Assembly: GCA_023134705.1 (NCBI GenBank)
Contig: JAGLUN010000051.1
Location: forward strand, 3,362-67,361
DNA length: 64,000 nt
Origin: Candidatus Omnitrophota bacterium
Lineage (GTDB): Bacteria; Omnitrophota; Gorgyraeia; Duberdicusellales; 4484-171
Reading direction: 5' to 3'
Shown here: positions 1-64,000 of the stretch, piece after piece
Numbering within the stretch: position 1 is the first letter of the stretch
How the letters are laid out: every line of letters begins with the position of its first letter
The notes under the pieces: generated by a model
The model's database searches: none
The model's input: only the letters and a program-made list of their open reading frames with translations
Told to the model about the DNA's origin: nothing
Position numbers and translations under genes: made by a program

Positions 1-1
1 T

Positions 2-1156
2 AAAAGGCTGAAAAAACACTTAATTATTAACAATAGTCTGCCTAAAACCATACTCGGTAAAATTAAACGCTACGAAGTAGAAAAAAAGTACGCTCATATA
101 ACAGAAGAGAAAGAAGAAAGAACAAAAGAATTATCACCTCAGGATTTAGAATTGTTAGCTTCCCCCATTTGCGGCAGAACTTTAGCCTATTTTTCCGCTG
201 AATTAAAACGGCCGCTTAACTTAGACGATCATTTAGAGCTGGACCTGGGTTTGGATTCTTTAGAACAGATAGGTTTATTTTTCGGATTTCAAGACGCTCT
301 TAGTGTAGAAATAAGCGAGGAGCAATTTCTCGGCGTATCCACTATCCGCGGCGTTTTAAAAAAGATAAAGGCTTCTTCTGAAGCAGCATCTTTAAAAGAA
401 ACAGCCCTAAACTGGCGGGAGATTTTACATTCGCCGGTTAAAGAAGACATAAAAGCATCCATATCTTTACGGCAATCTTCTACCGCAAAAGTCATTAATA
501 TTATTTTTTTGTGGATGCTGAAATTCATAACCCATACGGTTTTTCCTCTGAGAGTAAACGGTAAAGAGAATTTGCCGGAGAAAGGCCCTTTTATTTTATG
601 CCCTAACCATACCAGTTACCTGGACGGATTGATCCTGGCTTCTTCTCTGGATTCCTCTGCCCTTTTTAAGACTTACTTCCTGGGGTTTGCCGCTTATCTC
701 AAGCATCCTTTAATTGTTTGGACAAACAAGCTTTTGAGATTAATTCCTATAGATACTGCTTCAAGCTTAATGGACAGTTTAAAAATGTGTGCTTTTATTT
801 TGGGTGAGTCTAAAATATTATGCATGTTCCCGGAGGGGATCCGTTCCACTAATGGTAAACTCGGGGAGTTTAAGCGGGGGGTCGGAATCCTTGTTAAGGA
901 ATTGAATGTTCCGGTAGTTCCCGTGTATATCCGGGGTACTTATGAGGCCTGGCCTTTTTTTAAAAGACTGCCGAAATTGAATAAACTAAGCCTTTCTTTC
1001 GGTAAATTGTTAACCCCTGGGGAACTTGCCTCAGGAGGAGAATATAAGGTTGACATTTATAAAAATATAGTTGATAATTTAAAGCGAGAGATTTTGAATT
1101 TACAAAAAGAAAATGTGGTAGAAAGTAAAAATGAAATTGGGATTAATAAAAATTAA
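2..1156 (+). CDS. 3' part of a fusion protein: AMP-binding (acyl-CoA/acyl-ACP synthetase) C-terminus + phosphopantetheine-binding ACP domain + PlsC-type lysophospholipid acyltransferase (Aas-like). The 5' end lies outside the window.
   Basis: The open frame from position 2 reads LPKTILGKIKRYEVEKK, the C-terminal signature of AMP-binding enzymes. It is followed by LGLDSLEQIGL (PP-binding DSL serine), then the acyltransferase motifs NHTSYLDG (HxxxxD) and FPEGIRSTNGK (PEGTR). It is in frame with the listed ORF 152..1156. Confidence 0.6.
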   Translation, partial: KRLKKHLIINNSLPKTILGKIKRYEVEKKYAHITEEKEERTKELSPQDLELLASPICGRTLAYFSAELKRPLNLDDHLELDLGLDSLEQIGLFFGFQDALSVEISEEQFLGVSTIRGVLKKIKASSEAASLKETALNWREILHSPVKEDIKASISLRQSSTAKVINIIFLWMLKFITHTVFPLRVNGKENLPEKGPFILCPNHTSYLDGLILASSLDSSALFKTYFLGFAAYLKHPLIVWTNKLLRLIPIDTASSLMDSLKMCAFILGESKILCMFPEGIRSTNGKLGEFKRGVGILVKELNVPVVPVYIRGTYEAWPFFKRLPKLNKLSLSFGKLLTPGELASGGEYKVDIYKNIVDNLKREILNLQKENVVESKNEIGINKN

Positions 1157-1571
1157 ACACCTCCTTTCAAGAGACAAAAGGAAGACCGAACGCCTTATAC
1201 TGGGGGGGAATCTTTGGTATCGGCTTGGTTTTTCTCAGAAATGGACGGGCCCGTTGCCTATAGAAAATATCAGCGGCGGCGGAATTAACTTCAGATATAA
1301 AAAAAGCTTTAAGAAAAATACCGTGATAAATCTTATGATAAGTTTTCTTGGTGAAAGCGAACCTATAATCGTAAAAGGTAAAGTGACCTGGTGTAAGGCA
1401 ATGACCCCTCGCAAAACTTTAAACAATGAAGTTTTACCGGGGGGCTACAAAACAGGCGTTAAGTTCTTCAAGATGGATTATAATGACCGCCGCAAATTCA
1501 TAGATTACTTTAGCGAAAAGGTCATTACTAAATACCTGGATGCCGAAGGGAGAATGGAATCAGAAAAATGA
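1131..1571 (+). CDS. PilZ-domain protein (putative c-di-GMP receptor)
   Basis: RDKRKTER (RxxxR) is followed about 25 aa later by ENISGGG (D/NxSxxG), the two PilZ c-di-GMP binding motifs. The protein is small (146 aa) and its start overlaps the preceding gene. Confidence 0.55.
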   Translation: MKLGLIKIKHLLSRDKRKTERLILGGNLWYRLGFSQKWTGPLPIENISGGGINFRYKKSFKKNTVINLMISFLGESEPIIVKGKVTWCKAMTPRKTLNNEVLPGGYKTGVKFFKMDYNDRRKFIDYFSEKVITKYLDAEGRMESEK

Positions 1572-2410
1572 GTTTAGTAAAAACTACTGCGATAATATCC
1601 AGCGAGACGGATTTACAGACTTTTCTTAAATCTGTCGAGTATAGAGTTGTACGGAATAAAGAAGAGCTAAAGAAATCCTGCGCTCTCGTGTATAACGAAT
1701 ACATCAAAAGAGGTTATATGGAAAAAAATTTTTCCGGGTTAAGGATTTCAATCTATAACGCTTTTCCTCAAACAACTACTTTCATTGCCATTGTCGAACA
1801 CGAAGTCATAGCCACAGCTACTATAATACCTGATCTTTCTTTTGGGCTGCCGATGGAAACGACATACCATGAAGAACTTGAGAGATTCCGGAAGGAGAAC
1901 AAAAAGATTTGTGAGATATCTATGTTGGCCAGTGACACTGACCTTTTTAGCAGCGGAGCTTCAATGATGCTTCAGTCTAAAAAAATGTTTTTTATTTTCT
2001 TTTTATTCAAACTTATATTCGATTACGCCAAAAATATCCTTAACCTGGATAATATATGTATTACAATAAATCCCAAACACAATCTCACTTATGATTTTTT
2101 ATTATTTAAAAATATGGGTGGATTAAAAACATATTGCGATGCCAATGGGGCACCCGCGATAGCAAAATCCCTGGATTTAAATTCTATTGAAAAGGAATGT
2201 CAGGAAAAGAAAAAAGAAGGTATAGCCAGGATGTTTTTCCGGAGAAAAACCGATCCTGAGAAATTTTCCGGCAAATTTATGTTCAGCCTTCAGGATTTAA
2301 AATATTTTTTCACCGAGAAAACAGATATTTTTAAAAACGCCACCCCTTTTCAACTAGATTGCCTTAAACGCTGCTATCCCGCTTACGACTTCTCAACGAT
2401 TATCCCTTAA
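1568..2410 (+). CDS. GNAT-fold acyltransferase resembling the PEP-CTERM/exosortase-associated N-acyl amino acid synthase (FeeM-like) family
   Basis: 280 aa with a 4-bp start overlap with the PilZ gene. It sits next to an acyl-activating/ACP/acyltransferase gene, which is the context described for exosortase-associated N-acyltransferases. The family assignment rests on overall resemblance, not on a diagnostic motif. Confidence 0.4.
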   Translation: MSLVKTTAIISSETDLQTFLKSVEYRVVRNKEELKKSCALVYNEYIKRGYMEKNFSGLRISIYNAFPQTTTFIAIVEHEVIATATIIPDLSFGLPMETTYHEELERFRKENKKICEISMLASDTDLFSSGASMMLQSKKMFFIFFLFKLIFDYAKNILNLDNICITINPKHNLTYDFLLFKNMGGLKTYCDANGAPAIAKSLDLNSIEKECQEKKKEGIARMFFRRKTDPEKFSGKFMFSLQDLKYFFTEKTDIFKNATPFQLDCLKRCYPAYDFSTIIP

Positions 2411-2654
2411 GGAACGATAAAGAAAAAAATAATCATGAAACCACAGAGGACACCGAGAAATACTCTGGGAGAAGAGATGTCTCCCCCCTTTTGAAGATAT
2501 TAACCACAAAGAACCCAAAGAGCACAAAGTGAATGTTGATGAGTTAAAAAATAAAATTAACCCGCCAAAGGACGGATTTCGCTGGATACTTAATAAAGTG
2601 CTCAACCGCCGAAGGGGCAAATGGGAAAATATTTAAACCACAAGATTACACAGA

Positions 2655-2698
2655 TTCACCCTGTTAGATAATATAATTGAACCATCTAACGGGGTGAA
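2655..2698. other. Strong hairpin: 15-bp stem TTCACCCTGTTAGAT / ATCTAACGGGGTGAA with a 14-nt loop
   Basis: The inverted repeat is read directly from the sequence, with one T/G wobble position. It lies in the spacer between the two copies of the duplicated module. Confidence 0.6.
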
Positions 2699-3057
2699 CA
2701 CAGAAAAAAAGACACAGATAAACGCGGATTTTTTTAATTATGATTTAAAAGCGATATTTTCATATCAATCTTGTGAGAATCTCGTGAAAATTTTGTGGTT
2801 AAAAAATAATCCGCGTTAATCAGCTTAATACATTCCAATATGTGTTCTATCAATACTTTAACGTCTTTTTTCATAAAATAATCTCTTCTTCTTCTAATAT
2901 CTTTTCCTTAAGGAGAGAGTGAAGAGAAATATAGGTAACGATATTTTTACCTCCGGACAAAAATATAAGGTTGACATTTATAAAAATATAGTTGATAATT
3001 TAAAGCGAGAGATTTTGAATTTAAAAAAAGAAAGTGTGGTAGAAAATAAAAATTAAA

Positions 3058-3488
3058 TTGGGATTAATAAAAATTAAACACCTCGATTCAAGAGATAAAA
3101 GGAAGACCGAACGCCTTATGCTGGAGGGAAATCTTTGGGATAGGCTTGGTTTTTCTCAGAAATGGACCGGCCCTTTGCCTATAGAAAATATCAGCGGCGG
3201 CGGAATTAACTTCAGATATAAAAAAAGCTTTAAGAGAAATTCCGTGATAAATCCTATGATAGGTTTTCTTGGTGAAGGCGAACCTATAATCGTAAAAGGT
3301 AAAGTGACCTGGCCTAAGGCAATGCCTCCAGGCAAAACTTTAAACAATGAATTTTTACCGGGGGCTGCAAAACAGGCGTTAAGTTCTTCAAGATGGATTA
3401 TAATGACCGCCGCGAATTCATAGATTACTTTAGCGAAAAGGTCATTATTAAATACCTGGATGCCGAAGGCAAAATGGAATCAGAAAAA
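3058..3488 (+). pseudogene. PilZ paralog disrupted by a frameshift (G6 to G5 homopolymer) inside the duplicate copy
   Basis: It is identical in frame to the PilZ at 1131..1571 up to codon 101. From there the reading frame shifts, and the original C-terminus continues in another frame up to 3488. This could be a real pseudogene or a homopolymer sequencing error. Confidence 0.5.
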
Positions 3489-4300
3489 TGAGTTTAGTGA
3501 AAACTACTGCGGCAATATCCCGCGAGACGGATTTACGGACTTTTCTTGGACCTGTCGAGTATAGAGTTGTACGGAATAAAGAAGAGCTAAAGAAATCCTG
3601 CGCTCTCGTGTATAAAGAATACATAAAAAGAGGTTATATGGAAAAGAATTTTTCCGGGTTAAGGATTTCGATCTATAACGCTTTTCCTCAAACAACTACT
3701 TTCATTGCCATTGTCGAACAGGAAGTCATAGCCACAGCTACTATAATACCTGATCTTCCTTTTGGGCTGCCGATGGAGAAGACATACCATGAAGAACTTG
3801 AGAGATTCCGGAAGGACAACAAAAAGATTTGTCAGATATCTATGTTGGCCAGTGACAGCGAGCTTTTTAGCAGCGGAGCTTCAATGATGCTTCAGTCTAA
3901 AAAAATGTTTTTTGTTTTCTTTTTATTCAAACTTATGTTCGATTACGCTAAGAATATCCTTAACCTGGATAATGTATGTATTACAATAAATCCCAAACAC
4001 AATCCCACTTATGATTCTTTATTATTTAAAAATATGGGCGGATTAAAAACATATTCCGATGCCAATGGGGCACCCGCGATAGCAAAATTCCTGGATTTAA
4101 ATTCTGTCGAAACAGCCAGGATGTTTTTCTGGAGAAAAGCCGATCCTGAGAAATTTTCCGGCAAATTTATATTCAGCCATCAGGATTTAAAATACTTTTT
4201 CACCGAGAAAACAGATATCTTTAAAAACGCCACCCCTTTTCAACTAGATTGCCTTAAACGCTGCTATCCCGCTTACGACTTCTCAACGATTATTCCTTAA
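3488..4300 (+). CDS. Divergent paralog (270 aa, intact) of the GNAT-like N-acyl amino acid synthase-like protein
   Basis: It aligns over its full length to 1568..2410 with scattered substitutions and one 10-aa deletion. The frame is intact. Confidence 0.4.
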   Translation: MSLVKTTAAISRETDLRTFLGPVEYRVVRNKEELKKSCALVYKEYIKRGYMEKNFSGLRISIYNAFPQTTTFIAIVEQEVIATATIIPDLPFGLPMEKTYHEELERFRKDNKKICQISMLASDSELFSSGASMMLQSKKMFFVFFLFKLMFDYAKNILNLDNVCITINPKHNPTYDSLLFKNMGGLKTYSDANGAPAIAKFLDLNSVETARMFFWRKADPEKFSGKFIFSHQDLKYFFTEKTDIFKNATPFQLDCLKRCYPAYDFSTIIP

Positions 4301-4380
4301 GGATTTCACTTTGGATTATAATTTAAACTTTTATTTTCGGTTTTCTATTTTATGGTGTCTTGAATCTGGTATCTATTCAG

Positions 4381-4640
4381 AATTGATATTACGAGTATCT
4401 AGCATCCAGTATCGAGCTTCGCGTATCGCGTATCGAGCATCGCGTATTGCGTATCGAGTATCTAGCATCGAGGATCCAGGATCCAGGATCGAGGATCTAA
4501 AAGATTGTTCCTCATCTTTCGTCCCTCGTCCAAGTGAACGAAGTGAACGGTCGTCTCTCGTTCCTCGTTTTTCCTGTCCCCTCTCTTCTGTTCTCTAATT
4601 TTTATCTTCTAACGAGCATCTAGGATCAAGGATCTAAAAG
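4381..4640. repeat. Family-A composite intergenic repeat: CGCGTATCG-type octamer array, GATCCAGG/GATCGAGG units, then a CGTCCCTCGTC tract
   Basis: Tandem 8-9 bp units are read directly. The same composite recurs at 5521, 7834, 24496, 51271 and 57420. Confidence 0.8.
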
Positions 4641-4776
4641 GTTACATAAAGTTACTTAAAGTTACATAAGGTTACTTAAAGTTGCTTTAACGTGAAGCAA
4701 CCTTCCCTAACCTTAAGTAACGTTCTCAAAGTAACCTTCTTTAAGTAACCTTATTAGCCATCGACCATTGACTTCC
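4641..4776. repeat. Family-B element: imperfect palindrome built from GTTAC units phased every 10-11 bp, ending in GCCATCGACCATTGACTTCC
   Basis: The left arm is GTTACATAAAGTTACTTAAAGTTACATAAGGTTACTTAAAGTTGC. The centre is TTTAACGTGAAGCAACC. The right arm is the reverse-complement GTAACC units. Confidence 0.8.
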
Positions 4777-4801
4777 TTTGGGGTGTAGGGATAGAAGGGG
4801 C

Positions 4802-5143
4802 TTATTTCAAATATTCTTTTATTTTCAGCATTTTATTTTTTATATCCGGGATGTCCCGTAGTACAACTTCTAAAGTTAATTTCAAATCTATGCCGAAATA
4901 TTCATGTATAAGGATATCCCTCATACCGGCAATCTTTTTCCATGGAATCTCCGGATATTTTTCTTTTATGTCATCGGAAATATTCTTAACTGCTTCCCCG
5001 ATAATTTCGATACGGCGAATAACGGAATCCTGAAGCTGGACAGAGCCAAAAAAGTCATTGTCTGTTTTATCCCGCATATACTTTTCAACCAGCTCAATAG
5101 ATTCCAATATATGTTCTATCAATACTTTAACGTCTTTTTTCAT
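4802..5143 (-). CDS. hepT: HepT-like HEPN toxin (DUF86) of a HepT/MntA toxin-antitoxin pair
   Basis: It carries the Rx4HxY motif (RDILIHEY) and is 113 aa. It overlaps the upstream partner by 4 bp. Confidence 0.75.
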
Positions 5144-5427
5144 AAAATAATTTCTTGTTCTTCTAATATCTTTTCTTTAAGGAGGGGGTGAAGAGAAGCG
5201 TAGGTGACGATATCTACTTTTCTCCCCAGTAACTCCTGAAGTTCCAATTTTAAACCTACCAGATCTAATAAACTTTTTTTTTCTCCAAACTCAATAAGCA
5301 AATCAATATCACTTTCCTTTGTGATTTCGTTTCTTACAACCGAACCAAAAAGGGCGGCTTTTTTTACATTATGCTTTTTCAGTATTTTGTGAAAAACCTT
5401 TTTTATTTCATCAATCTGGATATCCAT
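5140..5427 (-). CDS. mntA: MntA-like minimal nucleotidyltransferase antitoxin
   Basis: It carries [17 protein letters not shown] (the GS...DxD nucleotidyltransferase motif). It is 95 aa and translationally coupled to hepT. Confidence 0.75.
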
Positions 5428-5636
5428 AAGTAGATTTGCTAAGGCACCCGTGAATAATAATGAAACAACTTAGTCCGATTATATAATAGCTTTATGTGCT
5501 TGTCAATAAAACCAGCGTTTTCTATTCGCGTATCGCATATCGAGGATCTAACAGATTATTCCTCCTCTCTCGTCCTTCATCTCTATATTCTTTACGAGTA
5601 TCGAGCATCGAGGATCTAGCATCAAGGATCTAAAAG

Positions 5637-5672
5637 GTTACATAAAGTTGCATAAAGTTACATAAGGTTGCG
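5637..5672. repeat. Family-B forward arm (GGTTACATAAAGTTGCATAAAGTTACATAAGGTTGCG) on the left of the four-helix-bundle gene
   Basis: It has the same phased GTTAC units as 4641..4690. The matching reverse arm lies at 6108..6225, on the other side of the gene. Confidence 0.7.
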
Positions 5673-6128
5673 TTTTTTTCGCAGCTTTGCGCCGGGGACT
5701 TTCCATGTTCCTTCCCGCTCCATCTTATACAAAGATTTAAGATATTGTCCAGTCATATAAGTCGCGCTTTGAAATAATTTCGAAAATGCGTCGAATTCTT
5801 TTTTGCTAATCAATCCGTCATCTTTGCAATCTTCAACATCGCCGCTTAATTCTTCTAAAGAACCCAGACTAATTCTAATGCTATGGATATATTCACCTAG
5901 AGTTCCTTTTCTATATCCCTCCCGTATATTTTGTTTTGCGCTTCTTGCGGCATCTCTCATTTGCGAAATCAGTCTTAGATGTATTGTTGAAAATCTTTTC
6001 GTTATTTTATGAATGAACTTACGTATTTGATAAATATCCTGATAAAATTTTAGCTTTTCATAGGCCAGAGTTTCCCGTCTTTCGTGTATTCTTTCGTCCA
6101 TTTCCTCTCTAACCTTCCCTAACCTCAA
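5658..6128 (-). CDS. Four-helix-bundle protein of the 23S rRNA intervening-sequence-associated family
   Basis: It carries ARSAKQNIREGYRKGT and SIRISLGSLEEL, the family core motifs (compare SxxNIAEG ... SxxExxxxL). It is 156 aa. Confidence 0.65.
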   Translation of the reverse strand: MRLGKVREEMDERIHERRETLAYEKLKFYQDIYQIRKFIHKITKRFSTIHLRLISQMRDAARSAKQNIREGYRKGTLGEYIHSIRISLGSLEELSGDVEDCKDDGLISKKEFDAFSKLFQSATYMTGQYLKSLYKMEREGTWKVPGAKLRKKRNLM

Positions 6129-6225
6129 GTAACTTTCTTAACGTAACCCTCTCAACGTAACCTTCTCTAACTTTAAGTAACTTTCTCAATGTACCCTTCC
6201 CCATGTAACCTTATGTACCCTTCCC
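6108..6225. repeat. Family-B reverse arm (GTAACC/TAACC units) on the right of the four-helix-bundle gene
   Basis: The sequence AACCTTCCCTAACCTCAAGTAACTTTCTTAACGTAACCCTCTCAACGTAACCTTCTCTAAC is nearly identical to 7783..7830 and 53880..53960. Confidence 0.75.
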
Positions 6226-6860
6226 TATCTAATGCGATAGCCCTCTACTATCTTCTCGAATTTTTTTTGAACACAAGAACGAATTCTTAAATTGGTTATT
6301 TTCCTTATCCATCCTTTCGCGTTCTTTAAATGAAATTGCTCTGAAAAATGCAGCTCAGGAAAATATCCAAACTGTTTTTTTTTACGGCAAGACAAATACA
6401 GGCTGTCAATTAAGGCCTTTTCAGGCTCAGCGATTAAGAATTCACCTTTTCCTTTAGACCAACAGAACCCGTCAAAGAATGAGGGGGCAATACGATGAAA
6501 AGAAAACACGCCTATTTTTGTTGATATAACTTTTGTATGAACCAGGGATGCGAGAGTAATTACTTGAGGTATTTGTTCAACTATTCCATAAAGATGTAGA
6601 GCACTCACAAAAGAAACATATGCCCTATGCCGGGGAAGTAGAAAAGGGATAATATTATAAGGGCTTACATATTTATCCCCCTTCTCATACCACAGGCCCC
6701 TATAAACTTTTACAAGAACACTCTCTTTTTCCAAATTATTCAAGGCCTGCGTTACAACAGACAAAGATTTACCGGAAAGGGCAGCGATTTCACGCGTCGT
6801 AAAAACTTTTCGGCCTAACTGCTTAATAAACTTTAAAACGGAACTTCTACGTTTTTCCAT
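6225..6860 (-). CDS. abiEi: AbiEi-like antitoxin/transcriptional regulator (N-terminal wHTH)
   Basis: It sits immediately downstream of an AbiEii-type nucleotidyltransferase and overlaps it. It has an N-terminal wHTH-like segment and is 211 aa. Confidence 0.5.
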   Translation of the reverse strand: MEKRRSSVLKFIKQLGRKVFTTREIAALSGKSLSVVTQALNNLEKESVLVKVYRGLWYEKGDKYVSPYNIIPFLLPRHRAYVSFVSALHLYGIVEQIPQVITLASLVHTKVISTKIGVFSFHRIAPSFFDGFCWSKGKGEFLIAEPEKALIDSLYLSCRKKKQFGYFPELHFSEQFHLKNAKGWIRKITNLRIRSCVQKKFEKIVEGYRIR

Positions 6861-7623
6861 TTATCAACTCATCTATAAAATTACACACCTTCAGTTTAAT
6901 CCCATCCCATACAGAACGCGTATCATACACATTCTGATCTTCGACAGAGAGATAAGAAACCACACTATCACGAAACTGTTCAAAACTGATTTCAAGTACA
7001 TTCTGATACGCCTTTTTTAAAATATTCTTTTCAATAAGTAATGCCCGGCTCTTGTCATATTGTGAACTCAAAAGATGAAGGTCAAAAACATCTCTTGCTT
7101 GAAGAAAAGCCCTTGTAACTAATGCTTTTATCTTTTGGCTCACCATAGAATCCGCGTCATAGTGAGGAACTAAAATCGGCGGCAGCTTATAGGCCCGCAA
7201 TACAGTATCCATAACTTCTTCTACCCGTACGCCTTCTTTAAAACCTCTCCTTGAAAATTCAATTTTAATAAATAAATCCTCTCCGCTTGCGGTTATCAAA
7301 TGGACTTTAAATGGCTGGGTAGTTTGTGTTTGCTTTGCTTTTTTTATATCCGGAGGAATTATCTTTTCAATACCAAAAGGTCTAAGTGTGTCCTGAAATG
7401 ATTGGGAATTAAGGACATTCATTACCATTTCAATAAGAGTATCAACGGCTACCCTTTCTACATCCAAATCTATATCTTCTGAGTAACGAATACTGTGAAA
7501 GAAAAAGCGCAAATTTACTCCACCCTTTAAAACATAGGTATCGGGTTTGAGCTTTCTCCCAAGCCATCGTAAGAATTCTAAATGAAATACCTCTCTTACT
7601 TGTAACGGGCTGTTTATTAGCAT
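6847..7623 (-). CDS. abiEii: AbiEii/AbiGii-family nucleotidyltransferase toxin (DUF1814)
   Basis: It carries LKGGVNLRFFFHSIRYSEDIDLDVE, matching the family signature LKGGTxL...R.SEDIDL. It is 258 aa. Confidence 0.7.
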   Translation of the reverse strand: MLINSPLQVREVFHLEFLRWLGRKLKPDTYVLKGGVNLRFFFHSIRYSEDIDLDVERVAVDTLIEMVMNVLNSQSFQDTLRPFGIEKIIPPDIKKAKQTQTTQPFKVHLITASGEDLFIKIEFSRRGFKEGVRVEEVMDTVLRAYKLPPILVPHYDADSMVSQKIKALVTRAFLQARDVFDLHLLSSQYDKSRALLIEKNILKKAYQNVLEISFEQFRDSVVSYLSVEDQNVYDTRSVWDGIKLKVCNFIDELINGKT

Positions 7624-7690
7624 TATAATTATGTATTATAGTTTAGTTATAACTAAATTTCAATACATTACTAAAAAGGTTAGATAAACG

Positions 7691-7833
7691 ATTACATAAA
7701 GTTATTTAAAGTTGCATTAACGTTACGTAACCTTCTTAACGCAACCTTCCCTAACCTTAAGTAACCTTCTCTAAGTAGCCTTCTCTACGTAACCTTCCCT
7801 AACCTCAAGTAACTTTCTTAACGTAACCTTCTC
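7691..7833. repeat. Family-B palindromic element with a short forward arm and a long reverse arm
   Basis: The sequence runs ATTACATAAAGTTATTTAAAGTTGCATTAACGTTACGTAACC, followed by phased GTAACC units. Confidence 0.8.
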
Positions 7834-7925
7834 ATCTCACTTGTATCTCTATATTCTTTGCGAGTATCTAGCATCGAGCATCCAGCATCTAAAGTGTTAT
7901 CCCTCATCTTTCGTCCCTCGTCTCT
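7834..7925. repeat. Family-A repeat segment (GCATCGAGCATCCAGCATC units, then CGTCCCTCGTC)
   Basis: It has the same units as 4396..4560. Confidence 0.7.
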
Positions 7926-8106
7926 TGAATTCCGGTGACTCAATGCTTAATTATTAACCACAAGATTGTAGAATCTGCAACAAACTTTTTAAAATCCTTT
8001 TCAAAATTCTCTTTTAGTGCTATTCTATAATTGTTTTACAAAGAAACGTAATAGTTTAATTATTCATTTTATGGGAGAGTAAACATTTAGGAGAAATTAG
8101 TTTTAT

Positions 8107-9681
8107 ATGGAAAAATATCTTATCTATAGCTTTTCAGGTGAACTGGACGATATATCTCATTTATTTCCTAACGAGAGATTAGCGCATATTGCGTCTATAA
8201 TAAATGCTTTAGGGAAAGAAGTTGCGATTTGGGATAGGGGGAATATTGATACACTAATTGCCTATGGAGCAGAAAAGATTAAGGAATTTGGAGATTTAGC
8301 TTTCGAAGATTTAAGCGATGATTATTTGAGCCTTGTTGAAAAAGAAGCAAGCAAAATAATTGAAGGTGGATTTGGTATGATTTTCCTTAATCTATGGCAG
8401 GGTTCCGGATTTAAGTTCTCAATGGACTTGGCAGAATTTTTAAAGACAAAGAGTGATGTTAAAATCTATGGGATTGGCCAGAAAGTCGATTGGTTTAAAG
8501 AGGATATTTTAAAAATAGCACCCTATATAGACGGCCTGATTTTAGGTTTAGGATTTGAGGCTATAGAAAGGATGATGGCCGGAGAAAAAGTAGAAACCAT
8601 TCCTAATTTGATATTGAGAGCAAAAGGGGGGGATTTGGTTTTTACTCTCAGAGAGGCCGTAACCAATATAAATACTCTCCCTCTACCCATTTATAATTCC
8701 AGAATATATACGGGAATTGGGGGGAAGATTCCTCTTTATCATATTGCCTTGTCTAATCAAGCCTGCCCTGGAAGATGTACTTTTTGTGAAAGGCCGGAAA
8801 ATTACGGGAGAAAGATTGTAAGAAGAGATATAAATATGGTAATAGATGAGCTTAGATATTTAATGGATAGCTGCAATGCGAGGTATTTTAGAATAGCTGA
8901 TTCGACTCCTCCGCCTCAATCCCTGACTGAACTCGCGAAGGCTATCATTTCCTCCGGCCTCCATAAGAAAGGCATTCATCTGTCAGCCTTCTCAAGAATA
9001 GATATAAATAGAAAAGAAGATTTCCCGGTTCTAAAAAAGGCGGGATTTGAAACTTTGTTCTTTGGTATAGAGTCGTTGGATAACGGAAATTTAGAGCGGA
9101 TAAATAAATGCATAACTTATACAGATATAAAAACTACTTTAGAAGAAGCATGTAAGGCAGATCTCTTTGTTGTCGGTAGTTTTATCTTTCCTATACCCGG
9201 GGAAACTAAAAAATCAATGGAAAATACACTCACAAGGCTTAATGAAATTAAAAAATACCTAAATTCTGCATTATTACAGCCTGCCGGAGTATATCCTTCA
9301 ACTGATTGGGGAAGAAATCCTAAAAAATACGGGATATTGCTTTCGCCAGATTATGTTAAGGAAGCTTTAATATATCCTATAAAACTTCTTATACCTATGA
9401 GATTCTGGACTCCCTTTCCATTTACCTACCGTATAATGGAAAAAGAAGCTGAAGATGTCAAATTTGAAGATATCATTTTAGTTTTTGAGCAGTTCTATAA
9501 AGCAGTAAGGACAGAAATAGGCATTCCAGGGATTCAAGATTATGGTCTCCTCATTGCCAAGATGCTTAAAAAGGATCCTCTTGAATTCACAAATGAAAGC
9601 ATAAAATATATGGTTACAAGGGATTATGCTAAAATAAAACAGATTGTAGAAGAAACTCAAAGAGGTCTTTCATGCCAGTGA
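8107..9681 (+). CDS. B12-binding-domain radical SAM protein (class B)
   Basis: It carries CPGRCTFCE (CxxxCxxC) in mid-protein. The N-terminal third is Rossmann-like and cobalamin-binding-like. It is 524 aa. Confidence 0.6.
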   Translation: MEKYLIYSFSGELDDISHLFPNERLAHIASIINALGKEVAIWDRGNIDTLIAYGAEKIKEFGDLAFEDLSDDYLSLVEKEASKIIEGGFGMIFLNLWQGSGFKFSMDLAEFLKTKSDVKIYGIGQKVDWFKEDILKIAPYIDGLILGLGFEAIERMMAGEKVETIPNLILRAKGGDLVFTLREAVTNINTLPLPIYNSRIYTGIGGKIPLYHIALSNQACPGRCTFCERPENYGRKIVRRDINMVIDELRYLMDSCNARYFRIADSTPPPQSLTELAKAIISSGLHKKGIHLSAFSRIDINRKEDFPVLKKAGFETLFFGIESLDNGNLERINKCITYTDIKTTLEEACKADLFVVGSFIFPIPGETKKSMENTLTRLNEIKKYLNSALLQPAGVYPSTDWGRNPKKYGILLSPDYVKEALIYPIKLLIPMRFWTPFPFTYRIMEKEAEDVKFEDIILVFEQFYKAVRTEIGIPGIQDYGLLIAKMLKKDPLEFTNESIKYMVTRDYAKIKQIVEETQRGLSCQ

Positions 9682-10349
9682 AAGTAGTAGAGGTAAAAGA
9701 AGTAACTAAAGATTTTTATTTAGGGAAAACCGTAATTCAGGCATTATGGAAGCTGAGCATTAATGTGGAAGATGGTGAGTTTATAGCCATCGCCGGCCCT
9801 TCAGGAAGCGGTAAAACTACGCTTCTTAATCTTATCGGCTGTATTGATAACCCGACTTCCGGAACTATAAAAATTGATGACGTGCAGGTAAACAATCTTT
9901 CCTCTAATAGATTAGCCGAACTACGAGCCTCTAAAATAGGTTTTATATTCCAAAGTTTTAATTTGATTCCTGTACTTTCAGGATTTGAAAATGTAGAATA
10001 TCCCCTTTTGAAAAAAAGAATGAATAAAGATGAACGGAAAAAAAGGGTTACTGCTGTTTTAGAAAATGTGGGATTGGAAAAATTTATCGAGCATAGACCC
10101 GATGAATTAAGCGGCGGCCAACGGCAAAGAGTAGCTATAGCCAGAGCTTTGGTTTCTAATCCTAAGATTATATTGGCGGATGAACCAACGGCTAATCTGG
10201 ATCATTCCACAGGAATAGATATTTTGAACCTTATGAAAAAAATAAATAAACTTTCAGGAACTACTTTTATCTTTTCTACGCATGACCCTAAAATAATAAA
10301 TATAGCGGACCGGATAATAAATCTATTTGACGGACAACTTTCAAAATAA
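9672..10349 (+). CDS. ABC transporter ATP-binding protein (MacB/LolD type)
   Basis: It has Walker A GPSGSGKTT, the signature LSGGQRQRVAIARAL and Walker B ILADEPT. Confidence 0.85.
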   Translation: MPVKVVEVKEVTKDFYLGKTVIQALWKLSINVEDGEFIAIAGPSGSGKTTLLNLIGCIDNPTSGTIKIDDVQVNNLSSNRLAELRASKIGFIFQSFNLIPVLSGFENVEYPLLKKRMNKDERKKRVTAVLENVGLEKFIEHRPDELSGGQRQRVAIARALVSNPKIILADEPTANLDHSTGIDILNLMKKINKLSGTTFIFSTHDPKIINIADRIINLFDGQLSK

Positions 10350-10356
10350 TCTGTAA

Positions 10357-11586
10357 TTGTTAGATATTATGTGTCTTAAGATAGCCATACGAAATGTCTT
10401 TAGAAATAAAGTAAGGACGATAATTACTCTTTTGGCAATAACTTTTGGTTGTATGTCTTTAATTTTAATCGGTGGTTTTATCCATGACGCTTTGACTACT
10501 TATAGAGACAGCATTATATATAGCCGTTTAGGGCACATACAAATTGCCAAAAAGGGTTTTTTTAAAGAAGGGACAATTAAACCCTTCGATTACATGATTG
10601 ATAATCCTGAAGAATTGAGGGAAGCACTCGATTCTTTAGACCACATAGAAAGAATAACTCCCCGGCTTCAATTTGTAGGCCTTCTCAGCAAGGGAGAAAC
10701 AACGTTTCCTTTTTTGGCCGAAGGAATCGATCCTGCCGGAGAGAAGTCTTTAAGTTCATACATTGAATTTGAAAAGGGTGAAAATCTTTCCAAAGGGGAT
10801 AATTACACGATTATTTTAGGAAAAGGCCTTGCGCGGGCAATCGGGGCGGACGTTGGTGACGATATGATTATACTTACCAATACAATCGAAGGTGGAATGA
10901 ACGCTCTTGACGTTAAAGTAAAAGGTATTTTTTACACTTCTTCAAAAGAATATGATGATCATTTTTTAAGAATACCGGTTCGGACAGCCCAATATTTACT
11001 TCAGACAGAGAAAGTTCAGAAATTTATCGTTATCTTAGATAAAACGGCAAACCTTAAAAAAGTCACAAATAGACTTGACGATTTTTTTGTAAAAAACAAT
11101 CTTCCTCTTGAATATAAAACTTGGTTTGACCTGGCGGAATTTTATAATAAACTTGTCGCGGTATATGAACGCCAGCTTAAAGTAATCAATATTATCATTT
11201 ACATTATTGTTATTTTAAGTATCAGCAACACTATGAGTATGGCCATATTTGAACGCACAAGAGAGATAGGTACGATTATGGCGTTAGGCGCTAAAAGGCA
11301 TGAAGTCTTATTCCTTTTTATTTTAGAAGGGGCTGTCTTAGGCGCCATAGGCAGTTTATTAGGTATCGGAGGCGGTATCTTTTTTGCCCATCTAATTTCC
11401 TGGATAGGTATTCCTATGCCTCCCGGCCCGGGCATCTCAGTAGGTTGGATAGGTAAAATCGCGGTAGTACCCGCGGTAGTATGTATATCTTTTTTTCTTT
11501 GTATGATTTCTGCAGTAATTTCTTCATTCTATCCCGCGTTTAAAGCAAGTAGACTTAATGTGGCGGAAGCTTTGCGCTATGTATAA
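10357..11586 (+). CDS. FtsX-like ABC permease (MacB/LolCE family) with a large periplasmic domain
   Basis: It has an N-terminal transmembrane segment, a periplasmic domain and three C-terminal transmembrane segments. It is 409 aa and directly follows the ATPase. Confidence 0.7.
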   Translation: MLDIMCLKIAIRNVFRNKVRTIITLLAITFGCMSLILIGGFIHDALTTYRDSIIYSRLGHIQIAKKGFFKEGTIKPFDYMIDNPEELREALDSLDHIERITPRLQFVGLLSKGETTFPFLAEGIDPAGEKSLSSYIEFEKGENLSKGDNYTIILGKGLARAIGADVGDDMIILTNTIEGGMNALDVKVKGIFYTSSKEYDDHFLRIPVRTAQYLLQTEKVQKFIVILDKTANLKKVTNRLDDFFVKNNLPLEYKTWFDLAEFYNKLVAVYERQLKVINIIIYIIVILSISNTMSMAIFERTREIGTIMALGAKRHEVLFLFILEGAVLGAIGSLLGIGGGIFFAHLISWIGIPMPPGPGISVGWIGKIAVVPAVVCISFFLCMISAVISSFYPAFKASRLNVAEALRYV

Positions 11587-12385
11587 AAGAGTATTTCTTC
11601 TAATAGCTGTTGTTTTTATCATTCCTGCAGGAGTTTTTGCTGTTTTTCCACAAGAAACTTTACCCACTATTGAACCCACCAGCGAAGTTAATGGAGTTAA
11701 GCGTATATCCTTATTTACTCCGGAGGAAATTTTAGAAAAATCAGACATGATAAGATCCCCAAATTTTGATTTTTCAGTTGAAGTAATAATTACCAGTTTT
11801 AGATCTAACAGAGAAACAACTGTCAGCCGTTATGAAACTATGATAAAAGAAAAAGATAAAACTTTGGTGAAAAGCGTCTATCCCCCGCGAGATAAAGGAA
11901 GAATCATTCTTATGCGTGGTTGGGATTTATGGATTTATTTACCTACTGTTTCCCGCCCGATCCGTATTTCACCGCGTGAAAGATTATTTGGAGAGGTATC
12001 ATATGGTGATATTGCCCGTATTAACTTTACTCACGATTATAATCCCGTTTTACTGGGGATAGAAAAAATAGACGAGAAAGAATATTATGTTCTTGAGCTT
12101 AATGCCGAAAATGAAAGGGTAACCTACCATAAAGTTATTTATTTCGTCGAAAAAAACACATTCAATCCATTTAAGGCGGAATTTTACGCTGTTTCGGGTA
12201 TCCTTCTTAAGGAGTGTTTGTATGAAGATTATCGTTATGTGTTAGGAGAATCCCGTCCGATGAAGCTCATTATTACCGATAAGCTTGTTAAAGGAAAAAA
12301 ATCAATAATGGAATATAAAAATATGACAAAAGCCGATTGGCCGGAAAAGATATTTAACAAATTTTACCTGAAGAAATTGAAATAA
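11579..12385 (+). CDS. LolA-like / DUF1329-like outer-membrane lipoprotein-sorting family protein (secreted)
   Basis: It has the signal peptide MYKRVFLLIAVVFIIPAGVFA. Its size and position after a MacB-like pair fit this family. The family call rests on resemblance. Confidence 0.4.
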   Translation: MYKRVFLLIAVVFIIPAGVFAVFPQETLPTIEPTSEVNGVKRISLFTPEEILEKSDMIRSPNFDFSVEVIITSFRSNRETTVSRYETMIKEKDKTLVKSVYPPRDKGRIILMRGWDLWIYLPTVSRPIRISPRERLFGEVSYGDIARINFTHDYNPVLLGIEKIDEKEYYVLELNAENERVTYHKVIYFVEKNTFNPFKAEFYAVSGILLKECLYEDYRYVLGESRPMKLIITDKLVKGKKSIMEYKNMTKADWPEKIFNKFYLKKLK

Positions 12386-12479
12386 AAAGGAAAGGTTTCG
12401 AGTTTGTTTTTTCGTTTTTTGGAAAACAGCATTTGAATTTATAAAAAGTATTTTTTTGTCTAATCTATTTATATCCGAA

Positions 12480-13829
12480 ATGAGAAAGACTTATGGATAT
12501 ATAATTATATTAACTCTCGTTTCTTTAATGCCTTTTTTCTCGAATGGAAAAGAACTTCCTCAAATTTTGTTGAAAGAAGAATCTCGGGAATTTGAGCCTC
12601 TTCCCTTTCCTTTTTCTGTTTCTCCTCCTTCCGGCTTCTTAAAAAGCGAATTTGCCTGCAGGGTTGTATCTTCTACAGAATGGACTAAAATGCGCAATAT
12701 TTTTCAAACATCTCTCCGGGGAGAATTGTTTGAAAATATAAAATTTAAATTTACCGGCCGCGCCTTCTATGATGCTGTATTCGCTTTAACTAACAATTTT
12801 TCAAGCGGAGTAAAAGATGACCATGGCCATGAAATTTGTTTAAGAGAAGCGTTTCTTGATTTTCCTTTGGGGGGGTGGGATTTTAGAATAGGTAAACAAC
12901 AAATTGTCTGGGGTGAAGCTGTGGGGATATTCCTTGCCGATATTGTAAACGCTAAAGATTTAAGAGAATTCATCTTGCCGGATTTTGACTTTATTCGGTT
13001 ATCACAATGGGCGGTTAACGCCGAATATTACTTAGAGAAATTTCATTTCGAACTAATATGGCAGCCTATTCTTGAATTTAATGAATTAGGTGTTCCTGGT
13101 TCTGAATTCGCTTTATCATTTCCTCCAAAACCGTTACCTTACATAATTACCGAAACAGATACTCCCGCTAATAGTTTAAAGAACGGCGAAGCTGGAATTC
13201 GTTTGTCTCATTCCGCTGAAACTTTTGATACAAACCTTTTTTATCTTTATTGTTTTGAAGATAATCCTATTTGGTTTCGTTCGATTGCTTCCACGTCAGC
13301 CGGGGCTACTTCTTTTGTTAACCTTCGATATAAACGTCAACATCAGATTGGCCTGACTTTTTCCAAAGAGTTAATTCCATTCATGGTAAGGGGAGAGTTC
13401 CTTTATACGACACCTAAGTATTTATCTGTATTAGACGCAACAGATGAAGATGGGGTAATTAAAAAAGAGATATTGGACTATGTACTGGGCATGGATTATA
13501 CGTTTTTTAAAAAAGTAGATTTTAATATGCAATTCGTTCAACACCTGATTTTTAATTACGACTCCCGTCTTCCCGAAGACCAAACAACAAGTTATTTATC
13601 ATTGCGGGCTGCTGCCGGATTTTTAAACAATGCGATTGAACCCGAAGTGTTTTTTATGTCCAATTTGTCCCAATCTGATTATCTGTTCCGCCCAAAGGTG
13701 AAATTCAATGTGAATGATGCCTGGCAGGTAAACGTTGGCGGCGATTTCTTTGGCGGGAAAACAATGAGTTTCTTTGGCCAATTTAAGGATAGAGACAGGG
13801 TATATTTAGAAGCCAAGTATGCTTTTTAA
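12480..13829 (+). CDS. DUF1302-like outer-membrane beta-barrel protein
   Basis: It has a signal peptide, the RIGKQQIVWGEA motif, alternating beta-strand-like segments and a C-terminal ...KYAF aromatic end typical of outer-membrane barrels. The start may be at 12456. Confidence 0.4.
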   Translation: MRKTYGYIIILTLVSLMPFFSNGKELPQILLKEESREFEPLPFPFSVSPPSGFLKSEFACRVVSSTEWTKMRNIFQTSLRGELFENIKFKFTGRAFYDAVFALTNNFSSGVKDDHGHEICLREAFLDFPLGGWDFRIGKQQIVWGEAVGIFLADIVNAKDLREFILPDFDFIRLSQWAVNAEYYLEKFHFELIWQPILEFNELGVPGSEFALSFPPKPLPYIITETDTPANSLKNGEAGIRLSHSAETFDTNLFYLYCFEDNPIWFRSIASTSAGATSFVNLRYKRQHQIGLTFSKELIPFMVRGEFLYTTPKYLSVLDATDEDGVIKKEILDYVLGMDYTFFKKVDFNMQFVQHLIFNYDSRLPEDQTTSYLSLRAAAGFLNNAIEPEVFFMSNLSQSDYLFRPKVKFNVNDAWQVNVGGDFFGGKTMSFFGQFKDRDRVYLEAKYAF

Positions 13830-13964
13830 AAATATGCCTTTTACGACAGATAATTAATGAGGATCCCCAATAGGGAATTGTTTGTTCCTATTTGTGAAGA
13901 TTTTGTTTGTAATTATTCGTAAAGTAATATAAAAAACATGGAAAATCGATAAGGAGGTTAATCT

Positions 13965-14669
13965 ATGTTTCAAAAAAAAGTGTTTATTATAAATACCATA
14001 ATTATAGGTATTCTTTTTGCTATTTCTAGTCTACTATCAGGGCTAATCTACAATGCTTTACGAATAATGAGCGGCCTCTATTTTAATCTATTTTTTATAT
14101 TTATCCTGCTGATTTCCGTAATGATATTTTATGTAATTTTCCTTTTATTCATCATTATCTACTATCGTACACTTTTAGCTTTTATCCCTCACCAAGAAGA
14201 TACAGTTTATTTGACTGAGAAAATTCCTTATCAGACCAGACAGCAATTAAGGACTATTCTTACCGGTGTAGCTTCAGACATAGCCACGCCTATATTATAC
14301 TATTTTTCTGATTGGCTGAAATTATTTGGTGCAAAAGTTGGAAAGAATTTTGTTCTCCGGGGAAAAGTTTGTAATCCTGAGTTGCTTGAAATTGGAAATA
14401 ACGTGCTTATTGGAAATAGCAGCTTCATTACTGCTCATTTGAAAGATGGAGTTCGGCTTATTTTCAAAAAAATAAAAATAGGGCATAATTGTACTATCGG
14501 GGTTAAAAGTATACTTTTTCCCGGGGTGGAGATTGGTGATAATTCAATTATTGGCGCCTATTCATTACTCCCGAAAGATATGAAAATTCCTCCTAATCAG
14601 GTTTGGGCCGGGATACCGGCAAAGAAAATAAAAGATATTGAAATTAAACACAGCCATTTAGATAAATAA
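13965..14669 (+). CDS. Membrane-anchored hexapeptide-repeat (LbH) acyl/acetyltransferase
   Basis: It has two N-terminal transmembrane helices. The C-terminal half carries I/L/V-G-x-N hexapeptide repeats (IGNNVLIGNSSFI, IGHNCTIGVKSILFPGVEIGDNSIIG). Confidence 0.5.
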   Translation: MFQKKVFIINTIIIGILFAISSLLSGLIYNALRIMSGLYFNLFFIFILLISVMIFYVIFLLFIIIYYRTLLAFIPHQEDTVYLTEKIPYQTRQQLRTILTGVASDIATPILYYFSDWLKLFGAKVGKNFVLRGKVCNPELLEIGNNVLIGNSSFITAHLKDGVRLIFKKIKIGHNCTIGVKSILFPGVEIGDNSIIGAYSLLPKDMKIPPNQVWAGIPAKKIKDIEIKHSHLDK

Positions 14670-14671
14670 GA

Positions 14672-15895
14672 ATGAAAACTATAGCAATGATTCCTAACGG
14701 ACATATTTTATCTCACCTTGTGAGGCTTTTGGTAATTGCCAGGGAATTACGCTCAAGGGGGCATAAAGTGATTTTTGCCGGCTCCGGTAAATATATGCAA
14801 ATAGCCGAAGATGAAGGGTTTGACGTATCCCTTCTTCTTGAAGCCGAGCATGAAAAATTAATGGCCGCCGTTAGAAAAAATAAAATAAACTTTATAAGTT
14901 TTAATGAGCTGGAACCCTTAGTTAAGGCAGATATAGAATTCTATAACAAAGTAAAGCCCGATTTAGTTCTTTCGGATGGAAGAATAAGCGCTATTGTTTC
15001 CAGCAGAATCCGTAAGGTACCGCATGGAGCCGTGGTTAACGCTTCTTCAACCGGCTATAGGGCTATTCCTTATGTGCCTTTATTCCCGTTTCTTTCAAAG
15101 ATACCTTTTAAAAAAAACTTCATATTCCAGGAATTGAACGTAAAGATTGAATGCGCGGTGTTTGATTTGTTTATGAGGGCATATACTAAGTTAAGCCGCA
15201 AATATAAATTAACCAGGCCTGTAAAGACGTCACAATTTTTAACCGGCTCTGATTTCACCTTACTTCCCGATATCCCTGAATATTTTCCTACATGTAATCT
15301 TCCCGAAAATTTCCATTATATCGGGCCGCTTCCCTGGGAAAGTAAACTTCCCCCTCCTTCCTGGATTAATGCGCTTAAAAAAGATTCCCCGGTAATTTAC
15401 ATAACTATGGGGTCCACAACTCCGGAAGATATTTATCAGTATATCCAGCGGGTTTTTACGAAATTGGATTACCAGGTTGTGCTTACTACCGGCGGCCAGG
15501 TGAGAAGCGAAATTATATCTTCAATGTCCGTTCCCGGAAAGATATTTGTAGAAAACTACGTAAATGGGGATCTTGTTATGCAAAAGAGTAATGTAGTAAT
15601 CTGCCATGGCGGGAATGGAACCATTTATCAAGCTATAAAAAATGGCGTTCCGATTGTAGGGATTCCCACTCACCACGACCAGGCATATAACATGAAAAGA
15701 GTGGAAAATCTGGGGATAGGGATAAAAGTCAGTTATGAACAATTTACAAAAGCTCCTTTGTCTTTGTTGAACGATTTAAAAAGAATTTTTTCTAATAATT
15801 CTTTCAGGGAAACAATTAGCAAATACCAAAAGATAGTGAATGCGTACACTCCGGCAAAAACAGCAGTTAACATTATAGAAGAGAGGTATATGTGA
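14672..15895 (+). CDS. GT1-family UDP-glycosyltransferase (MGT/UGT-like)
   Basis: It carries VICHGGNGTIYQAIKNGVPIVGIPTHHDQAYN, matching the UGT signature HGGxGT ... P ... DQ. It is 407 aa. Confidence 0.7.
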   Translation: MKTIAMIPNGHILSHLVRLLVIARELRSRGHKVIFAGSGKYMQIAEDEGFDVSLLLEAEHEKLMAAVRKNKINFISFNELEPLVKADIEFYNKVKPDLVLSDGRISAIVSSRIRKVPHGAVVNASSTGYRAIPYVPLFPFLSKIPFKKNFIFQELNVKIECAVFDLFMRAYTKLSRKYKLTRPVKTSQFLTGSDFTLLPDIPEYFPTCNLPENFHYIGPLPWESKLPPPSWINALKKDSPVIYITMGSTTPEDIYQYIQRVFTKLDYQVVLTTGGQVRSEIISSMSVPGKIFVENYVNGDLVMQKSNVVICHGGNGTIYQAIKNGVPIVGIPTHHDQAYNMKRVENLGIGIKVSYEQFTKAPLSLLNDLKRIFSNNSFRETISKYQKIVNAYTPAKTAVNIIEERYM

Positions 15896-15902
15896 TATGT
15901 AA

Positions 15903-16754
15903 AATAAGAAATTATCAAGGCAAAAATTTACCGGAGAAAGGCTTCTCTCCGGTAAAACTACCCCTTACTTTTTGGAAGAACATGCCTGCCGTTACAAATT
16001 CATAAAGGATATTATAAAAAATAAAGTTGTACTTGATGTGGGATGTGGTGAAGGGTATGGAGCTTAGTATTTGTCTTATTATGCTCAAAAAGTTGTTGCT
16101 ATAGATTTATCCCAAGAAACTATTGTTTATGCCCGGCAAAAATACGTAAGAAATAATTTAGATTTTTTTACTATGAACTCCTGTAGATTAGGATTTGATA
16201 ATGGAACATTTGATGTTATCTGTTCGTTCGAAATGATTGAACATGTTTTAGATGCCGGGGATTATCTCAAGGAAGCACAACGAGTATTAAACCAGGAAGG
16301 TATATTTATAGTTTCGACTCCCAACAAAAACAATTATCTTTTACACGGAAAAAATGAATTTCACGTCAAAGAATATTCTCTTGATGAATTCAGAAGTGCC
16401 TTGCAAAAATACTTCTCAAAGGTCGAGTTTTTTGGGCAAATATGCGGTTCCCGTTTTAGAAAATATTATAATTATGCTTTAGCAGGAATTTTTTTGAAGT
16501 TTAAAATCTTAACCTATATGCAAAATTTTCTTTCTTCATTTGCTAAACCTAAAGTTATCACGTTAGATGAGGTAAAACCCGTTATTTTCAGTTTTCAAAG
16601 CATGAAGTGTGGAAAGCTGATTTTTTTATCGCAAAATGCAAGAAGGAAGCCCGCTAAAAACGAACTTCCTTCTTTAGTTTTTAAATTTAAGCGATGTCTA
16701 TCTAACTTAAGCTTTAAGCTTAGATTTTCTTGCTTTTCCTTCTTTTTCCCATAA
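15903..16754 (+). pseudogene. Class I SAM-dependent methyltransferase interrupted by an in-frame TAG (16065..16067) and lacking a canonical start codon
   Basis: In one frame it reads QKFTGERLLSGKTTPYFLEEHACRYKFI...VVLDVGCGEGYGA*YLSYYAQKVVAIDLS...FDVICSFEMIEHV. Motif I is intact but followed by a stop. There is no ATG/GTG/TTG between the upstream TAA at 15900 and motif I. Confidence 0.5.
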
Positions 16755-17667
16755 AAGCAAATCCAAAGAGACCGAATCCCAGAAGAATAAGAGTACACGG
16801 TTCAGGTGTTCCGTATGCCCGTATAGGATCGGAACTTGTGACTTGCCATCCGTTGCTACCAGTTGATAAATCATGGTGGAGCCATATATCCGCAATAGCA
16901 TTGAGGGGACCTATTGTAAATTGACCTGGTACAAATGCACCTTGTCCACTTCCACCTAGTATTTCCAGATAACCATCACCATATCCTGTGTTAACTATGT
17001 TTGGGGTTGCCGGATAGACATTTATTGAACATTTGTAAACTATTTCCGGGGTACCATCGTGATCAAGATCAAGATATGGCACAAATCTTGAGGTTAACCA
17101 GAGGTTATTTGGTGCATCATCAATACCAGGGTAAGAATCATGTGATATCCCTTCTACCCATGCTCCTGGACCAGCTTGAGGTGCATTACCAGCGAGAGTA
17201 TTCCAGTCTGCACTCGTATCCTGCCATAGATCTGCTCGACCTGTATACCCTTGGGTTGTATACCTATTTCCTGCTTCGTAGTAAAATACTTGGGTCACGC
17301 TCCCATCAATTTCCGGAGTCCATGTTTGCGCGGCTAAAACGATATCATACATCATGAATCCAAATTCATCTGTTAAACTAGGGGTCCATACTGGAGATAG
17401 TCCGCTAGTTGACCATCCTGGTGGACCGTCAGCATGCCATACACTCTCAATGTTTCCCACACTTCGATCTTCATCTCCTATTACAAGAGGAGCACCAATA
17501 CCAACCGGAGACCACTCCTGCTCAGTATCATTCCAACGGAAATTTCCACTTGCATCTGTCATATGGAGAGCTATCGGCCCTTGAGGAATAATAATCGCTT
17601 CTGCCTTGGGAACTGCCCAGCATAAACTTATGGCGATTGCCATTACGATTAAACCTATTTTCTTCAT
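16720..17667 (-). CDS. Secreted PEP-CTERM-anchored protein (exosortase substrate)
   Basis: It starts at MKKIG with the RBS GGAGGTG and a signal peptide. Its C-terminus GTPEPCTLILLGFGLFGFAFMGKRRKSKKI has the PEP motif, a transmembrane helix and a basic tail. Confidence 0.8.
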   Translation of the reverse strand: MKKIGLIVMAIAISLCWAVPKAEAIIIPQGPIALHMTDASGNFRWNDTEQEWSPVGIGAPLVIGDEDRSVGNIESVWHADGPPGWSTSGLSPVWTPSLTDEFGFMMYDIVLAAQTWTPEIDGSVTQVFYYEAGNRYTTQGYTGRADLWQDTSADWNTLAGNAPQAGPGAWVEGISHDSYPGIDDAPNNLWLTSRFVPYLDLDHDGTPEIVYKCSINVYPATPNIVNTGYGDGYLEILGGSGQGAFVPGQFTIGPLNAIADIWLHHDLSTGSNGWQVTSSDPIRAYGTPEPCTLILLGFGLFGFAFMGKRRKSKKI

Positions 17668-17821
17668 CTTTCTTTCACCTCCTTCTTTTTTAGATTTTTT
17701 GTGACTTGAATTGTCACTCTTTGTGAATAAATTTTTACGTCCCATTTTACTTCTCCCTCCTTTCTTCTTTTGTGTTTTGTTTTTTCATTATTTGTTATTT
17801 TCCTGCTATTCGCTTTAGTTT

Positions 17822-17839
17822 AAGCAAGAGGCGTGCCAG
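17822..17839 (-). promoter_or_regulatory. Sigma-54 promoter (-24 TGGCAC / -12 TTGCT) for the PEP-CTERM gene
   Basis: The minus strand reads CTGGCACGCCTCTTGCTT, a perfect TGGCAC-N5-TTGC. Confidence 0.6.
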
Positions 17840-18035
17840 ATAGGGGTTTTTGTTAGTATTTTTTTATACACGCAGATTTTTTCGTATCGCGTATCGAGTA
17901 TCGCGTATTGCGTAAAGAAAGTCGATAGTTAATAGCTGATAGTGGGAAAAGTAAGGCGTTAAATAGTTTTACGAGTTAGCGAGTTGAACGAGTTTAACGA
18001 GTTTTAATGAAAAGGATAGAGGTTTTTTATGAAAA

Positions 18036-18140
18036 ATTGTAAAGTTTTTCGAATGTGTAAAGGAAAGCGACAGATTTCGTGGAAATATGCTTTGTGAAAT
18101 GTACTTCCTGAAATACATGGAAATATAGTTGAAATAAATT
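18036..18140 (-). promoter_or_regulatory. Upstream activator-like region with direct repeats of the TGAAATA/GGAAATA type; candidate enhancer for the sigma-54 activator
   Basis: It reads GGAAATATGCTTTGTGAAATGTACTTCCTGAAATACATGGAAATATAGTTGAAATAAAT. The same block is present at 19413..19630, 20690..20740 and 58040..58125. Confidence 0.45.
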
Positions 18141-18192
18141 GTCTGCCATAGGCTCTTCCAAAGGCAGATCCTCCTCATTATGGTGGGAAAAT

Positions 18193-18208
18193 CACGGGCA
18201 TGCCCGTG
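18193..18208. promoter_or_regulatory. Perfect 16-bp palindrome CACGGGCATGCCCGTG
   Basis: It is read directly. An identical copy lies at 19654..19669, at the same relative position in the next intergenic module. Confidence 0.5.
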
Positions 18209-18296
18209 GGGTGTTCCATTAACTTAATTCCCCCTTCTCCCTCGCGCCTATTTCTAAATTGGGATTTGTTTGTGAAGTATGAAGTGTAGAACACAA

Positions 18297-18336
18297 ACAA
18301 AAAGACAGAAGCTTTTATGCTTCTGTCTTTTTTATC
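18297..18336 (-). terminator. Intrinsic terminator hairpin (GACAGAAGC / GCTTCTGTC stem, flanking T/A runs) after the PEP-CTERM gene 18379..19134
   Basis: A 9-bp perfect stem with a 6-nt loop is flanked by T6 on the plus strand and by TTTTTGTTTGT on the minus-strand transcript. Confidence 0.6.
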
Positions 18337-18340
18337 TATT

Positions 18341-18395
18341 CTTCACGCGATACGCAACATGCGATATGCGATACGCATTTACGCGATACGTTTTC
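18341..18395. repeat. Family-A CGCGATACG array overlapping the last codons of the PEP-CTERM gene
   Basis: It reads CACGCGATACGCAACATGCGATATGCGATACGCATTTACGCGATACG. Confidence 0.7.
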
Positions 18396-19134
18396 TCCGC
18401 CTGAATCCCGCACCAGCTAATCCTATAAGCCCGGATCCAAGAAGAAGTATGGTTGCCGGTTCGGGGATAGGAGCTGTGTCGGCATCGTGGGAATATGGAG
18501 CGAAAACATCCTTCGACGTCCCGTTATCTTTATAGTAGGTGCCTGTAAGGTCAAAATGGATAAAAGAAAATATGGGGTTATAACTTATATCGTAAACCTG
18601 AATCTGTCCTAAGTCTTGTCCGTCACTTTCTGCAGGATTCCCCGGATTATAAGACAGGTCATAATTGTAAACAGTTGTCATTACGGCAAGAGGTGTAAAT
18701 AAAAAATCGTCGAGCTCCATAGAGGCATAATAAGTGAGATATATTCCATGAGGAGAAGTCCCTTCAGGTTGTCCGAAAGTTTCAAAATCATCTTTAAAGA
18801 GCTTTATGCCACCAATAGTGATAATCGGTGTTGTCTCTTCTTCAGTTGTCTCTTCTTCATAGGAAAGGTATTGATTTTCAAGGAGTGATATATGAAGTTT
18901 GACCTCGGTTATCTCAGTAAGAGTCCCATTTTTAGAGGCGCCCACGGCCCAGAGTTCAAAAGGATTATCGGTAGTAATCCATGTGTCTTCGCTTTTATCG
19001 GGAAACCAAGGGCTAACTTCATAATAAGTAGAATTAGGAATATAGAGTTGCAGTGCAGAAACAGCAAAAGCCGGAGTTGTAATGCCAAATACTAAAAATA
19101 GAAGCATTAAACCTTTCAACATACTTTTTTTCAT
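18379..19134 (-). CDS. Secreted PEP-CTERM-anchored protein
   Basis: It has the signal peptide MKKSMLKGLMLLFLVFGITTPAFA. Its C-terminus is IPEPATILLLGSGLIGLAGAGFRRRKRIA. Confidence 0.8.
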   Translation of the reverse strand: MKKSMLKGLMLLFLVFGITTPAFAVSALQLYIPNSTYYEVSPWFPDKSEDTWITTDNPFELWAVGASKNGTLTEITEVKLHISLLENQYLSYEEETTEEETTPIITIGGIKLFKDDFETFGQPEGTSPHGIYLTYYASMELDDFLFTPLAVMTTVYNYDLSYNPGNPAESDGQDLGQIQVYDISYNPIFSFIHFDLTGTYYKDNGTSKDVFAPYSHDADTAPIPEPATILLLGSGLIGLAGAGFRRRKRIA

Positions 19135-19192
19135 CTTTCTGTTTCCTTATTTTAGTTTTTCATCTAAAAATATACATTTTTCACCTTTAGGT

Positions 19193-19210
19193 AAGCAAAA
19201 AATGTGCCAA
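19193..19210 (-). promoter_or_regulatory. Sigma-54 promoter (TGGCAC-N5-TTGCT) about 60 bp upstream of the PEP-CTERM start
   Basis: The minus strand reads TTGGCACATTTTTTGCTTAC. Confidence 0.6.
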
Positions 19211-19756
19211 AAGGGGAATTTTGGGGGATGTTTTTTATAAACGATGCTTGATCCTCGATGCTGGATGCTAGATACTAGTAAAGAATAGAGATAAAAGTGA
19301 GATGATAAGGACGAGGGATGAGAAAAGCAAAAATTAGACTCAAGACTTAAGACTCAATAGAGAAAGTCATAAGGTCATAAAGCCAAAAGTTGCCGAAATT
19401 TGGGGGAAAATTGTAAAACTTTTCGAATGTGTAAAGGAAACCGACATGTTTCGGGGAAATATGCTTTGTGAAATGTACTTCCTGAAATACATGGAAATAT
19501 AGTTGAAATGAATAGAGATATATAGAAATATATAGTCCGCCAAGGCGGATCCGCCTCCGGCGGAAAATATATTGAAATATGGTTGAAATAAATTGTCTGC
19601 TATAGGCTTTTCCAAACAAAGGCAGATTCTTCTCGTATGTATGGCGGGAAGATCACGGGCATGCCCGTGGGATGTTCCATTAACTTAATTCCCCTCTCCC
19701 TCGCGCCTATTTTTAAATTGGGATTTTGTTTGTGAAGTATGTAGTGTGTGACATAA

Positions 19757-19795
19757 ACAAAAAGGCAGGAGCTTTTATGCTTCTGCCTTTTTTAT
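19757..19795 (-). terminator. Intrinsic terminator hairpin (AGGCAGGAGC / GCTTCTGCCT) after the PEP-CTERM gene 19857..20567
   Basis: It is a near-perfect stem with a following T-run. It is homologous to the hairpin at 18297..18336. Confidence 0.55.
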
Positions 19796-19856
19796 CTATT
19801 CTTCACGCATTAAGCGATGACCGAAGGGAATCCTGAGTATCCCCGACGGATACGCG

Positions 19857-20567
19857 TTACGAGGTATGTTTTTTTTGCCTGAATCCCGCGCCAATCAATC
19901 CCAAAAGCCCGGATCCAAGAAGAAGAATGGTTGCGGGTTCGGGGATGGGCGGAGTGCCTCTATATTCCAATCGAAAGGGAGTGTCTATATCAGCATGCCA
20001 GTTCCAACGATTATTACGTTCGTCTAGGTGATAGAATCCATCTCCGGTAGCAACCTTTGGTAAACGAAAGTCCGTATCGTCTGTTGTTGTGGCGGCATTT
20101 GAACCATTTAATCCGTAAAAACTAAGCCAATACTCACCGGAAGGAAGACCTAATGGAGTTGGGAGTGTGAATTCAATATCGTAAATTTTGTCAATAGTGG
20201 AAAAAGGGGCTATAGAACTTTGTAAAGCAGTGTAGTCACCAGGTATGAGTATTTGTTCATAAAAAGGAGAGGAAGTATCTGGCTTTCCAGAGCTAGAGTC
20301 GTTGTTAAAAATTGAAAATGTAAATTTTTCGAGTGAATAGTTTATAGTTATGCCTTCTTGAAACCAAACGGTATCTATTGTTGAATCCTGAGGAAGTGTG
20401 AAATCGTCGTAAATGCGCCACTTAGAAGGTGTAAAAGCTTCAGATGAGCGAAGACCTCCAGCAGATGTTCCGATGCCATTATCATAAATAATAATTGCGT
20501 CAGCCGTGCATGTGGAAATTATAATTACAAACATAGTTATAAAGAATATTAATATTCTTTTTCCCAT
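19857..20567 (-). CDS. Secreted PEP-CTERM-anchored protein
   Basis: It has a signal peptide. Its C-terminus is PIPEPATILLLGSGLLGLIGAGFRQKKHTS. Confidence 0.8.
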   Translation of the reverse strand: MGKRILIFFITMFVIIISTCTADAIIIYDNGIGTSAGGLRSSEAFTPSKWRIYDDFTLPQDSTIDTVWFQEGITINYSLEKFTFSIFNNDSSSGKPDTSSPFYEQILIPGDYTALQSSIAPFSTIDKIYDIEFTLPTPLGLPSGEYWLSFYGLNGSNAATTTDDTDFRLPKVATGDGFYHLDERNNRWNWHADIDTPFRLEYRGTPPIPEPATILLLGSGLLGLIGAGFRQKKHTS

Positions 20568-20624
20568 TCTGATGCCTCCTTTTTTAAATCTTCATCTAAA
20601 AATATACATTTTCCACTTTGTAAC

Positions 20625-20642
20625 AAGCAAAAAATGTGCCAA
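20625..20642 (-). promoter_or_regulatory. Sigma-54 promoter (TGGCAC-N5-TTGCT)
   Basis: The minus strand reads TTGGCACATTTTTTGCTTGTT. The spacing to the ATG is the same as for the promoter at 19193..19210. Confidence 0.6.
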
Positions 20643-20741
20643 ATGAGGATGGATAGACGCAAATTATGAGATACGGTGAGATTGATAGCAATAATATAGT
20701 GGAAATATATAGAAATAGGTTGAAATATAGTTGAAATACAA

Positions 20742-20868
20742 GGTTACTTAAGGTTAGGGAAGGTTACGTAGGAAAGTTACATTGAGAAGGTTGCTTAAAG
20801 AAGGTTACTTCACGTCAACGTAACCTTAAGTAACTTTAAGTAACTTTATGTAACCTTATTTTAATTAA
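20742..20868. repeat. Family-B palindromic element in the opposite orientation
   Basis: It reads AAGGTTACTTAAGGTTAGGGAAGGTTACGTAGG...CACGTCAACGTAACCTTAAGTAACTTTAAGTAACTTTATGTAACC. Confidence 0.75.
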
Positions 20869-20931
20869 CTTCTGCAATCTTTTTTATCTATTTTTCCCGC
20901 GATACACAATACGCGATACGCGTTACGTTTT

Positions 20932-22296
20932 TCATCCAATTCCGTATTTCTTCATCAAATCATACAGGGTGGGGCGGGTGACTCCGAGCATCTTCGCGGC
21001 CAGGCTTACATTCTCTTTGCTTTCATCTAAGGCTTTTTTGATAAGCTGAATTTCCATATTCTCGCGGGCTTCTTTTAAAGAAAGTTTCCCTGAATTTGAA
21101 TCTTCTCTATCGCCTCCGCCAAAGCCAAGCTCTGAAGAAATAATAAAAGAATTCTCTGCCAGGATAAAAGCTCTACGGACTCTATTTTCCATTTCTCTTA
21201 CATTACCCGGCCAGCTATAACTGTTCATTAAATCTTTACATTCTTTAGTAAAGCCCTTTATGGATTTGACCGGAGATTCTTCGCGATACTTATTAAGGAA
21301 ATAAGCAGCTAAAAGCAGTACATCTTCTCCTCTTTCCCGCAAAGGGGGGATTTGAAAGTTTATAACACTTAGCCGGTAATATAGATCTTCTCTGAACAGG
21401 CCTTGTTTAATCTTTTTCTTTAAATCGCTGTTAGTCGCGGCAATGATTCTTAGATTGAGCTCTATCGGATTATTCCCTCCAACGCGTTCTATAACATGTT
21501 CCTGGAGAAATCTTAAAATTTTCACCTGTAATCCAAGACTCATCTCACCGATTTCATCTAAGAAAACCGTGCCGGTATCAGCTATTTCCAATTTCCCAAT
21601 CCTTTTTATATGAGCATCGGTAAACGCGCCTTTTTCGTGGCCGAATAGTTCACTTTCTAAAAGATTCTCGGGAATCGCTCCGCAGTTTATTACCACAAAA
21701 GGGTGTTTTCCTCTTGGACTTAGGTAATGGATTGCTTTTGCCACTAATTCTTTTCCTGTGCCGCTTTCTCCGGTAATTAAAACCGCGGCATCGGTAGGCG
21801 CTACTCTTCTTATCAATTTAAAAACTTCTTTTATCGCCGGAGAACTGCCTATCATATCTTCAAATTTAAACTTATTCTGTAATTGTTCGGATAAACGCCG
21901 GTTTTCTTCCTCTAATTCCCGCAAGTATACGGCTCTTTTTAATATCACTTTTAATTCTTCGATTTTTACCGGCTTTGAATAATAATCAAACGCTCCTTTG
22001 TTTATAGATTCCAAGGCAATATCTTTTGTGTCATTTCCGGTTATCATAATTACTTTAATAAAAGGGTCATTATTTTTAATTTCCTCTAAAATTTCTATCC
22101 CTTCTTTCCGGTTTTTATTTAACGGGTCTAAATTAATGTCTAAAGCCGCTAGTTCAAATTTTTGTTCTCTAATTACTTTCAAGGCTTCCGGTTTATTTGA
22201 AGCAGTCAGGACTCCATAATCTCCTTCTAAAGCCCATTTTAGCTGTTTAAGGATACCTTCATCGTCGTCGACGATCAAAATTTTAGTTTTTGCCAT
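20932..22296 (-). CDS. prsR: Sigma-54-dependent response regulator (NtrC family; PEP-CTERM-box regulator PrsR type)
   Basis: It has a receiver domain (ILIVDDDEG ... D54-like), an AAA+ domain (GESGTGKE Walker A, and GAFTDA, a variant of GAFTGA) and a C-terminal Fis-type HTH. It lies downstream of prsK and next to sigma-54-promoted PEP-CTERM genes. Confidence 0.8.
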
Positions 22297-22476
22297 AGTT
22301 TACTCCATTTCTTAGTTTATCGAGTTTATCGAGTTCAATTGTCACGAATTCGATAGATTATGAGTAGTTAGTAGTTTGTTTAAAAAAATATGTTATCAGA
22401 CCGCTCACCAAAATATATCCTTCTCCCAAACCAACTACAAACTACAATGCACTTTTAAATTGAACTCGCTAACTTC

Positions 22477-24495
22477 TCACACTTGGGGCAATCTCACTTT
22501 AAACACTGTCCCCTCTCCCTCAACGCTTTCCGCCTCAATCTCCCCTCCATGTGCCTCGATAATAGTCTTGCATTGATAAAGGCCTACACCCATTCCCTTT
22601 TCTTTGGTGGAGCTAAAGGCTTTAAAAAGTTCATTCTCAATGAAATCTTTGGACATGCCGGTGCCGGTATCTTTAAATCGAATCTCGGCGAAGTTCCTCC
22701 CCGATTTACTGTCAATTCCCGGTTGTCCGGTATAAATCCCGGTGGAAATTATAAGATTTCCTTCGCCAGGCATGGCTTCCAGGGCGTTTATTAAAAGATT
22801 AAGAATGACTTTATTCATATAACGGCGGTCAACACATATTTCTATTGATTCCTCCACGTCTATAGTAAGCCGCGTATTCTTAAATCTGTCTTTTCCTAAG
22901 TCCCTTAAGGCTTCATTAATCAAATATGACAATTTATGTTTTTCCTTATTTATTGCTAAGTCTCCGCGCAATGTTTTAAATTCATTAATTAAACGTTTCA
23001 TTTTCCCGATAGCGTTTTCCAGCGTAAAAAAAGCGTCTTCCCGGAATTCAGGATTATTGAATTTATCTTTATTAGAAACAAGGAGTGAAAGGCTGTTAAC
23101 ATAATTCTTAACGTCATGGATAACGAATGAGGATAGTTTATAAATTGATTCTTTTTTCTCGGCTTCCCGTAATTTTTGATAAGCCCAGCAGTTTAAAATA
23201 ACGCTGGACGCCTGCAGTGATAAAACCTTAAGAAGTTCTTTGTCCAAGAAGTTGTTATCATTTAAAGACATCCCGATCAATCCGATAATTTCCTTATCTC
23301 CATATAAAGGCATTGCCGCTTCAATCTTGTTTTCTTTAAAAAAAACTTTTGCTTTGGGAAATTTGTTTTTATCCGGAGAAGAACTGTTAAAAGTTTCGTT
23401 AAAGTTAAAGGCTTCTCCCTGCCTTAGAAGCCGGTCACAAAATCCTTCTTCAAAAGGTGTCTCTTTTTCAAAGACAAAAACCCGGACAGCGGAAACATTC
23501 ATAATTTTTGAAATCGCGTCCTGGATGTTTTTCTTTATTTTTTCGACATCAGTAACGAGAGAAATTTTATAAGTAAAATCTTCCCAGATTTTTTGCCAAT
23601 CATATTTTTGGCGGGTTAAATACCTTAATAGGAATGTTCTTAACCGCTCCCGGAAAGATAATGAGAAGATAAGAAATAGTAAAGCGAAAAATATAAAAAG
23701 CGCGGTTAGAAAAGAAAACAGAACATTCAGATTCCAGCCAAAAGTCTGGAACAGTTTGATGAACGCGCCGATGAAAAATAGATAGCCTCCGACAAGGAAA
23801 AGAGTCAAAGAGGCATGAATTACGGTTTTTTCTTTTACTGCTTCGATAGAAAAACCTTTTTGAGAGGCAAAAAGAAAAATCAATCCGCCGGCAAAGACGC
23901 TTATTGACGAATAAGTTAAAACTCCAATATGTATCTCAAAAAATAATACCGCGTAGGTAGCCAGAACAACATACGGAGTAAGTAAAAATAAAGCGCTTGT
24001 AAAAAGCAATCCCAGCCTCTTTTGTCTTAAAAAGTATAAGCTTCTTTCTATATTGGAAATTGAAAAACTCAAATCAAAAATAAGAAAAATAAAAAAATAT
24101 TGCGCTAATTGAGGGAGTGTCGGGAATAAGTCATTCCCCGGTAAAATTATAAAAGGCTTTATCCACCAGAGCAGGAAAAACATCAAGGAAATAAGTCCTA
24201 AAACCGGGGTTAAAATCAGCCGGTTAAAAACATACCGTTTAGAGGGTAGCAATGATACGCTGAAAATAAGCCAAAATAAGGATATAAGGCAAAATCCCAG
24301 GCCGAATATCTTATCCGCGAAAGGGACCTCAAAAAAGAAGGAAAACTTGGCGATTTCCAAAACTACAAGGCTTAAAATACAAAATGCCGCCAGAAGATTG
24401 GTAATGCTCTTGCGCTTGAAAAGATTAAAGGTAGAAAACCCCAGCATAAAGATATTTACAATCGCAATTATTGATAAAATTGTTTGATCAAACAT
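22477..24495 (-). CDS. prsK: Multi-pass membrane sensor histidine kinase (PrsK-like PEP-CTERM-system kinase)
   Basis: It has about 10 N-terminal transmembrane helices, a GAF-like segment, an H-box VIHDVKN and an HATPase domain (GTGMSKDF, GMGVGL). It is 672 aa. Confidence 0.7.
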   Translation of the reverse strand: MFDQTILSIIAIVNIFMLGFSTFNLFKRKSITNLLAAFCILSLVVLEIAKFSFFFEVPFADKIFGLGFCLISLFWLIFSVSLLPSKRYVFNRLILTPVLGLISLMFFLLWWIKPFIILPGNDLFPTLPQLAQYFFIFLIFDLSFSISNIERSLYFLRQKRLGLLFTSALFLLTPYVVLATYAVLFFEIHIGVLTYSSISVFAGGLIFLFASQKGFSIEAVKEKTVIHASLTLFLVGGYLFFIGAFIKLFQTFGWNLNVLFSFLTALFIFFALLFLIFSLSFRERLRTFLLRYLTRQKYDWQKIWEDFTYKISLVTDVEKIKKNIQDAISKIMNVSAVRVFVFEKETPFEEGFCDRLLRQGEAFNFNETFNSSSPDKNKFPKAKVFFKENKIEAAMPLYGDKEIIGLIGMSLNDNNFLDKELLKVLSLQASSVILNCWAYQKLREAEKKESIYKLSSFVIHDVKNYVNSLSLLVSNKDKFNNPEFREDAFFTLENAIGKMKRLINEFKTLRGDLAINKEKHKLSYLINEALRDLGKDRFKNTRLTIDVEESIEICVDRRYMNKVILNLLINALEAMPGEGNLIISTGIYTGQPGIDSKSGRNFAEIRFKDTGTGMSKDFIENELFKAFSSTKEKGMGVGLYQCKTIIEAHGGEIEAESVEGEGTVFKVRLPQV

Positions 24496-24700
24496 GATTT
24501 TTTCGTATGCTTATCGCGTATCGAGTATCGCGTATCGAGCATCCAGTATCTAAAAGCTCGTCCCTCGTCTCTTCGTCCCTCATTTTTCGTTTTTCCTGTC
24601 CTCTATTCTCTGATTTCTGTCTTCCAACGAGTATCCAGCATCGAGCATCTAGCATCTAAAGTTGGCCATCGGTTCCTTCGCCCATTGACTTTCTTTTAAC
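24496..24700. repeat. Family-A composite repeat (CGCGTATCGAG array, CGTCCCTCGTC tract, GCATCGAGCATCTAGCATC units, then a variant of the GCCATCG...CCATTGAC terminus)
   Basis: It is read directly and is collinear with 4396..4776. Confidence 0.8.
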
Positions 24701-26208
24701 TCCGTCCCGTCTCCTATATAAAAATCATCAATCCAAAGAGTATCTTTCTGATACCGATCTTCATGTATATAAAATTGAAATACTTTCAAATATTTTAAGG
24801 AGGGCAAAACGTTTTTCACAATAGCTCGCACATCGATATACATTTCATGCCATTTCCCGTCATTGATTAAATGAATGTCCCTCAGATCTATCCAATCATT
24901 ATATAGTGTTTTAACGCGTATTTTGAACGGCACCCCTTCAGAAATCATATACGCGAAACTGACTATCGGATAATTCTCGAGATTCCAAAGGTCTAATTGG
25001 ATGATGTTATATACCCGCTCTGCCCCAGAAGCTTTAAATTTTACTTTTTGAGCATTCCTATGCGGAGATATTATTTTGGTATTTACAGTTGTATCTACCG
25101 TTCCGGAGTTTTCAAACTTTCCGGGAGAAGGTTTTAAATTATCAAAAATAAACATCGTGTTATCATTTGCCAGTCGCTTCCGTGATTCTTCTTCCGAAAC
25201 TACCGTAGGATTTCTTCCAATTAATTTAACATCAGCGACTACCGGACGATGATCCGACCCTATATCAGGTCCGACCTGACAACGAATAACCTTCCAATTA
25301 CCATCACACAATAGATGGTCAATGCGTACCCCATGCCAACTGGTGTATTTTGTATACCCAAACCCAAAGCCTGCTTTTGAAAAAGTATTGGTAAGCGATG
25401 GCCAATACTTTTTATAAATAGGATTAATTTCTGACATATTAAAATCCCCGCCTACCAAAACCGTTTTGTATGAAGAAATCCATCGTGACATAATAGCAGA
25501 ATCTTTAGCCTGTAACTTCGTAACGCTTCTCATTTTTGATAGACCTCTTACTCTATTATCCATAAAAGCGGCTAAACCTTTTCTTGGCGTCACCAAATGC
25601 ACATTAAAAAAATGTATGGGCCCCATAACCCCTTCTAATTCATATTTCCCAACTAAACCACCATCCCCATCTAATTTTTGTATATTTTTCACAACAGCAT
25701 TCTTGATTTTTAATCGACTTGCTATCCCTAGAGATCCTTGAAATGATAAGTACCATTGATTTTGAGGCAATATTTCTTTTAAAGCATTCTGATCTTGCCA
25801 GTAGACCTCTTGCAGTGCAATAATATCAGGACGTGTTCTCGAAATAAAGTCACATAAAGAAGTTGCGTTAAGATTTTCACCAATATTAAAAGTCATAATT
25901 CTAAGATTAGTACATGATTGCTCATTCTTTTGGCTTAGTATGGAAAAGGGTATGTTAAATTTCATAATGCAAAAAGTAATTATTAAAAAAGAGAGGCTGT
26001 GAACTATAATTACTCCCTTTCTCTTTACCAGCAACCCCGTTATAAAAAGAAATCCAACAGGAAAATAAAGAACCCACAGGGGCGCCATTAAAAATATATT
26101 GGCCAGCCACCATAGTGCTGTTGGCCAATATGGGATGGTGCACAAAATGCAAAGCATTATCAGGTATAGGACTGAAAATAACCAAACTAATAATTTTATT
26201 ACTTTCAT
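24649..26208 (-). CDS. Endonuclease/exonuclease/phosphatase (EEP)-family protein with an N-terminal membrane anchor and an extra C-terminal domain
   Basis: It has about three N-terminal transmembrane helices, then the EEP motifs LRIMTFNIGENL, IIALQEV and GSDHRPVVADV. Confidence 0.55.
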   Translation of the reverse strand: MKVIKLLVWLFSVLYLIMLCILCTIPYWPTALWWLANIFLMAPLWVLYFPVGFLFITGLLVKRKGVIIVHSLSFLIITFCIMKFNIPFSILSQKNEQSCTNLRIMTFNIGENLNATSLCDFISRTRPDIIALQEVYWQDQNALKEILPQNQWYLSFQGSLGIASRLKIKNAVVKNIQKLDGDGGLVGKYELEGVMGPIHFFNVHLVTPRKGLAAFMDNRVRGLSKMRSVTKLQAKDSAIMSRWISSYKTVLVGGDFNMSEINPIYKKYWPSLTNTFSKAGFGFGYTKYTSWHGVRIDHLLCDGNWKVIRCQVGPDIGSDHRPVVADVKLIGRNPTVVSEEESRKRLANDNTMFIFDNLKPSPGKFENSGTVDTTVNTKIISPHRNAQKVKFKASGAERVYNIIQLDLWNLENYPIVSFAYMISEGVPFKIRVKTLYNDWIDLRDIHLINDGKWHEMYIDVRAIVKNVLPSLKYLKVFQFYIHEDRYQKDTLWIDDFYIGDGTELKESQWAKEPMANFRC

Positions 26209-26339
26209 CTAATTTCTGCTTTATAGGATTAGTGTTTTAATAGGAGTAGATATCCAAAGGCATTTCGCTCCCAGACATTCTCATATATAATCATAATTAT
26301 TTAAAAAAATCTAATATTTATATAACTATTGATATTCAT

Positions 26340-27428
26340 TTAAATTCTCTTTTTTAATATATAATCACGATATTTTGAAGGATCGCCATCCATTCCATCC
26401 TCTGCTGCTTTTATAGTATTATACATTTCTCTCGCTGTAACATAATGAAGCTTATACTGCATACCATCATTATATTTTTCATCAAGATATGAAAGCATCT
26501 TACGCATTGGATCACCTAAAAGGGTATCCCAATTGTGCTCTTGTGTTCCATGAGTATACACTTTAACAAATATCCATCCCGGCCTTCCTTTTACATGAAT
26601 ACCTTGTTTTATCCACAAGTCTATCCTATCTTCTATAGGATTATTTGAGTAAGAAATCTCGCCATTTTCAATGCGAGGTAAAATGCCCCATTTACGCCTT
26701 TTCCAATTTAAGGCAAGAGGCCCCTGAATTATCATCAGATCTCCTGAAGGCTTCCCTCCAACTTTAACATCAACGCCATCATTATGCGATTTTGGTTTGC
26801 ATGGATCATCTTTAGCATAATAAATGCTGTTTATCTTCCTGGTCTGAGATACATCTGGTGCGGATGGCAATGTAAAATCAGCATAACATCCTGTTTCTTT
26901 CAATATTATTAGTTCATTATTTACCCCACACCATTTATCATCTCCACGAGAATTATCCAATGCCCAGTTGCCATGTATAAAACCATATCTAATATTTCCT
27001 TCATTATCTTTTGACAACAAACCATGTTTTGAAAGATTTTCTTTAAAACTTTCTACCTTTCTCTTAAGACCTTCACCTGTATCGTTATGATGATGTAAAT
27101 GTATTTCTATTTCTCCAAACCCACTCTCAGATATTCTCTTTAACTTATCAATATGCTCTTTTCTATATTCTTCTTCCGGATAAAAAAATGTATATTGAAA
27201 CGGCCTTCCACTGTTATCTTTAAACTCGCTTGCTATTTTAGGAAAATCATTAACCCATTTATCAACACGTTTAACTTCTGTATCATACGAAGGATTGTTC
27301 CAACGAGGCTCAAAATGATCTACCATACAAAACATAATGTGAGTAGGTGACTCTTTACAAACATCATTTGTATTCATTAATTTTTGTTTTATATAATCTG
27401 CCAGCCAAATATGGGTATTTTTAAACAT
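26340..27428 (-). CDS. Hypothetical protein, possibly a metal-dependent carbohydrate esterase or hydrolase (His-rich site)
   Basis: It is 362 aa and carries MVDHFEP and EIHLHHHND motifs. It is embedded in the glycan locus. No firm family assignment is possible from sequence alone. Confidence 0.25.
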   Translation of the reverse strand: MFKNTHIWLADYIKQKLMNTNDVCKESPTHIMFCMVDHFEPRWNNPSYDTEVKRVDKWVNDFPKIASEFKDNSGRPFQYTFFYPEEEYRKEHIDKLKRISESGFGEIEIHLHHHNDTGEGLKRKVESFKENLSKHGLLSKDNEGNIRYGFIHGNWALDNSRGDDKWCGVNNELIILKETGCYADFTLPSAPDVSQTRKINSIYYAKDDPCKPKSHNDGVDVKVGGKPSGDLMIIQGPLALNWKRRKWGILPRIENGEISYSNNPIEDRIDLWIKQGIHVKGRPGWIFVKVYTHGTQEHNWDTLLGDPMRKMLSYLDEKYNDGMQYKLHYVTAREMYNTIKAAEDGMDGDPSKYRDYILKKRI

Positions 27429-28590
27429 TATCAGTTCTTTCTCTCATTAATATTTCTATTATTCTACTAGATGCCTTACCATCTCCATAAGGACTAACCG
27501 CTTTTGACATTTTAAAATATTCAGAGCTATTATGTAATAACAACTCTGTTTCACTAACTATTCTTTCTGAATTTGTTCCTATAAGCTTTGCAACACCCGC
27601 TTCAACCCCTTCTGGACGTTCTGTTTCTGATCTTAAAACTAATACAGGCTTACCTAAAGCAGGCGCTTCTTCTTGTATCCCTCCTGAATCAGTAATAACA
27701 ATATGTGCTTTATTTAAAAGCCTTACCAAATCAAAATACTCCACTGGTGAAAATAAATGTATTCTATCCTTATTTGCCAAAATTTTATCAACAACATTTT
27801 TTACATTAGGATTAAGGTGTACTGGATATATAATCTCTACATCCTCGTTTTTTTTTACAATTTGCATCAAGCCTGCACATATATTTTCTAAAGGCTTACC
27901 AAAATTTTCTCTCCTGTGAGCTGTCACAAGAATTAACTTGTTCCCATTAAGAAACGAAGTGTCTATATTAGATGGATATCCTTCAATATTCTTCAATATC
28001 ATTTGCAATGCATCTACCACACTATTCCCAGTTACAAAAATACTGTCTTTATCAAAATCTTCTTTTAGTAATGCATTCTTTGCACCTTCTGTAGGCGCAA
28101 AATTATATGTTGCTAATTTACCTATAATATTGCGATTAGCTTCTTCTGGAAAAGGATTATAGATATTATTGGTTCTTAACCCTGCCTCTATATGACCAAC
28201 AGGAATCTTTTGATAAAATGCTGCAAGAGCAGCTGTCATAGCAGTTGTAGTATCCCCTTGCACCAGAACTACATGTGGCTTAACCTCCTTAAGAGTAGCG
28301 CTTAGCGCTACCAAAGCTTTAGCTGTAAAAGAATCTAATGTTTGGTTCTTCTCCATTAAGTCAAGATCAATATCAGGTTTTATGTTAAATAATGCTAAGA
28401 ACTGATCCAACATCTCCCGATGTTGCGCTGTAACACACACCATAGAAGTAAATGCATCAGGATGTTTTTCTAGTTCTTTTATAACAGGAGCCATCTTTAT
28501 GGCTTCTGGCCTTGTACCAAACACAAAAAGAACTTTTTTAACCATATCCTTATTTTTTGTATTATTTAAGTTATAAATAGGTTTTAACAT
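27421..28590 (-). CDS. wecB: UDP-N-acetylglucosamine 2-epimerase (non-hydrolysing)
   Basis: It carries VLFVFGTRPEAIKMAPV, HVEAGLRT and DSGGIQEEAPALGKPVLVLR. Confidence 0.85.
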   Translation of the reverse strand: MLKPIYNLNNTKNKDMVKKVLFVFGTRPEAIKMAPVIKELEKHPDAFTSMVCVTAQHREMLDQFLALFNIKPDIDLDLMEKNQTLDSFTAKALVALSATLKEVKPHVVLVQGDTTTAMTAALAAFYQKIPVGHIEAGLRTNNIYNPFPEEANRNIIGKLATYNFAPTEGAKNALLKEDFDKDSIFVTGNSVVDALQMILKNIEGYPSNIDTSFLNGNKLILVTAHRRENFGKPLENICAGLMQIVKKNEDVEIIYPVHLNPNVKNVVDKILANKDRIHLFSPVEYFDLVRLLNKAHIVITDSGGIQEEAPALGKPVLVLRSETERPEGVEAGVAKLIGTNSERIVSETELLLHNSSEYFKMSKAVSPYGDGKASSRIIEILMRERTDNV

Positions 28591-29657
28591 TTTGCCAGAG
28601 ACTCCTTGTTGTTTTCTTTCGCTACGGGCCTAACCGCTGATGAAATGCCAGGGCCAAACTTAGCACAATCTTTAATATTATCCCAATTAGTATCAAACCA
28701 CTGGATCGTTTCCTTTAAGCCATAGTCAAAGTCCTGAATAGGGTCAAATCCGAGTACCTTTCTGGCTTTTTCATTGGAAGCGAGCAATCTTGTTTTTGTA
28801 TCCCATTTCCTCCTAGGCAAATACCTGATCTCCTTATCGCTACCCGCAAACTTATTTACCTTATTAGCGAGATCTATTATCTTTATTTCCTTACCAGCGG
28901 CCAGATTAAACGCCTCGCCTATCGCTTCTTTCATATACCCCATGCGTAAAAGACCATCCACTATATCTCCTACATACGTAAAATCTCTTGTCTCTTCTCC
29001 AGTACCTGTTATAGGTAAAGATTGTCCTTGCATAGCCCAGTATATAAAGTTAGGTATTACATTCCTATATTGGCCCGGTACTTCACCTGCTCCATATGAA
29101 TTAAAAAATCTTGCTTTTGAAATAGGTAACCCCTTCATCTTATAAAAATAATTCATGTATAGCTCGCCAAGCATTTTAGTAATCTGATAAGGAGTGCCCA
29201 TATACATACTTGCGCCTAGATCCTCCTTAAAAGGCATTGGTGCATCACTTGGATAAATAGAGCACCCCGATGATGCATATACTAGTCTCTCGAGTTTTCC
29301 ATACATAACACCATACTGTAGAAGCTTTAGTGTACCCAGGCCATTTATATTAAGATCCTTTTCCGGATAATCAACTGAATTTTGATTTGCAAAAAAAGCA
29401 GCCAGATGAAATATAATCTGCGGCTCTTCATTAAAAACTCTTTTAAGGTCGACCTCATCTACCACATCGCCTTGTACAAAAAGAAGCCCTTGCTCATTCT
29501 GAGGCAGATTCCATGTATAGCCGGAACTTAAATCATCAAGCACGATAACCTGGGCTTTTAACTCCAACAATTTTCTTACAAGAATCGAACCCACAGCACC
29601 TGCTCCTCCTGTAACCAGGACTTTTCTACCTTCGTAATAATTTAGATATTCCTTCAT
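28584..29657 (-). CDS. Extended-SDR NAD-dependent nucleotide-sugar epimerase/dehydratase
   Basis: It carries VLVTGGAGAVGS (GxxGxxG) and YQITK (the YxxxK catalytic pair). It is 357 aa. Confidence 0.7.
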   Translation of the reverse strand: MKEYLNYYEGRKVLVTGGAGAVGSILVRKLLELKAQVIVLDDLSSGYTWNLPQNEQGLLFVQGDVVDEVDLKRVFNEEPQIIFHLAAFFANQNSVDYPEKDLNINGLGTLKLLQYGVMYGKLERLVYASSGCSIYPSDAPMPFKEDLGASMYMGTPYQITKMLGELYMNYFYKMKGLPISKARFFNSYGAGEVPGQYRNVIPNFIYWAMQGQSLPITGTGEETRDFTYVGDIVDGLLRMGYMKEAIGEAFNLAAGKEIKIIDLANKVNKFAGSDKEIRYLPRRKWDTKTRLLASNEKARKVLGFDPIQDFDYGLKETIQWFDTNWDNIKDCAKFGPGISSAVRPVAKENNKESLAKC

Positions 29658-29672
29658 TTTTATCCCCTTTGT

Positions 29673-30896
29673 TTAAGCTGTTTTTAATTTTCGATATATT
29701 TCCAGACATTTTGTCAGAGAAAAATTTTCTACTACATAATCTCTTCCATTATTTGCAAATTCTTTACAAAGCCTCTTATCTAAATATATTTTTCTTATAG
29801 CTTCTGCCAAGCCTTTACAATCACCCGCATCTACGCAAATACCGCATTTACTTTCTTTTATTATTTTTGGAGCATCGCCTCCCAATGGTAAACTCGCGGC
29901 AACAGCTCTTCCTGCAGACATAATGCTTAAAAGTTTAGATGGCACTACCGGAGTCTTCACTTCCTTATGCAGATTGACTAAACATGCATCAGATGCAGCA
30001 AGTAATCTAACATACTTTTCTTTAGGTAACATTGGTAAGAATCTGACATTCTTAAGCTCTTTTGCCTTTACCTTTTCCTGCAAACGCTCTTTTTCTACAC
30101 CATATCCTACAATTAAAAAAATTATATTATCTTTTTTTAAATATTCAGCGCTTTCTATCACTGTATCCAAATCCTGAGAATAACCTATCACACCTGCAAA
30201 AGATACAATAAATTCTCCATTAAGTAAAAATTCTTTACGAAACTCAAGATCTATCGGCTTTGGCTGTATCATGTCCGTATCTATCCAGTTTGGGATAGTA
30301 ATAACACTGGATGGCTTTACACCTTTTGATATAACATGGTTTCTGTTCCCTTCTGAATGTACCGTAACAATATCTGCTTTGTTGTAAATGAATGACTCTA
30401 ATTTTTCTAGCTTTCCTATCATAGCTTTATTGGTCAATACCCCTAAATCTATTGCACTCTGTGGAAAAAGATCCTGCACATTGCATATAAACGGTTTTTT
30501 ATTTATTTTACTTAAACCATAAGCCGTCAATCCTAAAGGTAAAGGCGGCGAATAAACCAAAATCCGATCATAAGAAGCCTTCTTGATAAATAAACCTCTT
30601 ATAAAAAATAAAAACGCCATTATCAGGTGGTCCATACCCCTGGCTATTGGAATATAACGAGGAAGAGATAGAAGCCTCATTCGCACTACCTTTATGCCTT
30701 CCATCTCCTCTACCATAGATAATCTACCTTTATATTTCTCAGGAAGGTCCTTAGAATTAATATTGTATCTAGGAAATCCCGTAAGAACGGTCACCTTATC
30801 CCCTTTTTCTACAAGTTTTTTTCCCAGTTCAAAAAACAAAAATGAAGCTGACCCTATCTCAGGGGGAAAATACGCATTTATCATTAACCATTTCAT
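29673..30896 (-). CDS. GT4-family glycosyltransferase
   Basis: It has a GT-B fold and a C-terminal EX7E-like region (ESKCGICVD). It is 407 aa. Confidence 0.65.
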   Translation of the reverse strand: MKWLMINAYFPPEIGSASFLFFELGKKLVEKGDKVTVLTGFPRYNINSKDLPEKYKGRLSMVEEMEGIKVVRMRLLSLPRYIPIARGMDHLIMAFLFFIRGLFIKKASYDRILVYSPPLPLGLTAYGLSKINKKPFICNVQDLFPQSAIDLGVLTNKAMIGKLEKLESFIYNKADIVTVHSEGNRNHVISKGVKPSSVITIPNWIDTDMIQPKPIDLEFRKEFLLNGEFIVSFAGVIGYSQDLDTVIESAEYLKKDNIIFLIVGYGVEKERLQEKVKAKELKNVRFLPMLPKEKYVRLLAASDACLVNLHKEVKTPVVPSKLLSIMSAGRAVAASLPLGGDAPKIIKESKCGICVDAGDCKGLAEAIRKIYLDKRLCKEFANNGRDYVVENFSLTKCLEIYRKLKTA

Positions 30897-30905
30897 ACAA
30901 TACTC

Positions 30906-32090
30906 CTAAATATTTTCTATTTTTAATGAACTTACATCTGTAATACTGTTATAAAAATCGATTATTTTTTCTACATTCTTTCTCCATGTGTGGTTATTGG
31001 AGACCTTTTTACGACCTGCCGCACCCATCTTTGTGCTTAATTCAGAGTCGCTTAATAAGTTTATCAAGGCATTCTTCAAGCCTTCTGCGTCTTTACGATT
31101 AAAAAGTATCCCTTCTTGGCCATCACTAATAACTAATTTTATATTCTTTAATCTCGGCCCAACAACAGGCTTCTGCATTGCCATATATTCAAACATCTTT
31201 ACCGGAGAAGTATAAGCAGCTGCGTCAGGCACTACTGCTATATCAAACATATTAATATAAGCAGGTAATACATCATAAAGCACCCTACCTGTAAATATCG
31301 CTCTCTCATCTAAGTGTTCTTCCTTTATGCGTTGCTTTATAACTTGATATGTCTGCCCCCCGCCTATCAACATCACCTTTACATCCTTATTCTTTTCTAA
31401 AAGTAACTTAAAACTATCTAACAACAAATCAAGCCCGTGCCAAGGAGCAAAACACCCTACCCATCCAATGATCCTATCTTTTTTGGTTATGCCATATTTA
31501 TCAAGTATTTTTTTATCTGACTCCATTGGCTTAAAATGCTCAATATCAACAGCATTAGGTAAAACTAATATCTTTTCCTTATCTATACCATGAGATAAAA
31601 TATCATGTTTAAGATGATCTGATATCACATAAATTATCGCTGCTCTCTTGAATATTAAATGTTCTAAAAAACTTTCTAAAAACCTAAACACACCTGTTCT
31701 TTTGGGGTATATCTCGCTCCTTGTCGTAAAATTAACTTCCAAAAATAAAGGCTTCCTAAAAAATATTGAAATAAAACAACCAACCATACTCAATAAAGCA
31801 TATCTTTCATAAACAATATCGTATTTATTCCTTATTTGATATACTACAAGCCTCAAAATAGCAGGGATATTATACAACACTTCCAGCATCTCAAATAAAA
31901 TTCTTGGCATTTTAGTCGCAATCCTTTTATCTTTATCTGATAATTTTTTAGATTCAAAATCTACATTACAGCCTGCATATGAGATTACATCTACTTGATA
32001 GCCAAGAGACTTGAATCCATCAACTATGCCTTTTATATGAGTTCCATCGGCTCCACTACAACGTGTTTTATGGTGATACATTACTTTCAT
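30906..32090 (-). CDS. GT4-family glycosyltransferase
   Basis: It carries FEYMAMQKPVV and GILFN (the GT4 C-terminal domain). It is 394 aa. Confidence 0.65.
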   Translation of the reverse strand: MKVMYHHKTRCSGADGTHIKGIVDGFKSLGYQVDVISYAGCNVDFESKKLSDKDKRIATKMPRILFEMLEVLYNIPAILRLVVYQIRNKYDIVYERYALLSMVGCFISIFFRKPLFLEVNFTTRSEIYPKRTGVFRFLESFLEHLIFKRAAIIYVISDHLKHDILSHGIDKEKILVLPNAVDIEHFKPMESDKKILDKYGITKKDRIIGWVGCFAPWHGLDLLLDSFKLLLEKNKDVKVMLIGGGQTYQVIKQRIKEEHLDERAIFTGRVLYDVLPAYINMFDIAVVPDAAAYTSPVKMFEYMAMQKPVVGPRLKNIKLVISDGQEGILFNRKDAEGLKNALINLLSDSELSTKMGAAGRKKVSNNHTWRKNVEKIIDFYNSITDVSSLKIENI

Positions 32091-32107
32091 AATTTTATTC
32101 TCTTATC

Positions 32108-33484
32108 CTATAAGTTGTCTTTCGCGACTTTTGATACAACAAAGCGTCTTTTACCTGATTTTGGAACTTCTATTTGAGCTACATAACTAAGACTAAAGTT
32201 TACTCCCTCACCTAAAAGTATATTTAAAGACTTCTTTATATGCTCTTCAAATTCACCATTATATAATTCATTTTTCACTATTATTACTTCAATATTTGAA
32301 ATTGACTTCTGAACTATCTGATATTGATCAATGCCTTTAAATGCCCTGAATATATTTGTAAAATTCGGCGCTGTAAGCACTCTATTTGGTAAAATTACCA
32401 TATCAGCGACTCTCCCTTCAACCTTCCCTAGTAAAGGGAGTTTAATTCCGCATCTACAGTAATTTTCAACTGCCATAAAACCAGCGTCTCCTATTTCGTA
32501 TCTTATCAATGGAAAAGCAAAATTATTAAAATCTGTGATAACGATCTTCCCGAGTTCACCTGGTTTTTTCTGCATTCCATTACTATCCGAGATCTCTAAG
32601 TGAAATATGTCAGAATTTACATGATAACCGTTATGTAGAGGGCATTCTGCTGCAATGTAAAATTCTGCAGCTCCATAATGATCGAAAACTTTGTCTTTCC
32701 CAAACACATCATTGAGTAATTCCCTCTGATATTCTTGAAGTGTTTCGGAACTAGTGATTATTGCTTTTACAAAATTAAAACATGCCCCTGGATGATTTTT
32801 CTTGATAAATTTTGCAAGTTGATATACACCACTTGCATACCCCCATACGCTTTCTGGTTTCCATGATACGATCTGTTTATAATAATTACCTAAAATCTGT
32901 TCTGTCAAAAAAGCAATCGGCATATTCTTGCTATTAAGCAACCAAAGTTTAAGCTTGCCTATTGTTTTTTGTCTTTTGGTATATTCATAATGAGAACCTG
33001 TCATTTGCGCATTTCTGCCACCCAATCTTAATCCTGCCCAACTGCCATTTCTTAACATCGCTGCTCTTCTCCATCCCAAAGATATTCTGTCGCAAAAAAA
33101 ATGCAGCGGCTCACCTGTAGATCCGCCAGTATTAGCCTTTACAAACCTTGCAGCAGGAACATTTTCACACTTAATCTCATCAATGTTACTATTAATATTT
33201 TTTTTGGTTAAAATAGGAATATCTTGAAAAAATTTTTCATCTTTTATTGGCAACTTAATATCTTCCAGCCTTTTTTTATAAAAAGAAGAATTCTTCCTTG
33301 CGTGATTAAGTATAATATTTAACTTATCAATCCGCCATTTTCTCAGAACATTTTTATCCCAATATTGCGATCTATTAAGCTGTTTCAATTTACCAACGCT
33401 CCTATCGCCTCTAAGAAAATCTGCAGCATAAAATAAAAATTTATGCGCTAACACGCTACTCATCTTAAGTAAACCTCCGTCCAT
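32108..33484 (-). CDS. CapK/PaaK-like adenylate-forming ligase (phenylacetate-CoA ligase family) of capsule loci
   Basis: It carries TGGSTGEPLHFF (the AMP-binding P-loop variant of this family). It is 458 aa. Confidence 0.6.
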   Translation of the reverse strand: MDGGLLKMSSVLAHKFLFYAADFLRGDRSVGKLKQLNRSQYWDKNVLRKWRIDKLNIILNHARKNSSFYKKRLEDIKLPIKDEKFFQDIPILTKKNINSNIDEIKCENVPAARFVKANTGGSTGEPLHFFCDRISLGWRRAAMLRNGSWAGLRLGGRNAQMTGSHYEYTKRQKTIGKLKLWLLNSKNMPIAFLTEQILGNYYKQIVSWKPESVWGYASGVYQLAKFIKKNHPGACFNFVKAIITSSETLQEYQRELLNDVFGKDKVFDHYGAAEFYIAAECPLHNGYHVNSDIFHLEISDSNGMQKKPGELGKIVITDFNNFAFPLIRYEIGDAGFMAVENYCRCGIKLPLLGKVEGRVADMVILPNRVLTAPNFTNIFRAFKGIDQYQIVQKSISNIEVIIVKNELYNGEFEEHIKKSLNILLGEGVNFSLSYVAQIEVPKSGKRRFVVSKVAKDNL

Positions 33485-35640
33485 TCATCTTTGATGTTAT
33501 CCCAGGAGAATTCGTTAACTAATTCTCTAGCGTTTATTATAAGCTGCTTAGCCAAATCTTTATTTTCAAGTAATTCGAATATTCTTTCCGACATCCTTAC
33601 ATGATCATTACTCTCAACCATTAATCCAGTTACGCCGTCTTTTATTAAATATTTTAATCCTCCAACATTAGTTGAAATAACCGGCAACCCTGATGCAAAC
33701 GCCTCTAAAACCGAAACTGGCATATTATCAACGCTTGATGGATTAATAAAAAAATCCGCTTGCGCATAAAAAGATGAGATATTATTATTATCAACTCGAC
33801 CTAAAAAATCTACTGACTCAGATAATCCTAATTCGTCTACTAACCGCTCGAGATTCTCTCTGTCATTCCCATCGCCTAACAATCTAAGCCGCGCTGATTT
33901 GTACTTTTCTTTAATAATAAAAAAAGCCCTGATCGCGCACTGTATGTTATATATTTTTTCCATATTTCTTGTTACTATAAAATTCGGTAAAAAATCCTCT
34001 CTTTTCTTAAACTCGAGCTTCTCAAAATTGCAAATGTTCGGTATAACCTTTACGTCTATTTTATATTCATTAAAAATATCTTTCAAAAAATCTGAGGGCA
34101 CGACAATTTCATCGCTTAACTTCATTATAAGTTTGATCAAAAAAGAATATTTCTTTAAAAAGTCTTCCGCAGCCCCTCCATGATAATGAATAATAGATTT
34201 TTTTCTAAAAAACTTTGTTACAATTACTGCTGGAGCTGTGTATAAAAAGTAATCCAGGTAAGAATTACTGAATACATGCACAATACCTACTCTTGGCACT
34301 ATTCTTAAAAGATTCAGCACATAATAAAAAAACCTGACAACTGTTCTTAATATCTTGATCTTGCTGAGGTATTTAAAATTCTTATTTCTCATAACAGACT
34401 GCACAAAAAATCCTTCTTTCTGCATTTTTTCAACAAATAACCTTGCCTGTAAACCCATTCCGCCATCTGGAGGAGGAAATTCTCCTGCCACGCATATCCT
34501 TTTATTTGTTGATTTTTTAAATATAGATTTATAAATATCCTGATATTCACTGACCATATGTTCAAAAGTAAAAAACTCTTCTATTCTTTTTCTCCCCTTT
34601 TCTCCCATTTTTTTAGATATATCCAAGTCCCGCGTAAGCTCACATAATGCCCCGGCTAATAAGTCCGGCCTGCCAGAGGGAACAACTAATCCGGTCTCTC
34701 CATGAATAACTACCTCCGCATTACCATCCACATCTGTCGCAACAACAGGTAAAGATGATGCCATGGCCTCTAAAATAACAACCGGAAGACCTTCTCTTTT
34801 TGAAGATAAAACAAAAATATCCATTATGCTCATAAGATCAGCTATATCCCGTCTATTGCCTAAAAATATTACTTTTTCAGAAAGTTCTAATTTACGGGCC
34901 AACTCCTCTACTTTACTTTTCAAATGGCCATCCCCTATCAAAAGCAAATAAGAGCATGGTATTTTTTCTGCTACCTGCTTATAAGATTTTAATAGTGTTT
35001 CATGATCTTTATTTTCAAAAAACCGTGCTATATTTCCTATAACTACATAATCTTTTTTTAGTCCTAAATTAGTTTTAATTGTATCCCTGCCATTAATCAC
35101 TTCAAAATCCTTTGCACGAACAGCATTATATATAACCTTTATCTTTTCTGAATTAATCCTGGATTTCTCTACCATATGTTTCTTAACACTTCCTGCGACA
35201 GTAGTTATAACGCTTGTAAACTTAGAGAGGTTTCTTTCTATAAAAGACCATCTCTTCACATGATAATTGTTATAATCACTTGCCGTATGCTGTGTATGGA
35301 CTATCGGTATTCCAGCTATTTTTGCTGCTATTCCTCCATAAAGCCAATTTGTAGGATTATGTGTATGAACTATATCAATAAAATTAGCCTTTAATACTTT
35401 TGCTAATCTAATAGATAAAAGCCAATCAAACCCATATTTTTTATCTACTTCAATTACTTGTATACCATCCTTTATATATTCTTTTTTAAGCTTTCCGTCT
35501 TTCATAAACACAAATATCAGCGGCTCAAAGAGATTCCTATCTAGTTTTTTACCTATCTCAAGGATTAAAGTCTCAACCCCACCAATATCCAGGGAATAAT
35601 TAACAAATCCTATTCTGATTTTTTTATTCATAATAAGCAC
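33460..35640 (-). CDS. Fusion of two GT4 glycosyltransferase modules (726 aa)
   Basis: It has two complete GT-B units, each with an E-rich C-terminal sugar-donor motif (EGLPVVILEAMASSLPVVATDVDG and SVLEAFASGLPVISTNVGG). Confidence 0.65.
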   Translation of the reverse strand: MLIMNKKIRIGFVNYSLDIGGVETLILEIGKKLDRNLFEPLIFVFMKDGKLKKEYIKDGIQVIEVDKKYGFDWLLSIRLAKVLKANFIDIVHTHNPTNWLYGGIAAKIAGIPIVHTQHTASDYNNYHVKRWSFIERNLSKFTSVITTVAGSVKKHMVEKSRINSEKIKVIYNAVRAKDFEVINGRDTIKTNLGLKKDYVVIGNIARFFENKDHETLLKSYKQVAEKIPCSYLLLIGDGHLKSKVEELARKLELSEKVIFLGNRRDIADLMSIMDIFVLSSKREGLPVVILEAMASSLPVVATDVDGNAEVVIHGETGLVVPSGRPDLLAGALCELTRDLDISKKMGEKGRKRIEEFFTFEHMVSEYQDIYKSIFKKSTNKRICVAGEFPPPDGGMGLQARLFVEKMQKEGFFVQSVMRNKNFKYLSKIKILRTVVRFFYYVLNLLRIVPRVGIVHVFSNSYLDYFLYTAPAVIVTKFFRKKSIIHYHGGAAEDFLKKYSFLIKLIMKLSDEIVVPSDFLKDIFNEYKIDVKVIPNICNFEKLEFKKREDFLPNFIVTRNMEKIYNIQCAIRAFFIIKEKYKSARLRLLGDGNDRENLERLVDELGLSESVDFLGRVDNNNISSFYAQADFFINPSSVDNMPVSVLEAFASGLPVISTNVGGLKYLIKDGVTGLMVESNDHVRMSERIFELLENKDLAKQLIINARELVNEFSWDNIKDEWTEVYLR

Positions 35641-36936
35641 TCAAATGATTTCCTTAATAGCTATAAGCCATATTCCTATAGTTATAAAAATAGTCAAAGC
35701 TACCAACATACCCCAGTCATTAAAACTAATATTAAAATTAAAATTTTTTATATGATTTTTAGCAGATAAAACAAAGCTTGCTGATAAAGCACATAAAATA
35801 TATAAAATATCAAGCTCCATTAAAACAAACGTAGTAGCTACTGCAAAACCTACAATGGTCAAAAAAAGTACTCGCGACATAAGAAGAAACTCATCATTCA
35901 ATTTATTCCTATATCTATTAAAAATTTTAAAAAGATTTTTAAGTGGCCAATATAACAATGATAGATAAATTAACAAACCGGGAAATCCCATTTCTGATAA
36001 GTTTTCAACATAATTACTATGCGAAAAATATTCTGTCTGCACTCTAAATTGCCCTTTCCCTATGCCAAAAATAGGATTAGACTTTGCCATATAAAAAGCT
36101 TGCTCCCATGTCCACGTTCTCTCATGAGCAGATTTCTCTTCAGAATTCAAGACCTTCATCCTCTCTGGAACAGAATTATATATTATTGGCAAAACTAATA
36201 AACAAATAATTAAAGCTTTTCTTGCCTTAAATCTTACAATGAAAAACATCGCTACAATACACATAAAGGCAATAAACCCGCCTCTCGACTTAGTAAGACA
36301 AATTCCATAGCTTAGCAAAGCAAAAATAACTGTGTACGTCATTTTTTGAAGACTTTTATTTTTTTTTCTAAAAATATTTTCTAGACAAAAAGGTATGCAA
36401 AATAAAAATGGAAAACATAATACATTAGGGCCATCCCACAAACCAATCCAAAAACTCCTGCCACCGTACTTATGAAAGTCCATCAATGATGTTTGATGCA
36501 TCATATTTGAATTTGTATGAAGCGCTTGCCTGGCCCATCCCACCCCAGTAATACTTTGATGGATAGATTGAACTCCTAAAATACTACAAAGCAAAACTGA
36601 GAAAAAAAGAACTTTTTTGATCTTTTTTGGAGAATCTACTATAAATACAAACATTACAAAAACACAAAACCTTTTAAAGAGATTAACAAATTGTTGTGTT
36701 CCTGCATCAAAATTACCATTTACAATATTTGTGATAAAACCAAAACAAATAAATGCGAAAAGAAACCATCCTACTGGAGTTATATCTTGTCTTTTATTTT
36801 TACTAGCATTAGCAAAAGCAATAAACAATCCTGCGATAACAATAAAATCATTCACTGGCCAGCCATATACCAAGGATCCTTGCCAATCTTGAGGCCGTAT
36901 AAATAATGTTATTAGAAAGAAATAAATCGCAATCAT
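35641..36936 (-). CDS. O-antigen ligase/polymerase-like (Wzy-type) polytopic membrane protein
   Basis: It has about 10-12 transmembrane helices with a large periplasmic loop and is 431 aa. It could alternatively be a PEP-CTERM-locus O-antigen-ligase-like protein. Confidence 0.5.
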   Translation of the reverse strand: MIAIYFFLITLFIRPQDWQGSLVYGWPVNDFIVIAGLFIAFANASKNKRQDITPVGWFLFAFICFGFITNIVNGNFDAGTQQFVNLFKRFCVFVMFVFIVDSPKKIKKVLFFSVLLCSILGVQSIHQSITGVGWARQALHTNSNMMHQTSLMDFHKYGGRSFWIGLWDGPNVLCFPFLFCIPFCLENIFRKKNKSLQKMTYTVIFALLSYGICLTKSRGGFIAFMCIVAMFFIVRFKARKALIICLLVLPIIYNSVPERMKVLNSEEKSAHERTWTWEQAFYMAKSNPIFGIGKGQFRVQTEYFSHSNYVENLSEMGFPGLLIYLSLLYWPLKNLFKIFNRYRNKLNDEFLLMSRVLFLTIVGFAVATTFVLMELDILYILCALSASFVLSAKNHIKNFNFNISFNDWGMLVALTIFITIGIWLIAIKEII

Positions 36937-36952
36937 ATTTGATCCAATATTT

Positions 36953-37924
36953 TTAACTTCTATTTGTTAAAAAACTCTTAATTCTTTTGAAAATTAAAAT
37001 AATACTAGGACTTAGATAAGTTAAAACCAAATATTTAAGGGTCTTGAGTTTAAACTTAAATTTTAAAGACCGCTTAAACTCTTTTCTGGCTTCGTCGTTT
37101 TTGTTAACACAAAATAACTTATAACCTATAGTAAAATGATTTTTTGCCAGTCTATATGGCAAAAGTTGATTTAACTTTTTCCGCACATCTGGAAATGCAC
37201 AAATTGTCTTCTCAATTGCCTTGTCTACCCAGAAATACGTATTTCTGACATCCCTTGTTATATGACTATTATGCCTGCGCACCTGCACCAGAGGTAAATC
37301 AATGTAACCTGTTATTTTACGCCCCTTGGTCAAACGCAACCACAAGTCATAATCTTCCGACATTGACAAGGACTCATTAAACACGCCTCCTTTTTTAAAG
37401 CTTTCTCGCTTAAGCAAAACCGAAGATGTCCGAATAAAGTTTTCTCTGAATAGAGAAAAAAAGATGTCTCCAGCGAAACATTTTTTAAACTTATTTGTAT
37501 ATCCTGAGTTATTTACATTGGCTTGCAGGTCAAAGGAACTATAATCAGTATGTATTAACTCAAGAGTAGAATTATTTTTAAATAGTTTTATTTGCGTTTC
37601 AATCTTTTTATCGACCCATCTATCGTCAGCATCTAAAAATGCTACGTATTCGCCCTGAGCATATTCAATGCCTTTGTTTCTCGCTGCTGCCGGCCCTCTA
37701 TTCTCCTGATAAATATAGCATATATTCATTGGTGATTTTGTGGCATGTTGACTTTGTGGCCCCATATATTTTTCAACTACTTCTTTTGTACTGTCTGTAG
37801 ATCCATCATCCACAATAATAATTTCGATATCTCGGTATGTTTGAGCCAAAACAGATTCAATTGCTTGCCCGATATACAGCTCACTATTAAACGCAGGTAT
37901 AATTACATTCACTGATCCCATCAT
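36953..37924 (-). CDS. GT2-family glycosyltransferase
   Basis: It carries VNVIIPAFNSELYIGQAIESVLAQTY, IIIVDDGSTD and FLDADD. Confidence 0.75.
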   Translation of the reverse strand: MMGSVNVIIPAFNSELYIGQAIESVLAQTYRDIEIIIVDDGSTDSTKEVVEKYMGPQSQHATKSPMNICYIYQENRGPAAARNKGIEYAQGEYVAFLDADDRWVDKKIETQIKLFKNNSTLELIHTDYSSFDLQANVNNSGYTNKFKKCFAGDIFFSLFRENFIRTSSVLLKRESFKKGGVFNESLSMSEDYDLWLRLTKGRKITGYIDLPLVQVRRHNSHITRDVRNTYFWVDKAIEKTICAFPDVRKKLNQLLPYRLAKNHFTIGYKLFCVNKNDEARKEFKRSLKFKFKLKTLKYLVLTYLSPSIILIFKRIKSFLTNRS

Positions 37925-38104
37925 CGCTCTTTACCTACATAATCTCTTTAACTGCTATTAAATACACGACTACAATAACCAGAAACATCCCAATAGACAC
38001 CGGAAAAGCATCTTTAATCCTGAACTGCAAACTAAAGTTTTGTAATTCTCTCCTGGCAATATTTACACACTCCGCCTATATTCTGTCATAGATCAATATT
38101 ACCA

Positions 38105-38123
38105 CCAACTTTGTTGGTGGACA
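38105..38123 (-). terminator. Perfect hairpin CCACCAAC-TTT-GTTGGTGG just downstream of the FkbM methyltransferase gene
   Basis: The inverted repeat is read directly. There is no strong U-run, so its terminator function is uncertain. Confidence 0.3.
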
Positions 38124-38137
38124 ATACAAGGTGTGTA

Positions 38138-38872
38138 TCAAGTTAATTCCTTAACCATTACACAATCATATTCTATAATTACTAGATTCCTTTTGTCTCG
38201 AGAGACTGGATAGAGACCGGAAACCCTAAAGCCTAGTTCATTATATTTCTTTAAAACATGAATATAGTCAGGCGCGTCTTTATATATTTGCTTAAACGAC
38301 AATTCTGACTGTATTCCGAAAATATTGTTTATGCTTTTTTGAGCCCCTTTAATAACTTCCAAATCGAAACCTTGCGTATCCATTTTTAGAAAAACGCAGG
38401 GCTTATTTATGTCTTTGAGGATTTTAAAAAGTATTGAGTCTATGGTTTTTACCTGGACATTTTCGGCATGATCAATATCAAGAGAATCTTTGAACCTTTC
38501 TTTTGAGTAAGATACCGGGGTTAAAAATGACGAAAAGTCATCAGATTTCATAACTTTAATAGTTTTAGTCGATTCCTCACTACCCAGGGCAAAATTATAA
38601 GCTTTCCATTTCGGATCATTTTTACAACACAAAGATAATTCTTTAAAAGAGTGTTGAACAGGTTCAAATGATATTATTTGCCCTAAAAACCCATTTCTTC
38701 TTAATCGCCTTCCGAACTCTCCTTTATGCGCACCAACATCTATAACACAATTGACATTCAGAATTTTAAAAAGATTAAAAACGTGACGATCAATTACTAA
38801 ATGGTTATCTTTTATTTTGACGCGATACAAATCATAACCAAAAAAGTTTGCGATTTGTTTGATCAATTTCAT
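38138..38872 (-). CDS. FkbM-family SAM-dependent methyltransferase
   Basis: It carries VIDVGAHKGEF (motif I) and is 244 aa. It is a typical sugar O-methyltransferase of glycan clusters. Confidence 0.65.
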   Translation of the reverse strand: MKLIKQIANFFGYDLYRVKIKDNHLVIDRHVFNLFKILNVNCVIDVGAHKGEFGRRLRRNGFLGQIISFEPVQHSFKELSLCCKNDPKWKAYNFALGSEESTKTIKVMKSDDFSSFLTPVSYSKERFKDSLDIDHAENVQVKTIDSILFKILKDINKPCVFLKMDTQGFDLEVIKGAQKSINNIFGIQSELSFKQIYKDAPDYIHVLKKYNELGFRVSGLYPVSRDKRNLVIIEYDCVMVKELT

Positions 38873-38984
38873 TTTTGTCCTTTTGAAAAATTCAAAATTA
38901 ATAATTAAAATACTTTTCGAACATATGAAAAAGAATCGTTCATATTAATTACCTATAGTTATTGTCTTACACTCCTCTATTTTC

Positions 38985-39181
38985 CTAATAAAAATATTTA
39001 ATTCTGTCAGAATATTTTTTGAGATATTCTTCTAATACTTCTTCGGTATTATCTGTGAGACTACATCAACAACAATAATTTCAAAATCCTGAAAGGTTTG
39101 ATACAACATTGATTCTATCGCTTCAGTTATATGTTTTGCACAGTTATAAGTAGGAATTATTACACTTACTAAAGATTTCAT
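38985..39181 (-). pseudogene. Remnant 5' fragment of a GT2 glycosyltransferase gene (frameshifted and truncated)
   Basis: The minus strand reads [39 protein letters not shown], then shifts frame. After an apparent 4-nt loss the other frame continues as [23 protein letters not shown] and stops. Confidence 0.5.
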
Positions 39182-39192
39182 TTTTGCATCCT

Positions 39193-40698
39193 TTAAGGTA
39201 ACAATACCGCTTTTTTAAAATACTTTCTTTCCATTTTATTAAAACCGAAAGAAAAGATAAGAATAATAAATAATAAAAATCCACAGCAAGATAAAATTAT
39301 TAAATTCAAATAATTTGGTACTATAAAAACTTTGAACAACTGCCAAAATAAAACAAGAATAAATAAAGATTTAAATGTTATCGGTATTAATATGTTAAAG
39401 TAAAACTTAGTCGGTTTAAAATCTATAATTTTACAAATATATATTGGTTGTACAAATAATTTTACTATTAACATAGGGATAGCTTGTCCAAGGGCAACGC
39501 CAATTAAACCAAACCTCCTTACAAGTAATAAGCTAAGTATAAGATTGCTAAGCCCCTCTAGACTATTAGCTATAGCAAAGTACTTATGTTTTGAAATACC
39601 ATACAGTAACCCCCATGCTGAACTTTGCATTAAGGCAAAGATTGTAGGTATAATTAATATTAGAAGGATAGGGTAAGCGTTTGTATACTCCTTGCCAACC
39701 CACCGTTCAAGGAAGGCCTTGCCAAGTAATATTATAAATCCTCCTATAAAAAATGATAAATAGCCACTTATTTTTGTAATCAATACATATTTTTCTTGTA
39801 TGGATTTATAATCTCCTTTTCCATCATACTGGCTAAATACAGGCATCATCAATCCTGTTGAATTAGAGATAAACATTGTAAAATATCTTATAAGATTTGC
39901 AGCTACAGCATAAATAGTCACATAATTTAAGCCCATAAAACCTGCAATAACAAAATTGCTGACTTTGAAGTTTAATTGATTCGCAATTTGTATTATAAAA
40001 CTAGTAAAGCTATATTTAAAAAAAGGTTTTAATAATGACATATCTATAAATTTCCTAGATAAAACTATGTAGTTAAACATCTTTTTAACCATAATAAATT
40101 TAACAAGATAACCAGAAGCTTCAAGACCGAAAGTAATTATTGCTAGAGCCAAAATCCCATATCCAGCCTTTAAGAAAACAACCACTAAGGCAGTTCTTAA
40201 TATTAACTTGCTAAATTCTATAGTAGCGTATAAATCATATCTAACGTGTGAGAGGAGAATTCCAGAAAAAACACGCATAGGAAATCCAAATGCCATGCTT
40301 ACTCCCAATACAACTATTAATTGTCTAAAAAGAACTACATCTGATGGTCTTTTTACAAAAAATGGCGCTAATGCAACAATCACAACCGTAATAAGTAAAC
40401 TTAATACTCCTATAAAATTAAAAAGCAACAATGAAGTATTAATACTCTTGTTTGCTGCAGTAAAATCCTGTGAACCAATTGCTTTTGAAATAAATCTCTG
40501 GGCTGCAAAAACTAAACCAAAATCAAAAATTCCATAAAAGCCTAAAAAAGAACCAGCAATCATCCAAAGCCCATACATTTTATCGCCTAAAGAATGTATT
40601 ATGAACGGCATAAGAAGTATACCTATTAATGCGCTAGCAATAAAATTAGATGTTCCTACTACAGATCCTCTAATTAAAGCTTTTGCTTTCCTACTCAT
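39193..40698 (-). CDS. wzx: Wzx-type oligosaccharide flippase (polysaccharide biosynthesis protein, MOP superfamily)
   Basis: It has about 12-14 transmembrane helices and is 501 aa. Its position in the glycan cluster fits a flippase. Confidence 0.6.
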
Positions 40699-40738
40699 TA
40701 TCTCTCCTTATAATGTTGCAACAATGCCATCTATTGTA

Positions 40739-41905
40739 TTATAAGATCTCATACAACTGCAGATGCTGATTAATAACTTTTCCAATAGCAAATTTTTCTT
40801 CAATCATCCGTCTTCCCAATACCCCCATTTCAAGTGACAGGTTTTTACTATTTAAAAGTGATTTAATTGCATCACCTAAAGCAACATGATCCCCAGCTGG
40901 CACCAGAACACCATTTGTACCATGCTTAACAAGCTCTGGTATACCTCCAACAGCACTTGCAACAACGGCTTTGCCAGCTGCCATTACTTCAAGGATGGTA
41001 TATGGCAAGGCTTCTTTTAGGGATGGGTGGACAAGAAAATCAGAAGCACACAGTATTTCAGGAACGTCACTTCGTCGGCCAGTAAAATAAATATTCTCTT
41101 GCACACCAAGTTCATCTACTAATTCTGTTAGATTTTTTTGAAAATAGCCTTCGCCCACAACGATAAACATGACCTCTGGAGCATATTTTGTAACCATGGG
41201 AATGGCACGAATCAAATATTCTAGCCCCTTCGCCGGTATCAACATTGAAACAGTCGTTATAAAAAATAATCTATTTACTATATTTAAGTTTGGGAAAATC
41301 TCTGCCATAGTTTTTTTGGATTGAAATTTATCAAGATTAACACCATTATAAATAACCATGATTTTACTTTCCGACACTCCCTTGGCAATCAATTGTTTCT
41401 TCACTTCTTTTGACACAGCACAAATTTTGTCAACAACATGAGAAAGTAAACCTATTTTTGAAATATATTTTTTTAGTGTTTTAAGCAAAAAACTACCACT
41501 TGCATTGTGTATTTCAGAGTGCTGATACCAAATTAACTTAGGCAAGCATAACATTAATGCATTAAGCATTTTTATAACAAAAATAGTTGATTCAAAGCAA
41601 AAATGAAATGTTGCCAGATCTATTTTTTTAGATTTTATTAGATTAGCTATAGAAAAAGCTATCCAAATATTATGTTTTCTTTTGTCAAATTTGTCAGCCC
41701 ACCAATTGTTTAATACGGTATATTTAAATCCTACATCCTTTAACTTGGTTTTGACCAGTTCACATGGCTCGATAGGAAGCACAAATTCTGCAATCACATC
41801 GCGTTTTACGCATTCTTGTAAAAACATGCGATGAAACTCCGCCATTGAATCCAAGCGCTTCATATAATAGTCCATTACGATCAGAATTCTTTTATTTTTA
41901 TCCAT
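40739..41905 (-). CDS. GT4-family glycosyltransferase
   Basis: It carries EALPYTILEVMAAGKAVVASAVGGIPELV. Confidence 0.7.
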   Translation of the reverse strand: MDKNKRILIVMDYYMKRLDSMAEFHRMFLQECVKRDVIAEFVLPIEPCELVKTKLKDVGFKYTVLNNWWADKFDKRKHNIWIAFSIANLIKSKKIDLATFHFCFESTIFVIKMLNALMLCLPKLIWYQHSEIHNASGSFLLKTLKKYISKIGLLSHVVDKICAVSKEVKKQLIAKGVSESKIMVIYNGVNLDKFQSKKTMAEIFPNLNIVNRLFFITTVSMLIPAKGLEYLIRAIPMVTKYAPEVMFIVVGEGYFQKNLTELVDELGVQENIYFTGRRSDVPEILCASDFLVHPSLKEALPYTILEVMAAGKAVVASAVGGIPELVKHGTNGVLVPAGDHVALGDAIKSLLNSKNLSLEMGVLGRRMIEEKFAIGKVINQHLQLYEIL

Positions 41906-41911
41906 AAGCGT

Positions 41912-42961
41912 TTAGCCTTTAAATAGCTCAACAAATTTTGAAATCTTTTTTGAAAACATATATACAAAGTTGTAGAAAACCTTCGGAATCTCTAACCTTA
42001 TATAATAGTGCATGTTGCGTTTATTTCCGTCTACGCAAGCCAACCATTCTCTATCATTTATTTTGAGTGCCGACAAATGATGCATGCCATCTTTATTCCA
42101 ACCAGTATTTGAAAATTTTAATATTGGGTATTTATTTATCTCTTTTTCAATATATTTGTTTGTAGTAAGCTCTAGAATCTCAAATCCCCTTAATGAACTA
42201 CCATATCTCGGATAACCATTTTGAGCTACTCGTATCAATTTTCCATTTATATTGAGAATATTACCGCCTGATCTCGTTTTAGAACGGTCATTTTTGATTA
42301 TTGGACTTTTAGGATGTAAAGTCCAAGGACCATCTGGTGTAAGTGCATAATAAAGATTTAATGTCGATGGCGATATGGTTGTAAATAACCACCATTTGTC
42401 ATTATAATAAAAAATTGTTGAATCAACAAAATCGTTTCCTGTAAGAATTTTTTTTACTAGCTTCCATTTATACGGAAAGTTTTCGGATTTATACAACCTA
42501 ATGGATTTGTCCTCTGCGGATTCCGGAATCATATAATATTGATTTTCATACTTGAATACACATGGGTATGAAAGATGGAAAGGCTCTTTTAAAACTACTT
42601 TTTGATACTCCCAGTTAATCCCTTCTATGCTTGTAGCTAATCCAATATTACCTCCCTTGGATGTCAAAGTCTCAAAAAACATGTAGTAGGTTCCTTTTTC
42701 AAAAACTAAAAATGGATCTGCAACAAACTTAGTATTCCTGCAACCTACATTCTTCATTGATAAAACAGGATTTAATATACCGGGATAAGGCGTTAACTGA
42801 AATGAGGAGTTATCCGATAATATTTTATATATACCAATACTCCATTCATCGCCCTCTTTTGCGTTCAAGCTTATAGGTAGAAACTGAGTTTTAGCACCAA
42901 TGCTCACCAAAACAAATACAGCTAAAGAAAATATAAAAATGATTTTTAATGTTTTATTCAT
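41912..42961 (-). CDS. Secreted five-bladed beta-propeller protein of the GH43/GH130-like (glycoside hydrolase or glycan-modifying) fold
   Basis: It has a signal peptide. The motif ADPFLVFEKGTYYMFFE is typical of the first blade of GH43-like propellers. It is 349 aa. Confidence 0.4.
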   Translation of the reverse strand: MNKTLKIIFIFSLAVFVLVSIGAKTQFLPISLNAKEGDEWSIGIYKILSDNSSFQLTPYPGILNPVLSMKNVGCRNTKFVADPFLVFEKGTYYMFFETLTSKGGNIGLATSIEGINWEYQKVVLKEPFHLSYPCVFKYENQYYMIPESAEDKSIRLYKSENFPYKWKLVKKILTGNDFVDSTIFYYNDKWWLFTTISPSTLNLYYALTPDGPWTLHPKSPIIKNDRSKTRSGGNILNINGKLIRVAQNGYPRYGSSLRGFEILELTTNKYIEKEINKYPILKFSNTGWNKDGMHHLSALKINDREWLACVDGNKRNMHYYIRLEIPKVFYNFVYMFSKKISKFVELFKG

Positions 42962-42967
42962 AAGTTT

Positions 42968-43975
42968 TTAAAAATTATTTTGCAAAATAACATCGATTAC
43001 AGAATAAATGTGCTTATAATTCCACTTGTCTTTCTGTAGATGCTCATCAATAAGTTGTTGTCGATATCTTCTAGTAATGGTATTTATCCAAAACATAATC
43101 AACATAGGTCTTATAAATTGGTCAGAAATCATAAGCCTGCCTAAATACTTATCAATTATTTTTTGCTCAAGCATGCTAAATTTAGAGCTTATAGGGCCAT
43201 TGCAAAATACATGCAAGAGCTGTTGCCTTTTCATAATTCCCTTTTTATCTATTAAAAGATAGAATACATCTAAAAGTGGCAATCCCTCCAGTCCCGAGAG
43301 ATCCCAGTCTATAATGCCTTCTATATGCCATGTTTTAGTATTAACGAGTATGTTTTCTACCTTATAATCTCCGTGCATCCATACAGTCTTAAATTTTTTA
43401 TCAATTAATTGTTTTTTAATATTTTGTTTTATCGTTTTAAGTTTTTCTCGATATTCATCATTTAGATACAAATTTAATCTCTCAAAGTCTCTGCCAAATA
43501 ATCGTTTAAAATTGGATTCCGTTATAGTAATATCTTTTGCTGTTTCCTGATGGAATTTGGTTATAAAATCCGCTGCTTTTACTACCAACTCATCCATCTT
43601 TTTGATCGGTAGACCTATGGCAACTCCGGGCAATTTTTCTTCACAATAGTATTTTTTCCCTTGGAATTCGCCTTCTTGTAAAATTCGCGGAGTTAAGTTT
43701 GCTATATTTGTTTTTTGTGTTTTTTTCAACATTATCTTATTTACTCTACATCTTATAGCGCTTAACCTATCCAATGGCATGCGAAGTATGTTTTTTTTAG
43801 TTATAATAATAAGAGTATTTGGCTTCCCAATAAAAATCCTCTTAACATTCTTAAGGCCTAAATCTTTAATAATAGCATTGCCCAAAGAATTATTCTTAAG
43901 TAAAGGATTATTAAAAATACTTGCCTTAATAGATTCTTTAAAAATCAAAATTCTGTCTTTAAACTCACTAAGCAT
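42968..43975 (-). CDS. Protein-kinase-like (aminoglycoside/choline-kinase type) phosphotransferase
   Basis: It carries HGDYKVENILV (the catalytic loop HGDxxxxN) and IIDWDLSG (DxD). Confidence 0.5.
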   Translation of the reverse strand: MLSEFKDRILIFKESIKASIFNNPLLKNNSLGNAIIKDLGLKNVKRIFIGKPNTLIIITKKNILRMPLDRLSAIRCRVNKIMLKKTQKTNIANLTPRILQEGEFQGKKYYCEEKLPGVAIGLPIKKMDELVVKAADFITKFHQETAKDITITESNFKRLFGRDFERLNLYLNDEYREKLKTIKQNIKKQLIDKKFKTVWMHGDYKVENILVNTKTWHIEGIIDWDLSGLEGLPLLDVFYLLIDKKGIMKRQQLLHVFCNGPISSKFSMLEQKIIDKYLGRLMISDQFIRPMLIMFWINTITRRYRQQLIDEHLQKDKWNYKHIYSVIDVILQNNF

Positions 43976-44070
43976 AACACTCCTGGGATTGCCTTACTCC
44001 TTTTTATACCTGCTACTAATCCTACATATCCCAACCCAATTGTACAAATATTCATAACAATGTTCTATTT

Positions 44071-44742
44071 TTAACCTTTTGTTTTGATGAACTTATTTGA
44101 GATCTTTATTCCTTTTGTTATTATATGTACAAACGGAGAACTTTTTTTGGTAATATGTTCTGCTAAACTTAAATTTAAAAGAAATTCTTCTTTGCTATTA
44201 AAGGACTGGATTTTTAAAACGGTACTATCTATCTCATCTCTTGTATGAGCATCGCTTCCTGATATCTTTATTTTTTTTTCTTTTTCAGCTAACTTGAGAG
44301 CTCTTTCATTATCTTTTGCATATAAATTCCTTGAATTAAAGACCTCCAGAATATCAACGCTATCTATTATTCTATTTAAGGCATTCTCTCTTAATCTTTC
44401 TTTTCTAAATGAGTCGTATGGATGCGGGATACAAACAATACCATTTTGGCATCTTATTTGTTCTATAGTCTTTTCCGGGCTCATTCCGGAACATATCTCT
44501 TTATCTAAGAATAAGCCCATAACTTCACCTTCAGTAGTATTTATTTCCTCTCCCACTATTATCTGTAATCCTTCTGGTGCTACTTTCTTTAACTCAATAG
44601 CCCCCTTTATAGTATTGTGATCTGTAATTATAATTGAGCTTATGTTCTTATGTATGCAAAATTCTATTACTTCCCTTAAAGAAGTCCTGCAGTCTAAAGA
44701 GAATTCAGTATGGATGTGAAATGCACACTTTATAATGCTCAT
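44071..44742 (-). CDS. PHP-domain metal-dependent phosphoesterase
   Basis: It carries FHIHTEFSLD, IIITDHNT and SGSDAHT, the PHP His/Asp metal ligands. It is 223 aa. Confidence 0.55.
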   Translation of the reverse strand: MSIIKCAFHIHTEFSLDCRTSLREVIEFCIHKNISSIIITDHNTIKGAIELKKVAPEGLQIIVGEEINTTEGEVMGLFLDKEICSGMSPEKTIEQIRCQNGIVCIPHPYDSFRKERLRENALNRIIDSVDILEVFNSRNLYAKDNERALKLAEKEKKIKISGSDAHTRDEIDSTVLKIQSFNSKEEFLLNLSLAEHITKKSSPFVHIITKGIKISNKFIKTKG

Positions 44743-45992
44743 TTTGAACCACCTTTATTGCATACTAAAGGTCTAATAATTTTCTCTATTGTCAAAGATG
44801 CCAAAATAATAATAAAAGGAATTGCCAGCAATCGATACCTGGTAGTAGAATACGTAAGCATAATTACCAGCGAAATAGATATGATCCAAAAATGGAATAG
44901 CCACCACTCGACATTCATATCTTTTATAAGGATTATGATAGCTGGTATCGCTAAAATAATTAAACCAGCATACCAGACAAGCCATACTATTCTAAAAATC
45001 GTTTCAGGGGTTAATTGAGTTAAGTCCATATTATGATAAGGAACTCTCCATAATAAATATAGTTTCTTTAGAGATAATCTTACGGATCTAATAGGATCTT
45101 CTAAGATAAATTCGATCCCTTTCTTATACCCCTCACTACCTGCTCTTAATTCTAAACGCGATAGCTCCTCATCTGTGGCATTTTCTAATGTATCAGGCCA
45201 TATGACACCTGGCGCTAATCTCCAGAGAAAATCACCATTAGCATCAGGGTTATTACCCATGTAAAAATTTATTCCACCATTAGTAGATACAGGGACTATT
45301 TTATGCAATATCGCATAATTCCTTATTATCCATGGCGACATCGTAACCATCATAAAAATAGCAATAACCAAAAACTTCTTTATGGATTTTTTTACTTTTC
45401 CCGGAGAAGGGGAAGATATGAATATCCACACAGAAATAGGGGCAATAAAAAGAAATGCTGTCTCTCGTGTAAGAGCAGAAAGCCCCAACAAAATACCGCT
45501 AATTATTCCATCTTTATTTGCAGAATGTCTCATAAATCTGTAAAGGAATAAAATAGCTGACATAAATAAAAACAAAAATAATGTCTCGCTCCATAATTCT
45601 CCTGGATACCTAATAAACTGAGGATAAAAAGCAAATAAACCAGCAGCTATTAAAGCTGTTAACTTATTAGAAAGTAATTTGGTTAATAAATAGATCACTA
45701 TACAAGTCAATATACTTAATATCGCCTGAATCACTTTCACTGCAAGATAGTTATAGCCGAATAGTTTATAGATGCCTGCTAAAAAATAAGGATATGCAGG
45801 CGGCCTATACGCAAACAGCTGGCCATTACGATAAGAACCTTCTTCTATTATATGTTTGGCTGCTTTATCATAATAATAAGGATCGCTTTTTATCTCTTTA
45901 GGTGAGTAAGCAAATATCCAAAAAAGCCTTAAGAAAAAGGCAAACGTCAAAGCAACAAACAATATTTTCTTAGTTGATATATCCTTAAACAT
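44739..45992 (-). CDS. GT-C fold polyprenyl-phosphate-sugar-dependent glycosyltransferase (ArnT/PMT, GT83/GT39-like)
   Basis: It carries FAYRPPAYPYFLAGIYKLFG in the first periplasmic loop, matching ArnT YRPPLYPxF. It has about 11 transmembrane helices. Confidence 0.6.
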   Translation of the reverse strand: MFKDISTKKILFVALTFAFFLRLFWIFAYSPKEIKSDPYYYDKAAKHIIEEGSYRNGQLFAYRPPAYPYFLAGIYKLFGYNYLAVKVIQAILSILTCIVIYLLTKLLSNKLTALIAAGLFAFYPQFIRYPGELWSETLFLFLFMSAILFLYRFMRHSANKDGIISGILLGLSALTRETAFLFIAPISVWIFISSPSPGKVKKSIKKFLVIAIFMMVTMSPWIIRNYAILHKIVPVSTNGGINFYMGNNPDANGDFLWRLAPGVIWPDTLENATDEELSRLELRAGSEGYKKGIEFILEDPIRSVRLSLKKLYLLWRVPYHNMDLTQLTPETIFRIVWLVWYAGLIILAIPAIIILIKDMNVEWWLFHFWIISISLVIMLTYSTTRYRLLAIPFIIILASLTIEKIIRPLVCNKGGSK

Positions 45993-46004
45993 TCATTTCC
46001 CTTT

Positions 46005-46349
46005 CTATTGCCCCATTGATAACAAACAAATACCGGAAACTACCAAAAGAACTCCCCCAATTTGATGTAACTTTAAAAATTCTCCAATAAAAAAATATGC
46101 CAAAAGTACAACTAATAGATTAGAGCCTCCAATAACAACCGGAAAAGCAACTAATAACTTGACATGTTTCAATACAACCAAATACATGACAGTGCTAATG
46201 ACATAACAAGATAGTCCTATCCATATAAAATAATTCGTCGTTAAGTTTTGTAAGGAAAAAGATCCTGAAGCTTTCTTTAAACATAACTGGCCAGCCGAGG
46301 TTAATATAATTGTTAAAACCATAATAGTATTTATAATCCAATTTGACAT
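46005..46349 (-). CDS. Small 4-TM EamA/SMR-like protein (ArnE/ArnF-type polyprenyl-phospho-sugar flippase subunit)
   Basis: It is 114 aa with four hydrophobic helices. It sits between the ArnT-like and UbiA-like genes. Confidence 0.5.
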   Translation of the reverse strand: MSNWIINTIMVLTIILTSAGQLCLKKASGSFSLQNLTTNYFIWIGLSCYVISTVMYLVVLKHVKLLVAFPVVIGGSNLLVVLLAYFFIGEFLKLHQIGGVLLVVSGICLLSMGQ

Positions 46350-46365
46350 ATTAAATGCTCCTTAA

Positions 46366-47334
46366 TCAATGCATTAAGATGCTAAAAGTTACAAGAAGCC
46401 AAAGCACTATTGGGACAATAAAAGCTTTGTCTTTTAATATAATATCAACCGGTCCTATCCCATTACCTTCCTGCGTCTTAAACATATAACGAAATAAACA
46501 ATATATAACCATAGGCACAGTATACATAAAAGCAGTTGAGTGATGCCTGGCAACGGTTTCAGGATCTACTACAAAAAGGATATAAGACAATATACATATA
46601 GCGTTCATTATAGATAGCGCTGAATTTAGCTTTTCCTTGCTATACACGATCAAAGTAGGCCTGGCATCAGATCTTTTTATTGTCCCATTGCTAAGCCACT
46701 CTAACTCTGCACGTCTTTTTCCAAATGCGAGAAATAAGCTAAGAGAAAAACCACAAACCATAAACCATCTGGACGGTTCAACGCTTATAACATAGCAACC
46801 TGCGATAAATCTGAGCATAAAACCTATAGAAATCGATAACACATCGGCTATTACTTTATGTTTTAAATATGTACTATATATTACATTATTGAATACATAG
46901 GCTAACATGATTAAAAATACTACTTTATCTAGCGTAAATGCTAAACCCAGCCCTGAGCTCAAAAGAATTATCCCTACAAATATAGCTGTAGTTTTAGAAA
47001 TATTACCAGATGCAATAGGCCTTAACTTCTTTTTTGGATGAACTTGGTCTTTTTTTATATCTACGATATCATTAAGTATATAAATACTACTTGAAATAAT
47101 ACTAAAGGCGAAAAAACAATATATAGCCTGTATAACAGAATGAAGATCAAGAAATAATCTAGAAAAAACTAAGGGTGCCAAGACAAATACATTCTTAATC
47201 CAATGATGGATACGTAATTGTTTAGCCCAAATAGCAAGTAAATTATTACTCACTTTTGTAATTCCGGGGATACGATACCCAATTGTTAACCATAAAATTT
47301 TCATGAGATTCTTTTTTGTTTCAATATATTTCAA
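46366..47334 (-). CDS. UbiA-superfamily polyprenyl-phosphate phosphoribosyl (sugar-phosphate) transferase, resembling decaprenyl-phosphate phosphoribosyltransferase
   Basis: It carries ILNDIVDIKKDQVHPKKKLRPIASG, matching the NDxxDxxxD...RPxxxG motif of DPPR synthases. It has about 8 transmembrane helices. Confidence 0.55.
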   Translation of the reverse strand: MKYIETKKNLMKILWLTIGYRIPGITKVSNNLLAIWAKQLRIHHWIKNVFVLAPLVFSRLFLDLHSVIQAIYCFFAFSIISSSIYILNDIVDIKKDQVHPKKKLRPIASGNISKTTAIFVGIILLSSGLGLAFTLDKVVFLIMLAYVFNNVIYSTYLKHKVIADVLSISIGFMLRFIAGCYVISVEPSRWFMVCGFSLSLFLAFGKRRAELEWLSNGTIKRSDARPTLIVYSKEKLNSALSIMNAICILSYILFVVDPETVARHHSTAFMYTVPMVIYCLFRYMFKTQEGNGIGPVDIILKDKAFIVPIVLWLLVTFSILMH

Positions 47335-47347
47335 CTTTCTTGTGATC

Positions 47348-48448
47348 TTATGACTTTGCGCCCTTGCGACTTTCTCTATTGAGTCTTATGTCTTCTGTTT
47401 TCTGTACTTTGTCCTTCACAACCTGCATTCCTTCCTGCAATCGTTGCCCATACATCTTTTTATAGTAATTAAGGTACTCCCCTGACTTAATTTTCATCCA
47501 CCAGCCTTTATTCTGCCTATACCACTCAATTGTTTTTTCTATGCCTTCTTCGAACTTGTATTTAAGCTGCCAGCCTAATTCATTCTTAATTTTAGTTATA
47601 TCCATAGCATACCGTCTATCATGGCCAAGCCTATCTTTTACATAAGTAATTAAGGATTTAGGTTTATTCAAATGTTTTAATATTATTTTTGCTATATTTA
47701 TATTAGTTTCCTCTGAATTTCCTCCGGCATTATAGACTTCTCCTATCCTGCCTTTATGCAAAACAACATCTATTGCCCGGCAAAAATCTTCGGTATAAAT
47801 CCAGTCTCTAACGTTTAAACCGTCTCCGTATAATGGAATGGGTTGATTATCTAAAACATTTGAAATAGTTAAGGGGATATATTTCTCCGGGAATTGATAA
47901 GGCCCGTAGTTATTTGTGCAGCGGACAATTGTTGCCGGAAATTTGAATGTTTCCACATAAGACCGGACTAACAAATCTGAACTTGCTTTTGATGCTGAAT
48001 AAGGACTATTTGGTTGTATTGGCGTTAACTCAGTAAATACCCCTGTCGGACCAAGAGAACCATATACTTCATCAGTCGAAATATGGATAAATTTCTCAAT
48101 ATTGTTTTCTTTTGCCGCTTCTAATAAAACATGAGTGCCAACGATATTTGTTTTTATAAAAGGAATGGAATCTGTAATAGACCGGTCAACGTGTGATTCA
48201 GCGGCAAAATGAACTATAAATGAAATTCCTTCTTCTTTTATTAGATTACTTACCAATTTTCTATCCTCAATCCTTCCCTTAATAAATTTATAATTTGGAT
48301 TACCTTCTATGCTTTTTAAATTTTCTAAGTTACCGGCGTAAGTCAATGCATCTAAATTAATTATCTTATAATCATAATTGTTAAGCATATAATGAATGAA
48401 ATTCGAGCCTATAAATCCACAGCCACCGGTTATTAATATATTTTTCAT
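47348..48448 (-). CDS. rfbB: dTDP-glucose 4,6-dehydratase
   Basis: It carries ILITGGCGFIGSNF and YSASKASSD. It has the full-length RfbB architecture. Confidence 0.85.
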   Translation of the reverse strand: MKNILITGGCGFIGSNFIHYMLNNYDYKIINLDALTYAGNLENLKSIEGNPNYKFIKGRIEDRKLVSNLIKEEGISFIVHFAAESHVDRSITDSIPFIKTNIVGTHVLLEAAKENNIEKFIHISTDEVYGSLGPTGVFTELTPIQPNSPYSASKASSDLLVRSYVETFKFPATIVRCTNNYGPYQFPEKYIPLTISNVLDNQPIPLYGDGLNVRDWIYTEDFCRAIDVVLHKGRIGEVYNAGGNSEETNINIAKIILKHLNKPKSLITYVKDRLGHDRRYAMDITKIKNELGWQLKYKFEEGIEKTIEWYRQNKGWWMKIKSGEYLNYYKKMYGQRLQEGMQVVKDKVQKTEDIRLNRESRKGAKS

Positions 48449-48452
48449 AGTA

Positions 48453-48500
48453 TATTTGATTACACAGATTATTGCTAGATTACACAGATTTCTGTTCGAT
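48453..48500. repeat. Array of GATTACACAGAT-type units (left flank of the GxxExxY gene)
   Basis: It reads GATTACACAGATTATTGCTAGATTACACAGATTTCTGTTCGATTGCTCAGATT. Confidence 0.7.
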
Positions 48501-48508
48501 TGCTCAGA

Positions 48509-48889
48509 TTAAAGAACAAACCTTTTAACTCCACAACTTTTATTGCCGAAATTAACTAATAATCCGACTTTCAAATTAGATGCTCTTAAATAAGAAAGTA
48601 TCTGGTATTTAAAAACATCGGGAATATTGCCTGTTAAGGCTTTAACTTCAACTATAACTTTATCTTCTATGATTAAGTCTAATCTAAGTCTGCCAACATT
48701 CTCTCCTTGATACGAAATCGTAAAACTTTTCTCAGTCTGATACCTTAAGCCTTCCTGTTTTAAAGCTATCTCTAAGGCATTATGGTATATACGCTCATTA
48801 AATCCCGGCCCTAATTCAGAATGAACCCTATAACAACAACCTATTATTTTTTCTGTAAGTGAATCATTATCTTTCATCTGTGTAATCAT
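48509..48889 (-). CDS. GxxExxY-family protein (PD-(D/E)xK-like small selfish/insert gene)
   Basis: It carries LGPGFNERIYHNAL (G..E..Y) and the family end ...GVKRFVL. It is 126 aa. Confidence 0.65.
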   Translation of the reverse strand: MITQMKDNDSLTEKIIGCCYRVHSELGPGFNERIYHNALEIALKQEGLRYQTEKSFTISYQGENVGRLRLDLIIEDKVIVEVKALTGNIPDVFKYQILSYLRASNLKVGLLVNFGNKSCGVKRFVL

Positions 48890-48965
48890 TTTTCATAATC
48901 TGCGTAATCATTTATTATAATCTGTGCCATCATTTTTTATTATCTGTGTAATCTTCCTTTTAATC
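48890..48965. repeat. Array of ATCTGTGTAATC-type units (right flank, inverted relative to the left flank)
   Basis: It reads ATAATCTGCGTAATCATTTATTATAATCTGTGCCATCATTTTTTATTATCTGTGTAATCTTCCTTTTAATCTGTGTAATCA. Confidence 0.7.
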
Positions 48966-49850
48966 TGTGTAATCATTTATTCTAATAAATTTATCGGTAG
49001 ATTCCTCCCATTTTGGGATAGCGATATCTAATGTTTTTTTGATTTTTAAATTCGACATAGCGGAAAACATCGGCCTCTTTGCTTTTGTTTTAAAAGTATC
49101 TATTGAAACGGGAACAATTATATTTTCAGTACCCATTCTATTAATAAAATATCTGGCTAATTCATGTCTTGAAGCATAGCCGGTATTAGTTAGATGGAAT
49201 AAGCCCGTTATGCCTTTTTCTAAACTTAATAATGTAACATTTACAATATTTTCTGTATATGTAGGAACTGAGACTTCATCAGATGTTATTTTAAGCACTT
49301 TAGATTTTTCAGCCCACTGTCTTAACTTGTATAAAAAGTTTTGTTTCCCCTTTCCGATAACCCAACTTAATCTGAATATCAAAAAATCAGATAAACACTC
49401 TTTGATTGCCTGTTCTCCCTCTAATTTGCTTTTACCATATACATTAAGAGGATTTGTCATGTCTTCTTCTACATATAAATCCTGTTTTTGTCCATCAAAC
49501 ACATAGTCTGAACTATAGTGGACTAAAAATATTTTATTTTCTTTACAGATTCTTGCTAAATTCTCGACAGCCTGACTATTTACTAAATGTGCTAATTTTG
49601 AATTTTCTTCGGCTTCATCAACTAGATTATATGCGGCGCAATTAATAATGACATTGGGTTTAGCTTCATTTATTATTGTTCTTGTCTTTGTGAAATCAGT
49701 AATATCCCATTCTTCTTCCGATGGAGCAGCAAAATCAATTTTTCTTTCATGGAAAATTTTCTGAAATTCTTTACTTAATTGCCCTGAAGCGCCTGAAATT
49801 AAAAATTTATTATTCTTCATCGTAAATAAAGCTTTTTTTAATGTTATCAA
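48960..49850 (-). CDS. rfbD: dTDP-4-dehydrorhamnose reductase
   Basis: It has a Rossmann N-terminus (LISGASGQL), is 296 aa and lies in the rfb gene order. Confidence 0.8.
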   Translation of the reverse strand: MITLKKALFTMKNNKFLISGASGQLSKEFQKIFHERKIDFAAPSEEEWDITDFTKTRTIINEAKPNVIINCAAYNLVDEAEENSKLAHLVNSQAVENLARICKENKIFLVHYSSDYVFDGQKQDLYVEEDMTNPLNVYGKSKLEGEQAIKECLSDFLIFRLSWVIGKGKQNFLYKLRQWAEKSKVLKITSDEVSVPTYTENIVNVTLLSLEKGITGLFHLTNTGYASRHELARYFINRMGTENIIVPVSIDTFKTKAKRPMFSAMSNLKIKKTLDIAIPKWEESTDKFIRINDYTD

Positions 49851-50376
49851 AAGAAGGATAAACTGAATCTTTTTCTGATAAAATAGGACTTTCTACCGGC
49901 CAATCAATCTTTAAGGTATCGTCATTCCAAATTATCCCTCTCTCGTGCTGAGGTGAATAAATATTCGTGCATTTATATATAACTTCTGTTATCTCAGATA
50001 ATGTACAAAATCCGTGGGCAAATCCTGAGGGGATATATAGCATTTTTTTATTTTTTGAAGATAGATTAACCCCTATCCATTTACCATAAGTTGGAGACCC
50101 TGTTCTTATATCTACGGCTACATCAAAGATTTCTCCGGAAATAACTTGAATGGTTTTACCTTGAGCAAAGGGGGAAATCTGATAATGTAAACCCCTTAAA
50201 ACTCCTTTTTGAGTTGATTTTGAATAATTATCCTGAATAAATCTTTCTTTTATTCCAAATTCTATAAAATCTGAATACTTATAGGTTTCCATAAAGAAAC
50301 CTCTGCCATCAGGAAAGACTTTAGGTTCAATTAAAACAAGTCCGGGAATATCTAATTTTTTAAAACTAAACGGCAT
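49810..50376 (-). CDS. rfbC: dTDP-4-dehydrorhamnose 3,5-epimerase
   Basis: It carries [11 protein letters not shown] and is 188 aa with a cupin fold. Confidence 0.85.
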
Positions 50377-51259
50377 AACTACATCCCTTATTCATATTTT
50401 CCTTAATAATTCTCAACAAGTACTCACCGTATCCGGCGTTTACATTCTTAGCTATAATTTGTAATTGGTTTTGGTTGATAAAGCCCATCTTATACGCTAT
50501 CTCTTCAATACATCCGATTTTTAGGCCTTGCCGTTCTTCAATGGTTTTAATAAACATTGAGGCATCAAGCAATGAATTATGAGTCCCTGTATCAAGCCAG
50601 GCGTATCCTCTGCCTAATAATTTGACTTTTAACTGCTTCCTCTGTAAATAGGTATTGTTAACATCAGTAATTTCTAACTCTCCTCTCTGGGAAGGCTTGA
50701 TTTTCTTTGCTATTTTTACAACCGAGTTATCATAAAAATATAATCCGGTAATCGCCCAGTTGGACTTAGATTTTTTAGGTTTTTCTTCTATAGAAATTAC
50801 ATTATTGTTATCATCAAACTCTACTACACCGTAACGTTGGGGGTCTTTTACGTAATACCCAAAAACAGTAGCCCCTTGTTTCTGTGAAACTGTTTCCTTT
50901 AAAACCTCTGAAATACCGTGGCCAAAAAATATATTATCTCCCAACACTAAACACACTGAATTCTTACCAATAAATTCTTCTCCTATAATGAATGCCTCGG
51001 CTAAACCTTTGGGTTCTTTCTGTTGGGCGTATTGAATGTTTAAGCCAAAATCTTCTCCGCTATTTAATAAATCCGTAAATCTCGGCAAAGCCTCAAGCGT
51101 TGAGATAATAAGTATATCCCTGATTCCTGCCAGCATTAATACCGATAATGGATAATAAATCATCGGTTTGTCATAAACAGGCAAAAGCTGCTTACAAACG
51201 GCTTTTGTTACCGGATATAATCTTGTTGCTTTACCGCCTGCTAATATTATTCCTTTCAT
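50366..51259 (-). CDS. rfbA: Glucose-1-phosphate thymidylyltransferase
   Basis: It carries [39 protein letters not shown]. Confidence 0.9.
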
Positions 51260-51270
51260 TCTTTAGCTTC

Positions 51271-51420
51271 TCTCTATTATCGTATATCGTATCGCGTATT
51301 GCGTATCGAGTATCGAATATCTATCATCTACTCTCCATTTTCTGTTCTCGCCCTACATTTCTCGTCCTTCGTCTTTTCGTCTCTCGTCCCTCGTTTCTTA
51401 TCCCCCTTCACTTCCGTCCA
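51271..51420. repeat. Family-A composite repeat
   Basis: It has the CGTATCGCGTATTGCGTATCGAGTATCG array, then the TCGTCC/CTCGTCCCTCGT tract. Confidence 0.8.
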
Positions 51421-52757
51421 ACACTCACATAAGTAAATCCTAATCTTTTCATCCTCTCCGGCTCATAGATGTTCCGGGTGTCAATTAGTACCGGTTTTTT
51501 TAACAATTTTTTTGCTTTTGCTAAGTCGAGATACCGGAATTCGTTCCATTCGGTAAGGATAACCAGAGCGTCGCTGTCTTCCATAACCTCATAGGCGTCA
51601 TTACAATACCTGATATCCTTCAGTACTTTTTTTGCCGCGTTCATTGCCACCGGGTCAAACGCTTTTATTTGAGCGCCGTCTTTTTTTAAACCTTCGATTA
51701 TAGTAATAGCCGCGGATTCCCGAATATCATCAGTGTTAGGTTTAAAGGCTAAGCCTAATATGCCAATGGTTTTATTTTTAAGATTGCCTATTATCTTTTT
51801 GATTTTTTCTATCATCCATTTTTTTTGCCGCTCATTTACCGCTACAGTTGCTTTCACGATTTTTAAGTCATAACCCACGTTTTTGGCAATATCAATTAAA
51901 GCAAGGGTATCTTTTGGGAAGCAGGACCCTCCGTAGCCGGGGCTGGCATGAAGGAATTTAAAGCCGATTCTTCTATCGAGCCCGATGCCTTTAGCAATCA
52001 TGTTTACGTCAGCTCCTACCTTTTCGCAGATATTAGCCATTTCATTGATGAATGAAATTTTTGTCGCCAGAAACGCGTTTGCCGCGTATTTAATCATCTC
52101 GGATGTTTCGAGTGTGGTGAATACCATGGGGGTTTCGAATAAATAAAACGGCCGGTAGATATCTTTCATAATCGCTCTTGCCTGATCACTTTCCGTGCCT
52201 ACGACAATCCTATTCGGACGCATAAAGTCTTCGATTGCCGAACCTTCCCTCAGGAATTCAGGATTTGATACCAGGTCAAAATCCGGCATCCGGGGATCAA
52301 TATCCGGATTCTTAGCTAATCGTTCCGGAGAAAATTTTTCATCTAATGTTTTCTGAATCATTACGCGGACATTGGCGCAGGTTCCCATTGGAACAGTGCT
52401 TTTCATCACAATAACTTTATACTCATCCATATGTTCAGCTATTGCTACGGCAACCGCGTTTATGTTTGATATGTCAGGCGCGCCATCACCGCTATTAGGT
52501 GTATTTACCGCGATATAAAGAGCTAAAGACGATTGGATGCTTTCTTCTAAATTTGTAGTAAAGCTTAGCCGTTTTTCTTTTAGATTCCTATGGACTAATT
52601 CCTCTAACCCCAGTTCATAAATGGGAATAATGCCTTTTCGCAGTTTCTTGATTTTTTCCTCATCTTTATCCACGCATATTACCGTATGCCCGAAATCCGC
52701 CAGACAGGTTCCTGTTACTAAGCCCACATAGCCGGCACCAAAAATTGAGATATTCAT
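51408..52757 (-). CDS. ugd: UDP-glucose 6-dehydrogenase
   Basis: It has the N-terminal NAD-binding motif FGAGYVGLVTG and the catalytic segment GGSCFPKD. It is 449 aa. Confidence 0.85.
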   Translation of the reverse strand: MNISIFGAGYVGLVTGTCLADFGHTVICVDKDEEKIKKLRKGIIPIYELGLEELVHRNLKEKRLSFTTNLEESIQSSLALYIAVNTPNSGDGAPDISNINAVAVAIAEHMDEYKVIVMKSTVPMGTCANVRVMIQKTLDEKFSPERLAKNPDIDPRMPDFDLVSNPEFLREGSAIEDFMRPNRIVVGTESDQARAIMKDIYRPFYLFETPMVFTTLETSEMIKYAANAFLATKISFINEMANICEKVGADVNMIAKGIGLDRRIGFKFLHASPGYGGSCFPKDTLALIDIAKNVGYDLKIVKATVAVNERQKKWMIEKIKKIIGNLKNKTIGILGLAFKPNTDDIRESAAITIIEGLKKDGAQIKAFDPVAMNAAKKVLKDIRYCNDAYEVMEDSDALVILTEWNEFRYLDLAKAKKLLKKPVLIDTRNIYEPERMKRLGFTYVSVGRK

Positions 52758-52760
52758 GTT

Positions 52761-53720
52761 TTAAACCGCCTCCTTCTTTCCAAGCGAAATTTTTTTTGAA
52801 AAATATTCTATTGTTCTTTTTAAACCCTCATCGATATCAATCCGGGGTTTCCATTTTAAAATTTTAGTTGCTTTTGTGATATCGGGTTTTCTTCTTTTGG
52901 GATCGTCTTGGGGCAATTTAAAAAATGTTATTTTTGACGATAAGCCGGTTATTTCCATTACTTTTTTCGCGAGCTCAAGCATCGTATATTCACTTGGATT
53001 CCCTAAATTAATAGGTAACAAATATTTAATGTCCATGAGTTTTAAAATTCCTTCAATTAAATCATCCACGAAACAAAAGGATCTGGTTTGCGTACCCTTT
53101 CCATATATTGTTAATGCCTTCCCTTTCAAAACCTGCACAATAAAATTAGAAACGACTCTTCCATCATCAAGCTGCATATTCGGCCCATAGGTATTGAAAA
53201 TACGGACAATTCGAATTTCAATATTATGTTGACGGTGATAGGCGTAGGTTAATGCTTCAGCCCCTCTTTTGCTTTCATCATAACAACTACGCTCACCAAT
53301 CGTATTGACATTACCCCAATATTCTTCAGGCTGCGGATGAATTAGCGGGTCTCCATACACTTCAGAAGTCGATGCGAGAAAAAACTTTGCCTTCTTGAGC
53401 TTTGCTAATCCTAAACAATTATGTGTACCTAAAAGCCCGGATTTTAAGGTCTTAATCGGATGCGCGAGATAATCGTTAGGGGAAGCAATCGCGGCAAAAT
53501 GTAAAACCCAGTCAATATCTTCTTCTATTACAAACGGCTTTGATATATCATGCTCAATAAGTGTGAAGTTGTTGTTCCCTATCAATCCCCGCACATTTTC
53601 CTTGGATCCGGTGATAAAATTATCTATACATACTACCCGATCCCCTCGATCGAGAAACTTCTTGCATAAATGGGATCCAATAAAACCCGCGCCGCCGGTA
53701 ATTAAGATTTTCATTTTCAA
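52761..53720 (-). CDS. UDP-glucuronate decarboxylase (UDP-xylose synthase)
   Basis: It carries ILITGGAGFIGSHL and YDESKRGAE, and closely resembles UXS-type SDRs. It is 319 aa. Confidence 0.75.
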   Translation of the reverse strand: MKMKILITGGAGFIGSHLCKKFLDRGDRVVCIDNFITGSKENVRGLIGNNNFTLIEHDISKPFVIEEDIDWVLHFAAIASPNDYLAHPIKTLKSGLLGTHNCLGLAKLKKAKFFLASTSEVYGDPLIHPQPEEYWGNVNTIGERSCYDESKRGAEALTYAYHRQHNIEIRIVRIFNTYGPNMQLDDGRVVSNFIVQVLKGKALTIYGKGTQTRSFCFVDDLIEGILKLMDIKYLLPINLGNPSEYTMLELAKKVMEITGLSSKITFFKLPQDDPKRRKPDITKATKILKWKPRIDIDEGLKRTIEYFSKKISLGKKEAV

Positions 53721-53740
53721 TCTCCTTTGAGTATCAAGTA

Positions 53741-53990
53741 TTGCGTATCGTGTGAAGAAAGGTTACATAAAGTTACTTAAAGTTAAGGTTACTTAAAGTT
53801 ACATAAGGTTACTTAAAGTTGCTTAAGGTTGCGTTAACGTGAAGTAACCTTCTCAAAGCAACCTTCTCTAACCTTCCCTAACCTCAGGTAACTTTCCCAA
53901 AGTAACCTTCTCTGCGTAACCTTCTTAATGTAACCTTCTTAATGTAACCTTCTCTAAGTACCTTATCAGCTATCGACCATCGACTTCCTT
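53741..53990. repeat. Family-B element (the largest copy) with the terminus CAGCTATCGACCATCGACTTCC
   Basis: It reads AAGGTTACATAAAGTTACTTAAAGTTAAGGTTACTTAAAGTTACATAAGGTTACTTAAAGTTGCTTAAGGTTGCGTTAACGTGAAGTAACC, followed by nine reverse GTAACC/TAACC units. Confidence 0.85.
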
Positions 53991-54016
53991 TTTGTGAGTT
54001 TGTGACATAGAACACT

Positions 54017-55342
54017 TCAGAGTCTCCAGTACAACAATCCTGAGTCTTTGAATGTTTCTTTGTTGAAGATGCCTTTAACATCAATCACTACGCCTTTACT
54101 GCCTTTGCGCGATACATGGTTTTTTATGGCTTCGGGTGTTAGTTTTTCCCGGAAAAGGTCGTGGTTCACCGCGAGTATTATGCCGTCAGCCTTAATCTCA
54201 GGGGTGTATCCGGTTAAATCTATGTTGTATTCTTTTTTTACCTCTTCTTTATCAGCTAAAGGGTCGCAGATAATGACTTCTACTCCATAGACTTTTAGCT
54301 CTTGGATTATGTCAATTACCCGGGAATTGCGGATATCACTGACATTCTCCTTAAAAGTGATTCCGCAAAGGAGAATTTTTGCTCCTTTGACCGGTTTATC
54401 AGCTTCAATGAGGTTTTTTATTACGGCTTCGGCAATATATTTGCCCATACCGTCATTTATTCTTCGTCCGGCAAGTATAATTTGGGGATTATAGCCTAAT
54501 TCTTCAGCTTTGAAAGTTAAGTAGTAAGGGTCTACTCCGATGCAATGGCCGCCTACCAGTCCGGGAAACATTTTGATGAAATTCCATTTAGTTGCCGCGG
54601 CATTTAATACCGATAAAGTATCAATGCCGGCTTTTTGAAAAATTATCGCCAGTTCGTTCATAAGCGCGATATTGAGATCTCTCTGAGTGTTCTCTATGAT
54701 TTTCGCGGCTTCGGCGCATCTAATAGACTCGGCTTTATACACTCCGGCTTCGATAATCAATTCGTAAACTTCAGAAATTTGCTTAAGTGTTTCCCGGTCA
54801 CAGCCGGATACTACCTTTATAATATTTGTAAGTGTATGTTCTTTATCCCCGGGATTAATGCGTTCGGGAGAATAGCCGGCTTTAAAATCTTGTTTATACT
54901 TAAGCTTTGAATGTTGTTCTAAAAGCGGTATGCAAAGGTCTTCGGTCACTCCGGGATAAACTGTTGATTCAAAAACAACAATAGCGCCTTTTTTTAAGTT
55001 TTTACCCACGATTTTCGAAGCATTCAGGAGGTAGGAGAGATCAGGCCGCTTATTTTTGGTTATCGGTGTAGGCACAGCTACAATAATGAAATCAGCTTGT
55101 TTCAGTTTTTTTTCGTCGTCTGTAAATTCCAGGAAAGACGCGGATTTGATTTCATCGGGGGTTGTTTCGTTGTTTGAGTCAATTCCCTTTTGTAAATTAG
55201 CTATCCGCGTTTGTTTTAAGTCAAACCCGATAGTATGCGTAATTTTACCGAATTCGACAGCCAGAGGAAGTCCGACATAACCAAGCCCCACAACCGCGAC
55301 TTTCGCTTTTTTTGTTTTGAGCTTTTCAGATAAATTCATCAT
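54017..55342 (-). CDS. UDP-N-acetyl-hexosamine 6-dehydrogenase (WecC/TviB/WbpA family nucleotide-sugar dehydrogenase)
   Basis: It has the N-terminal motif VVGLGYVGLPLA and the catalytic Cys region GGHCIGVDP. It is 441 aa. Confidence 0.7.
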   Translation of the reverse strand: MMNLSEKLKTKKAKVAVVGLGYVGLPLAVEFGKITHTIGFDLKQTRIANLQKGIDSNNETTPDEIKSASFLEFTDDEKKLKQADFIIVAVPTPITKNKRPDLSYLLNASKIVGKNLKKGAIVVFESTVYPGVTEDLCIPLLEQHSKLKYKQDFKAGYSPERINPGDKEHTLTNIIKVVSGCDRETLKQISEVYELIIEAGVYKAESIRCAEAAKIIENTQRDLNIALMNELAIIFQKAGIDTLSVLNAAATKWNFIKMFPGLVGGHCIGVDPYYLTFKAEELGYNPQIILAGRRINDGMGKYIAEAVIKNLIEADKPVKGAKILLCGITFKENVSDIRNSRVIDIIQELKVYGVEVIICDPLADKEEVKKEYNIDLTGYTPEIKADGIILAVNHDLFREKLTPEAIKNHVSRKGSKGVVIDVKGIFNKETFKDSGLLYWRL

Positions 55343-55510
55343 CTCTCACCTTTTTTTATTTAACCACATTTTTTTTGACAGGATTAACTGGATTAACAAG
55401 ATAAAATTTCATATTTAACCACAAGATTACACTAGATCTTGATACTTTAAAATCTTCTTAACAATTTAATCGCGGATTATTTTTTTACCACGAAGTTCAC
55501 GAAGGTTTTA

Positions 55511-55957
55511 TCATAGAACAAATCTTTTTATTCCTAATTTTAATTTTTCAACGTTAAAATTAAGCAATAACCCAACTTTAATTTTTGCCAATTTCATATA
55601 AGTTAGTATTTGAGCTTCGTGTATGCCTAAAATTTTATCAACGCTTTTTAATTCTATAATAAGCTTATTTGCTATAAGAATATCGATACGATATCCACAA
55701 TCTAATTTAATCCCGTTATATTCTATCGGTAAAGAACATTGTAGAGTAAACGGTATATCTGATAGTTTTAATTCATGAGCTAAACATTGTTCATAAGCCG
55801 ATTCAAGTAAGCCTGGTCCAAGAGCCCGGTGTACTTTTATGGCACAACCTATAACTTTATTTGATAATTCATCAAATTTTACTTCGTGTCCTTCGTGTTT
55901 AAAATATTTATTTACCGGCACTTCTTCCATACTCATCTTCCAGCCTCTGGATATCAT
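55511..55957 (-). CDS. GxxExxY-family protein (second copy)
   Basis: It carries LGPGLLESAYEQCL and the end GIKRFVL. The start is probably internal (M8 or M10), so the overlap with manC may be shorter. Confidence 0.6.
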   Translation of the reverse strand: MISRGWKMSMEEVPVNKYFKHEGHEVKFDELSNKVIGCAIKVHRALGPGLLESAYEQCLAHELKLSDIPFTLQCSLPIEYNGIKLDCGYRIDILIANKLIIELKSVDKILGIHEAQILTYMKLAKIKVGLLLNFNVEKLKLGIKRFVL

Positions 55958-57368
55958 CTTCTTCCAGATATTTTCCGCATTGCACCTCTATGATTTTTAA
56001 AGGGATATCTATGGGATTTTCCAAGCAATGAATGCCTTTTTTGGGGATATAAGTGCTTTCATTGGTGTTAAGGTAGAGAGTGTTTTTTTTGTTGGTTATT
56101 TTCGCTTCGCCTTCCACTACTACCCAGTGTTCGCTTCTTTGTATATGTCTCTGGAGGCTCAGTCTTTTATGGGGTAATACTTCCACAAGTTTAACTTTAA
56201 ATCCAATGCCGGAATTTAAAACCGTGTAAGTTCCCCAGGGCCTTTTTACTTTCGTATGAATTGAATGTTCTTTACGTCGGTTTTGTTTGAGGATACGGAC
56301 TATTTCTTTTACTTCTTCCGCTCTTGACTTGTCACAAACAAGAAGAGCGTCCGGCGTATCGCTGATAATCAGGTCTTTTAAGCCAATAGTAGCAATCAGC
56401 CTTGGCTCACCGAATACCGCTGTATTTTTGCTCCCTATATCTATGGAATCCGCCTGGATTGTATTACCGTTTTTATCTTTAGCTAAAAGTTCAGCTAAAG
56501 CCGGCCAGGAACCCAAATCCGACCAGCCAATATCTTTCGCGGCCACTACCGCGGTTCGCTTGGATTTCTCTAATATCCCGTAGTCAAGCGAAATAGCCGG
56601 TATTCGTTTCCATGTTTTTTCGTTTATATCCGCGGTATCTATTTTCTTTAGTTTCGCGGCAAGTTCCGGCAAATAAGCTGTTATTTCATCCAAAATGACT
56701 TTTGCTTTCCAGATAAACATTCCACTGTTCCAGAAATATTTTTTGTCCTTAAAATACTTCTCGGCTTTAACCCTATCCGGTTTTTCCACGAATTTCTCAA
56801 CACGATATGCTTTGTATTTCGCCTGTCTGTTTTTACTCTTTAGGTCTATGGTCTGTGGTCTATGGTCTATGGTCTGTATTTTAATATACCCATACCCTGT
56901 ATGAGGCATAGTTGGCGGAATCCCCAGAGTAACCAGATAATCTTTTCCTGCTAATATCTCTGCCTGTTTCAATACACCTAAAAAACTTGTGTTATTCGAA
57001 ATAAAGTGGTCTGAGGGGAAAACAAACATTATCGCGTCAGGGTCTTGTTTAATTATAAACCTTGCGGCTAAACCAATAGCCGGAGCAGTGTTTTTCCCTT
57101 CAGGCTCAAGAATGATATTCGCCTCCGGTATGAAAAAATTTTCAACCTGTCTTTTTATCTCGAAGTTATGCCGGCAATTGGCGACAATATAAATGTTTTT
57201 TGGCGCGATAAAGGGTGTAATCCGTTTCACGGTCTGTTGAAGTAAGGATTTATTGCCTTTGAGTTTTAAAAATTGCTTTGGTTCCAACTCCCGGCTTAAC
57301 GGCCAAAAACGGCTGCCTACTCCGCCAGCCAGAATTACCGCGTACTTGTTATTTGATATTTCGTTCAT
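55908..57368 (-). CDS. manC: Mannose-1-phosphate guanylyltransferase / mannose-6-phosphate isomerase (bifunctional, with a cupin C-terminus)
   Basis: It carries AVILAGGVGSRFWPLS and FVEKP. The C-terminal cupin carries GEAKI...YIPKGIHCLENP. Confidence 0.85.
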   Translation of the reverse strand: MNEISNNKYAVILAGGVGSRFWPLSRELEPKQFLKLKGNKSLLQQTVKRITPFIAPKNIYIVANCRHNFEIKRQVENFFIPEANIILEPEGKNTAPAIGLAARFIIKQDPDAIMFVFPSDHFISNNTSFLGVLKQAEILAGKDYLVTLGIPPTMPHTGYGYIKIQTIDHRPQTIDLKSKNRQAKYKAYRVEKFVEKPDRVKAEKYFKDKKYFWNSGMFIWKAKVILDEITAYLPELAAKLKKIDTADINEKTWKRIPAISLDYGILEKSKRTAVVAAKDIGWSDLGSWPALAELLAKDKNGNTIQADSIDIGSKNTAVFGEPRLIATIGLKDLIISDTPDALLVCDKSRAEEVKEIVRILKQNRRKEHSIHTKVKRPWGTYTVLNSGIGFKVKLVEVLPHKRLSLQRHIQRSEHWVVVEGEAKITNKKNTLYLNTNESTYIPKKGIHCLENPIDIPLKIIEVQCGKYLEEDDIQRLEDEYGRSAGK

Positions 57369-57620
57369 ATATCGTCAATGGTTAATAGTCGATAGTCAAT
57401 GGTCGATAGTCTATGGGGAGAAAGTAACGCGTATTGCGTATCCTTCGGGGATACTCAGGATTCTCTCCTTCGACTGTGCTCAGGACAAGTTTCGGTCATC
57501 GCATATCGAGCATTCAGCATCCAAACTTTCTGACTTCTGTCCTCTGACTTCTGAAGCCTGTCTCCTCCCACTTCTCTATCGAGCATCTAAACTTTCTATT
57601 TACTGCCTTCTTCCCTCTGA
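57361..57620. repeat. Family-A composite repeat with GTCGATAGTCAATGG units
   Basis: It has TCGTCAATGGTTAATAGTCGATAGTCAATGGTCGATAGTCTATGG, then CGTATTGCGTATCC and GAGCATTCAGCATCC/GAGCATCTAAAC units. Confidence 0.75.
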
Positions 57621-57678
57621 AGTTTTAGGCCTTGAGTCTTGGGTCTTGGGAAGAAGGCTTTTTCTCCCCTGTCCTGCT

Positions 57679-57999
57679 TCATCCTTTGTTTTTTTTCTTT
57701 CTTTTCAACGCGGAAAGGACTAATCCTCCTAATCCGATTCCAAAAAGGGTTAAAGTTGCCGGTTCAGGATTAAGACCAACAAAATCATTGCCACTGCCCG
57801 AATTACTAGTGCCGCCTAAATCATCTGTATAGCCTGGATCATTTGAGTAATCAAGATCAACAAAATCACCGCCGCTGCCCGAATTATTTGAGTAATCGGC
57901 ACCGGAAAAAGAAACCGAATCAGAATCGCTGCCCCCTCCTCCGCTTTTACAGCCAATAAAGCAAACTGCTACTGTCAAAATCAGTATAAATCTTAACAT
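57679..57999 (-). CDS. Small low-complexity PEP-CTERM lipoprotein (Gly/Ser/Asp-rich)
   Basis: It has the RBS GGAGGTGATCC. The signal peptide carries the lipobox FIGC. Internal repeats are SGSGGDFVDLDYSN and SGSGNDFVGLN. The C-terminus is NPEPATLTLFGIGLGGLVLSALKRKKKNKG. Confidence 0.65.
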   Translation of the reverse strand: MLRFILILTVAVCFIGCKSGGGGSDSDSVSFSGADYSNNSGSGGDFVDLDYSNDPGYTDDLGGTSNSGSGNDFVGLNPEPATLTLFGIGLGGLVLSALKRKKKNKG

Positions 58000-58039
58000 T
58001 ATGGATCACCTCCTTTTGAATAGTCTATGGTCGATATTC

Positions 58040-58140
58040 ATTGAAATATGCTTCGCGAAATATACTTCGTGAAATATACTTCATGAAATATATAGATATA
58101 GATAGAAATAAATGGAAATATGTTGAAATAAATAGTCCGC
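58040..58140 (-). promoter_or_regulatory. GAAATAT direct-repeat block (14-bp period) upstream of the small PEP-CTERM gene, homologous to the blocks at 18036 and 19413
   Basis: It reads CGCGAAATATACTTCGTGAAATATACTTCATGAAATATATAG...GGAAATATGTTGAAATAAATAGTCCGCCATTGGCGG. Confidence 0.45.
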
Positions 58141-58179
58141 CATTGGCGGAAAATATAATTGGAATACATCTTTATTGCT

Positions 58180-58578
58180 TTAATCTTCATTTTTGGCCTT
58201 AGTTTTTGATTTGTATGTTGAACTTATAAAGTTATTTAATTTGATTGATAATTTCTTGCTCAATTTTTCCATTTTGTTAAAAATATCTTTATCGATAATC
58301 TTTCGTTCATGGAGTAAAGATAACCAATGTTCACACGATTCACTTAAAGACGCACGGCTGGTATAATAGAACTTAATCCTATCTAAGAAGTGATATCTTT
58401 TATACCCTTCAGCAATGTTTGCCCCTACAGAATCGATAGATTCAATAAATTGATCTCCCATAATCTTCTTTTCATGCCAATTCAATGCGCTATAGATTTC
58501 CCATGCAATTCCTGATAATTCTCTGGATATCCTGTAAACCTCTAAATCCTTCAGTTCTATATATTTCTTTATATCCAT
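58180..58578 (-). CDS. Four-helix-bundle protein (23S IVS-associated family), second copy
   Basis: It carries SVGANIAEGYKRYH and YYTSRASLSESCEHW. It is 132 aa. Confidence 0.65.
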   Translation of the reverse strand: MDIKKYIELKDLEVYRISRELSGIAWEIYSALNWHEKKIMGDQFIESIDSVGANIAEGYKRYHFLDRIKFYYTSRASLSESCEHWLSLLHERKIIDKDIFNKMEKLSKKLSIKLNNFISSTYKSKTKAKNED

Positions 58579-58603
58579 TCTATATCTATATATTGATATA
58601 TCT

Positions 58604-59581
58604 CTACCCTTTCACCAGTTGGCTTTTAAAATATTCGACTGTTCTCCTAAGGCCTTGTTCAAAATCAACTATGGGTTTGAAGCCAAGCATTGACTTGATT
58701 TTAGAAACATCGGCTAAGGTTTTGAATACGTCTCCTTTGCGTACAGGTAAAAATTCCGGTTGGATATTTTTGCCGATGATTTTATTGAGTGAGTCAACTA
58801 TGCTTAATACAGTGTTGTCTTTTCCGTTGGCAACGTTAAGAATCGTATTGCGTATCGCGTATTGCGTATCGCGTAAAGGGACGGTGGCGGCAAGGATGTT
58901 GGCTTCAACTACGTTATCAATATAAGTAAAATCACGGGATTGTTTGCCATTACCAAAAATCGGCGGTTGTTCATTATTAAGAATGCAATGGATAAATTTA
59001 GGGATAACTACAGCGTATTCGTCGTCTAATGCCTGCCTTGGGCCGAACACGTTAAAGTAACGCAGGCTTACTGTTTCCAGGCCGAAGTTCTCGCTGAAAA
59101 TCCGGCAGTAATATTCACCGGCTAATTTAGTCAAAGCGTAAGGAGAAATAAGTAACGGATAGGCGGTTTCCTTCTCAGGGAATTTGTCGGTATCTCCATA
59201 AACAGAACTTGATGACGCAAAGACCAAACGTTTCGTCCCGCACTCTCCACCGGCTTTAAGCATATTTAAAGTGCCATTAATATTTACCTCGTTATATTCA
59301 TAAGGGTTATTCATTGATTTAGGTACACTGCGTAAGGCGGCCTGGTGGAATATAATTTCGATACCTTTACAGGCTCTTAGACAAGTATCATAGTCACAGA
59401 TATCGCCTCTGATTAGTCGATAGTCGATGGCCGATTGTCCATAGCTGGATACAAAAGAGAGGTTCTCTTCTTTTCCGGAAGAGAAGTTATCAAGTACAAC
59501 CACGTCATTTCCTTCCTTCAGTAATCGTTCAACAATATGTGAACCGATAAATCCTGCTCCGCCGGTTACCAATGCTTTCAT
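58604..59581 (-). CDS. NAD-dependent UDP-sugar 4-epimerase (GalE/WbpP-like extended SDR)
   Basis: It carries ALVTGGAGFIGSH and YALTKLAGE and is 325 aa. The codons 58849..58880 are a family-A repeat unit (see findings). Confidence 0.75.
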   Translation of the reverse strand: MKALVTGGAGFIGSHIVERLLKEGNDVVVLDNFSSGKEENLSFVSSYGQSAIDYRLIRGDICDYDTCLRACKGIEIIFHQAALRSVPKSMNNPYEYNEVNINGTLNMLKAGGECGTKRLVFASSSSVYGDTDKFPEKETAYPLLISPYALTKLAGEYYCRIFSENFGLETVSLRYFNVFGPRQALDDEYAVVIPKFIHCILNNEQPPIFGNGKQSRDFTYIDNVVEANILAATVPLRDTQYAIRNTILNVANGKDNTVLSIVDSLNKIIGKNIQPEFLPVRKGDVFKTLADVSKIKSMLGFKPIVDFEQGLRRTVEYFKSQLVKG

Positions 59582-59832
59582 TGTTTTCTCCTTATTTAAT
59601 AGATATTGTCAAAATTATTTAAGTTTAAATAACCAATCACCAAGATATACCCTTACGGGCACAGGCAAGATACAAACAAATTCCAATCTTCAATAATCAA
59701 TAACCAAAATACCTGATTTTGTTGAATTTTTTGGTTATTGAAATTTGGTCATTGGTTATTGTTTGGTTATTGTTTCTTGTGTCTTGGTTATTCATTCCTT
59801 CTGTGCCCTCTGTGGTTTTTTCATAACTTATC

Positions 59833-60567
59833 CTAAAATGTAAAAACCGCTTCGGTATAACTGTCTAAATCTCCGATATCGAACCAATCACCCTGGAAAG
59901 TATATCCATAGACACTATCCCGTTGGGAAAGCCATTCTAAATAACTTCCTATTTTGTCAAGATCATTGTCAGCTTGGAAATATTCTTTAATAAGAGAGAC
60001 TTTTTCTTTGGGGAAAAAGTAAAGGCATGTTGAAATAAGCTGTGAGCCGTTTAATTGATTGGGTTTTTCGAAAAACTCAATAACTTTTGACGTATTATCC
60101 ATTTTTACTATGCCGAATTTATTCGCTTTTAATTTTCCATTCAGGTTATAAACGCCAATCACATTGTTTGGCCGTAGTTTTTTAGTAAAATCCACGAATT
60201 CATCAAGGGAGAAAGAGAATAAATTATCTCCGCCGAGTACCAATAAATCATCGTCAATATTTTCCTTTTCACAAACAAAGGCTAAATCTTTTACCGCGCC
60301 TAACTTATCTTTGTGATTTAAAGAGCCGTCATTAATGAGTTTAATCGGTGTTTCGGAATTGAAGTTGTCAAGCCATTGTTGGAATTGTTTGAAAAAACGG
60401 TTATTGCTAACAATAAATATTTCTTCTACTTCTTCTATTAACTGAACTTTATTTACAATAAATTCAATAATAGGTTTACCCCGTATAGGAAGAAGAGGCT
60501 TCGCCCGTTCTTTGGTTAAAGGATATAACCTTGTTCCATAACCAGCCGCTAGGATTATTGCTTTCAT
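59833..60567 (-). CDS. Sugar-phosphate nucleotidyltransferase (NTP_transferase domain only)
   Basis: It carries MKAIILAAGYGTRLYPLTKERAKPLLPIRGKPII and is 244 aa. Confidence 0.7.
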   Translation of the reverse strand: MKAIILAAGYGTRLYPLTKERAKPLLPIRGKPIIEFIVNKVQLIEEVEEIFIVSNNRFFKQFQQWLDNFNSETPIKLINDGSLNHKDKLGAVKDLAFVCEKENIDDDLLVLGGDNLFSFSLDEFVDFTKKLRPNNVIGVYNLNGKLKANKFGIVKMDNTSKVIEFFEKPNQLNGSQLISTCLYFFPKEKVSLIKEYFQADNDLDKIGSYLEWLSQRDSVYGYTFQGDWFDIGDLDSYTEAVFTF

Positions 60568-60590
60568 AAGTTTCGTATCCTCCGGGAATA

Positions 60591-60800
60591 CTCAGGATTC
60601 CCTTCGGTCATTTCGTATTGCGTATCGCGTATCGCGTATTGCGTTATAAATTCCTTTTACTAACTTTATACCTTTTTTCCAAACTCTTAAATCTCTAAAA
60701 TATTTTATTTTGTCTTCCATTTTGTCATATTTGTGTTTTGTACGCGATACGCGATACTCGTTACGCGATACGCTATTATTGCTTTCATAAATTTCGTATT
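60591..60800. repeat. Family-A arrays in inverted orientation bracketing a 5' fragment (about 60650..60740) of a four-helix-bundle gene
   Basis: 60611..60645 reads CGTATTGCGTATCGCGTATCGCGTATTGCG. 60745..60790 reads GTACGCGATACGCGATACTCGTTACGCGATACG. 60650..60740 is about 90 percent identical to 61092..61180. Confidence 0.75.
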
Positions 60801-60803
60801 GCG

Positions 60804-61163
60804 TTATAATTTTTTTGCTAAATTAGTAATCATTCTACAAATATGGTCGATTATTTCTGTTAATTCGTTTTCTTTGTCTTCTTTTATGTAAGACAATTCT
60901 TTTGTAATTATCACCTGGGTTTCTAATTCCGCGCAGGAACCTAAAGATATATTGAGAAATTGTTTGTATTCTTTGTTATGTTTTCGTCTAAAACCCTCTG
61001 CTATGTTAGAAGGGATAGAAATGGCACATCTTCTCATTTGAGAAGAAAGTCCATATTGTTCTTCTTTAGGGAAACTTTTCGTTGTTTTATAAATTTCTTT
61101 TACTAGCTCTATACCTTTTTTCCAAACTCTTAAATCTCTAAAACGTCTTATTTTGTCTTCCAT
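60804..61163 (-). CDS. Four-helix-bundle protein (23S IVS-associated family), third copy
   Basis: It carries RRCAISIPSNIAEGFRRKH and NISLGSCAELETQ. It is 119 aa. Confidence 0.7.
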   Translation of the reverse strand: MEDKIRRFRDLRVWKKGIELVKEIYKTTKSFPKEEQYGLSSQMRRCAISIPSNIAEGFRRKHNKEYKQFLNISLGSCAELETQVIITKELSYIKEDKENELTEIIDHICRMITNLAKKL

Positions 61164-61214
61164 ATTGTCATATTTGTTTGTACGCGATACGCAATACGCG
61201 TTACGCGATACGAA

Positions 61215-61706
61215 TCACGCGATACGCGTTACAATATTTTTAAAGAATATAATTGCTCCCACAATTACCGCGTTTATTGAGGCTAAGAGGACCCCGGCAG
61301 CGGCAATGTCTTTAACCAGTTTAACCGAAGGATGATATTTCTTGCCGTTTAAAAAGTCTAAGCTTAACTCTAAAGCCGTGTTAATAATTTCACAAGCAAT
61401 AACAAAGATCATGGCTAAAAACAAAATTGCCATTTCTAAATAAGAAACCTTAATCAAAAGACTTAAGACAATGACCGATAATCCCGTAATAATATGTATA
61501 CGGATGTTCCTTTGGCTTTTTAAAGCGAATTTAAGCCCTTCCCAGGCACAAACAAAGCTGCTCAATAAATTTCTTCGTTTATTAAAAATATTTAAGGGAT
61601 AATTGTTAACCTCTAATGAAGAAGCATTAGCGGTTAAGGGATTAGGTCCGGAATGATTATTTTTTACAACTTCATCCATCCCTTGACCAAGATTAATCTC
61701 CGGCAT
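61215..61706 (-). CDS. dgkA: Diacylglycerol/undecaprenol kinase (DgkA family)
   Basis: It carries EIINTALELSLDF and VKDIAAAGVLLASINAVIVG, and has three transmembrane helices. The start is assigned at the internal Met to avoid the upstream overlap. The ORF could extend to 61772. Confidence 0.55.
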   Translation of the reverse strand: MPEINLGQGMDEVVKNNHSGPNPLTANASSLEVNNYPLNIFNKRRNLLSSFVCAWEGLKFALKSQRNIRIHIITGLSVIVLSLLIKVSYLEMAILFLAMIFVIACEIINTALELSLDFLNGKKYHPSVKLVKDIAAAGVLLASINAVIVGAIIFFKNIVTRIA

Positions 61707-61716
61707 AGTTATTGTT

Positions 61717-62352
61717 CTATTCATTATTCCTCCCTTCGGCGCTTGTAAGCTTTGATTTCTGATTGGAATCACGTGATTTTAATATTCTTGCTGGCACTCC
61801 CACTACTACAGCGTTATCAGGAACATTCTTATTCTTTGTCACTACTGCCCCGGCTCCGGTTATCGCGCCTTTACCTATTTTTAGAGGAGCGACTAAAATT
61901 GAGCCGCTTCCGATAAAAGCTCCTTTTTTAATTGTTGTTTTATGTTTTTGTTTGCCGTCGTAATTAGCGATAATTGTTCCCGCGCCGATATTTACCCTTT
62001 CTTCAACCATGGTATCGCCCAGATAAGTCAGGTGCTTGACTTTGCTTCCTTTAGAAATTGTACTGCGATTTAATTCCACAAAATTTCCCACAATGACTTC
62101 ATCTTTAACTCTGGTCCCTTTGCGTATCCGGGCAAAAGGGCCAATCTGACAGTTTTTGCCGATCTTAACATCGGTTTCTATGACAGTTAAAGGATTTATT
62201 GTTGTTCCTTTACCAATAGTTACGCCGTCAGCAATGTAAGTAGTTAAGGGGTCAATAATCTTCACCCCGCGTTTTATTAATTTATAAAGGCGACTTAACC
62301 GCTCTTTATTTTGGGCTATTATTTGTTCTCCGGGATTAAAATTGTTTTTCAT
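61717..62352 (-). CDS. Stand-alone GlmU-type left-handed beta-helix acetyltransferase domain (GlcN-1-P N-acetyltransferase-like)
   Basis: It carries GPFARIRKGTRV, HLTYLGD, IGAGTIIANYDGKQKHKTTIKKGAFIGSGSILVAPLKIGKGAITGAGAVV, which is collinear with the C-terminal domain of GlmU. No N-terminal uridyltransferase domain is present. Confidence 0.6.
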   Translation of the reverse strand: MKNNFNPGEQIIAQNKERLSRLYKLIKRGVKIIDPLTTYIADGVTIGKGTTINPLTVIETDVKIGKNCQIGPFARIRKGTRVKDEVIVGNFVELNRSTISKGSKVKHLTYLGDTMVEERVNIGAGTIIANYDGKQKHKTTIKKGAFIGSGSILVAPLKIGKGAITGAGAVVTKNKNVPDNAVVVGVPARILKSRDSNQKSKLTSAEGRNNE

Positions 62353-62386
62353 ATTTTACTCCTCGTTATCCGGTTATTTCCGTATT

Positions 62387-63787
62387 TCAAGCATGTAAGC
62401 CGGTTTCCTCCGGCTCTATCCCGATTTCTCCTTTTATCCGGGCAGCTAAACTCTGCGCTATTTCCGTAATTAAACCCTGGTCTTTACCTTCAACCATGAT
62501 TCTTGCTAAGGGCTCGGTTCCTGAATACCTGACTAAAAGCCTTCCGTTATCTTTTAGCCGGGTATTAGAATCACATATAGCTCCCCAGACCGAAGGGATA
62601 GATTCAAAAGGTTTTTTTTCTTTTACTTTTACATTCAATAAGATTTGGGGCATCTTTTTAAAACATTTTGAAAGCTCATTTAACGAGGTGTTTTGTTCTT
62701 TCAATATTTTAAGAATTTTTAGCGCCGTAAGCAGGCCGTCAGGTGTGGGAGAATGATCTAAAAGAATGATGTGTCCTGATTGCTCACCGCCTAAGTTAAG
62801 ATGGTTCTTAATCATAGATTCCAAAACGTATTTATCACCTACGTTGGTAAAAATAACCTTGCCGCCTAACTTTTCTATCGCCAGTTTTAAACCGTAGTTA
62901 CTCATTACTGTGGTAACGATTGTAGCTTTAGGGAGCCTTTGATTCTTTAATAAATAACCGGCAATTATAGCTAAGATATAATCACCGTCTAAGATATCCC
63001 CTTTATTATCAATAAGAATCATTCTGTCTCCGTCACCGTCAAAAGCGAAGCCGATATCAGACCCGGTATTTACGACTAATTCTTTAAGGAGCGCCGGATT
63101 CATTGCTCCTCCTTTGTTTATATTTTCACCGCACGGGGAATCGTTTATAGATATAACCCGGGCTTTTAATTGTTCAAAAAGTTTTTTGGCAAAAAGAGCG
63201 GTAGCTCCACAGCCACAATCCAGACAAATGTTTATCCCCTCTAAATTTAAATTCCCCAGTATTGACTTCAGAAAATTGAGGTAAAGAGAGTTAGCCGGTT
63301 CAAGCGAAGATACTTCTCCCCGTTTCTGACAGGTTAAATCAACAAAACTGTGAATCAAATTGTTAAATATTATTTCCTCAATCCAGTCTTCATCCTGAGG
63401 TGAAACTTTATACCCCCCGGAACCAAAAAATTTAATGCCGTTATCTGTGGGTTCATTATGAGAAGCGGAAATCATAATTCCCATATCCGCGGAAAGCTCT
63501 TTTACCAAAAAAGCCAGCCCGGGGGTAGGAATTATTCCGGCTAAAAGGACATCTACCCCGTAGGAGCTGATGGCATCAGATAATATGCTTTCGATCCTAT
63601 AGCCGCTTAACCGGGTGTCCTTGCCGATAATTACTTTCATCGGGAGGTTGCTGCCCTTCCTTTTATAATGAAGCAGGCGGGCTATACTGCCTCCTATTTT
63701 GAAAACCATGCCGTCAGTTAGAGGATAAATCCCCGGGGTACCTCTTATCCCGTCTGTGCCGAATAATTTTTCGTGTTTTTGTTCCAT
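62387..63787 (-). CDS. glmM: Phosphoglucosamine mutase (phosphohexomutase family)
   Basis: It carries FGTDGIRG and ISASHNEPTDNGIKFF (the phosphoserine loop). It is 466 aa. Confidence 0.75.
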   Translation of the reverse strand: MEQKHEKLFGTDGIRGTPGIYPLTDGMVFKIGGSIARLLHYKRKGSNLPMKVIIGKDTRLSGYRIESILSDAISSYGVDVLLAGIIPTPGLAFLVKELSADMGIMISASHNEPTDNGIKFFGSGGYKVSPQDEDWIEEIIFNNLIHSFVDLTCQKRGEVSSLEPANSLYLNFLKSILGNLNLEGINICLDCGCGATALFAKKLFEQLKARVISINDSPCGENINKGGAMNPALLKELVVNTGSDIGFAFDGDGDRMILIDNKGDILDGDYILAIIAGYLLKNQRLPKATIVTTVMSNYGLKLAIEKLGGKVIFTNVGDKYVLESMIKNHLNLGGEQSGHIILLDHSPTPDGLLTALKILKILKEQNTSLNELSKCFKKMPQILLNVKVKEKKPFESIPSVWGAICDSNTRLKDNGRLLVRYSGTEPLARIMVEGKDQGLITEIAQSLAARIKGEIGIEPEETGLHA

Positions 63788-63799
63788 ATTTAAACCTCG

Positions 63800-64000
63800 C
63801 TAACTATTTTTCTGGTGGTAATAATAATAGTAACCGCAAAAATCGGGTGTCCGGTGATCAGTTTTGGTAAGGATAAATCCCAGAAATTTATTATGCGCCT
63901 GTTCAAGAAGCTCTTTTGCCTTTTCCACAATATGGGCCTTTGTGCGCTGTGCCTGAACCACTATAATAACGCCTTCGGTTTGAAGCCCTAAGACCCGGGC
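63800..64000 (-). CDS. C-terminal end of a BY-kinase (Wzc/EpsG-type chain-length-determinant tyrosine kinase). The N-terminus lies outside the window.
   Basis: The partial frame reads ...VIIVVQAQRTKAHIVEKAKELLEQAHNKFLGFILTKTDHRTPDFCGYYYYYHQKNS*. The C-terminal Tyr cluster is characteristic of BY-kinases. Confidence 0.55.
   Translation of the reverse strand, partial: ARVLGLQTEGVIIVVQAQRTKAHIVEKAKELLEQAHNKFLGFILTKTDHRTPDFCGYYYYYHQKNS

What the first reader, a model, noticed from the sequence alone, without database searches (positions are those of the whole stretch)
2..4302. Acyl-activation/ACP/PlsC fusion + PilZ + N-acyl amino acid synthase-like operon: a c-di-GMP-linked acylation module in a PEP-CTERM locus
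The incoming gene ends with an AMP-binding C-terminus fused to an ACP domain and a PlsC-type acyltransferase (HxxxxD, PEGTR). It overlaps a PilZ-domain gene (RxxxR...NxSxGG), which in turn overlaps a GNAT-like gene resembling exosortase-associated N-acyl amino acid synthases.

Acyl-CoA ligase, ACP and N-acyltransferase genes are known companions of PEP-CTERM/exosortase loci, but their function is unknown.

A PilZ c-di-GMP receptor inserted between them with overlapping start/stop codons is not a described arrangement. It suggests c-di-GMP control of an acylation step, for example lipidation of EPS or of a substrate protein, or synthesis of an N-acyl amino acid signal.
Basis: partly seen in the sequence, partly recalled or inferred. 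Interest (0 to 1): 0.75.

Follow-up and report, generated by a model that had tools for sequence, protein, structure and literature searches.

The report
PilZ-partnered N-acyl amino acid synthase operon
[quoted passage not shown] Its pieces were each known, but this layout had not been described.

Summary

It holds a PlsC tail, a frameshifted PilZ and a NAS copy whose catalytic Glu is Gln.

In 39 loci from other genomes (Omnitrophota, Scalindua, other MAGs), PilZ lies directly upstream of NAS, usually abutting or overlapping it. FUS is adjacent in about 60% of them, on either side.

Most of these loci belong to a conserved island with exosortase/EpsI, PEP-CTERM proteins, PrsK/R-like regulators, a priming sugar transferase and LolA-like/DUF1302/MMPL or ABC exporters. 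The PEP-CTERM context is therefore real.

It is not wholly new. NAS-exosortase linkage was published in 2011, and NAS-PilZ fusion enzymes that make N-acyltyrosine in 2016. TIGR03694 and TIGR03098 membership is not met.

Best reading: a c-di-GMP-gated N-acyl amino acid or aminolipid synthesis module with its own acyl supply. It is a new variant of a known kind, of moderate interest. c-di-GMP binding, the product and the role in sorting are all inferred.

The parts
2..1156 (+). 3' 384 codons of the 897-aa FUS gene: end of the adenylation domain (A10 GKIKR), ACP (about 185-358; Ppant Ser at 257-259), hydrophobic segment, PlsC acyltransferase (about 548-931; HTSYLD 608-625; FPEGIRS 827-847)
   Evidence: Pfam. 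Full gene L001:1906-4599 with AMP-binding/AMP-binding_C_3/PP-binding/Acyltransferase. Motifs conserved in 17 full-length orthologs. Coordinates.
1050..1078 (+). Sigma-70-like promoter match TTGACA-17-GATAAT (11 of 12) inside the 3' end of FUS, upstream of PilZ. It is included in the duplicated unit.
   Evidence: (L001 4514-4542 and 6435-6463). This is a consensus match only: the total number of such sites equals the shuffle expectation.
1131..1571 (+). Single-domain PilZ protein (146 aa): N-terminal helix, RKTER (1179-1193), NISGGG (1266-1283), beta-barrel, conserved C-terminal helix
   Evidence: Pfam 36.2 bits. Motif conservation. AF2 pLDDT 87 and Foldseek matches to c-di-GMP-bound PilZ domains. 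Directly upstream of NAS in 39 loci.
1568..2410 (+). FeeM-type N-acyl amino acid synthase (280 aa): GNAT-like core (about aa 25-205; catalytic Glu116, GAG at 1913-1915) plus a helical C-terminal sub-domain (aa 205-280)
   Evidence: Pfam 111.8 bits. Profile vs PDB FeeM 2G0B E 5e-30. AF2 pLDDT 89.5 and Foldseek 2G0B TMt 0.84. Glu in 85 of 86 NAS domains.
2411..2946 (.). Spacer between the two copies. It contains a remnant of a HepT/MNT toxin-antitoxin pair (2818-2944 is 90% identical to 5087-5213).
2947..3056 (+). Duplicated tail of the PlsC domain (last ~36 codons; the ORF call is 2919-3056), not attached to any adenylation/ACP/PlsC body
3058..3491 (+). Second PilZ copy, interrupted by a 1-nt deletion in a G-run at about 3359 (ORF fragments 3058-3423 and 3393-3491). 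A likely pseudogene, though a homopolymer assembly error is not excluded.
   Evidence: (PilZ 18.1 bits, below cut-off)
3488..4300 (+). Second NAS copy (270 aa, 91% identical): catalytic Glu replaced by Gln (CAG at 3833-3835), 30-nt in-frame deletion, dN/dS 0.50 against copy 1. Predicted to be catalytically dead.
   Evidence: The E103A change abolishes activity in Nas354 (PMC4897644).
8107..13829 (+). Conserved companions of the module: B12/radical-SAM protein (8107-9681), ABC ATPase (9672-10349), FtsX/MacB-type permease (10357-11586), LolA-like protein (11558-12385), DUF1302 outer-membrane protein (12456-13829)
   Evidence: Precomputed Pfam. Pfam. The same genes neighbour PilZ-NAS in other genomes.
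16720..24495 (-). Exosortase-system genes of the window: three PEP-CTERM proteins (16720-17745, 18379-19134, 19857-20567), PrsR (20932-22296) and a PrsK-like kinase (22477-24495)
   Evidence: NCBIfam, (TIGR02595 hits; TIGR02915 558 bits above its cut-off; TIGR02916 248 bits below its cut-off of 300)..

Best explanation
[quoted passage not shown] It belongs to the exosortase/PEP-CTERM-exopolysaccharide island of an Omnitrophota bacterium.

Proposed mechanism, step by step:
1. The FUS adenylation domain activates a free fatty acid and loads it onto the phosphopantetheine of its own ACP. This is inferred from intact A3/A5/A10 motifs and the DSL serine.
2. The FeeM-type NAS takes the acyl chain from an acyl-ACP and N-acylates an amino acid, using Glu116. 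Homology and the catalytic residue are shown. The amino acid and the use of the FUS ACP are inferred. In Scalindua, which lacks FUS, housekeeping acyl-ACP would serve, as it does for FeeM and Nas354 in E. coli.
3. The membrane-associated PlsC domain adds a second acyl chain to a hydroxyl, either on the N-acyl amino acid (OlsA/GlsA-like) or on a lysolipid (Aas-like). The acceptor is inferred.
4. The single-domain PilZ protein is made in fixed stoichiometry with NAS, because the two genes abut or overlap. It binds c-di-GMP through RxxxR/NxSxxG and switches NAS activity by protein-protein contact, so that lipid output follows the biofilm signal. This is inferred from the strictly conserved pairing and from published NAS-PilZ fusions.
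5. The neighbouring ABC or MMPL transporter, LolA-like carrier and DUF1302 barrel carry the product to the outer membrane or cell surface. There it supports exosortase-dependent matrix assembly. This step is inferred from synteny only.

The second copy (2947-4300) is a decaying duplicate and not a working part.
For: Domains and catalytic residues:
- Domain identities are above the curated cut-offs.
- Catalytic motifs are intact and conserved in 17 FUS orthologs.
- The NAS profile matches FeeM 2G0B (E 5e-30), with the catalytic Glu aligned.
- That column holds Glu in 85 of 86 NAS domains examined.
- The predicted NAS fold matches FeeM (TMt 0.84), then the AHL synthase LasI.

PilZ:
- The model (pLDDT 87) matches c-di-GMP-bound PilZ domains of MotI, Alg44, YcgR, MrkH and BcsA.
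- R17 and R21 are invariant in 26 orthologs.
- PilZ lies directly upstream of NAS on the same strand in 39 loci. It is absent next to all more distant NAS homologs.
- The median distance from the PilZ stop to the first aligned NAS residue is 26 nt.
- The pair persists in Scalindua among housekeeping genes, without FUS or exosortase genes. NAS is therefore the likely partner of PilZ, rather than FUS.

Neighbourhood:
- FUS is adjacent and co-directional in at least 21 loci, on either side of the pair.
- The conserved neighbours are exosortase/EpsI, PEP-CTERM proteins, PrsR/HK, Bac_transf, LolA_like, DUF1302, MMPL(HAE3)/ABC-FtsX and ThiF.

Literature:
- Nas343/Nas354 are NAS-PilZ fusions that make N-acyltyrosine in E. 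coli, and E103A abolishes activity (PMC4897644).
- A NAS of a PEP-CTERM system is needed for polysaccharide band formation in Methylomonas LW13 (PMC11072679).
- An N-acyltransferase plus a PlsC-type O-acyltransferase is the standard two-step aminolipid route (PMC11631085).
Against: - There is no experimental datum for this family. c-di-GMP binding, a PilZ-NAS contact, the acyl donor, the amino acid and the PlsC acceptor are all inferred.
- The Ser of (D/N)xSxxG is Gly (or Cys) in roughly half of the orthologous PilZ proteins, so c-di-GMP binding may not be universal.
- No GGDEF or EAL gene lies in the window, and only 1 of 38 loci has a GGDEF-motif ORF nearby.
- FUS is missing within 9-10 kb in about 40% of loci, some of them truncated contigs, and its PlsC domain scores best against Aas-type lysophospholipid acyltransferase models rather than OlsA (20 bits). 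It may serve another lipid reaction.
- No exosortase gene is present in the window itself.
- I could not retrieve a NAS-PilZ fusion related to this clade.
Confidence: 0.6

Rival explanations
1. PilZ is a constitutive structural or chaperone subunit of NAS and does not sense c-di-GMP, like the non-binding Xanthomonas PilZ orthologs. The pairing then reflects an obligate heterodimer, not signalling.
For: The motif Ser is Gly or Cys in about half of the orthologs. The best sequence matches in the PDB are the Xanthomonas 'type IV fimbriae assembly' PilZ proteins. No c-di-GMP turnover genes lie nearby.
Against: RxxxR (R17, R21) is invariant and G51 is conserved. The window protein carries both motifs in canonical form. 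The top structural matches are c-di-GMP-bound PilZ domains. From my own recollection, non-binding PilZ proteins typically lack RxxxR.
Confidence: 0.15
2. FUS is an Aas-like lysophospholipid re-acylation (membrane repair or remodelling) enzyme that is only co-located with PilZ-NAS. The pair uses housekeeping acyl-ACP and releases a soluble N-acyl amino acid such as N-acyltyrosine, which acts as a surfactant, antibiotic or signal rather than as a membrane lipid.
For: The PlsC domain scores best against acyl-ACP--phospholipid O-acyltransferase models (108 bits for the domain, 272 bits for the whole protein). FUS position is variable and it is absent from Scalindua and other loci. Nas354 and the stieleriacine NAS enzymes give free N-acyltyrosines with surfactant, antibiotic or biofilm-modulating activity (PMC4897644; PMC7293339).
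Against: FUS is immediately adjacent and co-directional with the pair in at least 21 loci, in both layouts. A built-in ACP is unnecessary for an Aas-type enzyme. All equivalog cut-offs for Aas are missed by a wide margin. The conserved LolA-like/DUF1302/MMPL set suggests a product that stays in the envelope.
Confidence: 0.2
3. The locus is non-functional debris: a mobile-element-ridden region in which the acylation genes are decaying.
For: A partial duplication with a frameshifted PilZ and an E116Q NAS copy, a TA remnant at the junction, and HepT/MNT and AbiE cassettes and tandem repeats immediately downstream.
Against: Copy 1 has intact reading frames and all catalytic motifs. The same three genes are conserved at 45-76% identity in dozens of genomes.
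Confidence: 0.03

Closest known systems
Nas343/Nas354, metagenome-derived NAS-PilZ fusion enzymes (Thies et al. 2016, Sci Rep 6:27035; PMC4897644)
   Same: A FeeM-type (type I) NAS core with a catalytic Glu in an xI(A/C)E(V/I)SxL motif. About 80 residues of unknown fold follow the core. A PilZ domain with c-di-GMP motifs is associated. The proposal is the same: c-di-GMP regulates N-acyl amino acid synthesis.
   Different: There, PilZ is fused to the C-terminus of one 394-aa polypeptide. Here it is a separate gene upstream of NAS. The authors judged their genes not to be in a biosynthetic operon. Here the pair travels with an AMP-ACP-PlsC fusion and an exosortase island. I could not obtain their sequences, so homology of the linker with residues 205-280 is an inference.
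PEP-CTERM/exosortase-associated N-acyl amino acid synthases (Craig, Cherry & Brady 2011, J Bacteriol 193:5707; TIGR03694)
   Same: A long-chain NAS gene embedded in exosortase/PEP-CTERM/EPS clusters, with companion AMP-ligase and ACP genes in such loci. A knock-out of such a NAS in Methylomonas LW13 impairs polysaccharide band formation (PMC11072679).
   Different: The window NAS gives no NCBIfam hit other than PRK14852. It is a PF21926 FeeM-family protein with its own PilZ partner, and the acyl-activating functions are fused with a PlsC domain. The 2011 paper itself is not held in the library, so I know it only from citations.
FeeM (PDB 2G0B), N-acyltyrosine synthase from soil eDNA
   Same: Sequence (E 5e-30), fold (TMt 0.84) and catalytic Glu. 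FeeM is an acyl-ACP-dependent N-acyltransferase related to LuxI-type AHL synthases.
   Different: FeeM lacks the helical C-terminal sub-domain. It works in a different (fee) cluster and has no PilZ partner.
Two-step aminolipid pathways: OlsB/OlsA (ornithine lipid), GlsB/GlsA (glycine lipid), bifunctional OlsF
   Same: A GNAT-type N-acyltransferase plus a PlsC-type O-acyltransferase encoded together, giving a two-tailed amino-acid lipid from acyl-ACP (review PMC11631085).
   Different: The OlsA model scores only 20 bits (cut-off 300). The acyl chain here is supplied by a dedicated adenylation-ACP unit, not by FAS 3-hydroxyacyl-ACP. No evidence exists for a 3-hydroxy acyl donor, and no PilZ is known in those pathways.
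Aas (2-acyl-GPE acyltransferase / acyl-ACP synthetase) and related MFS-PlsC-AMP proteins (NCBIfam PRK08043, PRK08633)
   Same: Combination of an acyl-ACP-synthetase-type adenylation domain with a PlsC acyltransferase domain. These models give the best PlsC-domain scores.
   Different: The domain order is reversed (AMP then PlsC). An ACP is built in between the two domains. The equivalog cut-offs are missed (272 vs 1221; 168 vs 886). The genomic context is an exosortase island. FAAL-LPLAT fusions have been noted only in passing (PMC8460268).
PilZ control of exopolysaccharide machines and single-domain PilZ adaptors (Alg44, BcsA, MotI/YcgR; the MapZ-CheR1 methyltransferase complex 5Y4R)
   Same: A PilZ beta-barrel with RxxxR and (D/N)xSxxG. 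c-di-GMP-dependent control of an enzyme or machine tied to biofilm matrix production. Structural matches.
   Different: The target here would be an acyltransferase that makes a lipid or surfactant, not a glycosyltransferase, a motor or a chemotaxis enzyme.

Membership tests
[quoted passage not shown] | Profile match above the curated cut-off | tested here: met
   111.8 bits vs cut-off 27 (copy 1) and 116.6 bits (copy 2)
[quoted passage not shown] | Catalytic glutamate (FeeM Glu95 / Nas354 Glu103) | tested here: met
   Glu116 aligns with the FeeM Glu in the KKLAEV motif. It is invariant in A2/A5 and is Glu in 85 of 86 domains. Copy 2 has Gln, so the feature is not met for copy 2.
[quoted passage not shown] | GNAT/LuxI-like fold of FeeM | tested here: met
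   AF2 model pLDDT 89.5. Foldseek 2G0B E 1.7e-14, TMt 0.84.
[quoted passage not shown] | Makes long-chain N-acyl amino acids from acyl-ACP | not testable with these tools
   Needs heterologous expression and LC-MS
Exosortase-system-associated NAS (TIGR03694) | Match to the family model | tested here: not met
   An NCBIfam scan at E <= 0.1 returned only PRK14852 for both NAS copies
Exosortase-system-associated NAS (TIGR03694) | Genomic association with exosortase/PEP-CTERM genes | tested here: met
   27 of 38 related loci carry exosortase-system markers within 9 kb. PEP-CTERM proteins and PrsR are in the window.
PilZ c-di-GMP receptor (PF07238) | Profile match above the cut-off and PilZ beta-barrel fold | tested here: met
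   36.2 bits vs 22.5. AF2 pLDDT 87. Foldseek hits to MotI, Alg44, YcgR, MrkH and BcsA.
PilZ c-di-GMP receptor (PF07238) | RxxxR motif | tested here: met
   RKTER at 1179-1193. R17 and R21 invariant in orthologs.
PilZ c-di-GMP receptor (PF07238) | (D/N)xSxxG motif | tested here: inconclusive
   The window protein has NISGGG, so the motif is met. About half of the NAS-linked orthologs have Gly or Cys in place of Ser.
PilZ c-di-GMP receptor (PF07238) | Binds c-di-GMP | not testable with these tools
   Needs ITC, DRaCALA or similar
PlsC/LPLAT acyltransferase (PF01553) | Profile match, HX4D and (F)PEG(x)R motifs | tested here: met
   91.1 bits vs 23. HTSYLD and FPEGIRS present. H, D and FPEG are 100% conserved in 17 orthologs.
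Aas-type bifunctional acyl-ACP synthetase / lysophospholipid acyltransferase | Equivalog-level match and PlsC-then-AMP domain order with a trans-acting ACP | tested here: not met
   PRK08633 272 bits vs 1221; PRK08043 168 vs 886. The order here is AMP-ACP-PlsC with an in-cis ACP.
Exosortase A-associated acyl-CoA ligase (TIGR03098) | Match to the family model | tested here: not met
   It is not among the 25 best of 106 matching NCBIfam models for full-length FUS, so it scored below 145 bits. The best hits are generic fatty-acid-CoA ligases, all under their cut-offs. The model's own cut-off was not displayed.
OlsB/OlsA-type aminolipid pathway | N-acyltransferase and PlsC-type O-acyltransferase encoded together | tested here: met
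   NAS and the PlsC domain are in one gene cluster in at least 21 loci
OlsB/OlsA-type aminolipid pathway | Membership of the OlsA (lyso-ornithine lipid O-acyltransferase) family | tested here: not met
   NF052553 20 bits vs cut-off 300
Nas343/Nas354-type NAS-PilZ enzymes | NAS and PilZ on one polypeptide | tested here: not met
   They are separate genes that overlap by ATGA. No fusion was found in any related locus or database hit.

The most novel reading that the evidence does not exclude
The module may make the missing acceptor of exosortase. NAS plus the PlsC domain would build a two-tailed aminolipid with a free amine (for example a lysine- or ornithine-type lipid). It would be made only when c-di-GMP is high and delivered by the adjacent Lol-like/MMPL/DUF1302 route. 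Exosortase would then resolve its acyl-enzyme intermediate onto that amine, so PEP-CTERM proteins would become C-terminally lipid-anchored. This would parallel the C-terminal lipid anchoring attributed to archaeosortase and rhombosortase substrates, which I recall from memory and did not check here. The ThiF-like enzyme could activate a carboxylate in the same pathway. It is fused to NAS in the PRK14852 family and is a neighbour in 13 loci.
Probability: 0.1. Interest if true: 0.85.

Novelty: new variant of a known kind. Interest (0 to 1): 0.5.

Why it matters
Two questions have been open since 2006-2011: what exosortase attaches PEP-CTERM proteins to, and why N-acyl amino acid synthases travel with exosortase genes.

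This clade offers a compact and strongly conserved gene set in which the acyl supply, carrier, two acyltransferases, a second-messenger receptor and a lipid-export route are all encoded side by side. That turns both questions into a small heterologous-expression experiment.

It would also add a lipid or surfactant-forming acyltransferase to the list of c-di-GMP/PilZ targets, which is so far dominated by polysaccharide synthases, motors and transcription factors. In addition, it gives a first functional handle on envelope biology in the uncultured Omnitrophota and in anammox Scalindua.

If the product is simply a secreted N-acyltyrosine-like surfactant, the finding is a useful but incremental extension of Thies et al. 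2016.

Tried and rejected
1. Search for NAS-PilZ fusion proteins related to this clade (Rosetta-stone evidence). I tried a PilZ profile search of 5.8 billion proteins, a broad NAS profile search, and an exhaustive PilZ profile search of 1.84 billion representatives followed by an NAS-HMM scan of the 150 best. None was found. The long hits are multi-PilZ proteins. The only fusion evidence is therefore the literature.
2. Neither is met.
3. Exosortase in the window. None was found among the ORFs scanned. In relatives it lies 3-6 kb beyond the Bac_transf gene, which would be left of window position 1. L001 ends too early to show it.
4. c-di-GMP turnover genes near the module. There is no GGDEF motif in window ORFs of at least 150 aa, and only 1 of 38 loci has one.
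5. An exact-sequence look-up of the window's PilZ protein found nothing. The sister assembly carries a copy-2-like patch at 1103-1253.
6. tRNA and Rfam scans of the window were empty, so no riboswitch or c-di-GMP aptamer is present.
7. Craig et al. 2011 could not be read because it is not held.
8. I considered a concatenated PilZ+NAS complex prediction and did not submit it.
9. I considered that the duplication is an assembly artefact. It is present in two assemblies with 4-8% divergence between copies, so a real duplication is more likely. The 1-nt G-run deletion in PilZ copy 2 could still be an error.

Full report
**What is in the sequence**

ORF listing and translation show three tightly packed genes on the + strand:
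- an incoming gene that ends at 1156;
- a 146-aa gene at 1131-1571;
- a 280-aa gene at 1568-2410.

Pfam gives these scores:

| Gene | Family | Bits | Cut-off |
|---|---|---|---|
| Incoming gene | PP-binding | 28.4 | 20.8 |
| Incoming gene | Acyltransferase PF01553 | 91.1 | 23 |
| 146-aa gene | PilZ | 36.2 | 22.5 |
| 280-aa gene | FeeM PF21926 | 111.8 | 27 |

An exact-protein look-up found a metagenome contig (L001, ENA ERZ23498525). It is 99.9% identical to window 1-12410 and extends 3.46 kb further left.

In L001 the incoming gene is complete. It is 897 aa with AMP-binding, AMP-binding_C_3, PP-binding and Acyltransferase domains. I call it FUS.

Upstream of FUS lie about 800 nt of repeat-rich non-coding DNA and a divergent polyprenyl glycosylphosphotransferase. 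That protein scores 282 bits on TIGR03025 and 250 bits on the XrtA-system model TIGR03013, both just under their cut-offs.

- ACP serine in LDSLE (257-259);
- HTSYLD (608-625);
- PilZ RKTER (1179-1193) and NISGGG (1266-1283).

PilZ and NAS overlap by ATGA, with a GGGAG-type ribosome-binding site 12-20 nt upstream.

The 26-nt FUS/PilZ overlap exists in the window only. In L001 the two genes merely abut. All 14 differences between the two assemblies fall in 1103-1253, where L001 resembles the second copy.

**The second half of the interval is a decaying duplicate**

Repeat finding and alignment show that 1026-2413 recurs at 2947-4303 with 92-96% identity.

The copy comprises:
- only the last ~36 codons of PlsC;
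- a PilZ gene with a 1-nt deletion in a G-run (6 G in copy 1, 5 G in copy 2);
- a 270-aa NAS with a 30-nt in-frame deletion.

The catalytic glutamate of that NAS copy is replaced by glutamine (GAG to CAG at 3833-3835). Among 86 NAS domains in all loci I fetched, 85 have Glu at this column. This copy is the only exception.

dN/dS between the two NAS copies is 0.50.

A fragment of a HepT/MNT toxin-antitoxin pair sits at the junction: 2818-2944 is 90% identical to 5087-5213.

I conclude that the working unit is 2-2410. The G-run indel could still be an assembly error.

**Are the enzymes intact?**

Seventeen full-length FUS orthologs conserve the following:
- the adenylation motifs YTSGTTxxPKG, GYGLTE and GKxxR;
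- the DSL serine (100%);
- the PlsC His and Asp of HX4D (100%);
- FPEGxRS.

A profile of the NAS family matches FeeM (PDB 2G0B) at E 5e-30. The FeeM catalytic Glu aligns with Glu116.

The AlphaFold model of NAS (pLDDT 89.5) superposes on FeeM (TMt 0.84), then on the AHL synthase LasI. It also shows a confident helical sub-domain at residues 205-280 that no solved structure covers.

The PilZ model (pLDDT 87) has four parts in order: an N-terminal helix, the RxxxR segment, a beta-barrel and a conserved C-terminal helix. Its best structural matches are c-di-GMP-bound PilZ domains of MotI, Alg44, YcgR, MrkH and BcsA.

**Comparative genomics**

The NAS protein is annotated in NCBI as a hypothetical protein of a Candidatus Omnitrophica MAG. 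It has more than 100 homologs of about 280 aa, all PF21926. Most are from Omnitrophota, with some from Scalindua and other MAGs.

A scan of one genome per species returned 77 loci. Searching their ORFs with the window proteins and with profile HMMs gave four results:
- PilZ lies directly upstream of NAS on the same strand in 39 loci. That is essentially every locus whose NAS is at least 35% identical. The exceptions are one contig edge and two other loci.
- PilZ lies next to none of the more distant NAS homologs.
- The median gap from the PilZ stop codon to the first aligned NAS residue is 26 nt.
- FUS is adjacent and co-directional upstream of the pair in 13 loci and downstream in 8, divergent in 2, and absent within 9-10 kb in the rest, including three Scalindua genomes.

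In Scalindua the pair sits among housekeeping genes (DNA ligase, UvrA, peptidases, SurA, cytochrome c assembly).

PilZ-NAS is therefore the invariant unit, and FUS is a frequent accessory.

**The wider neighbourhood**

I clustered all neighbouring ORFs and annotated representatives. This reveals a conserved island with two layouts.

One layout is fully co-directional, in this order:
1. exosortase/EpsI
2. Bac_transf
3. PEP-CTERM protein
4. MMPL (HAE3)
5. ThiF-like
6. LolA_like
7. DUF1302
8. PilZ
9. NAS
10. FUS
11. two TPR proteins
12. HK-PrsR-HK

The other layout is the window's. Exosortase, two TPR proteins and Bac_transf lie on the minus strand. FUS-PilZ-NAS follows on the plus strand. A DUF1302/LolA_like/FtsX/ABC/radical-SAM block comes next.

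Within 9 kb of the pair, counts that are lower bounds because many contigs are short:

| Feature | Loci (of 38) |
|---|---|
| Any exosortase-system marker | 27 |
| Exosortase itself | 10 |
| Lipid-export set | 25 |
| FUS | 24 |
| ThiF-like | 13 |

The window matches this picture:
- radical SAM, ABC, FtsX, LolA_like and DUF1302 at 8107-13829;
- three PEP-CTERM proteins, PrsR (558 bits, above its cut-off) and a PrsK-like kinase at 16720-24495;
- a 35-kb polysaccharide cluster beyond that.

The window differs in having HepT/MNT and AbiE cassettes inserted after the NAS genes. No exosortase gene is visible in it.

The exosortases of relatives score nearest XrtA and XrtD, but below those subtype cut-offs.

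**What was already known**

- Thies et al. 2016 (PMC4897644) found two metagenomic NAS enzymes with a C-terminal PilZ domain: NAS at 1-200, an unknown linker at 200-278, and PilZ at 279-394. They showed N-acyltyrosine production in E. coli and loss of activity with E103A. They proposed c-di-GMP regulation.
- Craig, Cherry & Brady 2011 linked long-chain NAS genes to PEP-CTERM/exosortase clusters. I know this only from citations, because the paper is not held.
- Disruption of such a NAS in Methylomonas LW13 impairs polysaccharide band formation (PMC11072679).
- A planctomycete N-acyltyrosine (stieleriacine) cluster contains a PEP-CTERM gene (PMC7293339).
- The pairing of an N-acyltransferase with a PlsC-type O-acyltransferase is the canonical aminolipid route (PMC11631085).
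- FAAL-lysophospholipid-acyltransferase fusions have been mentioned only in passing (PMC8460268).
- Full-text searches for exosortase with PilZ returned only the Thies paper.

The elements are therefore known. What appears undescribed in the open literature I could search:
- the split, translationally coupled PilZ-NAS pair;
- its fixed place in an exosortase and lipid-export island;
- the AMP-ACP-PlsC tri-domain partner.

**Mechanism**

I favour the following, with confidence about 0.6:
1. FUS activates a fatty acid and carries it on its own ACP.
2. NAS N-acylates an amino acid from acyl-ACP.
3. The PlsC domain adds a second chain.
4. PilZ, produced stoichiometrically with NAS, couples output to c-di-GMP.
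5. The Lol-like/MMPL/DUF1302 genes move the product to the outer envelope, where it serves exosortase-dependent matrix assembly.

On step 5: DUF1302/DUF1329 and RND genes show co-fitness in Pseudomonas, and export of an envelope component has been proposed for them (bioRxiv 10.1101/2020.07.04.188060).

Shown here: domain identity, intact catalytic residues and conserved gene linkage.

Inferred: ligand binding, the PilZ-NAS contact, the acyl donor, the amino acid, the PlsC acceptor, export and the link to sorting.

Main caveats:
- The motif Ser is Gly or Cys in about half of the PilZ orthologs.
- No c-di-GMP turnover genes lie nearby.
- FUS is absent from about 40% of loci.
- The PlsC domain resembles Aas-type enzymes most closely.

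Rivals:
- a non-sensing structural PilZ subunit (0.15);
- an unrelated Aas-like role for FUS with a secreted N-acyl amino acid product (0.2);
- a decaying locus (0.03).

**Verdict**

The finding is a new variant of a known kind, with moderate interest (0.5).

The most novel reading not excluded is that the product is the lipid acceptor onto which exosortase transfers PEP-CTERM proteins (probability about 0.1).

Noticed in passing
window 4392-4760 and 5520-5671: Arrays of 7-nt tandem units (GTATCGA/GGATCCA-like) followed by 10-nt units (AAGGTTACAT-like) flank the HepT/MNT toxin-antitoxin cassette (4802-5427) on both sides as direct repeats (86-93% identical blocks). A core 19-mer occurs 4 times, against 0.09 expected by chance. 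The cassette looks like an inserted unit bounded by these repeats.
   Followed up: partly
window 2734-2960: Remnant of a second HepT/MNT pair (N-terminus of HepT, C-terminus of MNT; 90% identical to 5087-5213). It sits exactly at the junction of the PilZ-NAS duplication, which suggests the duplication arose by recombination involving the TA cassette.
   Followed up: partly
window 1103-1253 vs L001 4567-4717: All 14 differences between the window and the sister assembly L001 cluster in this 150-nt patch, where L001 carries the copy-2 sequence. This points to either gene conversion between the duplicates in a strain variant or a chimeric assembly. It changes the FUS stop and the PilZ start.
   Followed up: partly
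NCBIfam PRK14852 (989 aa); L033:9989-11780 and the adjacent c25 gene; L018:1343-2443: A curated 989-aa 'hypothetical protein' family is a natural fusion of NAS (model positions 32-210), ThiF-like (313-588) and Acg/nitroreductase-like (619-979) domains. The same three families occur as neighbouring separate genes in several PilZ-NAS loci (NAS > ThiF > c25). This implies a further, unexplained adenylation/redox step linked to NAS.
   Followed up: partly
L027:808-1680 (cluster c6 representative): The priming sugar transferase (Bac_transf) of some related loci carries a PEP-CTERM-like segment (EPSTLALFASGLIGMIVSFVRR) in its N-terminal region, ahead of the catalytic domain. That is an odd place for a sorting signal. 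The window organism's Bac_transf (L001:196-1101) lacks it.
   Followed up: no
L024, L025, L027, L030, L047 (FUS orthologs of 962-998 aa): In the 'downstream' layout the FUS protein carries two tandem ACP domains instead of one.
   Followed up: no
window 5658-7623: A 23S rRNA intervening-sequence-type protein (5658-6128) and an AbiEii-type toxin with a putative AbiEi partner (6225-7623) lie between the acylation module and its conserved radical-SAM/ABC/LolA-like companions. This is a defence/TA islet inserted into the island.
   Followed up: no
window 26340-27428 (-): A 362-aa ORF at the edge of the polysaccharide cluster has no match in Pfam or NCBIfam.
   Followed up: no
window 32108-33484 (-): A CapK/F390-synthetase-like adenylating enzyme (best hit: DVU_1553-family AMP-dependent ligase, 133 bits) lies inside the glycosyltransferase cluster. 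It is a second acyl- or aryl-activating enzyme in the same island.
   Followed up: no
L031:2742-3495 and L038:9192-9953: Two tandem PilZ genes precede NAS in these loci. L023 and L035 have two NAS genes, both retaining the catalytic Glu. Paralog expansion of both partners therefore occurs elsewhere without inactivation.
   Followed up: partly

Follow-up and report, generated by a model that had tools for sequence, protein, structure and literature searches.

A gene-less inverted-repeat element in an Omnitrophota genome shares its ends with apparently mobile GxxExxY cassettes of bacteria and methane-oxidising archaea

Introduction

Small repeats with inverted ends are known from several kinds of prokaryotic element. 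MITEs such as the Correia/NEMIS elements of Neisseria, or ERIC, are multi-copy imperfect palindromes of roughly 100–200 bp in intergenic spacers, and gene-less copies share their ends with a gene-carrying form. Intervening sequences of 23S rRNA in Coxiella and Leptospira carry a small ORF for an S23p or four-helix-bundle protein, which belongs to a patchily distributed, multi-copy family and is bracketed by inverted repeats that form a long stem; they lie in rRNA helices, are excised by RNase III and are regarded as selfish elements (PMC4990558). Free-standing homing endonuclease genes of the PD-(D/E)XK type are small nuclease genes that are present or absent at the same site in related genomes. 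Intergenic heptamer or STRR direct repeats, such as the TAACTGA repeats of Beggiatoaceae, Cyanobacteria and Bacteroidetes, form short word arrays immediately upstream of start codons, with an unexplained cross-phylum distribution and a proposed post-transcriptional role (PMC4679880). REP/REPIN elements are short palindromes with a conserved stem sequence, associated with RAYT (TnpA_REP) genes and GTAG-type heads.

GxxExxY (TIGR04256/PF13366, PDDEXK_3) is a very large protein family: 7906 of the 8000 candidates that we scored passed E <= 1e-10 for one subfamily alone. The one survey that we found lists its function as unknown and notes multiple transfers between Bacteria and Archaea (PMC3424549). 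Here we analyse a window of 64,000 nt from Candidatus Omnitrophota bacterium (assembly GCA_023134705.1, contig JAGLUN010000051.1, positions 3,362 to 67,361), in which a sequence-only reading had noted a recurrent 12-mer next to a hairpin and two GxxExxY genes. We found no description of the motif, the hairpin sequence or the element in the literature searched, which is an incomplete collection, in searches that covered GxxExxY, PF13366, the 12-mer and the hairpin arms, and a search on repeats and hairpins of ANME-1 returned nothing relevant.

Results

A recurrent 12-mer and two GxxExxY genes

The repeated motif, the hairpin and the two genes are all present in the window, with the main corrections being to coordinates. 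The 12-mer AACCACAAGATT occurs exactly at 2636–2647, 7956–7967 and 55417–55428 on the + strand, compared with 2641, 7960 and 55398 in the sequence-only reading (off by 5, 4 and 19 nt). Allowing up to one mismatch, there were 5 sites against 0.38 expected, and 0 of 100 shuffles reached 5; one of the extra sites is an inverted copy, AACCACAAAATT, at 2789–2800. The word GATTACACAGAT is exact at 2644, at 48458 and 48478 (+), and at 48876, 48942 and 48963 (−), with a one-mismatch copy at 48898 (−), that is, 7 sites against 0.28 expected. Degenerate copies are visible at 48498–48509 and 48920–48931.

Profile searches confirmed GxxExxY gene 1 (48509–48889, −; 132.7 bits, PF13366 E = 4e-37) and gene 2 (55511–55957, −; 151.3 bits, PF13366 E = 6e-43, TIGR04256 E = 1.3e-44), with E-values overall from 1e-37 to 1e-44 and TIGR04256 scores well above the curated cut-off of 35. 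Gene 1 lies between rmlD and rmlB and is 100% identical to an NCBI protein named as from Candidatus Omnitrophica. Its 5′ array (48876–48974, −) consists of five (AT)GATTACRCAGAT words with a 21–22-nt period, the last of which holds the start codon, and its 3′ array (48458–48509, +) consists of three inverted words (ATCTGTGTAATC in gene orientation) that start at the stop codon. Gene 2 is given as its longest ORF, the true start probably being near 55920–55934; its 5′ arm is AAACACGAAGGACACGAAG (55882–55900, −) and its 3′ arm is CCTTCGTGAACTTCGTGG followed by TAAAAAAATAATCCGCGATTAA (55466–55505, −). The two genes use words other than the flagged one. The copy at 55417–55437 (+), a solo two-word arm AACCACAAGATTACACTAGAT, lies about 75–95 nt 3′ of gene 2, antisense to it, and is not one of its own arms. 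No ORF near 2636 or 7956 matches the family.

The 12-mer bounds a 165-nt imperfect palindrome

The 12-mer at 2636 opens a 165-nt imperfect palindrome (2636–2800), both arms of which are built from 10–12-nt ‘CAC(R)AGATT’ words. The left arm (2636–2655, +) is a 20-mer composed of AACCACAAGATT and ACACAGAT, with a position weight matrix (PWM) score of 33.3 bits, and further forward words, ACACAGAAAAAAAG, ACACAGATA and AACGCGGATTTTTTT, follow at 2699–2735. The right arm (2767–2800) reads AACCACAAAATT, TTCACGAGATT and CTCACAAGATT on the − strand. The ends 2636–2647 and 2789–2800 are complementary at 11 of 12 positions, and the terminal 12-mers AACCACAAGATT and AATTTTGTGGTT pair when 2636–2800 is folded alone (−48.0 kcal/mol as RNA, + strand). 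The right arm aligns with the 3′ flank of gene 2, including the ...ATCTTGTGA stop-codon region, with a score of 53 against a shuffle maximum of 36; beyond these last few codons, the core of the element is not a recognisable GxxExxY remnant. An inverted CGCGGATT word (AACGCGGATTATTTTTT on the − strand) at 2801–2817 pairs with 2721–2735 in the minimum-free-energy fold and is shared with the 3′ flank of gene 2 (55466–55487). We rejected CGCGGATT(A)TTTTTT as a terminator because it has no adequate stem and is simply another word of the same vocabulary (compare L162; loci retrieved from other sequences are given L numbers).

The element lies, as the sequence-only reading stated, in a spacer between two copies of a repeat: 1026–2413 and 2947–4303 are 93–96% identical. 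It is abutted at 2818–2944 (−) by ORF fragments that form a remnant of an MNT C terminus plus a HepT N terminus, 90% identical to 5087–5213, which marks a deletion or rearrangement scar. An arm PWM scan of the window recovered only 2636 and 55417 at 24 nt, and at 13 nt added 2788–2800, 7956 and a weak site at 17083. The AACCAC dialect is therefore rare in this 64 kb. Exact-protein look-ups of rmlD and FeeM found only the same sample, so the window's own sites could not be compared between strains.

The nested hairpin belongs to a separate repeat family

The hairpin at 2655–2669/2684–2698 (stem TTCACCCTGTTAGAT/ATCTAACGGGGTGAA, 14-nt loop) had been described as perfect, but its 15-bp stem has 14 Watson–Crick pairs plus one T2662:G2691 pair. 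It is a member of a widespread family of tiny palindromic repeats, CCCYGTTAGA...TCTAACRGGG, nested here between two words. Because the chance expectation for this pattern in the metagenome scan is not negligible (we estimate 20–60), we judged family status on features outside the search pattern. Of the copies, 77% are intergenic, tandem or nested copies occur, and 61 of 111 are flanked by a 3-nt direct repeat; the heads GTAA, GTGA and TTC were seen. The family showed no link to GxxExxY, with 0 of 120 hairpin loci holding such a gene. The association with CRCAGATT words is weak overall (8 of 111 hairpins have a word within 40 nt, against a background of about 0.05 per 80 nt) and by eye appears mainly in the ACCCTGTTAGAT subfamily. 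The hairpin is not shown to be the structured RNA or recombination site suggested earlier.

The same arms occur in bacterial and archaeal genomes

We next searched GTDB genomes for the exact 20/21-mer and found it in at least 120 stretches, compared with a chance expectation that we estimate at about 1 for a 20-mer in 596 Gb. Of these, 103 are labelled archaeal (ANME-1 and relatives) and 17 bacterial, although binning errors in metagenome-assembled genomes could inflate the taxonomic spread; L081, for example, looks archaeal. The motif mostly forms the left arm of 60–260-nt intergenic hairpins (100 of 126 motif sites are intergenic), and 61 complete elements match the architecture of the window element and share the right-arm consensus TTCTTGTGTTAATCTYGTGRAATCTCGTGGTT. 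IMG/VR scans for the arm gave 0 hits.

A frequent occurrence of the motif without GxxExxY genes had been named beforehand as evidence against a link, and this condition was half fulfilled: only 1 of 120 loci holding the exact motif had a GxxExxY ORF within the roughly 8 kb retrieved, so that most copies are gene-less. However, this search is biased towards the archaeal MITE subfamily. In one GxxExxY subfamily the arm sits directly in front of the gene, and 39 of the top 120 homologues have it translated in the called N terminus as M(E/K)P(Q/R)D(Y/F)TRLTQ. At L012, a filled copy lies next to an empty copy whose 11-nt core equals the last bases before the right arm of the filled copy, and L255, L258 and L259 also carry the gene between such arms. 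Bacterial and Methanophagales proteins of this subfamily are 74–81% identical to the L012 query.

One orthologous Fe-ADH/UPF0179 site in ANME-1 showed three states: gene-carrying (L255), gene-less hairpin (L263) and a 22-nt spacer that holds a single 11–12-nt word (L261). The window element at 2636 fits the second state and the solo first word at 7956 resembles the third. Homologues of gene 1 at 71–72% protein identity sit at unrelated loci in Omnitrophica CG11, WOR-3, Deltaproteobacteria and Ratteibacteria, and all keep GATTACACAGAT upstream and ATCTGTGTAATC downstream. A viral scan for GxxExxY relatives gave only 2 loci, one of which, L246, shows the same layout with different words, plus tandem empty copies.

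Among archaeal copies with the outer repeat GTAYNTGTTTAGCT, 8 of 14 have a perfect 8-bp target-site duplication and 2 more match at 7 of 8 positions, against a null expectation of 0.6. By contrast, the window copy has none, its flanks AATATTTA and AAAAAATA matching at 5 of 8 positions by eye. The only product of the gene-carrying copies with the same arms is a GxxExxY protein, which is not a recognised transposase. In this family the PD-(D/E)XK residues E28, D67, E77 and K79 (E, D and E-x-K) are invariant across 40 sequences, the AlphaFold2 model has a pLDDT of 91, and its nearest solved folds in a Foldseek search are Cas4 (4ic1, E = 7e-4), RecB-type nuclease domains and Hjc.

Discussion

We favour, with moderate confidence, the view that 2636–2800 is a gene-less member of a family of small, apparently mobile inverted-repeat cassettes that has lost or never had its gene. 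In this view, the arms are short tandem arrays of 10–12-nt words, with AACCAC outermost on the left and GTGGTT on the right, and full-length members carry a roughly 125-aa GxxExxY gene of predicted PD-(D/E)XK nuclease fold between them. These would sit co-oriented in the short spacers of operons, with the left arm starting at or a few bases after the upstream stop codon and the right arm overlapping the GxxExxY stop codon and ending a few bases before the next start codon. Gene-less hairpins and single leftover words would be derived or alternative states of the same sites, the copies at 7956 and 55417 being such solo arms.

The anatomy of the element, the distribution of its arms and the three-state site are shown by the sequences, whereas the mechanism is inferred: mobility rests on distribution and on a single allelic series, not on observed enzyme activity, transcripts or movement. 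We infer that the cassette is expressed from the host operon; that the arms pair, either in the transcript or as a DNA cruciform; that the encoded nuclease is the mobility enzyme, acting by homing-like or cut-and-repair copying into word-bearing sites; that palindrome-stimulated deletion produces the gene-less and solo-word forms; and that in ANME-1 archaea gene-less copies additionally spread as MITEs with their own outer inverted repeats. However, three four-helix-bundle genes in the same window are flanked by analogous arrays of quite different words, and MNT/HepT and AbiE genes lie among such arrays. A nuclease cannot be encoded in every such cassette, so some trans-acting or host process may be responsible. 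The interpretation in the sequence-only reading, that 2641 and 7960 (here 2636 and 7956) are empty or scarred sites of a small mobile element with GxxExxY genes as cargo, is partly supported: the part on empty or scarred sites of a small mobile element is largely right, but the gene may be the driver of the element rather than its cargo.

A purely RNA-level cis element, such as a terminator or an mRNA-stabilising or RNase III-type processing structure in the spacer transcript that is kept for gene expression and is not mobile, is an unlikely alternative, although it is compatible with our view as a secondary effect. The fold is strong (−59.3 kcal/mol, z = −8.65 on the + strand, against −48.2 on the − strand), archaeal copies are typically followed by a T-run (GTGGTTTTT) and lie twice as often downstream of a co-oriented gene, often 2–25 nt after its stop, and gene-carrying copies are co-oriented with their neighbours in 9 of 10 cases upstream and 10 of 10 downstream. 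However, no T-run follows the window copy, and Rfam gave 0 gathering-score hits in the window, only a tRNA across four archaeal loci, and only chance-level hits (E >= 0.15) for 2300–3100 at a permissive threshold; a tRNA scan found none. Moreover, the archaeal target-site duplications and the three-state site show DNA-level gain and loss, and identical arms at unrelated loci and in both domains are not expected for locally evolved terminators. The arm consensus has one wobble and one A:C mismatch on each strand, and this lack of strand-specific G:U bias is uninformative, so that RNA-level and DNA-level function cannot be separated.

Locally generated repeats are also doubtful. Replication slippage in AT-rich intergenic DNA could make the arrays slipped copies of the genes' own start regions, with no transposable unit: the window is saturated with other word arrays, the 5′ words of gene 1 each contain ATG plus the first codons, one array even lies in frame inside an epimerase gene, and the TAACTGA repeats are a comparable unexplained phenomenon (PMC4679880). 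Slippage does not explain inverted copies on the far side of the gene, the same words flanking homologues at unrelated loci in five lineages, exact 20-mers shared by Bacteria and Archaea, or the target-site duplications, and the data already suggest that word sequence tracks the cassette's phylogeny rather than the host genome.

Equally improbable, in our view, are iteron-like arrays of binding sites for a shared DNA- or RNA-binding protein with only an incidental GxxExxY link. The word period is 10–11 nt (one helix face) or 20–22 nt, the words are very highly conserved, and a conserved A/G asymmetry between the arms would be erased by simple inverted-repeat homogenisation. However, no candidate binding protein was identified, the words differ between cassettes in one genome (CACGAAG, GATTACACAGAT, AAGGTTAC), and presence or absence at one site is not explained; binding may be part of the mechanism if the binder is the GxxExxY protein itself. 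A DnaA-box reading (TTAACCACA differs from TTATCCACA at one position) was rejected because the elements abound in Archaea.

Integron attC sites are largely refuted: although these are imperfect palindromes of 60–165 nt next to small ORFs, including toxin–antitoxin genes (TA pairs are bracketed by hairpin-containing repeats in L149 and L153), and although the ends TTAAC...GTTAA(A) and the hairpin's GTTAGAT/ATCTAAC resemble RYYYAAC/GTTRRRY core sites, the GxxExxY ORF lies between the arms rather than outside the palindrome, the core-site order in the hairpin (GTTAGAT...ATCTAAC) is inverted relative to attC, archaeal copies lack the core sites, and no integrase domain appeared in any window ORF scanned.

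A broader reading remains tentative. GxxExxY proteins may be the mobility nucleases of a previously unrecognised class of miniature cassettes that home into operon junctions, are bounded by inverted arrays of short words that the nuclease recognises, decay into MITE-like hairpins and single-word scars, and have been exchanged between Bacteria and alkane- and methane-oxidising Archaea. If so, this would explain the long-standing puzzle of the family's patchy, multi-copy distribution and, by extension, that of the similarly flanked four-helix-bundle (‘23S rRNA IVS’) genes. The occurrence of the same cassette ends in both bacteria and methane-oxidising archaea does not seem to have been described before. 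Tying these genes to a defined cassette with recognisable ends, gene-less derivatives and an allelic series at one site turns ‘function unknown’ into a testable hypothesis, the nuclease of a miniature mobile element. Such cassettes and their decay products would account for much of the intergenic word repeats, would explain odd N-terminal extensions in gene calls from Omnitrophota, WOR-3, Desulfobacterota and ANME-1 metagenome-assembled genomes, such as MEPQDYTRLTQ and MIKKKITEIK, and would provide a marker of DNA exchange within methane-oxidising sediment communities.

Comparison with known systems

The nested hairpin alone resembles REP/REPIN elements, as a palindrome of 30–55 nt with a conserved stem sequence, variable loops, a mostly intergenic location and tandem or nested copies, but its stem is AT-richer, the flanking 3-nt direct repeat is not a REP feature, and no RAYT gene was seen, without a dedicated search. 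The element as a whole shares with MITEs its size, terminal inverted repeats, intergenic location and many copies, the sharing of ends between gene-less and gene-carrying forms and, in archaeal copies, the 8-bp target-site duplications. It differs in that the arms are tandem arrays of 10–12-nt words rather than a single terminal inverted repeat, in that the gene-carrying form encodes only a small PD-(D/E)XK protein and not a known transposase, and in that the window copy has no target-site duplication.

With 23S rRNA intervening sequences, the cassettes share a small ORF of a patchily distributed, multi-copy family bracketed by inverted repeats, and the four-helix-bundle genes of the window have analogous word arrays. 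Here, however, the elements lie between protein genes in operon spacers, Rfam found no rRNA in the window, and the ORF is a predicted nuclease-fold protein. As with free-standing PD-(D/E)XK homing endonuclease genes, occupied and unoccupied alleles of one site exist, the catalytic residues are intact and the distribution is patchy across domains (PMC3424549), but there is no intron or intein context, the gene is flanked by inverted word arrays and the empty site retains one word. Finally, the heptamer/STRR repeats (PMC4679880) likewise place short word arrays immediately upstream of start codons across phyla, but those are direct repeats only, with no inverted partner, no enclosed gene and no gene-less palindromes.

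The flagged motif and hairpin

The 12-mer AACCACAAGATT was found as an exact match at 2636, 7956 and 55417, which confirms the observation made in the sequence-only reading, although its coordinates were off by 5, 4 and 19 nt, respectively. When one mismatch was allowed, we detected 5 sites against 0.38 expected, and no shuffled sequence reached 5. One of the additional sites is an inverted copy at 2789–2800. The word GATTACACAGAT occurs at 2644 and in two arrays of opposite orientation on either side of the gene at 48509–48889, giving 7 sites against 0.28 expected. Both open reading frames (ORFs) that the sequence-only reading had named as GxxExxY genes are true GxxExxY/PDDEXK_3 genes (hereafter gene 1, at 48509–48889, and gene 2). 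The hairpin is located at 2655–2669/2684–2698 and has 15 bp, one of which is a T:G pair, and a 14-nt loop.

The gene content of the window is bacterial, comprising PEP-CTERM proteins, a sigma-54 activator, PilZ and rml/EPS genes, and gene 1 is 100% identical to an NCBI protein named as from a Candidatus Omnitrophica metagenome-assembled genome (MAG). The source sample is the metagenome ZHAN22-2. In the ENA assembly of this sample, the FeeM region and the rml/GxxExxY region lie on different scaffolds (scaffold_3461 and scaffold_118; locus L244 versus loci L001/L243), whereas the window joins them.

Anatomy of the element at 2636–2820

The region reads as a string of related 9–12-nt words. The forward words are AACCACAAGATT and ACACAGATT, followed by the hairpin and then by ACACAGAAA..., ACACAGATA and AACGCGGATTTTTTT; the inverted words are AATCTTGTGAG, AATCTCGTGAA, AATTTTGTGGTT and AAAAAATAATCCGCGTT. 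When folded alone, 2636–2800 closes through its terminal 12-mers at −48.0 kcal/mol. With flanking sequence included, an alternative pairing of the two CGCGGATT words is favoured, at −59.3 kcal/mol and z = −8.65. More CAC-type words (AACCACAGAGGACACCGAGAA, AACCACAAAGAACCCAAAGAGCACAAAG) lie within 2438–2636, followed by a 35-codon ORF at 2529–2636 that has no Pfam match.

The element abuts a truncated MNT/HepT pair. This fragment of an MNT C terminus and a HepT N terminus, at 2818–2944, is 90% identical to the intact pair at 5087–5213 and ends exactly where the word element begins. The element therefore sits at a rearrangement scar inside the spacer of a tandem duplication. The duplicated segments, 1026–2413 and 2947–4303 (93–96% identity), each contain a PilZ gene and a FeeM-like N-acyl amino acid synthase gene, and the second PilZ copy is shorter, at 121 aa, with an altered C terminus. 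The 3′ part of the element aligns with the 3′ flank of GxxExxY gene 2, including the last codons and the stop (...ATCTTGTGA) and the tail GTGGT(T)AAAAAATAATCCGCG, with a score of 53 against a shuffle maximum of 36.

Inverted word arrays in the window

Both GxxExxY genes are bracketed by inverted word arrays. Upstream of gene 1 lie five (AT)GATTACRCAGAT words, the last of which contains the start codon, and three inverted words start at its stop codon. Gene 2 has AAACACGAAGGACACGAAG upstream and CCTTCGTGAACTTCGTGG downstream. Each gene fills the whole spacer between co-oriented sugar-nucleotide genes.

Four-helix-bundle genes in the window are flanked by analogous arrays of other words, MNT/HepT and AbiE genes lie among such arrays, and gene-less hairpins of those other words occur too. 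Hairpins whose arms are arrays of the 10-nt word AAGGTTACWT and its complement were found at 4638–4752, 7692–7834, 20740–20858 and 53759–53968, none of which has a gene, and a further pair of arrays (5634–5674 with 6104–6222) brackets a four-helix-bundle (23S_rRNA_IVP) gene at 5658–6128. This is the same filled-versus-empty pattern as for GxxExxY, but with different words. Two more four-helix-bundle/bAvd-like genes, at 58180–58578 and 60804–61163, are flanked by GAAATA-type and TACGCGA-type word arrays; a 96-nt segment at 60639–60734 repeats at 61082–61177 with 91% identity, overlapping the start of the second gene.

Dense arrays of the 7-nt words GTATCGC/GCATCGA/GGATCTA were present in many intergenic regions (4392–4497, 5595–5632, 7861–7889, 17883–17914, 24505–24550, 51278–51321 and 60614–60644; inverted at 18345–18390, 20898–20927, 60741–60773 and 61181–61232). 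They often bracket pyrimidine-rich CTCGTCC arrays, forming a modular dispersed repeat. At 58841–58875, a GCGATAC-type heptamer array lies in frame inside an NAD-dependent epimerase gene (ORF 58604–59581, − strand), where it encodes ...PLRDTQYAIRNT.... At 59666–59832, a composite hairpin consists of AATAACCAA/TTGGTTATT word arrays, which resemble cyanobacterial STRR heptamers, nested inside CACAGAG-type words that end in GTGGTTTTTT.

Distribution of the motif in other genomes

A scan of the GTDB species representatives found the exact 20/21-mer in at least 120 stretches, compared with a chance expectation that we estimate at about 1. According to the record titles, 103 of these are archaeal (ANME-1/Methanophagales, Methanosarcinales, Ethanoperedens, Syntrophoarchaeum and Methanolliviera) and 17 are bacterial (TA06, WOR-3, Stahlbacteria, Planctomycetota, Acidobacteriota, Anaerolineales and Deltaproteobacteria). 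Sixty-one complete copies are hairpins of 62–262 nt that have the right-arm consensus TTCTTGTGTTAATCTYGTGRAATCTCGTGGTT and cores that are variable but fall into subfamilies. Most motif sites are intergenic (100 of 126). Only 1 of the 120 loci has a GxxExxY ORF; the exact motif therefore mostly marks gene-less copies.

Many archaeal copies are nested inside outer inverted repeats, GTAYNTGTTTAGCT...AGCTAWACAYRTAC. Of 14 such copies, 8 have a perfect 8-bp target-site duplication and 2 more match at 7 of 8 positions, against a null of 0.6, which is the hallmark of transposition. ANME-1 and related archaeal MAGs (among the motif loci L003–L122, for example L071, L086, L111 and L120) hold a MITE of about 100–190 bp with these terminal repeats and an 8-bp target-site duplication, whose interior is the AACCAC hairpin. 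Other word hairpins, such as GACACAGATTAACGCAGATTAACACAGAT, lie nearby.

Association of the arms with GxxExxY genes

The single motif locus with a gene, L012, has the structure ATGG|AACCACAAGATTACACGAGATTAACACAGAA – GxxExxY – AATCTTGTGAAAATCTGTGTCAATCGGGTGGTT, followed immediately by an empty copy. The 11-nt core of that empty copy equals the last 11 bases before the right arm of the filled copy, so we infer that the empty copy is an internal-deletion derivative. A search with the L012 protein gave 7,906 hits, the best of which include Methanophagales, WOR-3 and Omnitrophica proteins at 74–81% identity. Of the top 120 hits, 39 have the arm translated in the called N terminus as M(E/K)P(Q/R)D(Y/F)TRLTQ. 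Two ANME-1 loci (L255 and L258) and one Omnitrophica locus (L259) show the gene between such arms or among tandem empty copies, and a locus from a viral collection, L246, shows the same layout in yet another word dialect.

Next, we compared the Fe-ADH/UPF0179 junction of three ANME-1 lineages, whose UPF0179 proteins are 81–90% identical to that of L255, and observed three states. L255 has a left arm, a GxxExxY gene and a right arm; L263 and L264 have a left arm, a 130-nt non-coding core and a right arm; and L260–L262 have only ACCACGAGATT, in a 22-nt spacer. The element at 2636–2800 in the window corresponds to the second state and the solo word at 7956 to the third, as probably does the two-word arm at 55417. 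The proposal in the sequence-only reading that the sites without a nearby gene are empty or scarred insertion sites of a small mobile element carrying GxxExxY genes was thus partly supported.

The dialect of gene 1 is also portable. Homologues at 71–72% identity lie in four different contexts: between EpsH and EpsI in Omnitrophica CG11, between uvrB and an aminotransferase gene in WOR-3, after an MptE-like gene in a deltaproteobacterium and before a PvlArgDC gene in Ratteibacteria. All of them keep two or more GATTACACAGAT words upstream and ATCTGTGTAATC words downstream, and some have adjacent empty copies. Many homologues have the words translated, as MIKKKITEIK or MITQIK.

The nested hairpin

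The stem sequence of the hairpin recurs in a Planctomycetia MAG next to AACCAC arrays and in at least 120 metagenome stretches. As chance alone could give tens of hits, we tested features that lie outside the search pattern. Of 100 loops, 59 extend the stem by three further, covarying Watson–Crick pairs, against a null of 17, and 61 of 111 copies are flanked by a 3-nt direct repeat, against a null mean of 16 and a maximum of 27. In addition, 86 of 111 copies are intergenic, and one loop sequence recurs in many samples. None of the 120 hairpin loci has a GxxExxY gene. In some copies with the ACCCTGTTAGAT subfamily type of stem (for example, loci L154, L239 and L218), the hairpin sits between CRCAGATT words, as it does in the window. 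In two other loci, L149 (2640–4400) and L153 (860–1920), a HigB/HigA-like pair and an RHH/MazF-like pair, respectively, as judged by reading the ORF translations and without a profile search, are each bracketed by direct repeats that contain CCCCGTTAGA hairpins; the repeat is about 190 nt in L149. We interpret the hairpin as an independent tiny palindromic repeat, REP- or MITE-like, nested in the element.

The predicted nuclease

In the GxxExxY protein, residues E28, D67, E77 and K79 are invariant across the sequences compared. The AlphaFold2 model is confident, with a pLDDT of 91.4, and the predicted fold resembles Cas4, RecB-type nuclease domains, lambda-exonuclease relatives and Hjc. No solved structure was found to be a sequence relative. 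A 2012 survey lists PF13366 as of unknown function, with multiple transfers between Bacteria and Archaea (PMC3424549).

Interpretation and comparison with known elements

Our analysis establishes that the motif is an arm of a recurrent inverted-repeat element, that gene-carrying, gene-less and solo-word forms share ends and can occupy the same site, that the arms move with the gene between loci and lineages, as judged from their distribution, and that archaeal gene-less copies transpose, as judged from their target-site duplications. By contrast, it remains an inference that the GxxExxY protein acts as a nuclease and drives movement, that gene-less forms arise by deletion and that the arms pair in the transcript or in DNA.

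We found no prior description of the element in the literature that could be searched. We regard it as a miniature inverted-repeat, apparently mobile cassette that is set apart by an unusual putative mobility enzyme and by ends composed of word arrays. It fails the criteria for integron attC sites and for every Rfam family. Its closest known counterparts are pairs of MITEs and autonomous elements, rRNA intervening sequences with small ORFs (PMC4990558), free-standing homing endonuclease genes and the unexplained TAACTGA/STRR arrays (PMC4679880).

Follow-up and report, generated by a model that had tools for sequence, protein, structure and literature searches.

A head-to-tail duplication of a PilZ and FeeM-like synthase segment in an Omnitrophota genome, with a probably degenerating second unit

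In the assembled genome of a Candidatus Omnitrophota bacterium (GCA_023134705.1), a segment carrying a PilZ gene and a gene for a GNAT-like acyltransferase is present twice in close succession, and the second PilZ gene is frameshifted whilst the second acyltransferase gene remains open. A preliminary description of the sequence took this asymmetry as consistent with selection retaining a second acyltransferase, possibly with altered specificity. The question raised by the locus is thus whether the open frame encodes a second enzyme that is being kept, or is a redundant gene that has so far escaped a stop codon or frameshift. The DNA analysed is a stretch of 64,000 nucleotides of contig JAGLUN010000051.1, referred to here as the window, and all coordinates are those of the window unless another contig is named.

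Positions 1026–2413 are repeated at 2947–4303, with 77 substitutions in 1357 aligned columns (5.7%) and indels of 1 bp and 30 bp in the alignment; with these two gaps counted, the divergence is ~7.8%. The limits are slightly wider than those given at first (1031–2412 and 2951–4302), and the divergence of roughly 7 percent reported then agrees with ours. The preliminary description missed a second repeated piece, 2818–2944 against 5087–5213 (90% identity), which shows that a larger unit was duplicated in tandem, head to tail, with 1026–2413/2947–4303 as only one arm. Unit 1 runs from ~1026 to 2944 and unit 2 from ~2947 to 5213, and each contains a PilZ gene and a gene for a FeeM-type N-acyl amino acid synthase. 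The two repeated blocks (A and H) keep their order and orientation from one unit to the other, and the right end of the unit is joined to its left end at 2944–2947, where an MNT fragment meets the tail of a fusion gene in a combination that occurs nowhere else. A segmental duplication, as originally proposed, is therefore borne out. Its left end falls within the 3′ end of the fusion gene upstream, a point that had also been overlooked, and the right end of unit 2 lies within mnt at ~5213. The features of the locus are as follows.

152–1156, plus strand: 3′ part of an 897-aa fusion gene (AMP-binding/FadD-like, PP-binding/ACP and PlsC-type acyltransferase); PF01553 and PF00550 on the window ORF
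1026–2413, plus strand: segment A of unit 1 (fusion-gene tail, PilZ copy 1, FeeM-like copy 1), aligned to 2947–4303
1050–1078, plus strand: near-consensus (11/12) sigma-70-like motif TTGACA-17-GATAAT, 52 nt upstream of the PilZ start
1131–1571, plus strand: PilZ copy 1, intact, 146 aa; PF07238 at 36.2 bits against a cut-off of 22.5
1568–2410, plus strand: FeeM-like N-acyl amino acid synthase copy 1, 280 aa, KAS99_04010; PF21926 at 111.8 bits
2192–2221, plus strand: 30 bp forming codons 209–218 (KECQEKKKEG), present in copy 1 and all close outgroups, missing from copy 2
2414–2817, no strand: spacer X of unit 1, unique sequence, unalignable with spacer Y; the HepT gene body is absent from unit 1
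2818–2944, minus strand: remnant H′, the first 57 nt of hepT and the last 74 nt of mnt, 90% identical to 5087–5213
2944–2947, no strand: novel junction of the MNT fragment and the fusion-gene acyltransferase tail, the head-to-tail signature; also in the second assembly, L001
2947–3051, plus strand: remnant of the last ~36 codons of the fusion gene, bearing the promoter-like motif; tblastn to residues 862–897, 89%
3052–3491, plus strand: PilZ copy 2, a pseudogene with start loss, G5 frameshift and premature stop at 3421–3423
3488–4300, plus strand: FeeM-like copy 2, open frame, 270 aa, KAS99_04030, with E116Q, L173P, F177S and a 10-codon deletion
4304–4801, no strand: spacer Y of unit 2, made up of short intergenic modules that are found repeatedly across the window
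4802–5427, minus strand: intact toxin–antitoxin pair, HepT (4802–5143; PF01934) and MNT (5140–5427; PF01909/PF18765)

The window begins within the fusion gene, which is complete at 1906–4599 of L001 and there matches PF00501, PF23562, PF00550 and PF01553. The remnant of this gene in unit 2 has no start codon and is non-functional as coding sequence. The sigma-70-like motif that it carries (2971–2999) is identical to that of unit 1, so unit 2 may still be transcribed, although the motif is a consensus match in a region whose total number of such sites does not exceed shuffle expectation. Remnant H′ marks the right end of unit 1. Spacer X, compared with the window by BLAST, gave only chance-level or short-repeat matches of 28–44 nt and no alignment to spacer Y or to the HepT body, and an Rfam scan of positions 1–9000 (E ≤ 0.1) found no known RNA in either spacer.

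The window comes from a metagenome-assembled genome, and it might be supposed that the tandem arrangement, or part of the sequence, is an assembly artefact in which two strain variants were stitched head to tail or paralogues were mis-phased. Both copies are annotated on a single 91-kb NCBI contig. The second assembly, L001 (from ENA, sample SAMN18200499, and possibly resting on the same reads as the window), agrees with the window in structure and in both the G5 and the G6 run; its one difference is a 150-bp tract at 1103–1253, where its copy 1 has all 14 copy-2 bases. This tract lies between stretches of 61–62 bp that do not differ between the copies, a pattern expected of mis-phasing. A contig from a related strain, L003 (GCA_030619315.1), is likewise a mosaic of copy-1 and copy-2 alleles, with the left flank of unit 1, the right flank of unit 2 and the 10-codon deletion in an otherwise copy-1-like gene. 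However, the parents of the junction at 2944–2947 have no common k-mer through which an assembly graph could be mis-joined, and the junction is found in both assemblies; spacers X and Y are entirely different; at each variable site both alleles appear in the window, once apiece; and mis-phasing could shift variants between copies but not make the junction or remnant H′. We regard an artefact as quite improbable.

A single PilZ–FeeM pair is found in the outgroup locus L002 and in ~35 of 58 loci from related species, which points to the duplication as the derived state. L003 was considered as a candidate for the ancestral, unduplicated arrangement and rejected, as it carries derived copy-2 states (the deletion and the W, A and H states) that are missing from the outgroups; if its gene is real and functional, the 10-codon deletion is tolerated. 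A scan of JGI metagenomes gave only loci of ≤64% identity and no further strains with or without the duplication, the GTDB species-representative collection yielded no entry for this species, and exact-protein look-ups with FeeM-like copy 2 and PilZ copy 1 found nothing beyond the same ENA scaffold.

PilZ copy 1 is predicted to be of the c-di-GMP receptor type from its profile match and from the motifs RxxxR (R17KTER21) and D/NxSxxG (N46ISGGG51) read from the sequence. Its stop codon overlaps the ATG of the FeeM-like gene (ATGA). The loss of one G from a G6 run in copy 2, and the consequent frameshift, had been described correctly: ACCGGGGGGCT has G6 at 1439–1444, ACCGGGGGCT has G5 at 3360–3364, and the shifted frame runs into the stop at 3421–3423. 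A further lesion had escaped notice, namely the change of G at 1133 to T at 3054, which turns the ATG start into ATT at 3052–3054. The frameshift falls after codon 102, and the 121-aa ORF that can be read from a TTG start scores 18.1 bits, below the 22.5-bit cut-off for the domain. Polarised with a single outgroup (L002, 77% nucleotide identity) and small in number, the derived changes are 14 non-synonymous and 2 synonymous (14N/2S) for PilZ copy 2 and 2N/4S for copy 1. Several of those in copy 2 fall at conserved residues, including Y30D (Y or F in 33/33 homologues), L68P, C88P and Y106C, and even with its frame repaired copy 2 scores 111.4 bits on the family HMM as against 143.0 for copy 1. 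The view that this copy is decaying therefore stands.

The preliminary description had also allowed that the G-run difference might be a sequencing error, with both PilZ copies functional; an assembly error or a reversible slipped-strand switch would have the same consequence. Homopolymer length is indeed the most error-prone feature of a consensus sequence. Nevertheless, G5 is present in both the window and L001, the conserved ATG has been lost independently of the run, and the 14N/2S changes include the replacements at conserved sites, making this explanation highly improbable. Phase variation at the run was considered separately and rejected: a run of 5–6 G is short for phase variation, and PilZ copy 2 carries other lesions besides.

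FeeM-like copy 1 matches the FeeM structure PDB 2G0B in a phmmer search (E = 6e-18). An AF2 model of the protein (pLDDT 89.2) has the 2G0B chains as its top Foldseek matches (E = 1.5e-14, TMt 0.83), followed by LasI and BjaI, and the predicted fold is GNAT-like and resembles those of FeeM and the AHL synthases. Glu116 (codon 1913–1915) is invariant in 104/104 homologues and aligns with the Glu at index 96 of the FeeM chain in 2G0B; published FeeM residue numbers are offset by 1–2 from the chain index, and the glutamate is identified by alignment and invariance. Glu95 is the proposed active-site residue of FeeM, a role reported at second hand, and replacement of the equivalent residue in Nas354 (E103A) abolished activity (PMC4897644). 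Copy 1 has this active-site glutamate (FeeM Glu95/Nas354 Glu103) as E116, whereas copy 2 has glutamine (CAG, 3833–3835); the experimental support, from Nas354, concerns an E-to-A change, and the replacement in copy 2 is E-to-Q. Copy 2 also has L173P (4004–4006) and F177S (4016–4018), both in a conserved helix beside the NPKH motif (169–177 in the model). The clean 30-bp in-frame deletion and full-length open frame reported earlier were both confirmed: codons 209–218 are lost exactly, and in the model of copy 1 the 10 missing residues form helix 207–213 and the start of helix 217–225. No flanking direct repeats that would suggest a slippage origin were found by eye at the deletion.

Profile scores give a mixed account of these changes. 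On the family HMM the score falls from 448.8 bits for copy 1 to 409.0 for copy 2, of which the deletion accounts for ~32 bits and the remaining changes for ~8 bits, and aside from Glu116 all invariant family residues are kept in copy 2. On PF21926 (cut-off 27) copy 2 scores 116.6 bits, slightly above the 111.8 of copy 1, because copy 1 has derived changes of its own at fairly conserved sites (K43N, P91S and F201S). No frame disruption was found between 3488 and 4300. The argument for lost function is built on E116Q, L173P, F177S and the deletion. Judged by these changes, FeeM-like copy 2 has probably lost catalytic activity, and the open frame KAS99_04030, though annotated as an intact protein, may encode an inactive enzyme.

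The substitution pattern offers a separate view of constraint. With the same outgroup and similarly small counts, the FeeM branches have 19N/4S for copy 2 and 8N/4S for copy 1 (relative-rate p = 0.052, low power). The copy-2 counts do not differ from neutral expectation (p = 0.35, again with low power), and their N:S ratio does not differ from that of PilZ copy 2 (Fisher p = 1.0). Omega for this branch is ~1.2, or ~0.7 with ambiguous sites split, and possibly down to ~0.5; a value near 1, which the preliminary description had named as a sign of neutral decay, is thus approximately what is seen (~0.7–1.2), albeit with low power. Taken as wholes, unit 2 has 33 derived non-synonymous changes and unit 1 has 10 (p = 0.0006), the synonymous ones number 6 and 8 respectively (not significant), and N:S differs between the units (Fisher p = 0.025). 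Pairwise dN/dS is 0.54 for FeeM and 0.61 for PilZ, which is the expectation for one constrained and one neutral copy. The chance that the frame would still be open after 23–30 neutral substitutions is 0.47–0.56, falling to ~0.17 if the indel must be in frame too.

Could the second FeeM-like gene nevertheless be kept by selection whilst PilZ alone decays, whether for an altered specificity, as a non-catalytic pseudoenzyme or as a partner of copy 1? A 270-codon frame has remained open with its deletion exactly in frame, the other invariant residues are intact, the Pfam score is no lower than that of copy 1 and the promoter-like motif has been kept. Tandem FeeM paralogues of greater age occur in other lineages (L025, L037 and L048–L050), and the HMM loss caused by substitutions is larger in the PilZ copy (−32 bits over 146 aa) than in the FeeM copy (−8 bits over 270 aa). 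These points are set against the replacement of the invariant catalytic-type Glu, the two changes L173P and F177S within a conserved helix, a branch omega indistinguishable from neutral, an N:S equal to that of the broken PilZ gene, and an open frame that is not improbable by chance. Moreover, the shifted PilZ frame ends 65 nt upstream of FeeM-like copy 2, which removes the ATGA overlap and with it translational coupling to PilZ. Retention by selection seems unlikely to us. The asymmetry itself is real, in that PilZ copy 2 decays beside an open acyltransferase frame, but as a sign of selection on a second acyltransferase it finds no support here. Given E116Q, the lost segment and the helix-breaking proline, the open frame is probably best read as a pseudogene in waiting and not as a selected second enzyme.

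The following history would account for the locus. A segment of ~2 kb or more, with its left end in the 3′ part of the FadD-ACP-PlsC fusion gene, its right end in the mnt antitoxin gene, and PilZ and the FeeM-like synthase between them, was duplicated head to tail in this Omnitrophota lineage, with the breakpoints joined at ~2944–2947. Unit 1, still attached to the complete upstream gene, would keep the working PilZ and synthase, and unit 2, being redundant, would be evolving without effective constraint. Its PilZ gene has lost the start codon, gained the frameshift and acquired damaging replacements; its synthase, with no stop or frameshift yet, has lost the catalytic-type Glu and a structured segment of 10 residues and gained a helix-breaking proline. 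A later replacement or deletion, placed in this order by inference, may have left spacer X and the 127-nt HepT/MNT remnant in unit 1. We think it likely, then, that the duplication is specific to this lineage and of an ordinary sort, with its second unit degenerating, and that what is seen is turnover of the genome, not a new enzyme arising.

A more speculative possibility, to which we give little credence, is that the FeeM-like protein with Q116 and the 10-residue deletion is kept as a re-specialised or catalytically inactive partner of copy 1, and that recurrent conversion and unequal crossover between the units generate hybrid synthase alleles in the population. Such hybrids are what the mosaic gene of L003 and the 150-bp tract of L001 would suggest. 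Were this so, the duplication would serve a c-di-GMP-linked lipid-amide pathway in Omnitrophota as a small device for generating diversity. On the preferred reading, a degenerating redundant tandem copy, the duplication itself carries little weight and is of a textbook kind. The context is more useful: PilZ lies directly upstream of a FeeM-type synthase beside a FadD-ACP-PlsC fusion gene, and this arrangement is conserved in many Omnitrophota and Scalindua genomes, which is suggestive of a pathway for acyl-amino-acid or aminolipid synthesis, linked to c-di-GMP, in uncultured lineages.

Several known systems can be compared with this locus. Both copies resemble FeeM in matching PF21926 well above the cut-off and in conserving the NPKH motif, copy 1 has the catalytic-type Glu, and FeeM is the best structural match of the copy 1 model (TM 0.83 on the target), ahead of AHL synthases and GNATs. 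They differ in sequence (~28% identity), in a conserved all-helical C-terminal extension of ~80 residues that is absent from FeeM and, for copy 2, in the Gln at the Glu position. The adjacent fusion gene is compatible with an acyl-ACP donor for the predicted synthase. Nas343 and Nas354, N-acyltyrosine synthases obtained from metagenomes, carry a PilZ-like domain at the C-terminal end (Thies et al., 2016, PMC4897644), and thus likewise link a FeeM-type synthase physically to a PilZ module of the c-di-GMP receptor type, with a Glu that is needed in Nas354. By their description, however, they are single fused proteins with PilZ at the C terminus, whereas here, as in ~35 of the 58 related loci, PilZ is a separate gene directly upstream with overlapping stop and start codons.

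Two-step aminolipid synthesis by OlsB and OlsA provides another likeness, in that a gene for an N-acyltransferase adjoins one for a PlsC-family acyltransferase (reviewed in PMC11631085). The PlsC domain of the fusion gene has a weak NCBIfam match to lyso-ornithine lipid O-acyltransferase (E = 2e-4). The N-acyltransferase here is, however, FeeM-type, a type that the review places on a branch apart from OlsB/GlsB (Pfam 13444), and the fusion of PlsC with FadD-like and ACP domains recalls Aas-like proteins.

Non-functionalisation of one copy is the classical fate after tandem gene duplication. The present case resembles it in its head-to-tail units, novel junction, truncated end genes, neutral-rate replacements, frameshift and start loss, and in the signs of conversion or unequal crossover among strains. 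Nothing in it is unusual by that standard; one gene of the redundant unit is merely still open.

On re-alignment within the window, 1026-2413 recurs as a direct repeat at 2947-4303, and the preliminary description, which had given similar coordinates with two indels and an open acyltransferase frame, proved essentially right. The two arms differ by 77 substitutions over 1357 columns (5.7%, gaps left out) and by two indels: a single G in a homopolymer, which is G6 at 1439-1444 in copy 1 and G5 at 3360-3364 in copy 2, and a 30-bp segment, 2192-2221, which unit 2 lacks. The genes concerned are as follows.

152-1156, plus strand: 3′ part of a fusion gene, with PP-binding and PlsC-type acyltransferase domains (Pfam)
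1131-1571, plus strand: PilZ copy 1, a PilZ domain protein (Pfam) with RxxxR and NxSxxG motifs read from the sequence
1568-2410, plus strand: FeeM-type synthase copy 1, 280 aa (PF21926, 112 bits)
3488-4300, plus strand: FeeM-type synthase copy 2, 270 aa (PF21926, 117 bits)
4802-5143 and 5140-5427, minus strand: HepT/MNT toxin-antitoxin pair (Pfam)

The window belongs to a 91-kb contig from a Candidatus Omnitrophica MAG at NCBI, whose annotation lists both synthases as intact hypothetical proteins (KAS99_04010 and KAS99_04030). The left edge of the repeat lies within the 3′ end of the upstream fusion gene, which is complete in L001, a second (ENA) assembly of the locus, where it encodes 897 aa with an AMP-binding domain in front. 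There is a second repeated block, 2818-2944 versus 5087-5213 (90% identity); its right-hand copy takes in 57 nt from the start of hepT and 74 nt from the end of mnt, and its left-hand copy directly adjoins the second fusion-gene tail, which begins at 2947. Unit 1 thus reads tail, PilZ, FeeM, spacer X and hepT/mnt remnant, and unit 2 reads tail remnant, PilZ′, FeeM′, spacer Y, hepT and mnt. From this order, with its two repeat blocks and abutting remnant, the layout is a head-to-tail tandem duplication with a unit of ~1026 to the equivalent of 5213 and a novel junction at ~2944-2947. Spacer X (2414-2817) could not be aligned with spacer Y (4304-5086), and the body of hepT is missing from unit 1, where a later deletion or replacement has to be assumed.

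L001 matches window 1-12410 without gaps at 99.887%, although it may share reads with the window's MAG, and it agrees with the window in the junction, in the two copies and in the length of their G runs (G6 and G5). All 14 mismatches over these 12.4 kb fall in a 150-bp tract, window 1103-1253 (L001 4567-4717), bordered by stretches of 61-62 bp identical in both copies; at every one, the change of the PilZ ATG to ATT among them, L001 copy 1 has the copy-2 base. The tract reflects either gene conversion or assembler mis-phasing between the paralogues, and we lean towards mis-phasing because L001 has the copy-2 allele twice and the copy-1 allele nowhere. A mosaic is seen in L003 (1-2275), the 2275-bp contig JAUXBN010000146.1 of the related MAG GCA_030619315.1. 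Its left flank is the unique one of unit 1, its PilZ is intact and copy-1-type, and its synthase is copy-1-type to ~2097 (including E116, L173 and F177) and copy-2-type over 2119-2305, with the 30-bp deletion, followed by spacer Y of unit 2. We rejected L003 as the ancestral state because it carries derived copy-2 states not found in outgroups; either unequal crossover collapsed the duplication there or the assembler produced a chimera. Such a chimera, and the mis-phasing that fits the L001 tract, would be in keeping with the whole tandem arrangement being an assembly artefact. However, the two parent sequences of the junction have no long k-mer in common, so a graph mis-join cannot yield it, and with the junction also present in L001 we regard an artefact as very unlikely.

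Homologues of the synthase are found mostly in Omnitrophota, with some in Scalindua and other lineages. PilZ is the gene directly before the synthase in ~35 of 58 species-representative loci spanning these groups, and at least 19 of the 58 have the FadD-ACP-PlsC fusion gene as a neighbour. The locus of the closest outgroup, P0003 on L002 (76% amino acid identity), carries PilZ and the synthase once each. Since close relatives among the 58 loci are single copy, with old tandem synthase paralogues in a few distant lineages, the duplication is derived and lineage-specific. A search of the JGI metagenome collection for close relatives found none. The duplication is not very recent: synonymous divergence between the copies is 0.08-0.10, against ~1.6% between window and L003 in copy-1-type sequence.

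The decay of the PilZ copy, first noticed from the G5 frameshift, goes further than that. The start codon, ATG at 1131-1133, is ATT at 3052-3054; with the frameshift repaired, copy 2 reaches 111.4 bits on the family HMM, where copy 1 has 143.0, and it carries the replacements Y30D (Y or F in 33 of 33 homologues), L68P, C88P and Y106C. The score and replacements indicate a gene in decay whatever the length of the G run. The shifted frame stops 65 nt before the synthase ATG, and the ATGA stop/start overlap of unit 1 is lost. That G5 is a homopolymer error and both copies are functional, the alternative offered initially, is hardly credible, given G5 in L001 as well and the damage apart from the G run.

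For the synthase, the preliminary description saw the asymmetry as consistent with selection retaining a second acyltransferase. Glutamate at position 116 is invariant in 104 homologues and is glutamine in copy 2. E116 aligns (phmmer) with the glutamate at index 96 of the FeeM chain 2G0B; published numbering and chain index are 1-2 off, with no other glutamate within five residues. FeeM Glu95 is the proposed active-site residue, and E103A in the FeeM homologue Nas354 abolished activity (PMC4897644). In the AlphaFold model of copy 1 (pLDDT 89.2, best structural match FeeM), E116 lies within strand 114-122, and two further copy-2 changes, L173P and F177S, fall in helix 169-177 beside the NPKH motif (site 173 is leucine in 80% of homologues and proline in 0%). 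Residues 209-218, deleted in copy 2, make up helix 207-213 and the beginning of helix 217-225, and contain C211 (80% conserved) and G218 (71%). An HMM built from the 104 homologues gives 448.8 bits for copy 1 and 409.0 for copy 2, the loss being ~32 bits from the deletion and ~8 from substitutions. This case is tempered by derived changes in copy 1 at fairly conserved sites (K43N, P91S, F201S) and by the Pfam domain alone, for which copy 2 scores marginally above copy 1. At 2971-2999, unit 2 also retains a TTGACA-17-GATAAT motif that matches the sigma-70 consensus at 11 of 12 positions. It is identical to the one at 1050-1078, which sits in the fusion gene's 3′ end, 52 nt before the PilZ start, and may serve PilZ and FeeM as an internal promoter; with the motif kept upstream of both PilZ copies, transcription of unit 2 is possible.

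Pairwise Nei-Gojobori dN/dS is 0.54 for the synthases (13 synonymous, 28 non-synonymous) and 0.61 for PilZ (8 and 20), so the asymmetry claimed between a decaying PilZ and a maintained acyltransferase does not appear in the substitution patterns. Values near 0.55-0.6 would be expected from one constrained and one neutral copy.

Changes per branch, polarised with the single outgroup L002
Synthase copy 1: 4 synonymous, 8 non-synonymous
Synthase copy 2: 4 synonymous, 19 non-synonymous, 10-codon deletion
Synthase, ambiguous: 6 synonymous, 1 non-synonymous
PilZ copy 1: 4 synonymous, 2 non-synonymous
PilZ copy 2: 2 synonymous, 14 non-synonymous
PilZ, ambiguous: 2 synonymous, 4 non-synonymous

With Nei-Gojobori site counts, omega is ~1.2 on the synthase copy-2 branch (~0.7 with ambiguous sites split evenly) and ~0.5 on the copy-1 branch (0.3 when split). 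The copy-2 branch, at 19 of 23 non-synonymous, does not differ from the 72% neutral expectation with the observed transition bias (p=0.35). Its N:S ratio does not differ from that of the broken PilZ either (Fisher p=1.0). Unit 2 has 33 non-synonymous changes versus 10 in unit 1 (p=0.0006), and 6 synonymous versus 8. When 23-30 random substitutions were simulated in an 843-bp frame, 47-56% of trials showed no stop or start loss, or ~17% if the single observed indel must also be in frame (a priori ~1/3); the open frame is weak evidence of selection. Despite the Pfam score and the promoter-like motif, then, retention of copy 2 by selection seems unlikely in the face of the lost glutamate and a branch that, at these small counts, does not differ from neutral. 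From these comparisons we consider it likely that this is an ordinary tandem duplication with decay throughout unit 2, where the acyltransferase frame is still open but its product probably has no catalytic activity.

Just downstream of the duplication, small genes of defence or toxin-antitoxin type form an islet at 4802-7623, which may be a rearrangement-prone spot:

4802-5427, minus strand: HepT/MNT
5658-6128: 23S rRNA-intervening-sequence family protein
6225-7623: AbiEii-type toxin and upstream partner

Short intergenic repeat modules are dispersed in the window, often beside small toxin-antitoxin or IVP-type genes (4376-4790, 5511-5680, 6111-6247, 7695-7922, 17883-17914, 19242-19281, 20740-20883, 24504-24689, 51281-51328, 53758-53991, 58844-58875, 60614-60773 and 61181-61212). 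They include 7/14-nt periodic runs such as ATCGAGCATCTAGC and 10-nt periodic GTTACATAAA / AACCTTCxCTAA runs, and some are palindromic; an Rfam scan of window 1-9000 gave no match. A second local duplication, 18033-18478 versus 19407-19956 (82-93% identity, ~1.4-1.5 kb apart), spans the ends and upstream regions of the adjacent minus-strand ORFs 18379-19134 and 19857-20567; one piece (window 19494-19616) also occurs upstream of the fusion gene, beyond the window (L001 1645-1767). A 96-nt direct repeat, 60639-60734 versus 61082-61177 (91% identity, 443 nt apart), lies close to the starts of small minus-strand ORFs. Genes at 8107-17745 encode a radical SAM protein, an ABC transporter with MacB/FtsX-type permease, a TP_0789-like protein, DUF1302, a hexapeptide acyltransferase, a glycosyltransferase, a methyltransferase and a PEP-CTERM protein, and would point to a cell-envelope or lipid context.

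The duplication is a fresh instance of a well-known kind of event, and each second copy lacks one defining feature of its family, the catalytic glutamate in synthase copy 2 and an intact domain in PilZ copy 2. The FadD-ACP-PlsC fusion, PilZ and FeeM-type synthase form a conserved three-gene module (window 152-2410; L001 1906-5874; loci L004-L043), whose synthase has a family-specific C-terminal helical extension of ~80 aa. Conservation of the three genes together suggests a c-di-GMP-linked acyl-amino-acid or aminolipid pathway. In the metagenomic N-acyltyrosine synthases Nas343 and Nas354, a FeeM-type synthase and PilZ are joined as a fusion protein (PMC4897644), whereas here the link is a conserved gene pair. 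The presence beside the synthase of a PlsC-type acyltransferase with FadD-like and ACP domains may recall, by analogy, the two-step aminolipid synthesis of OlsB/OlsA (PMC11631085).
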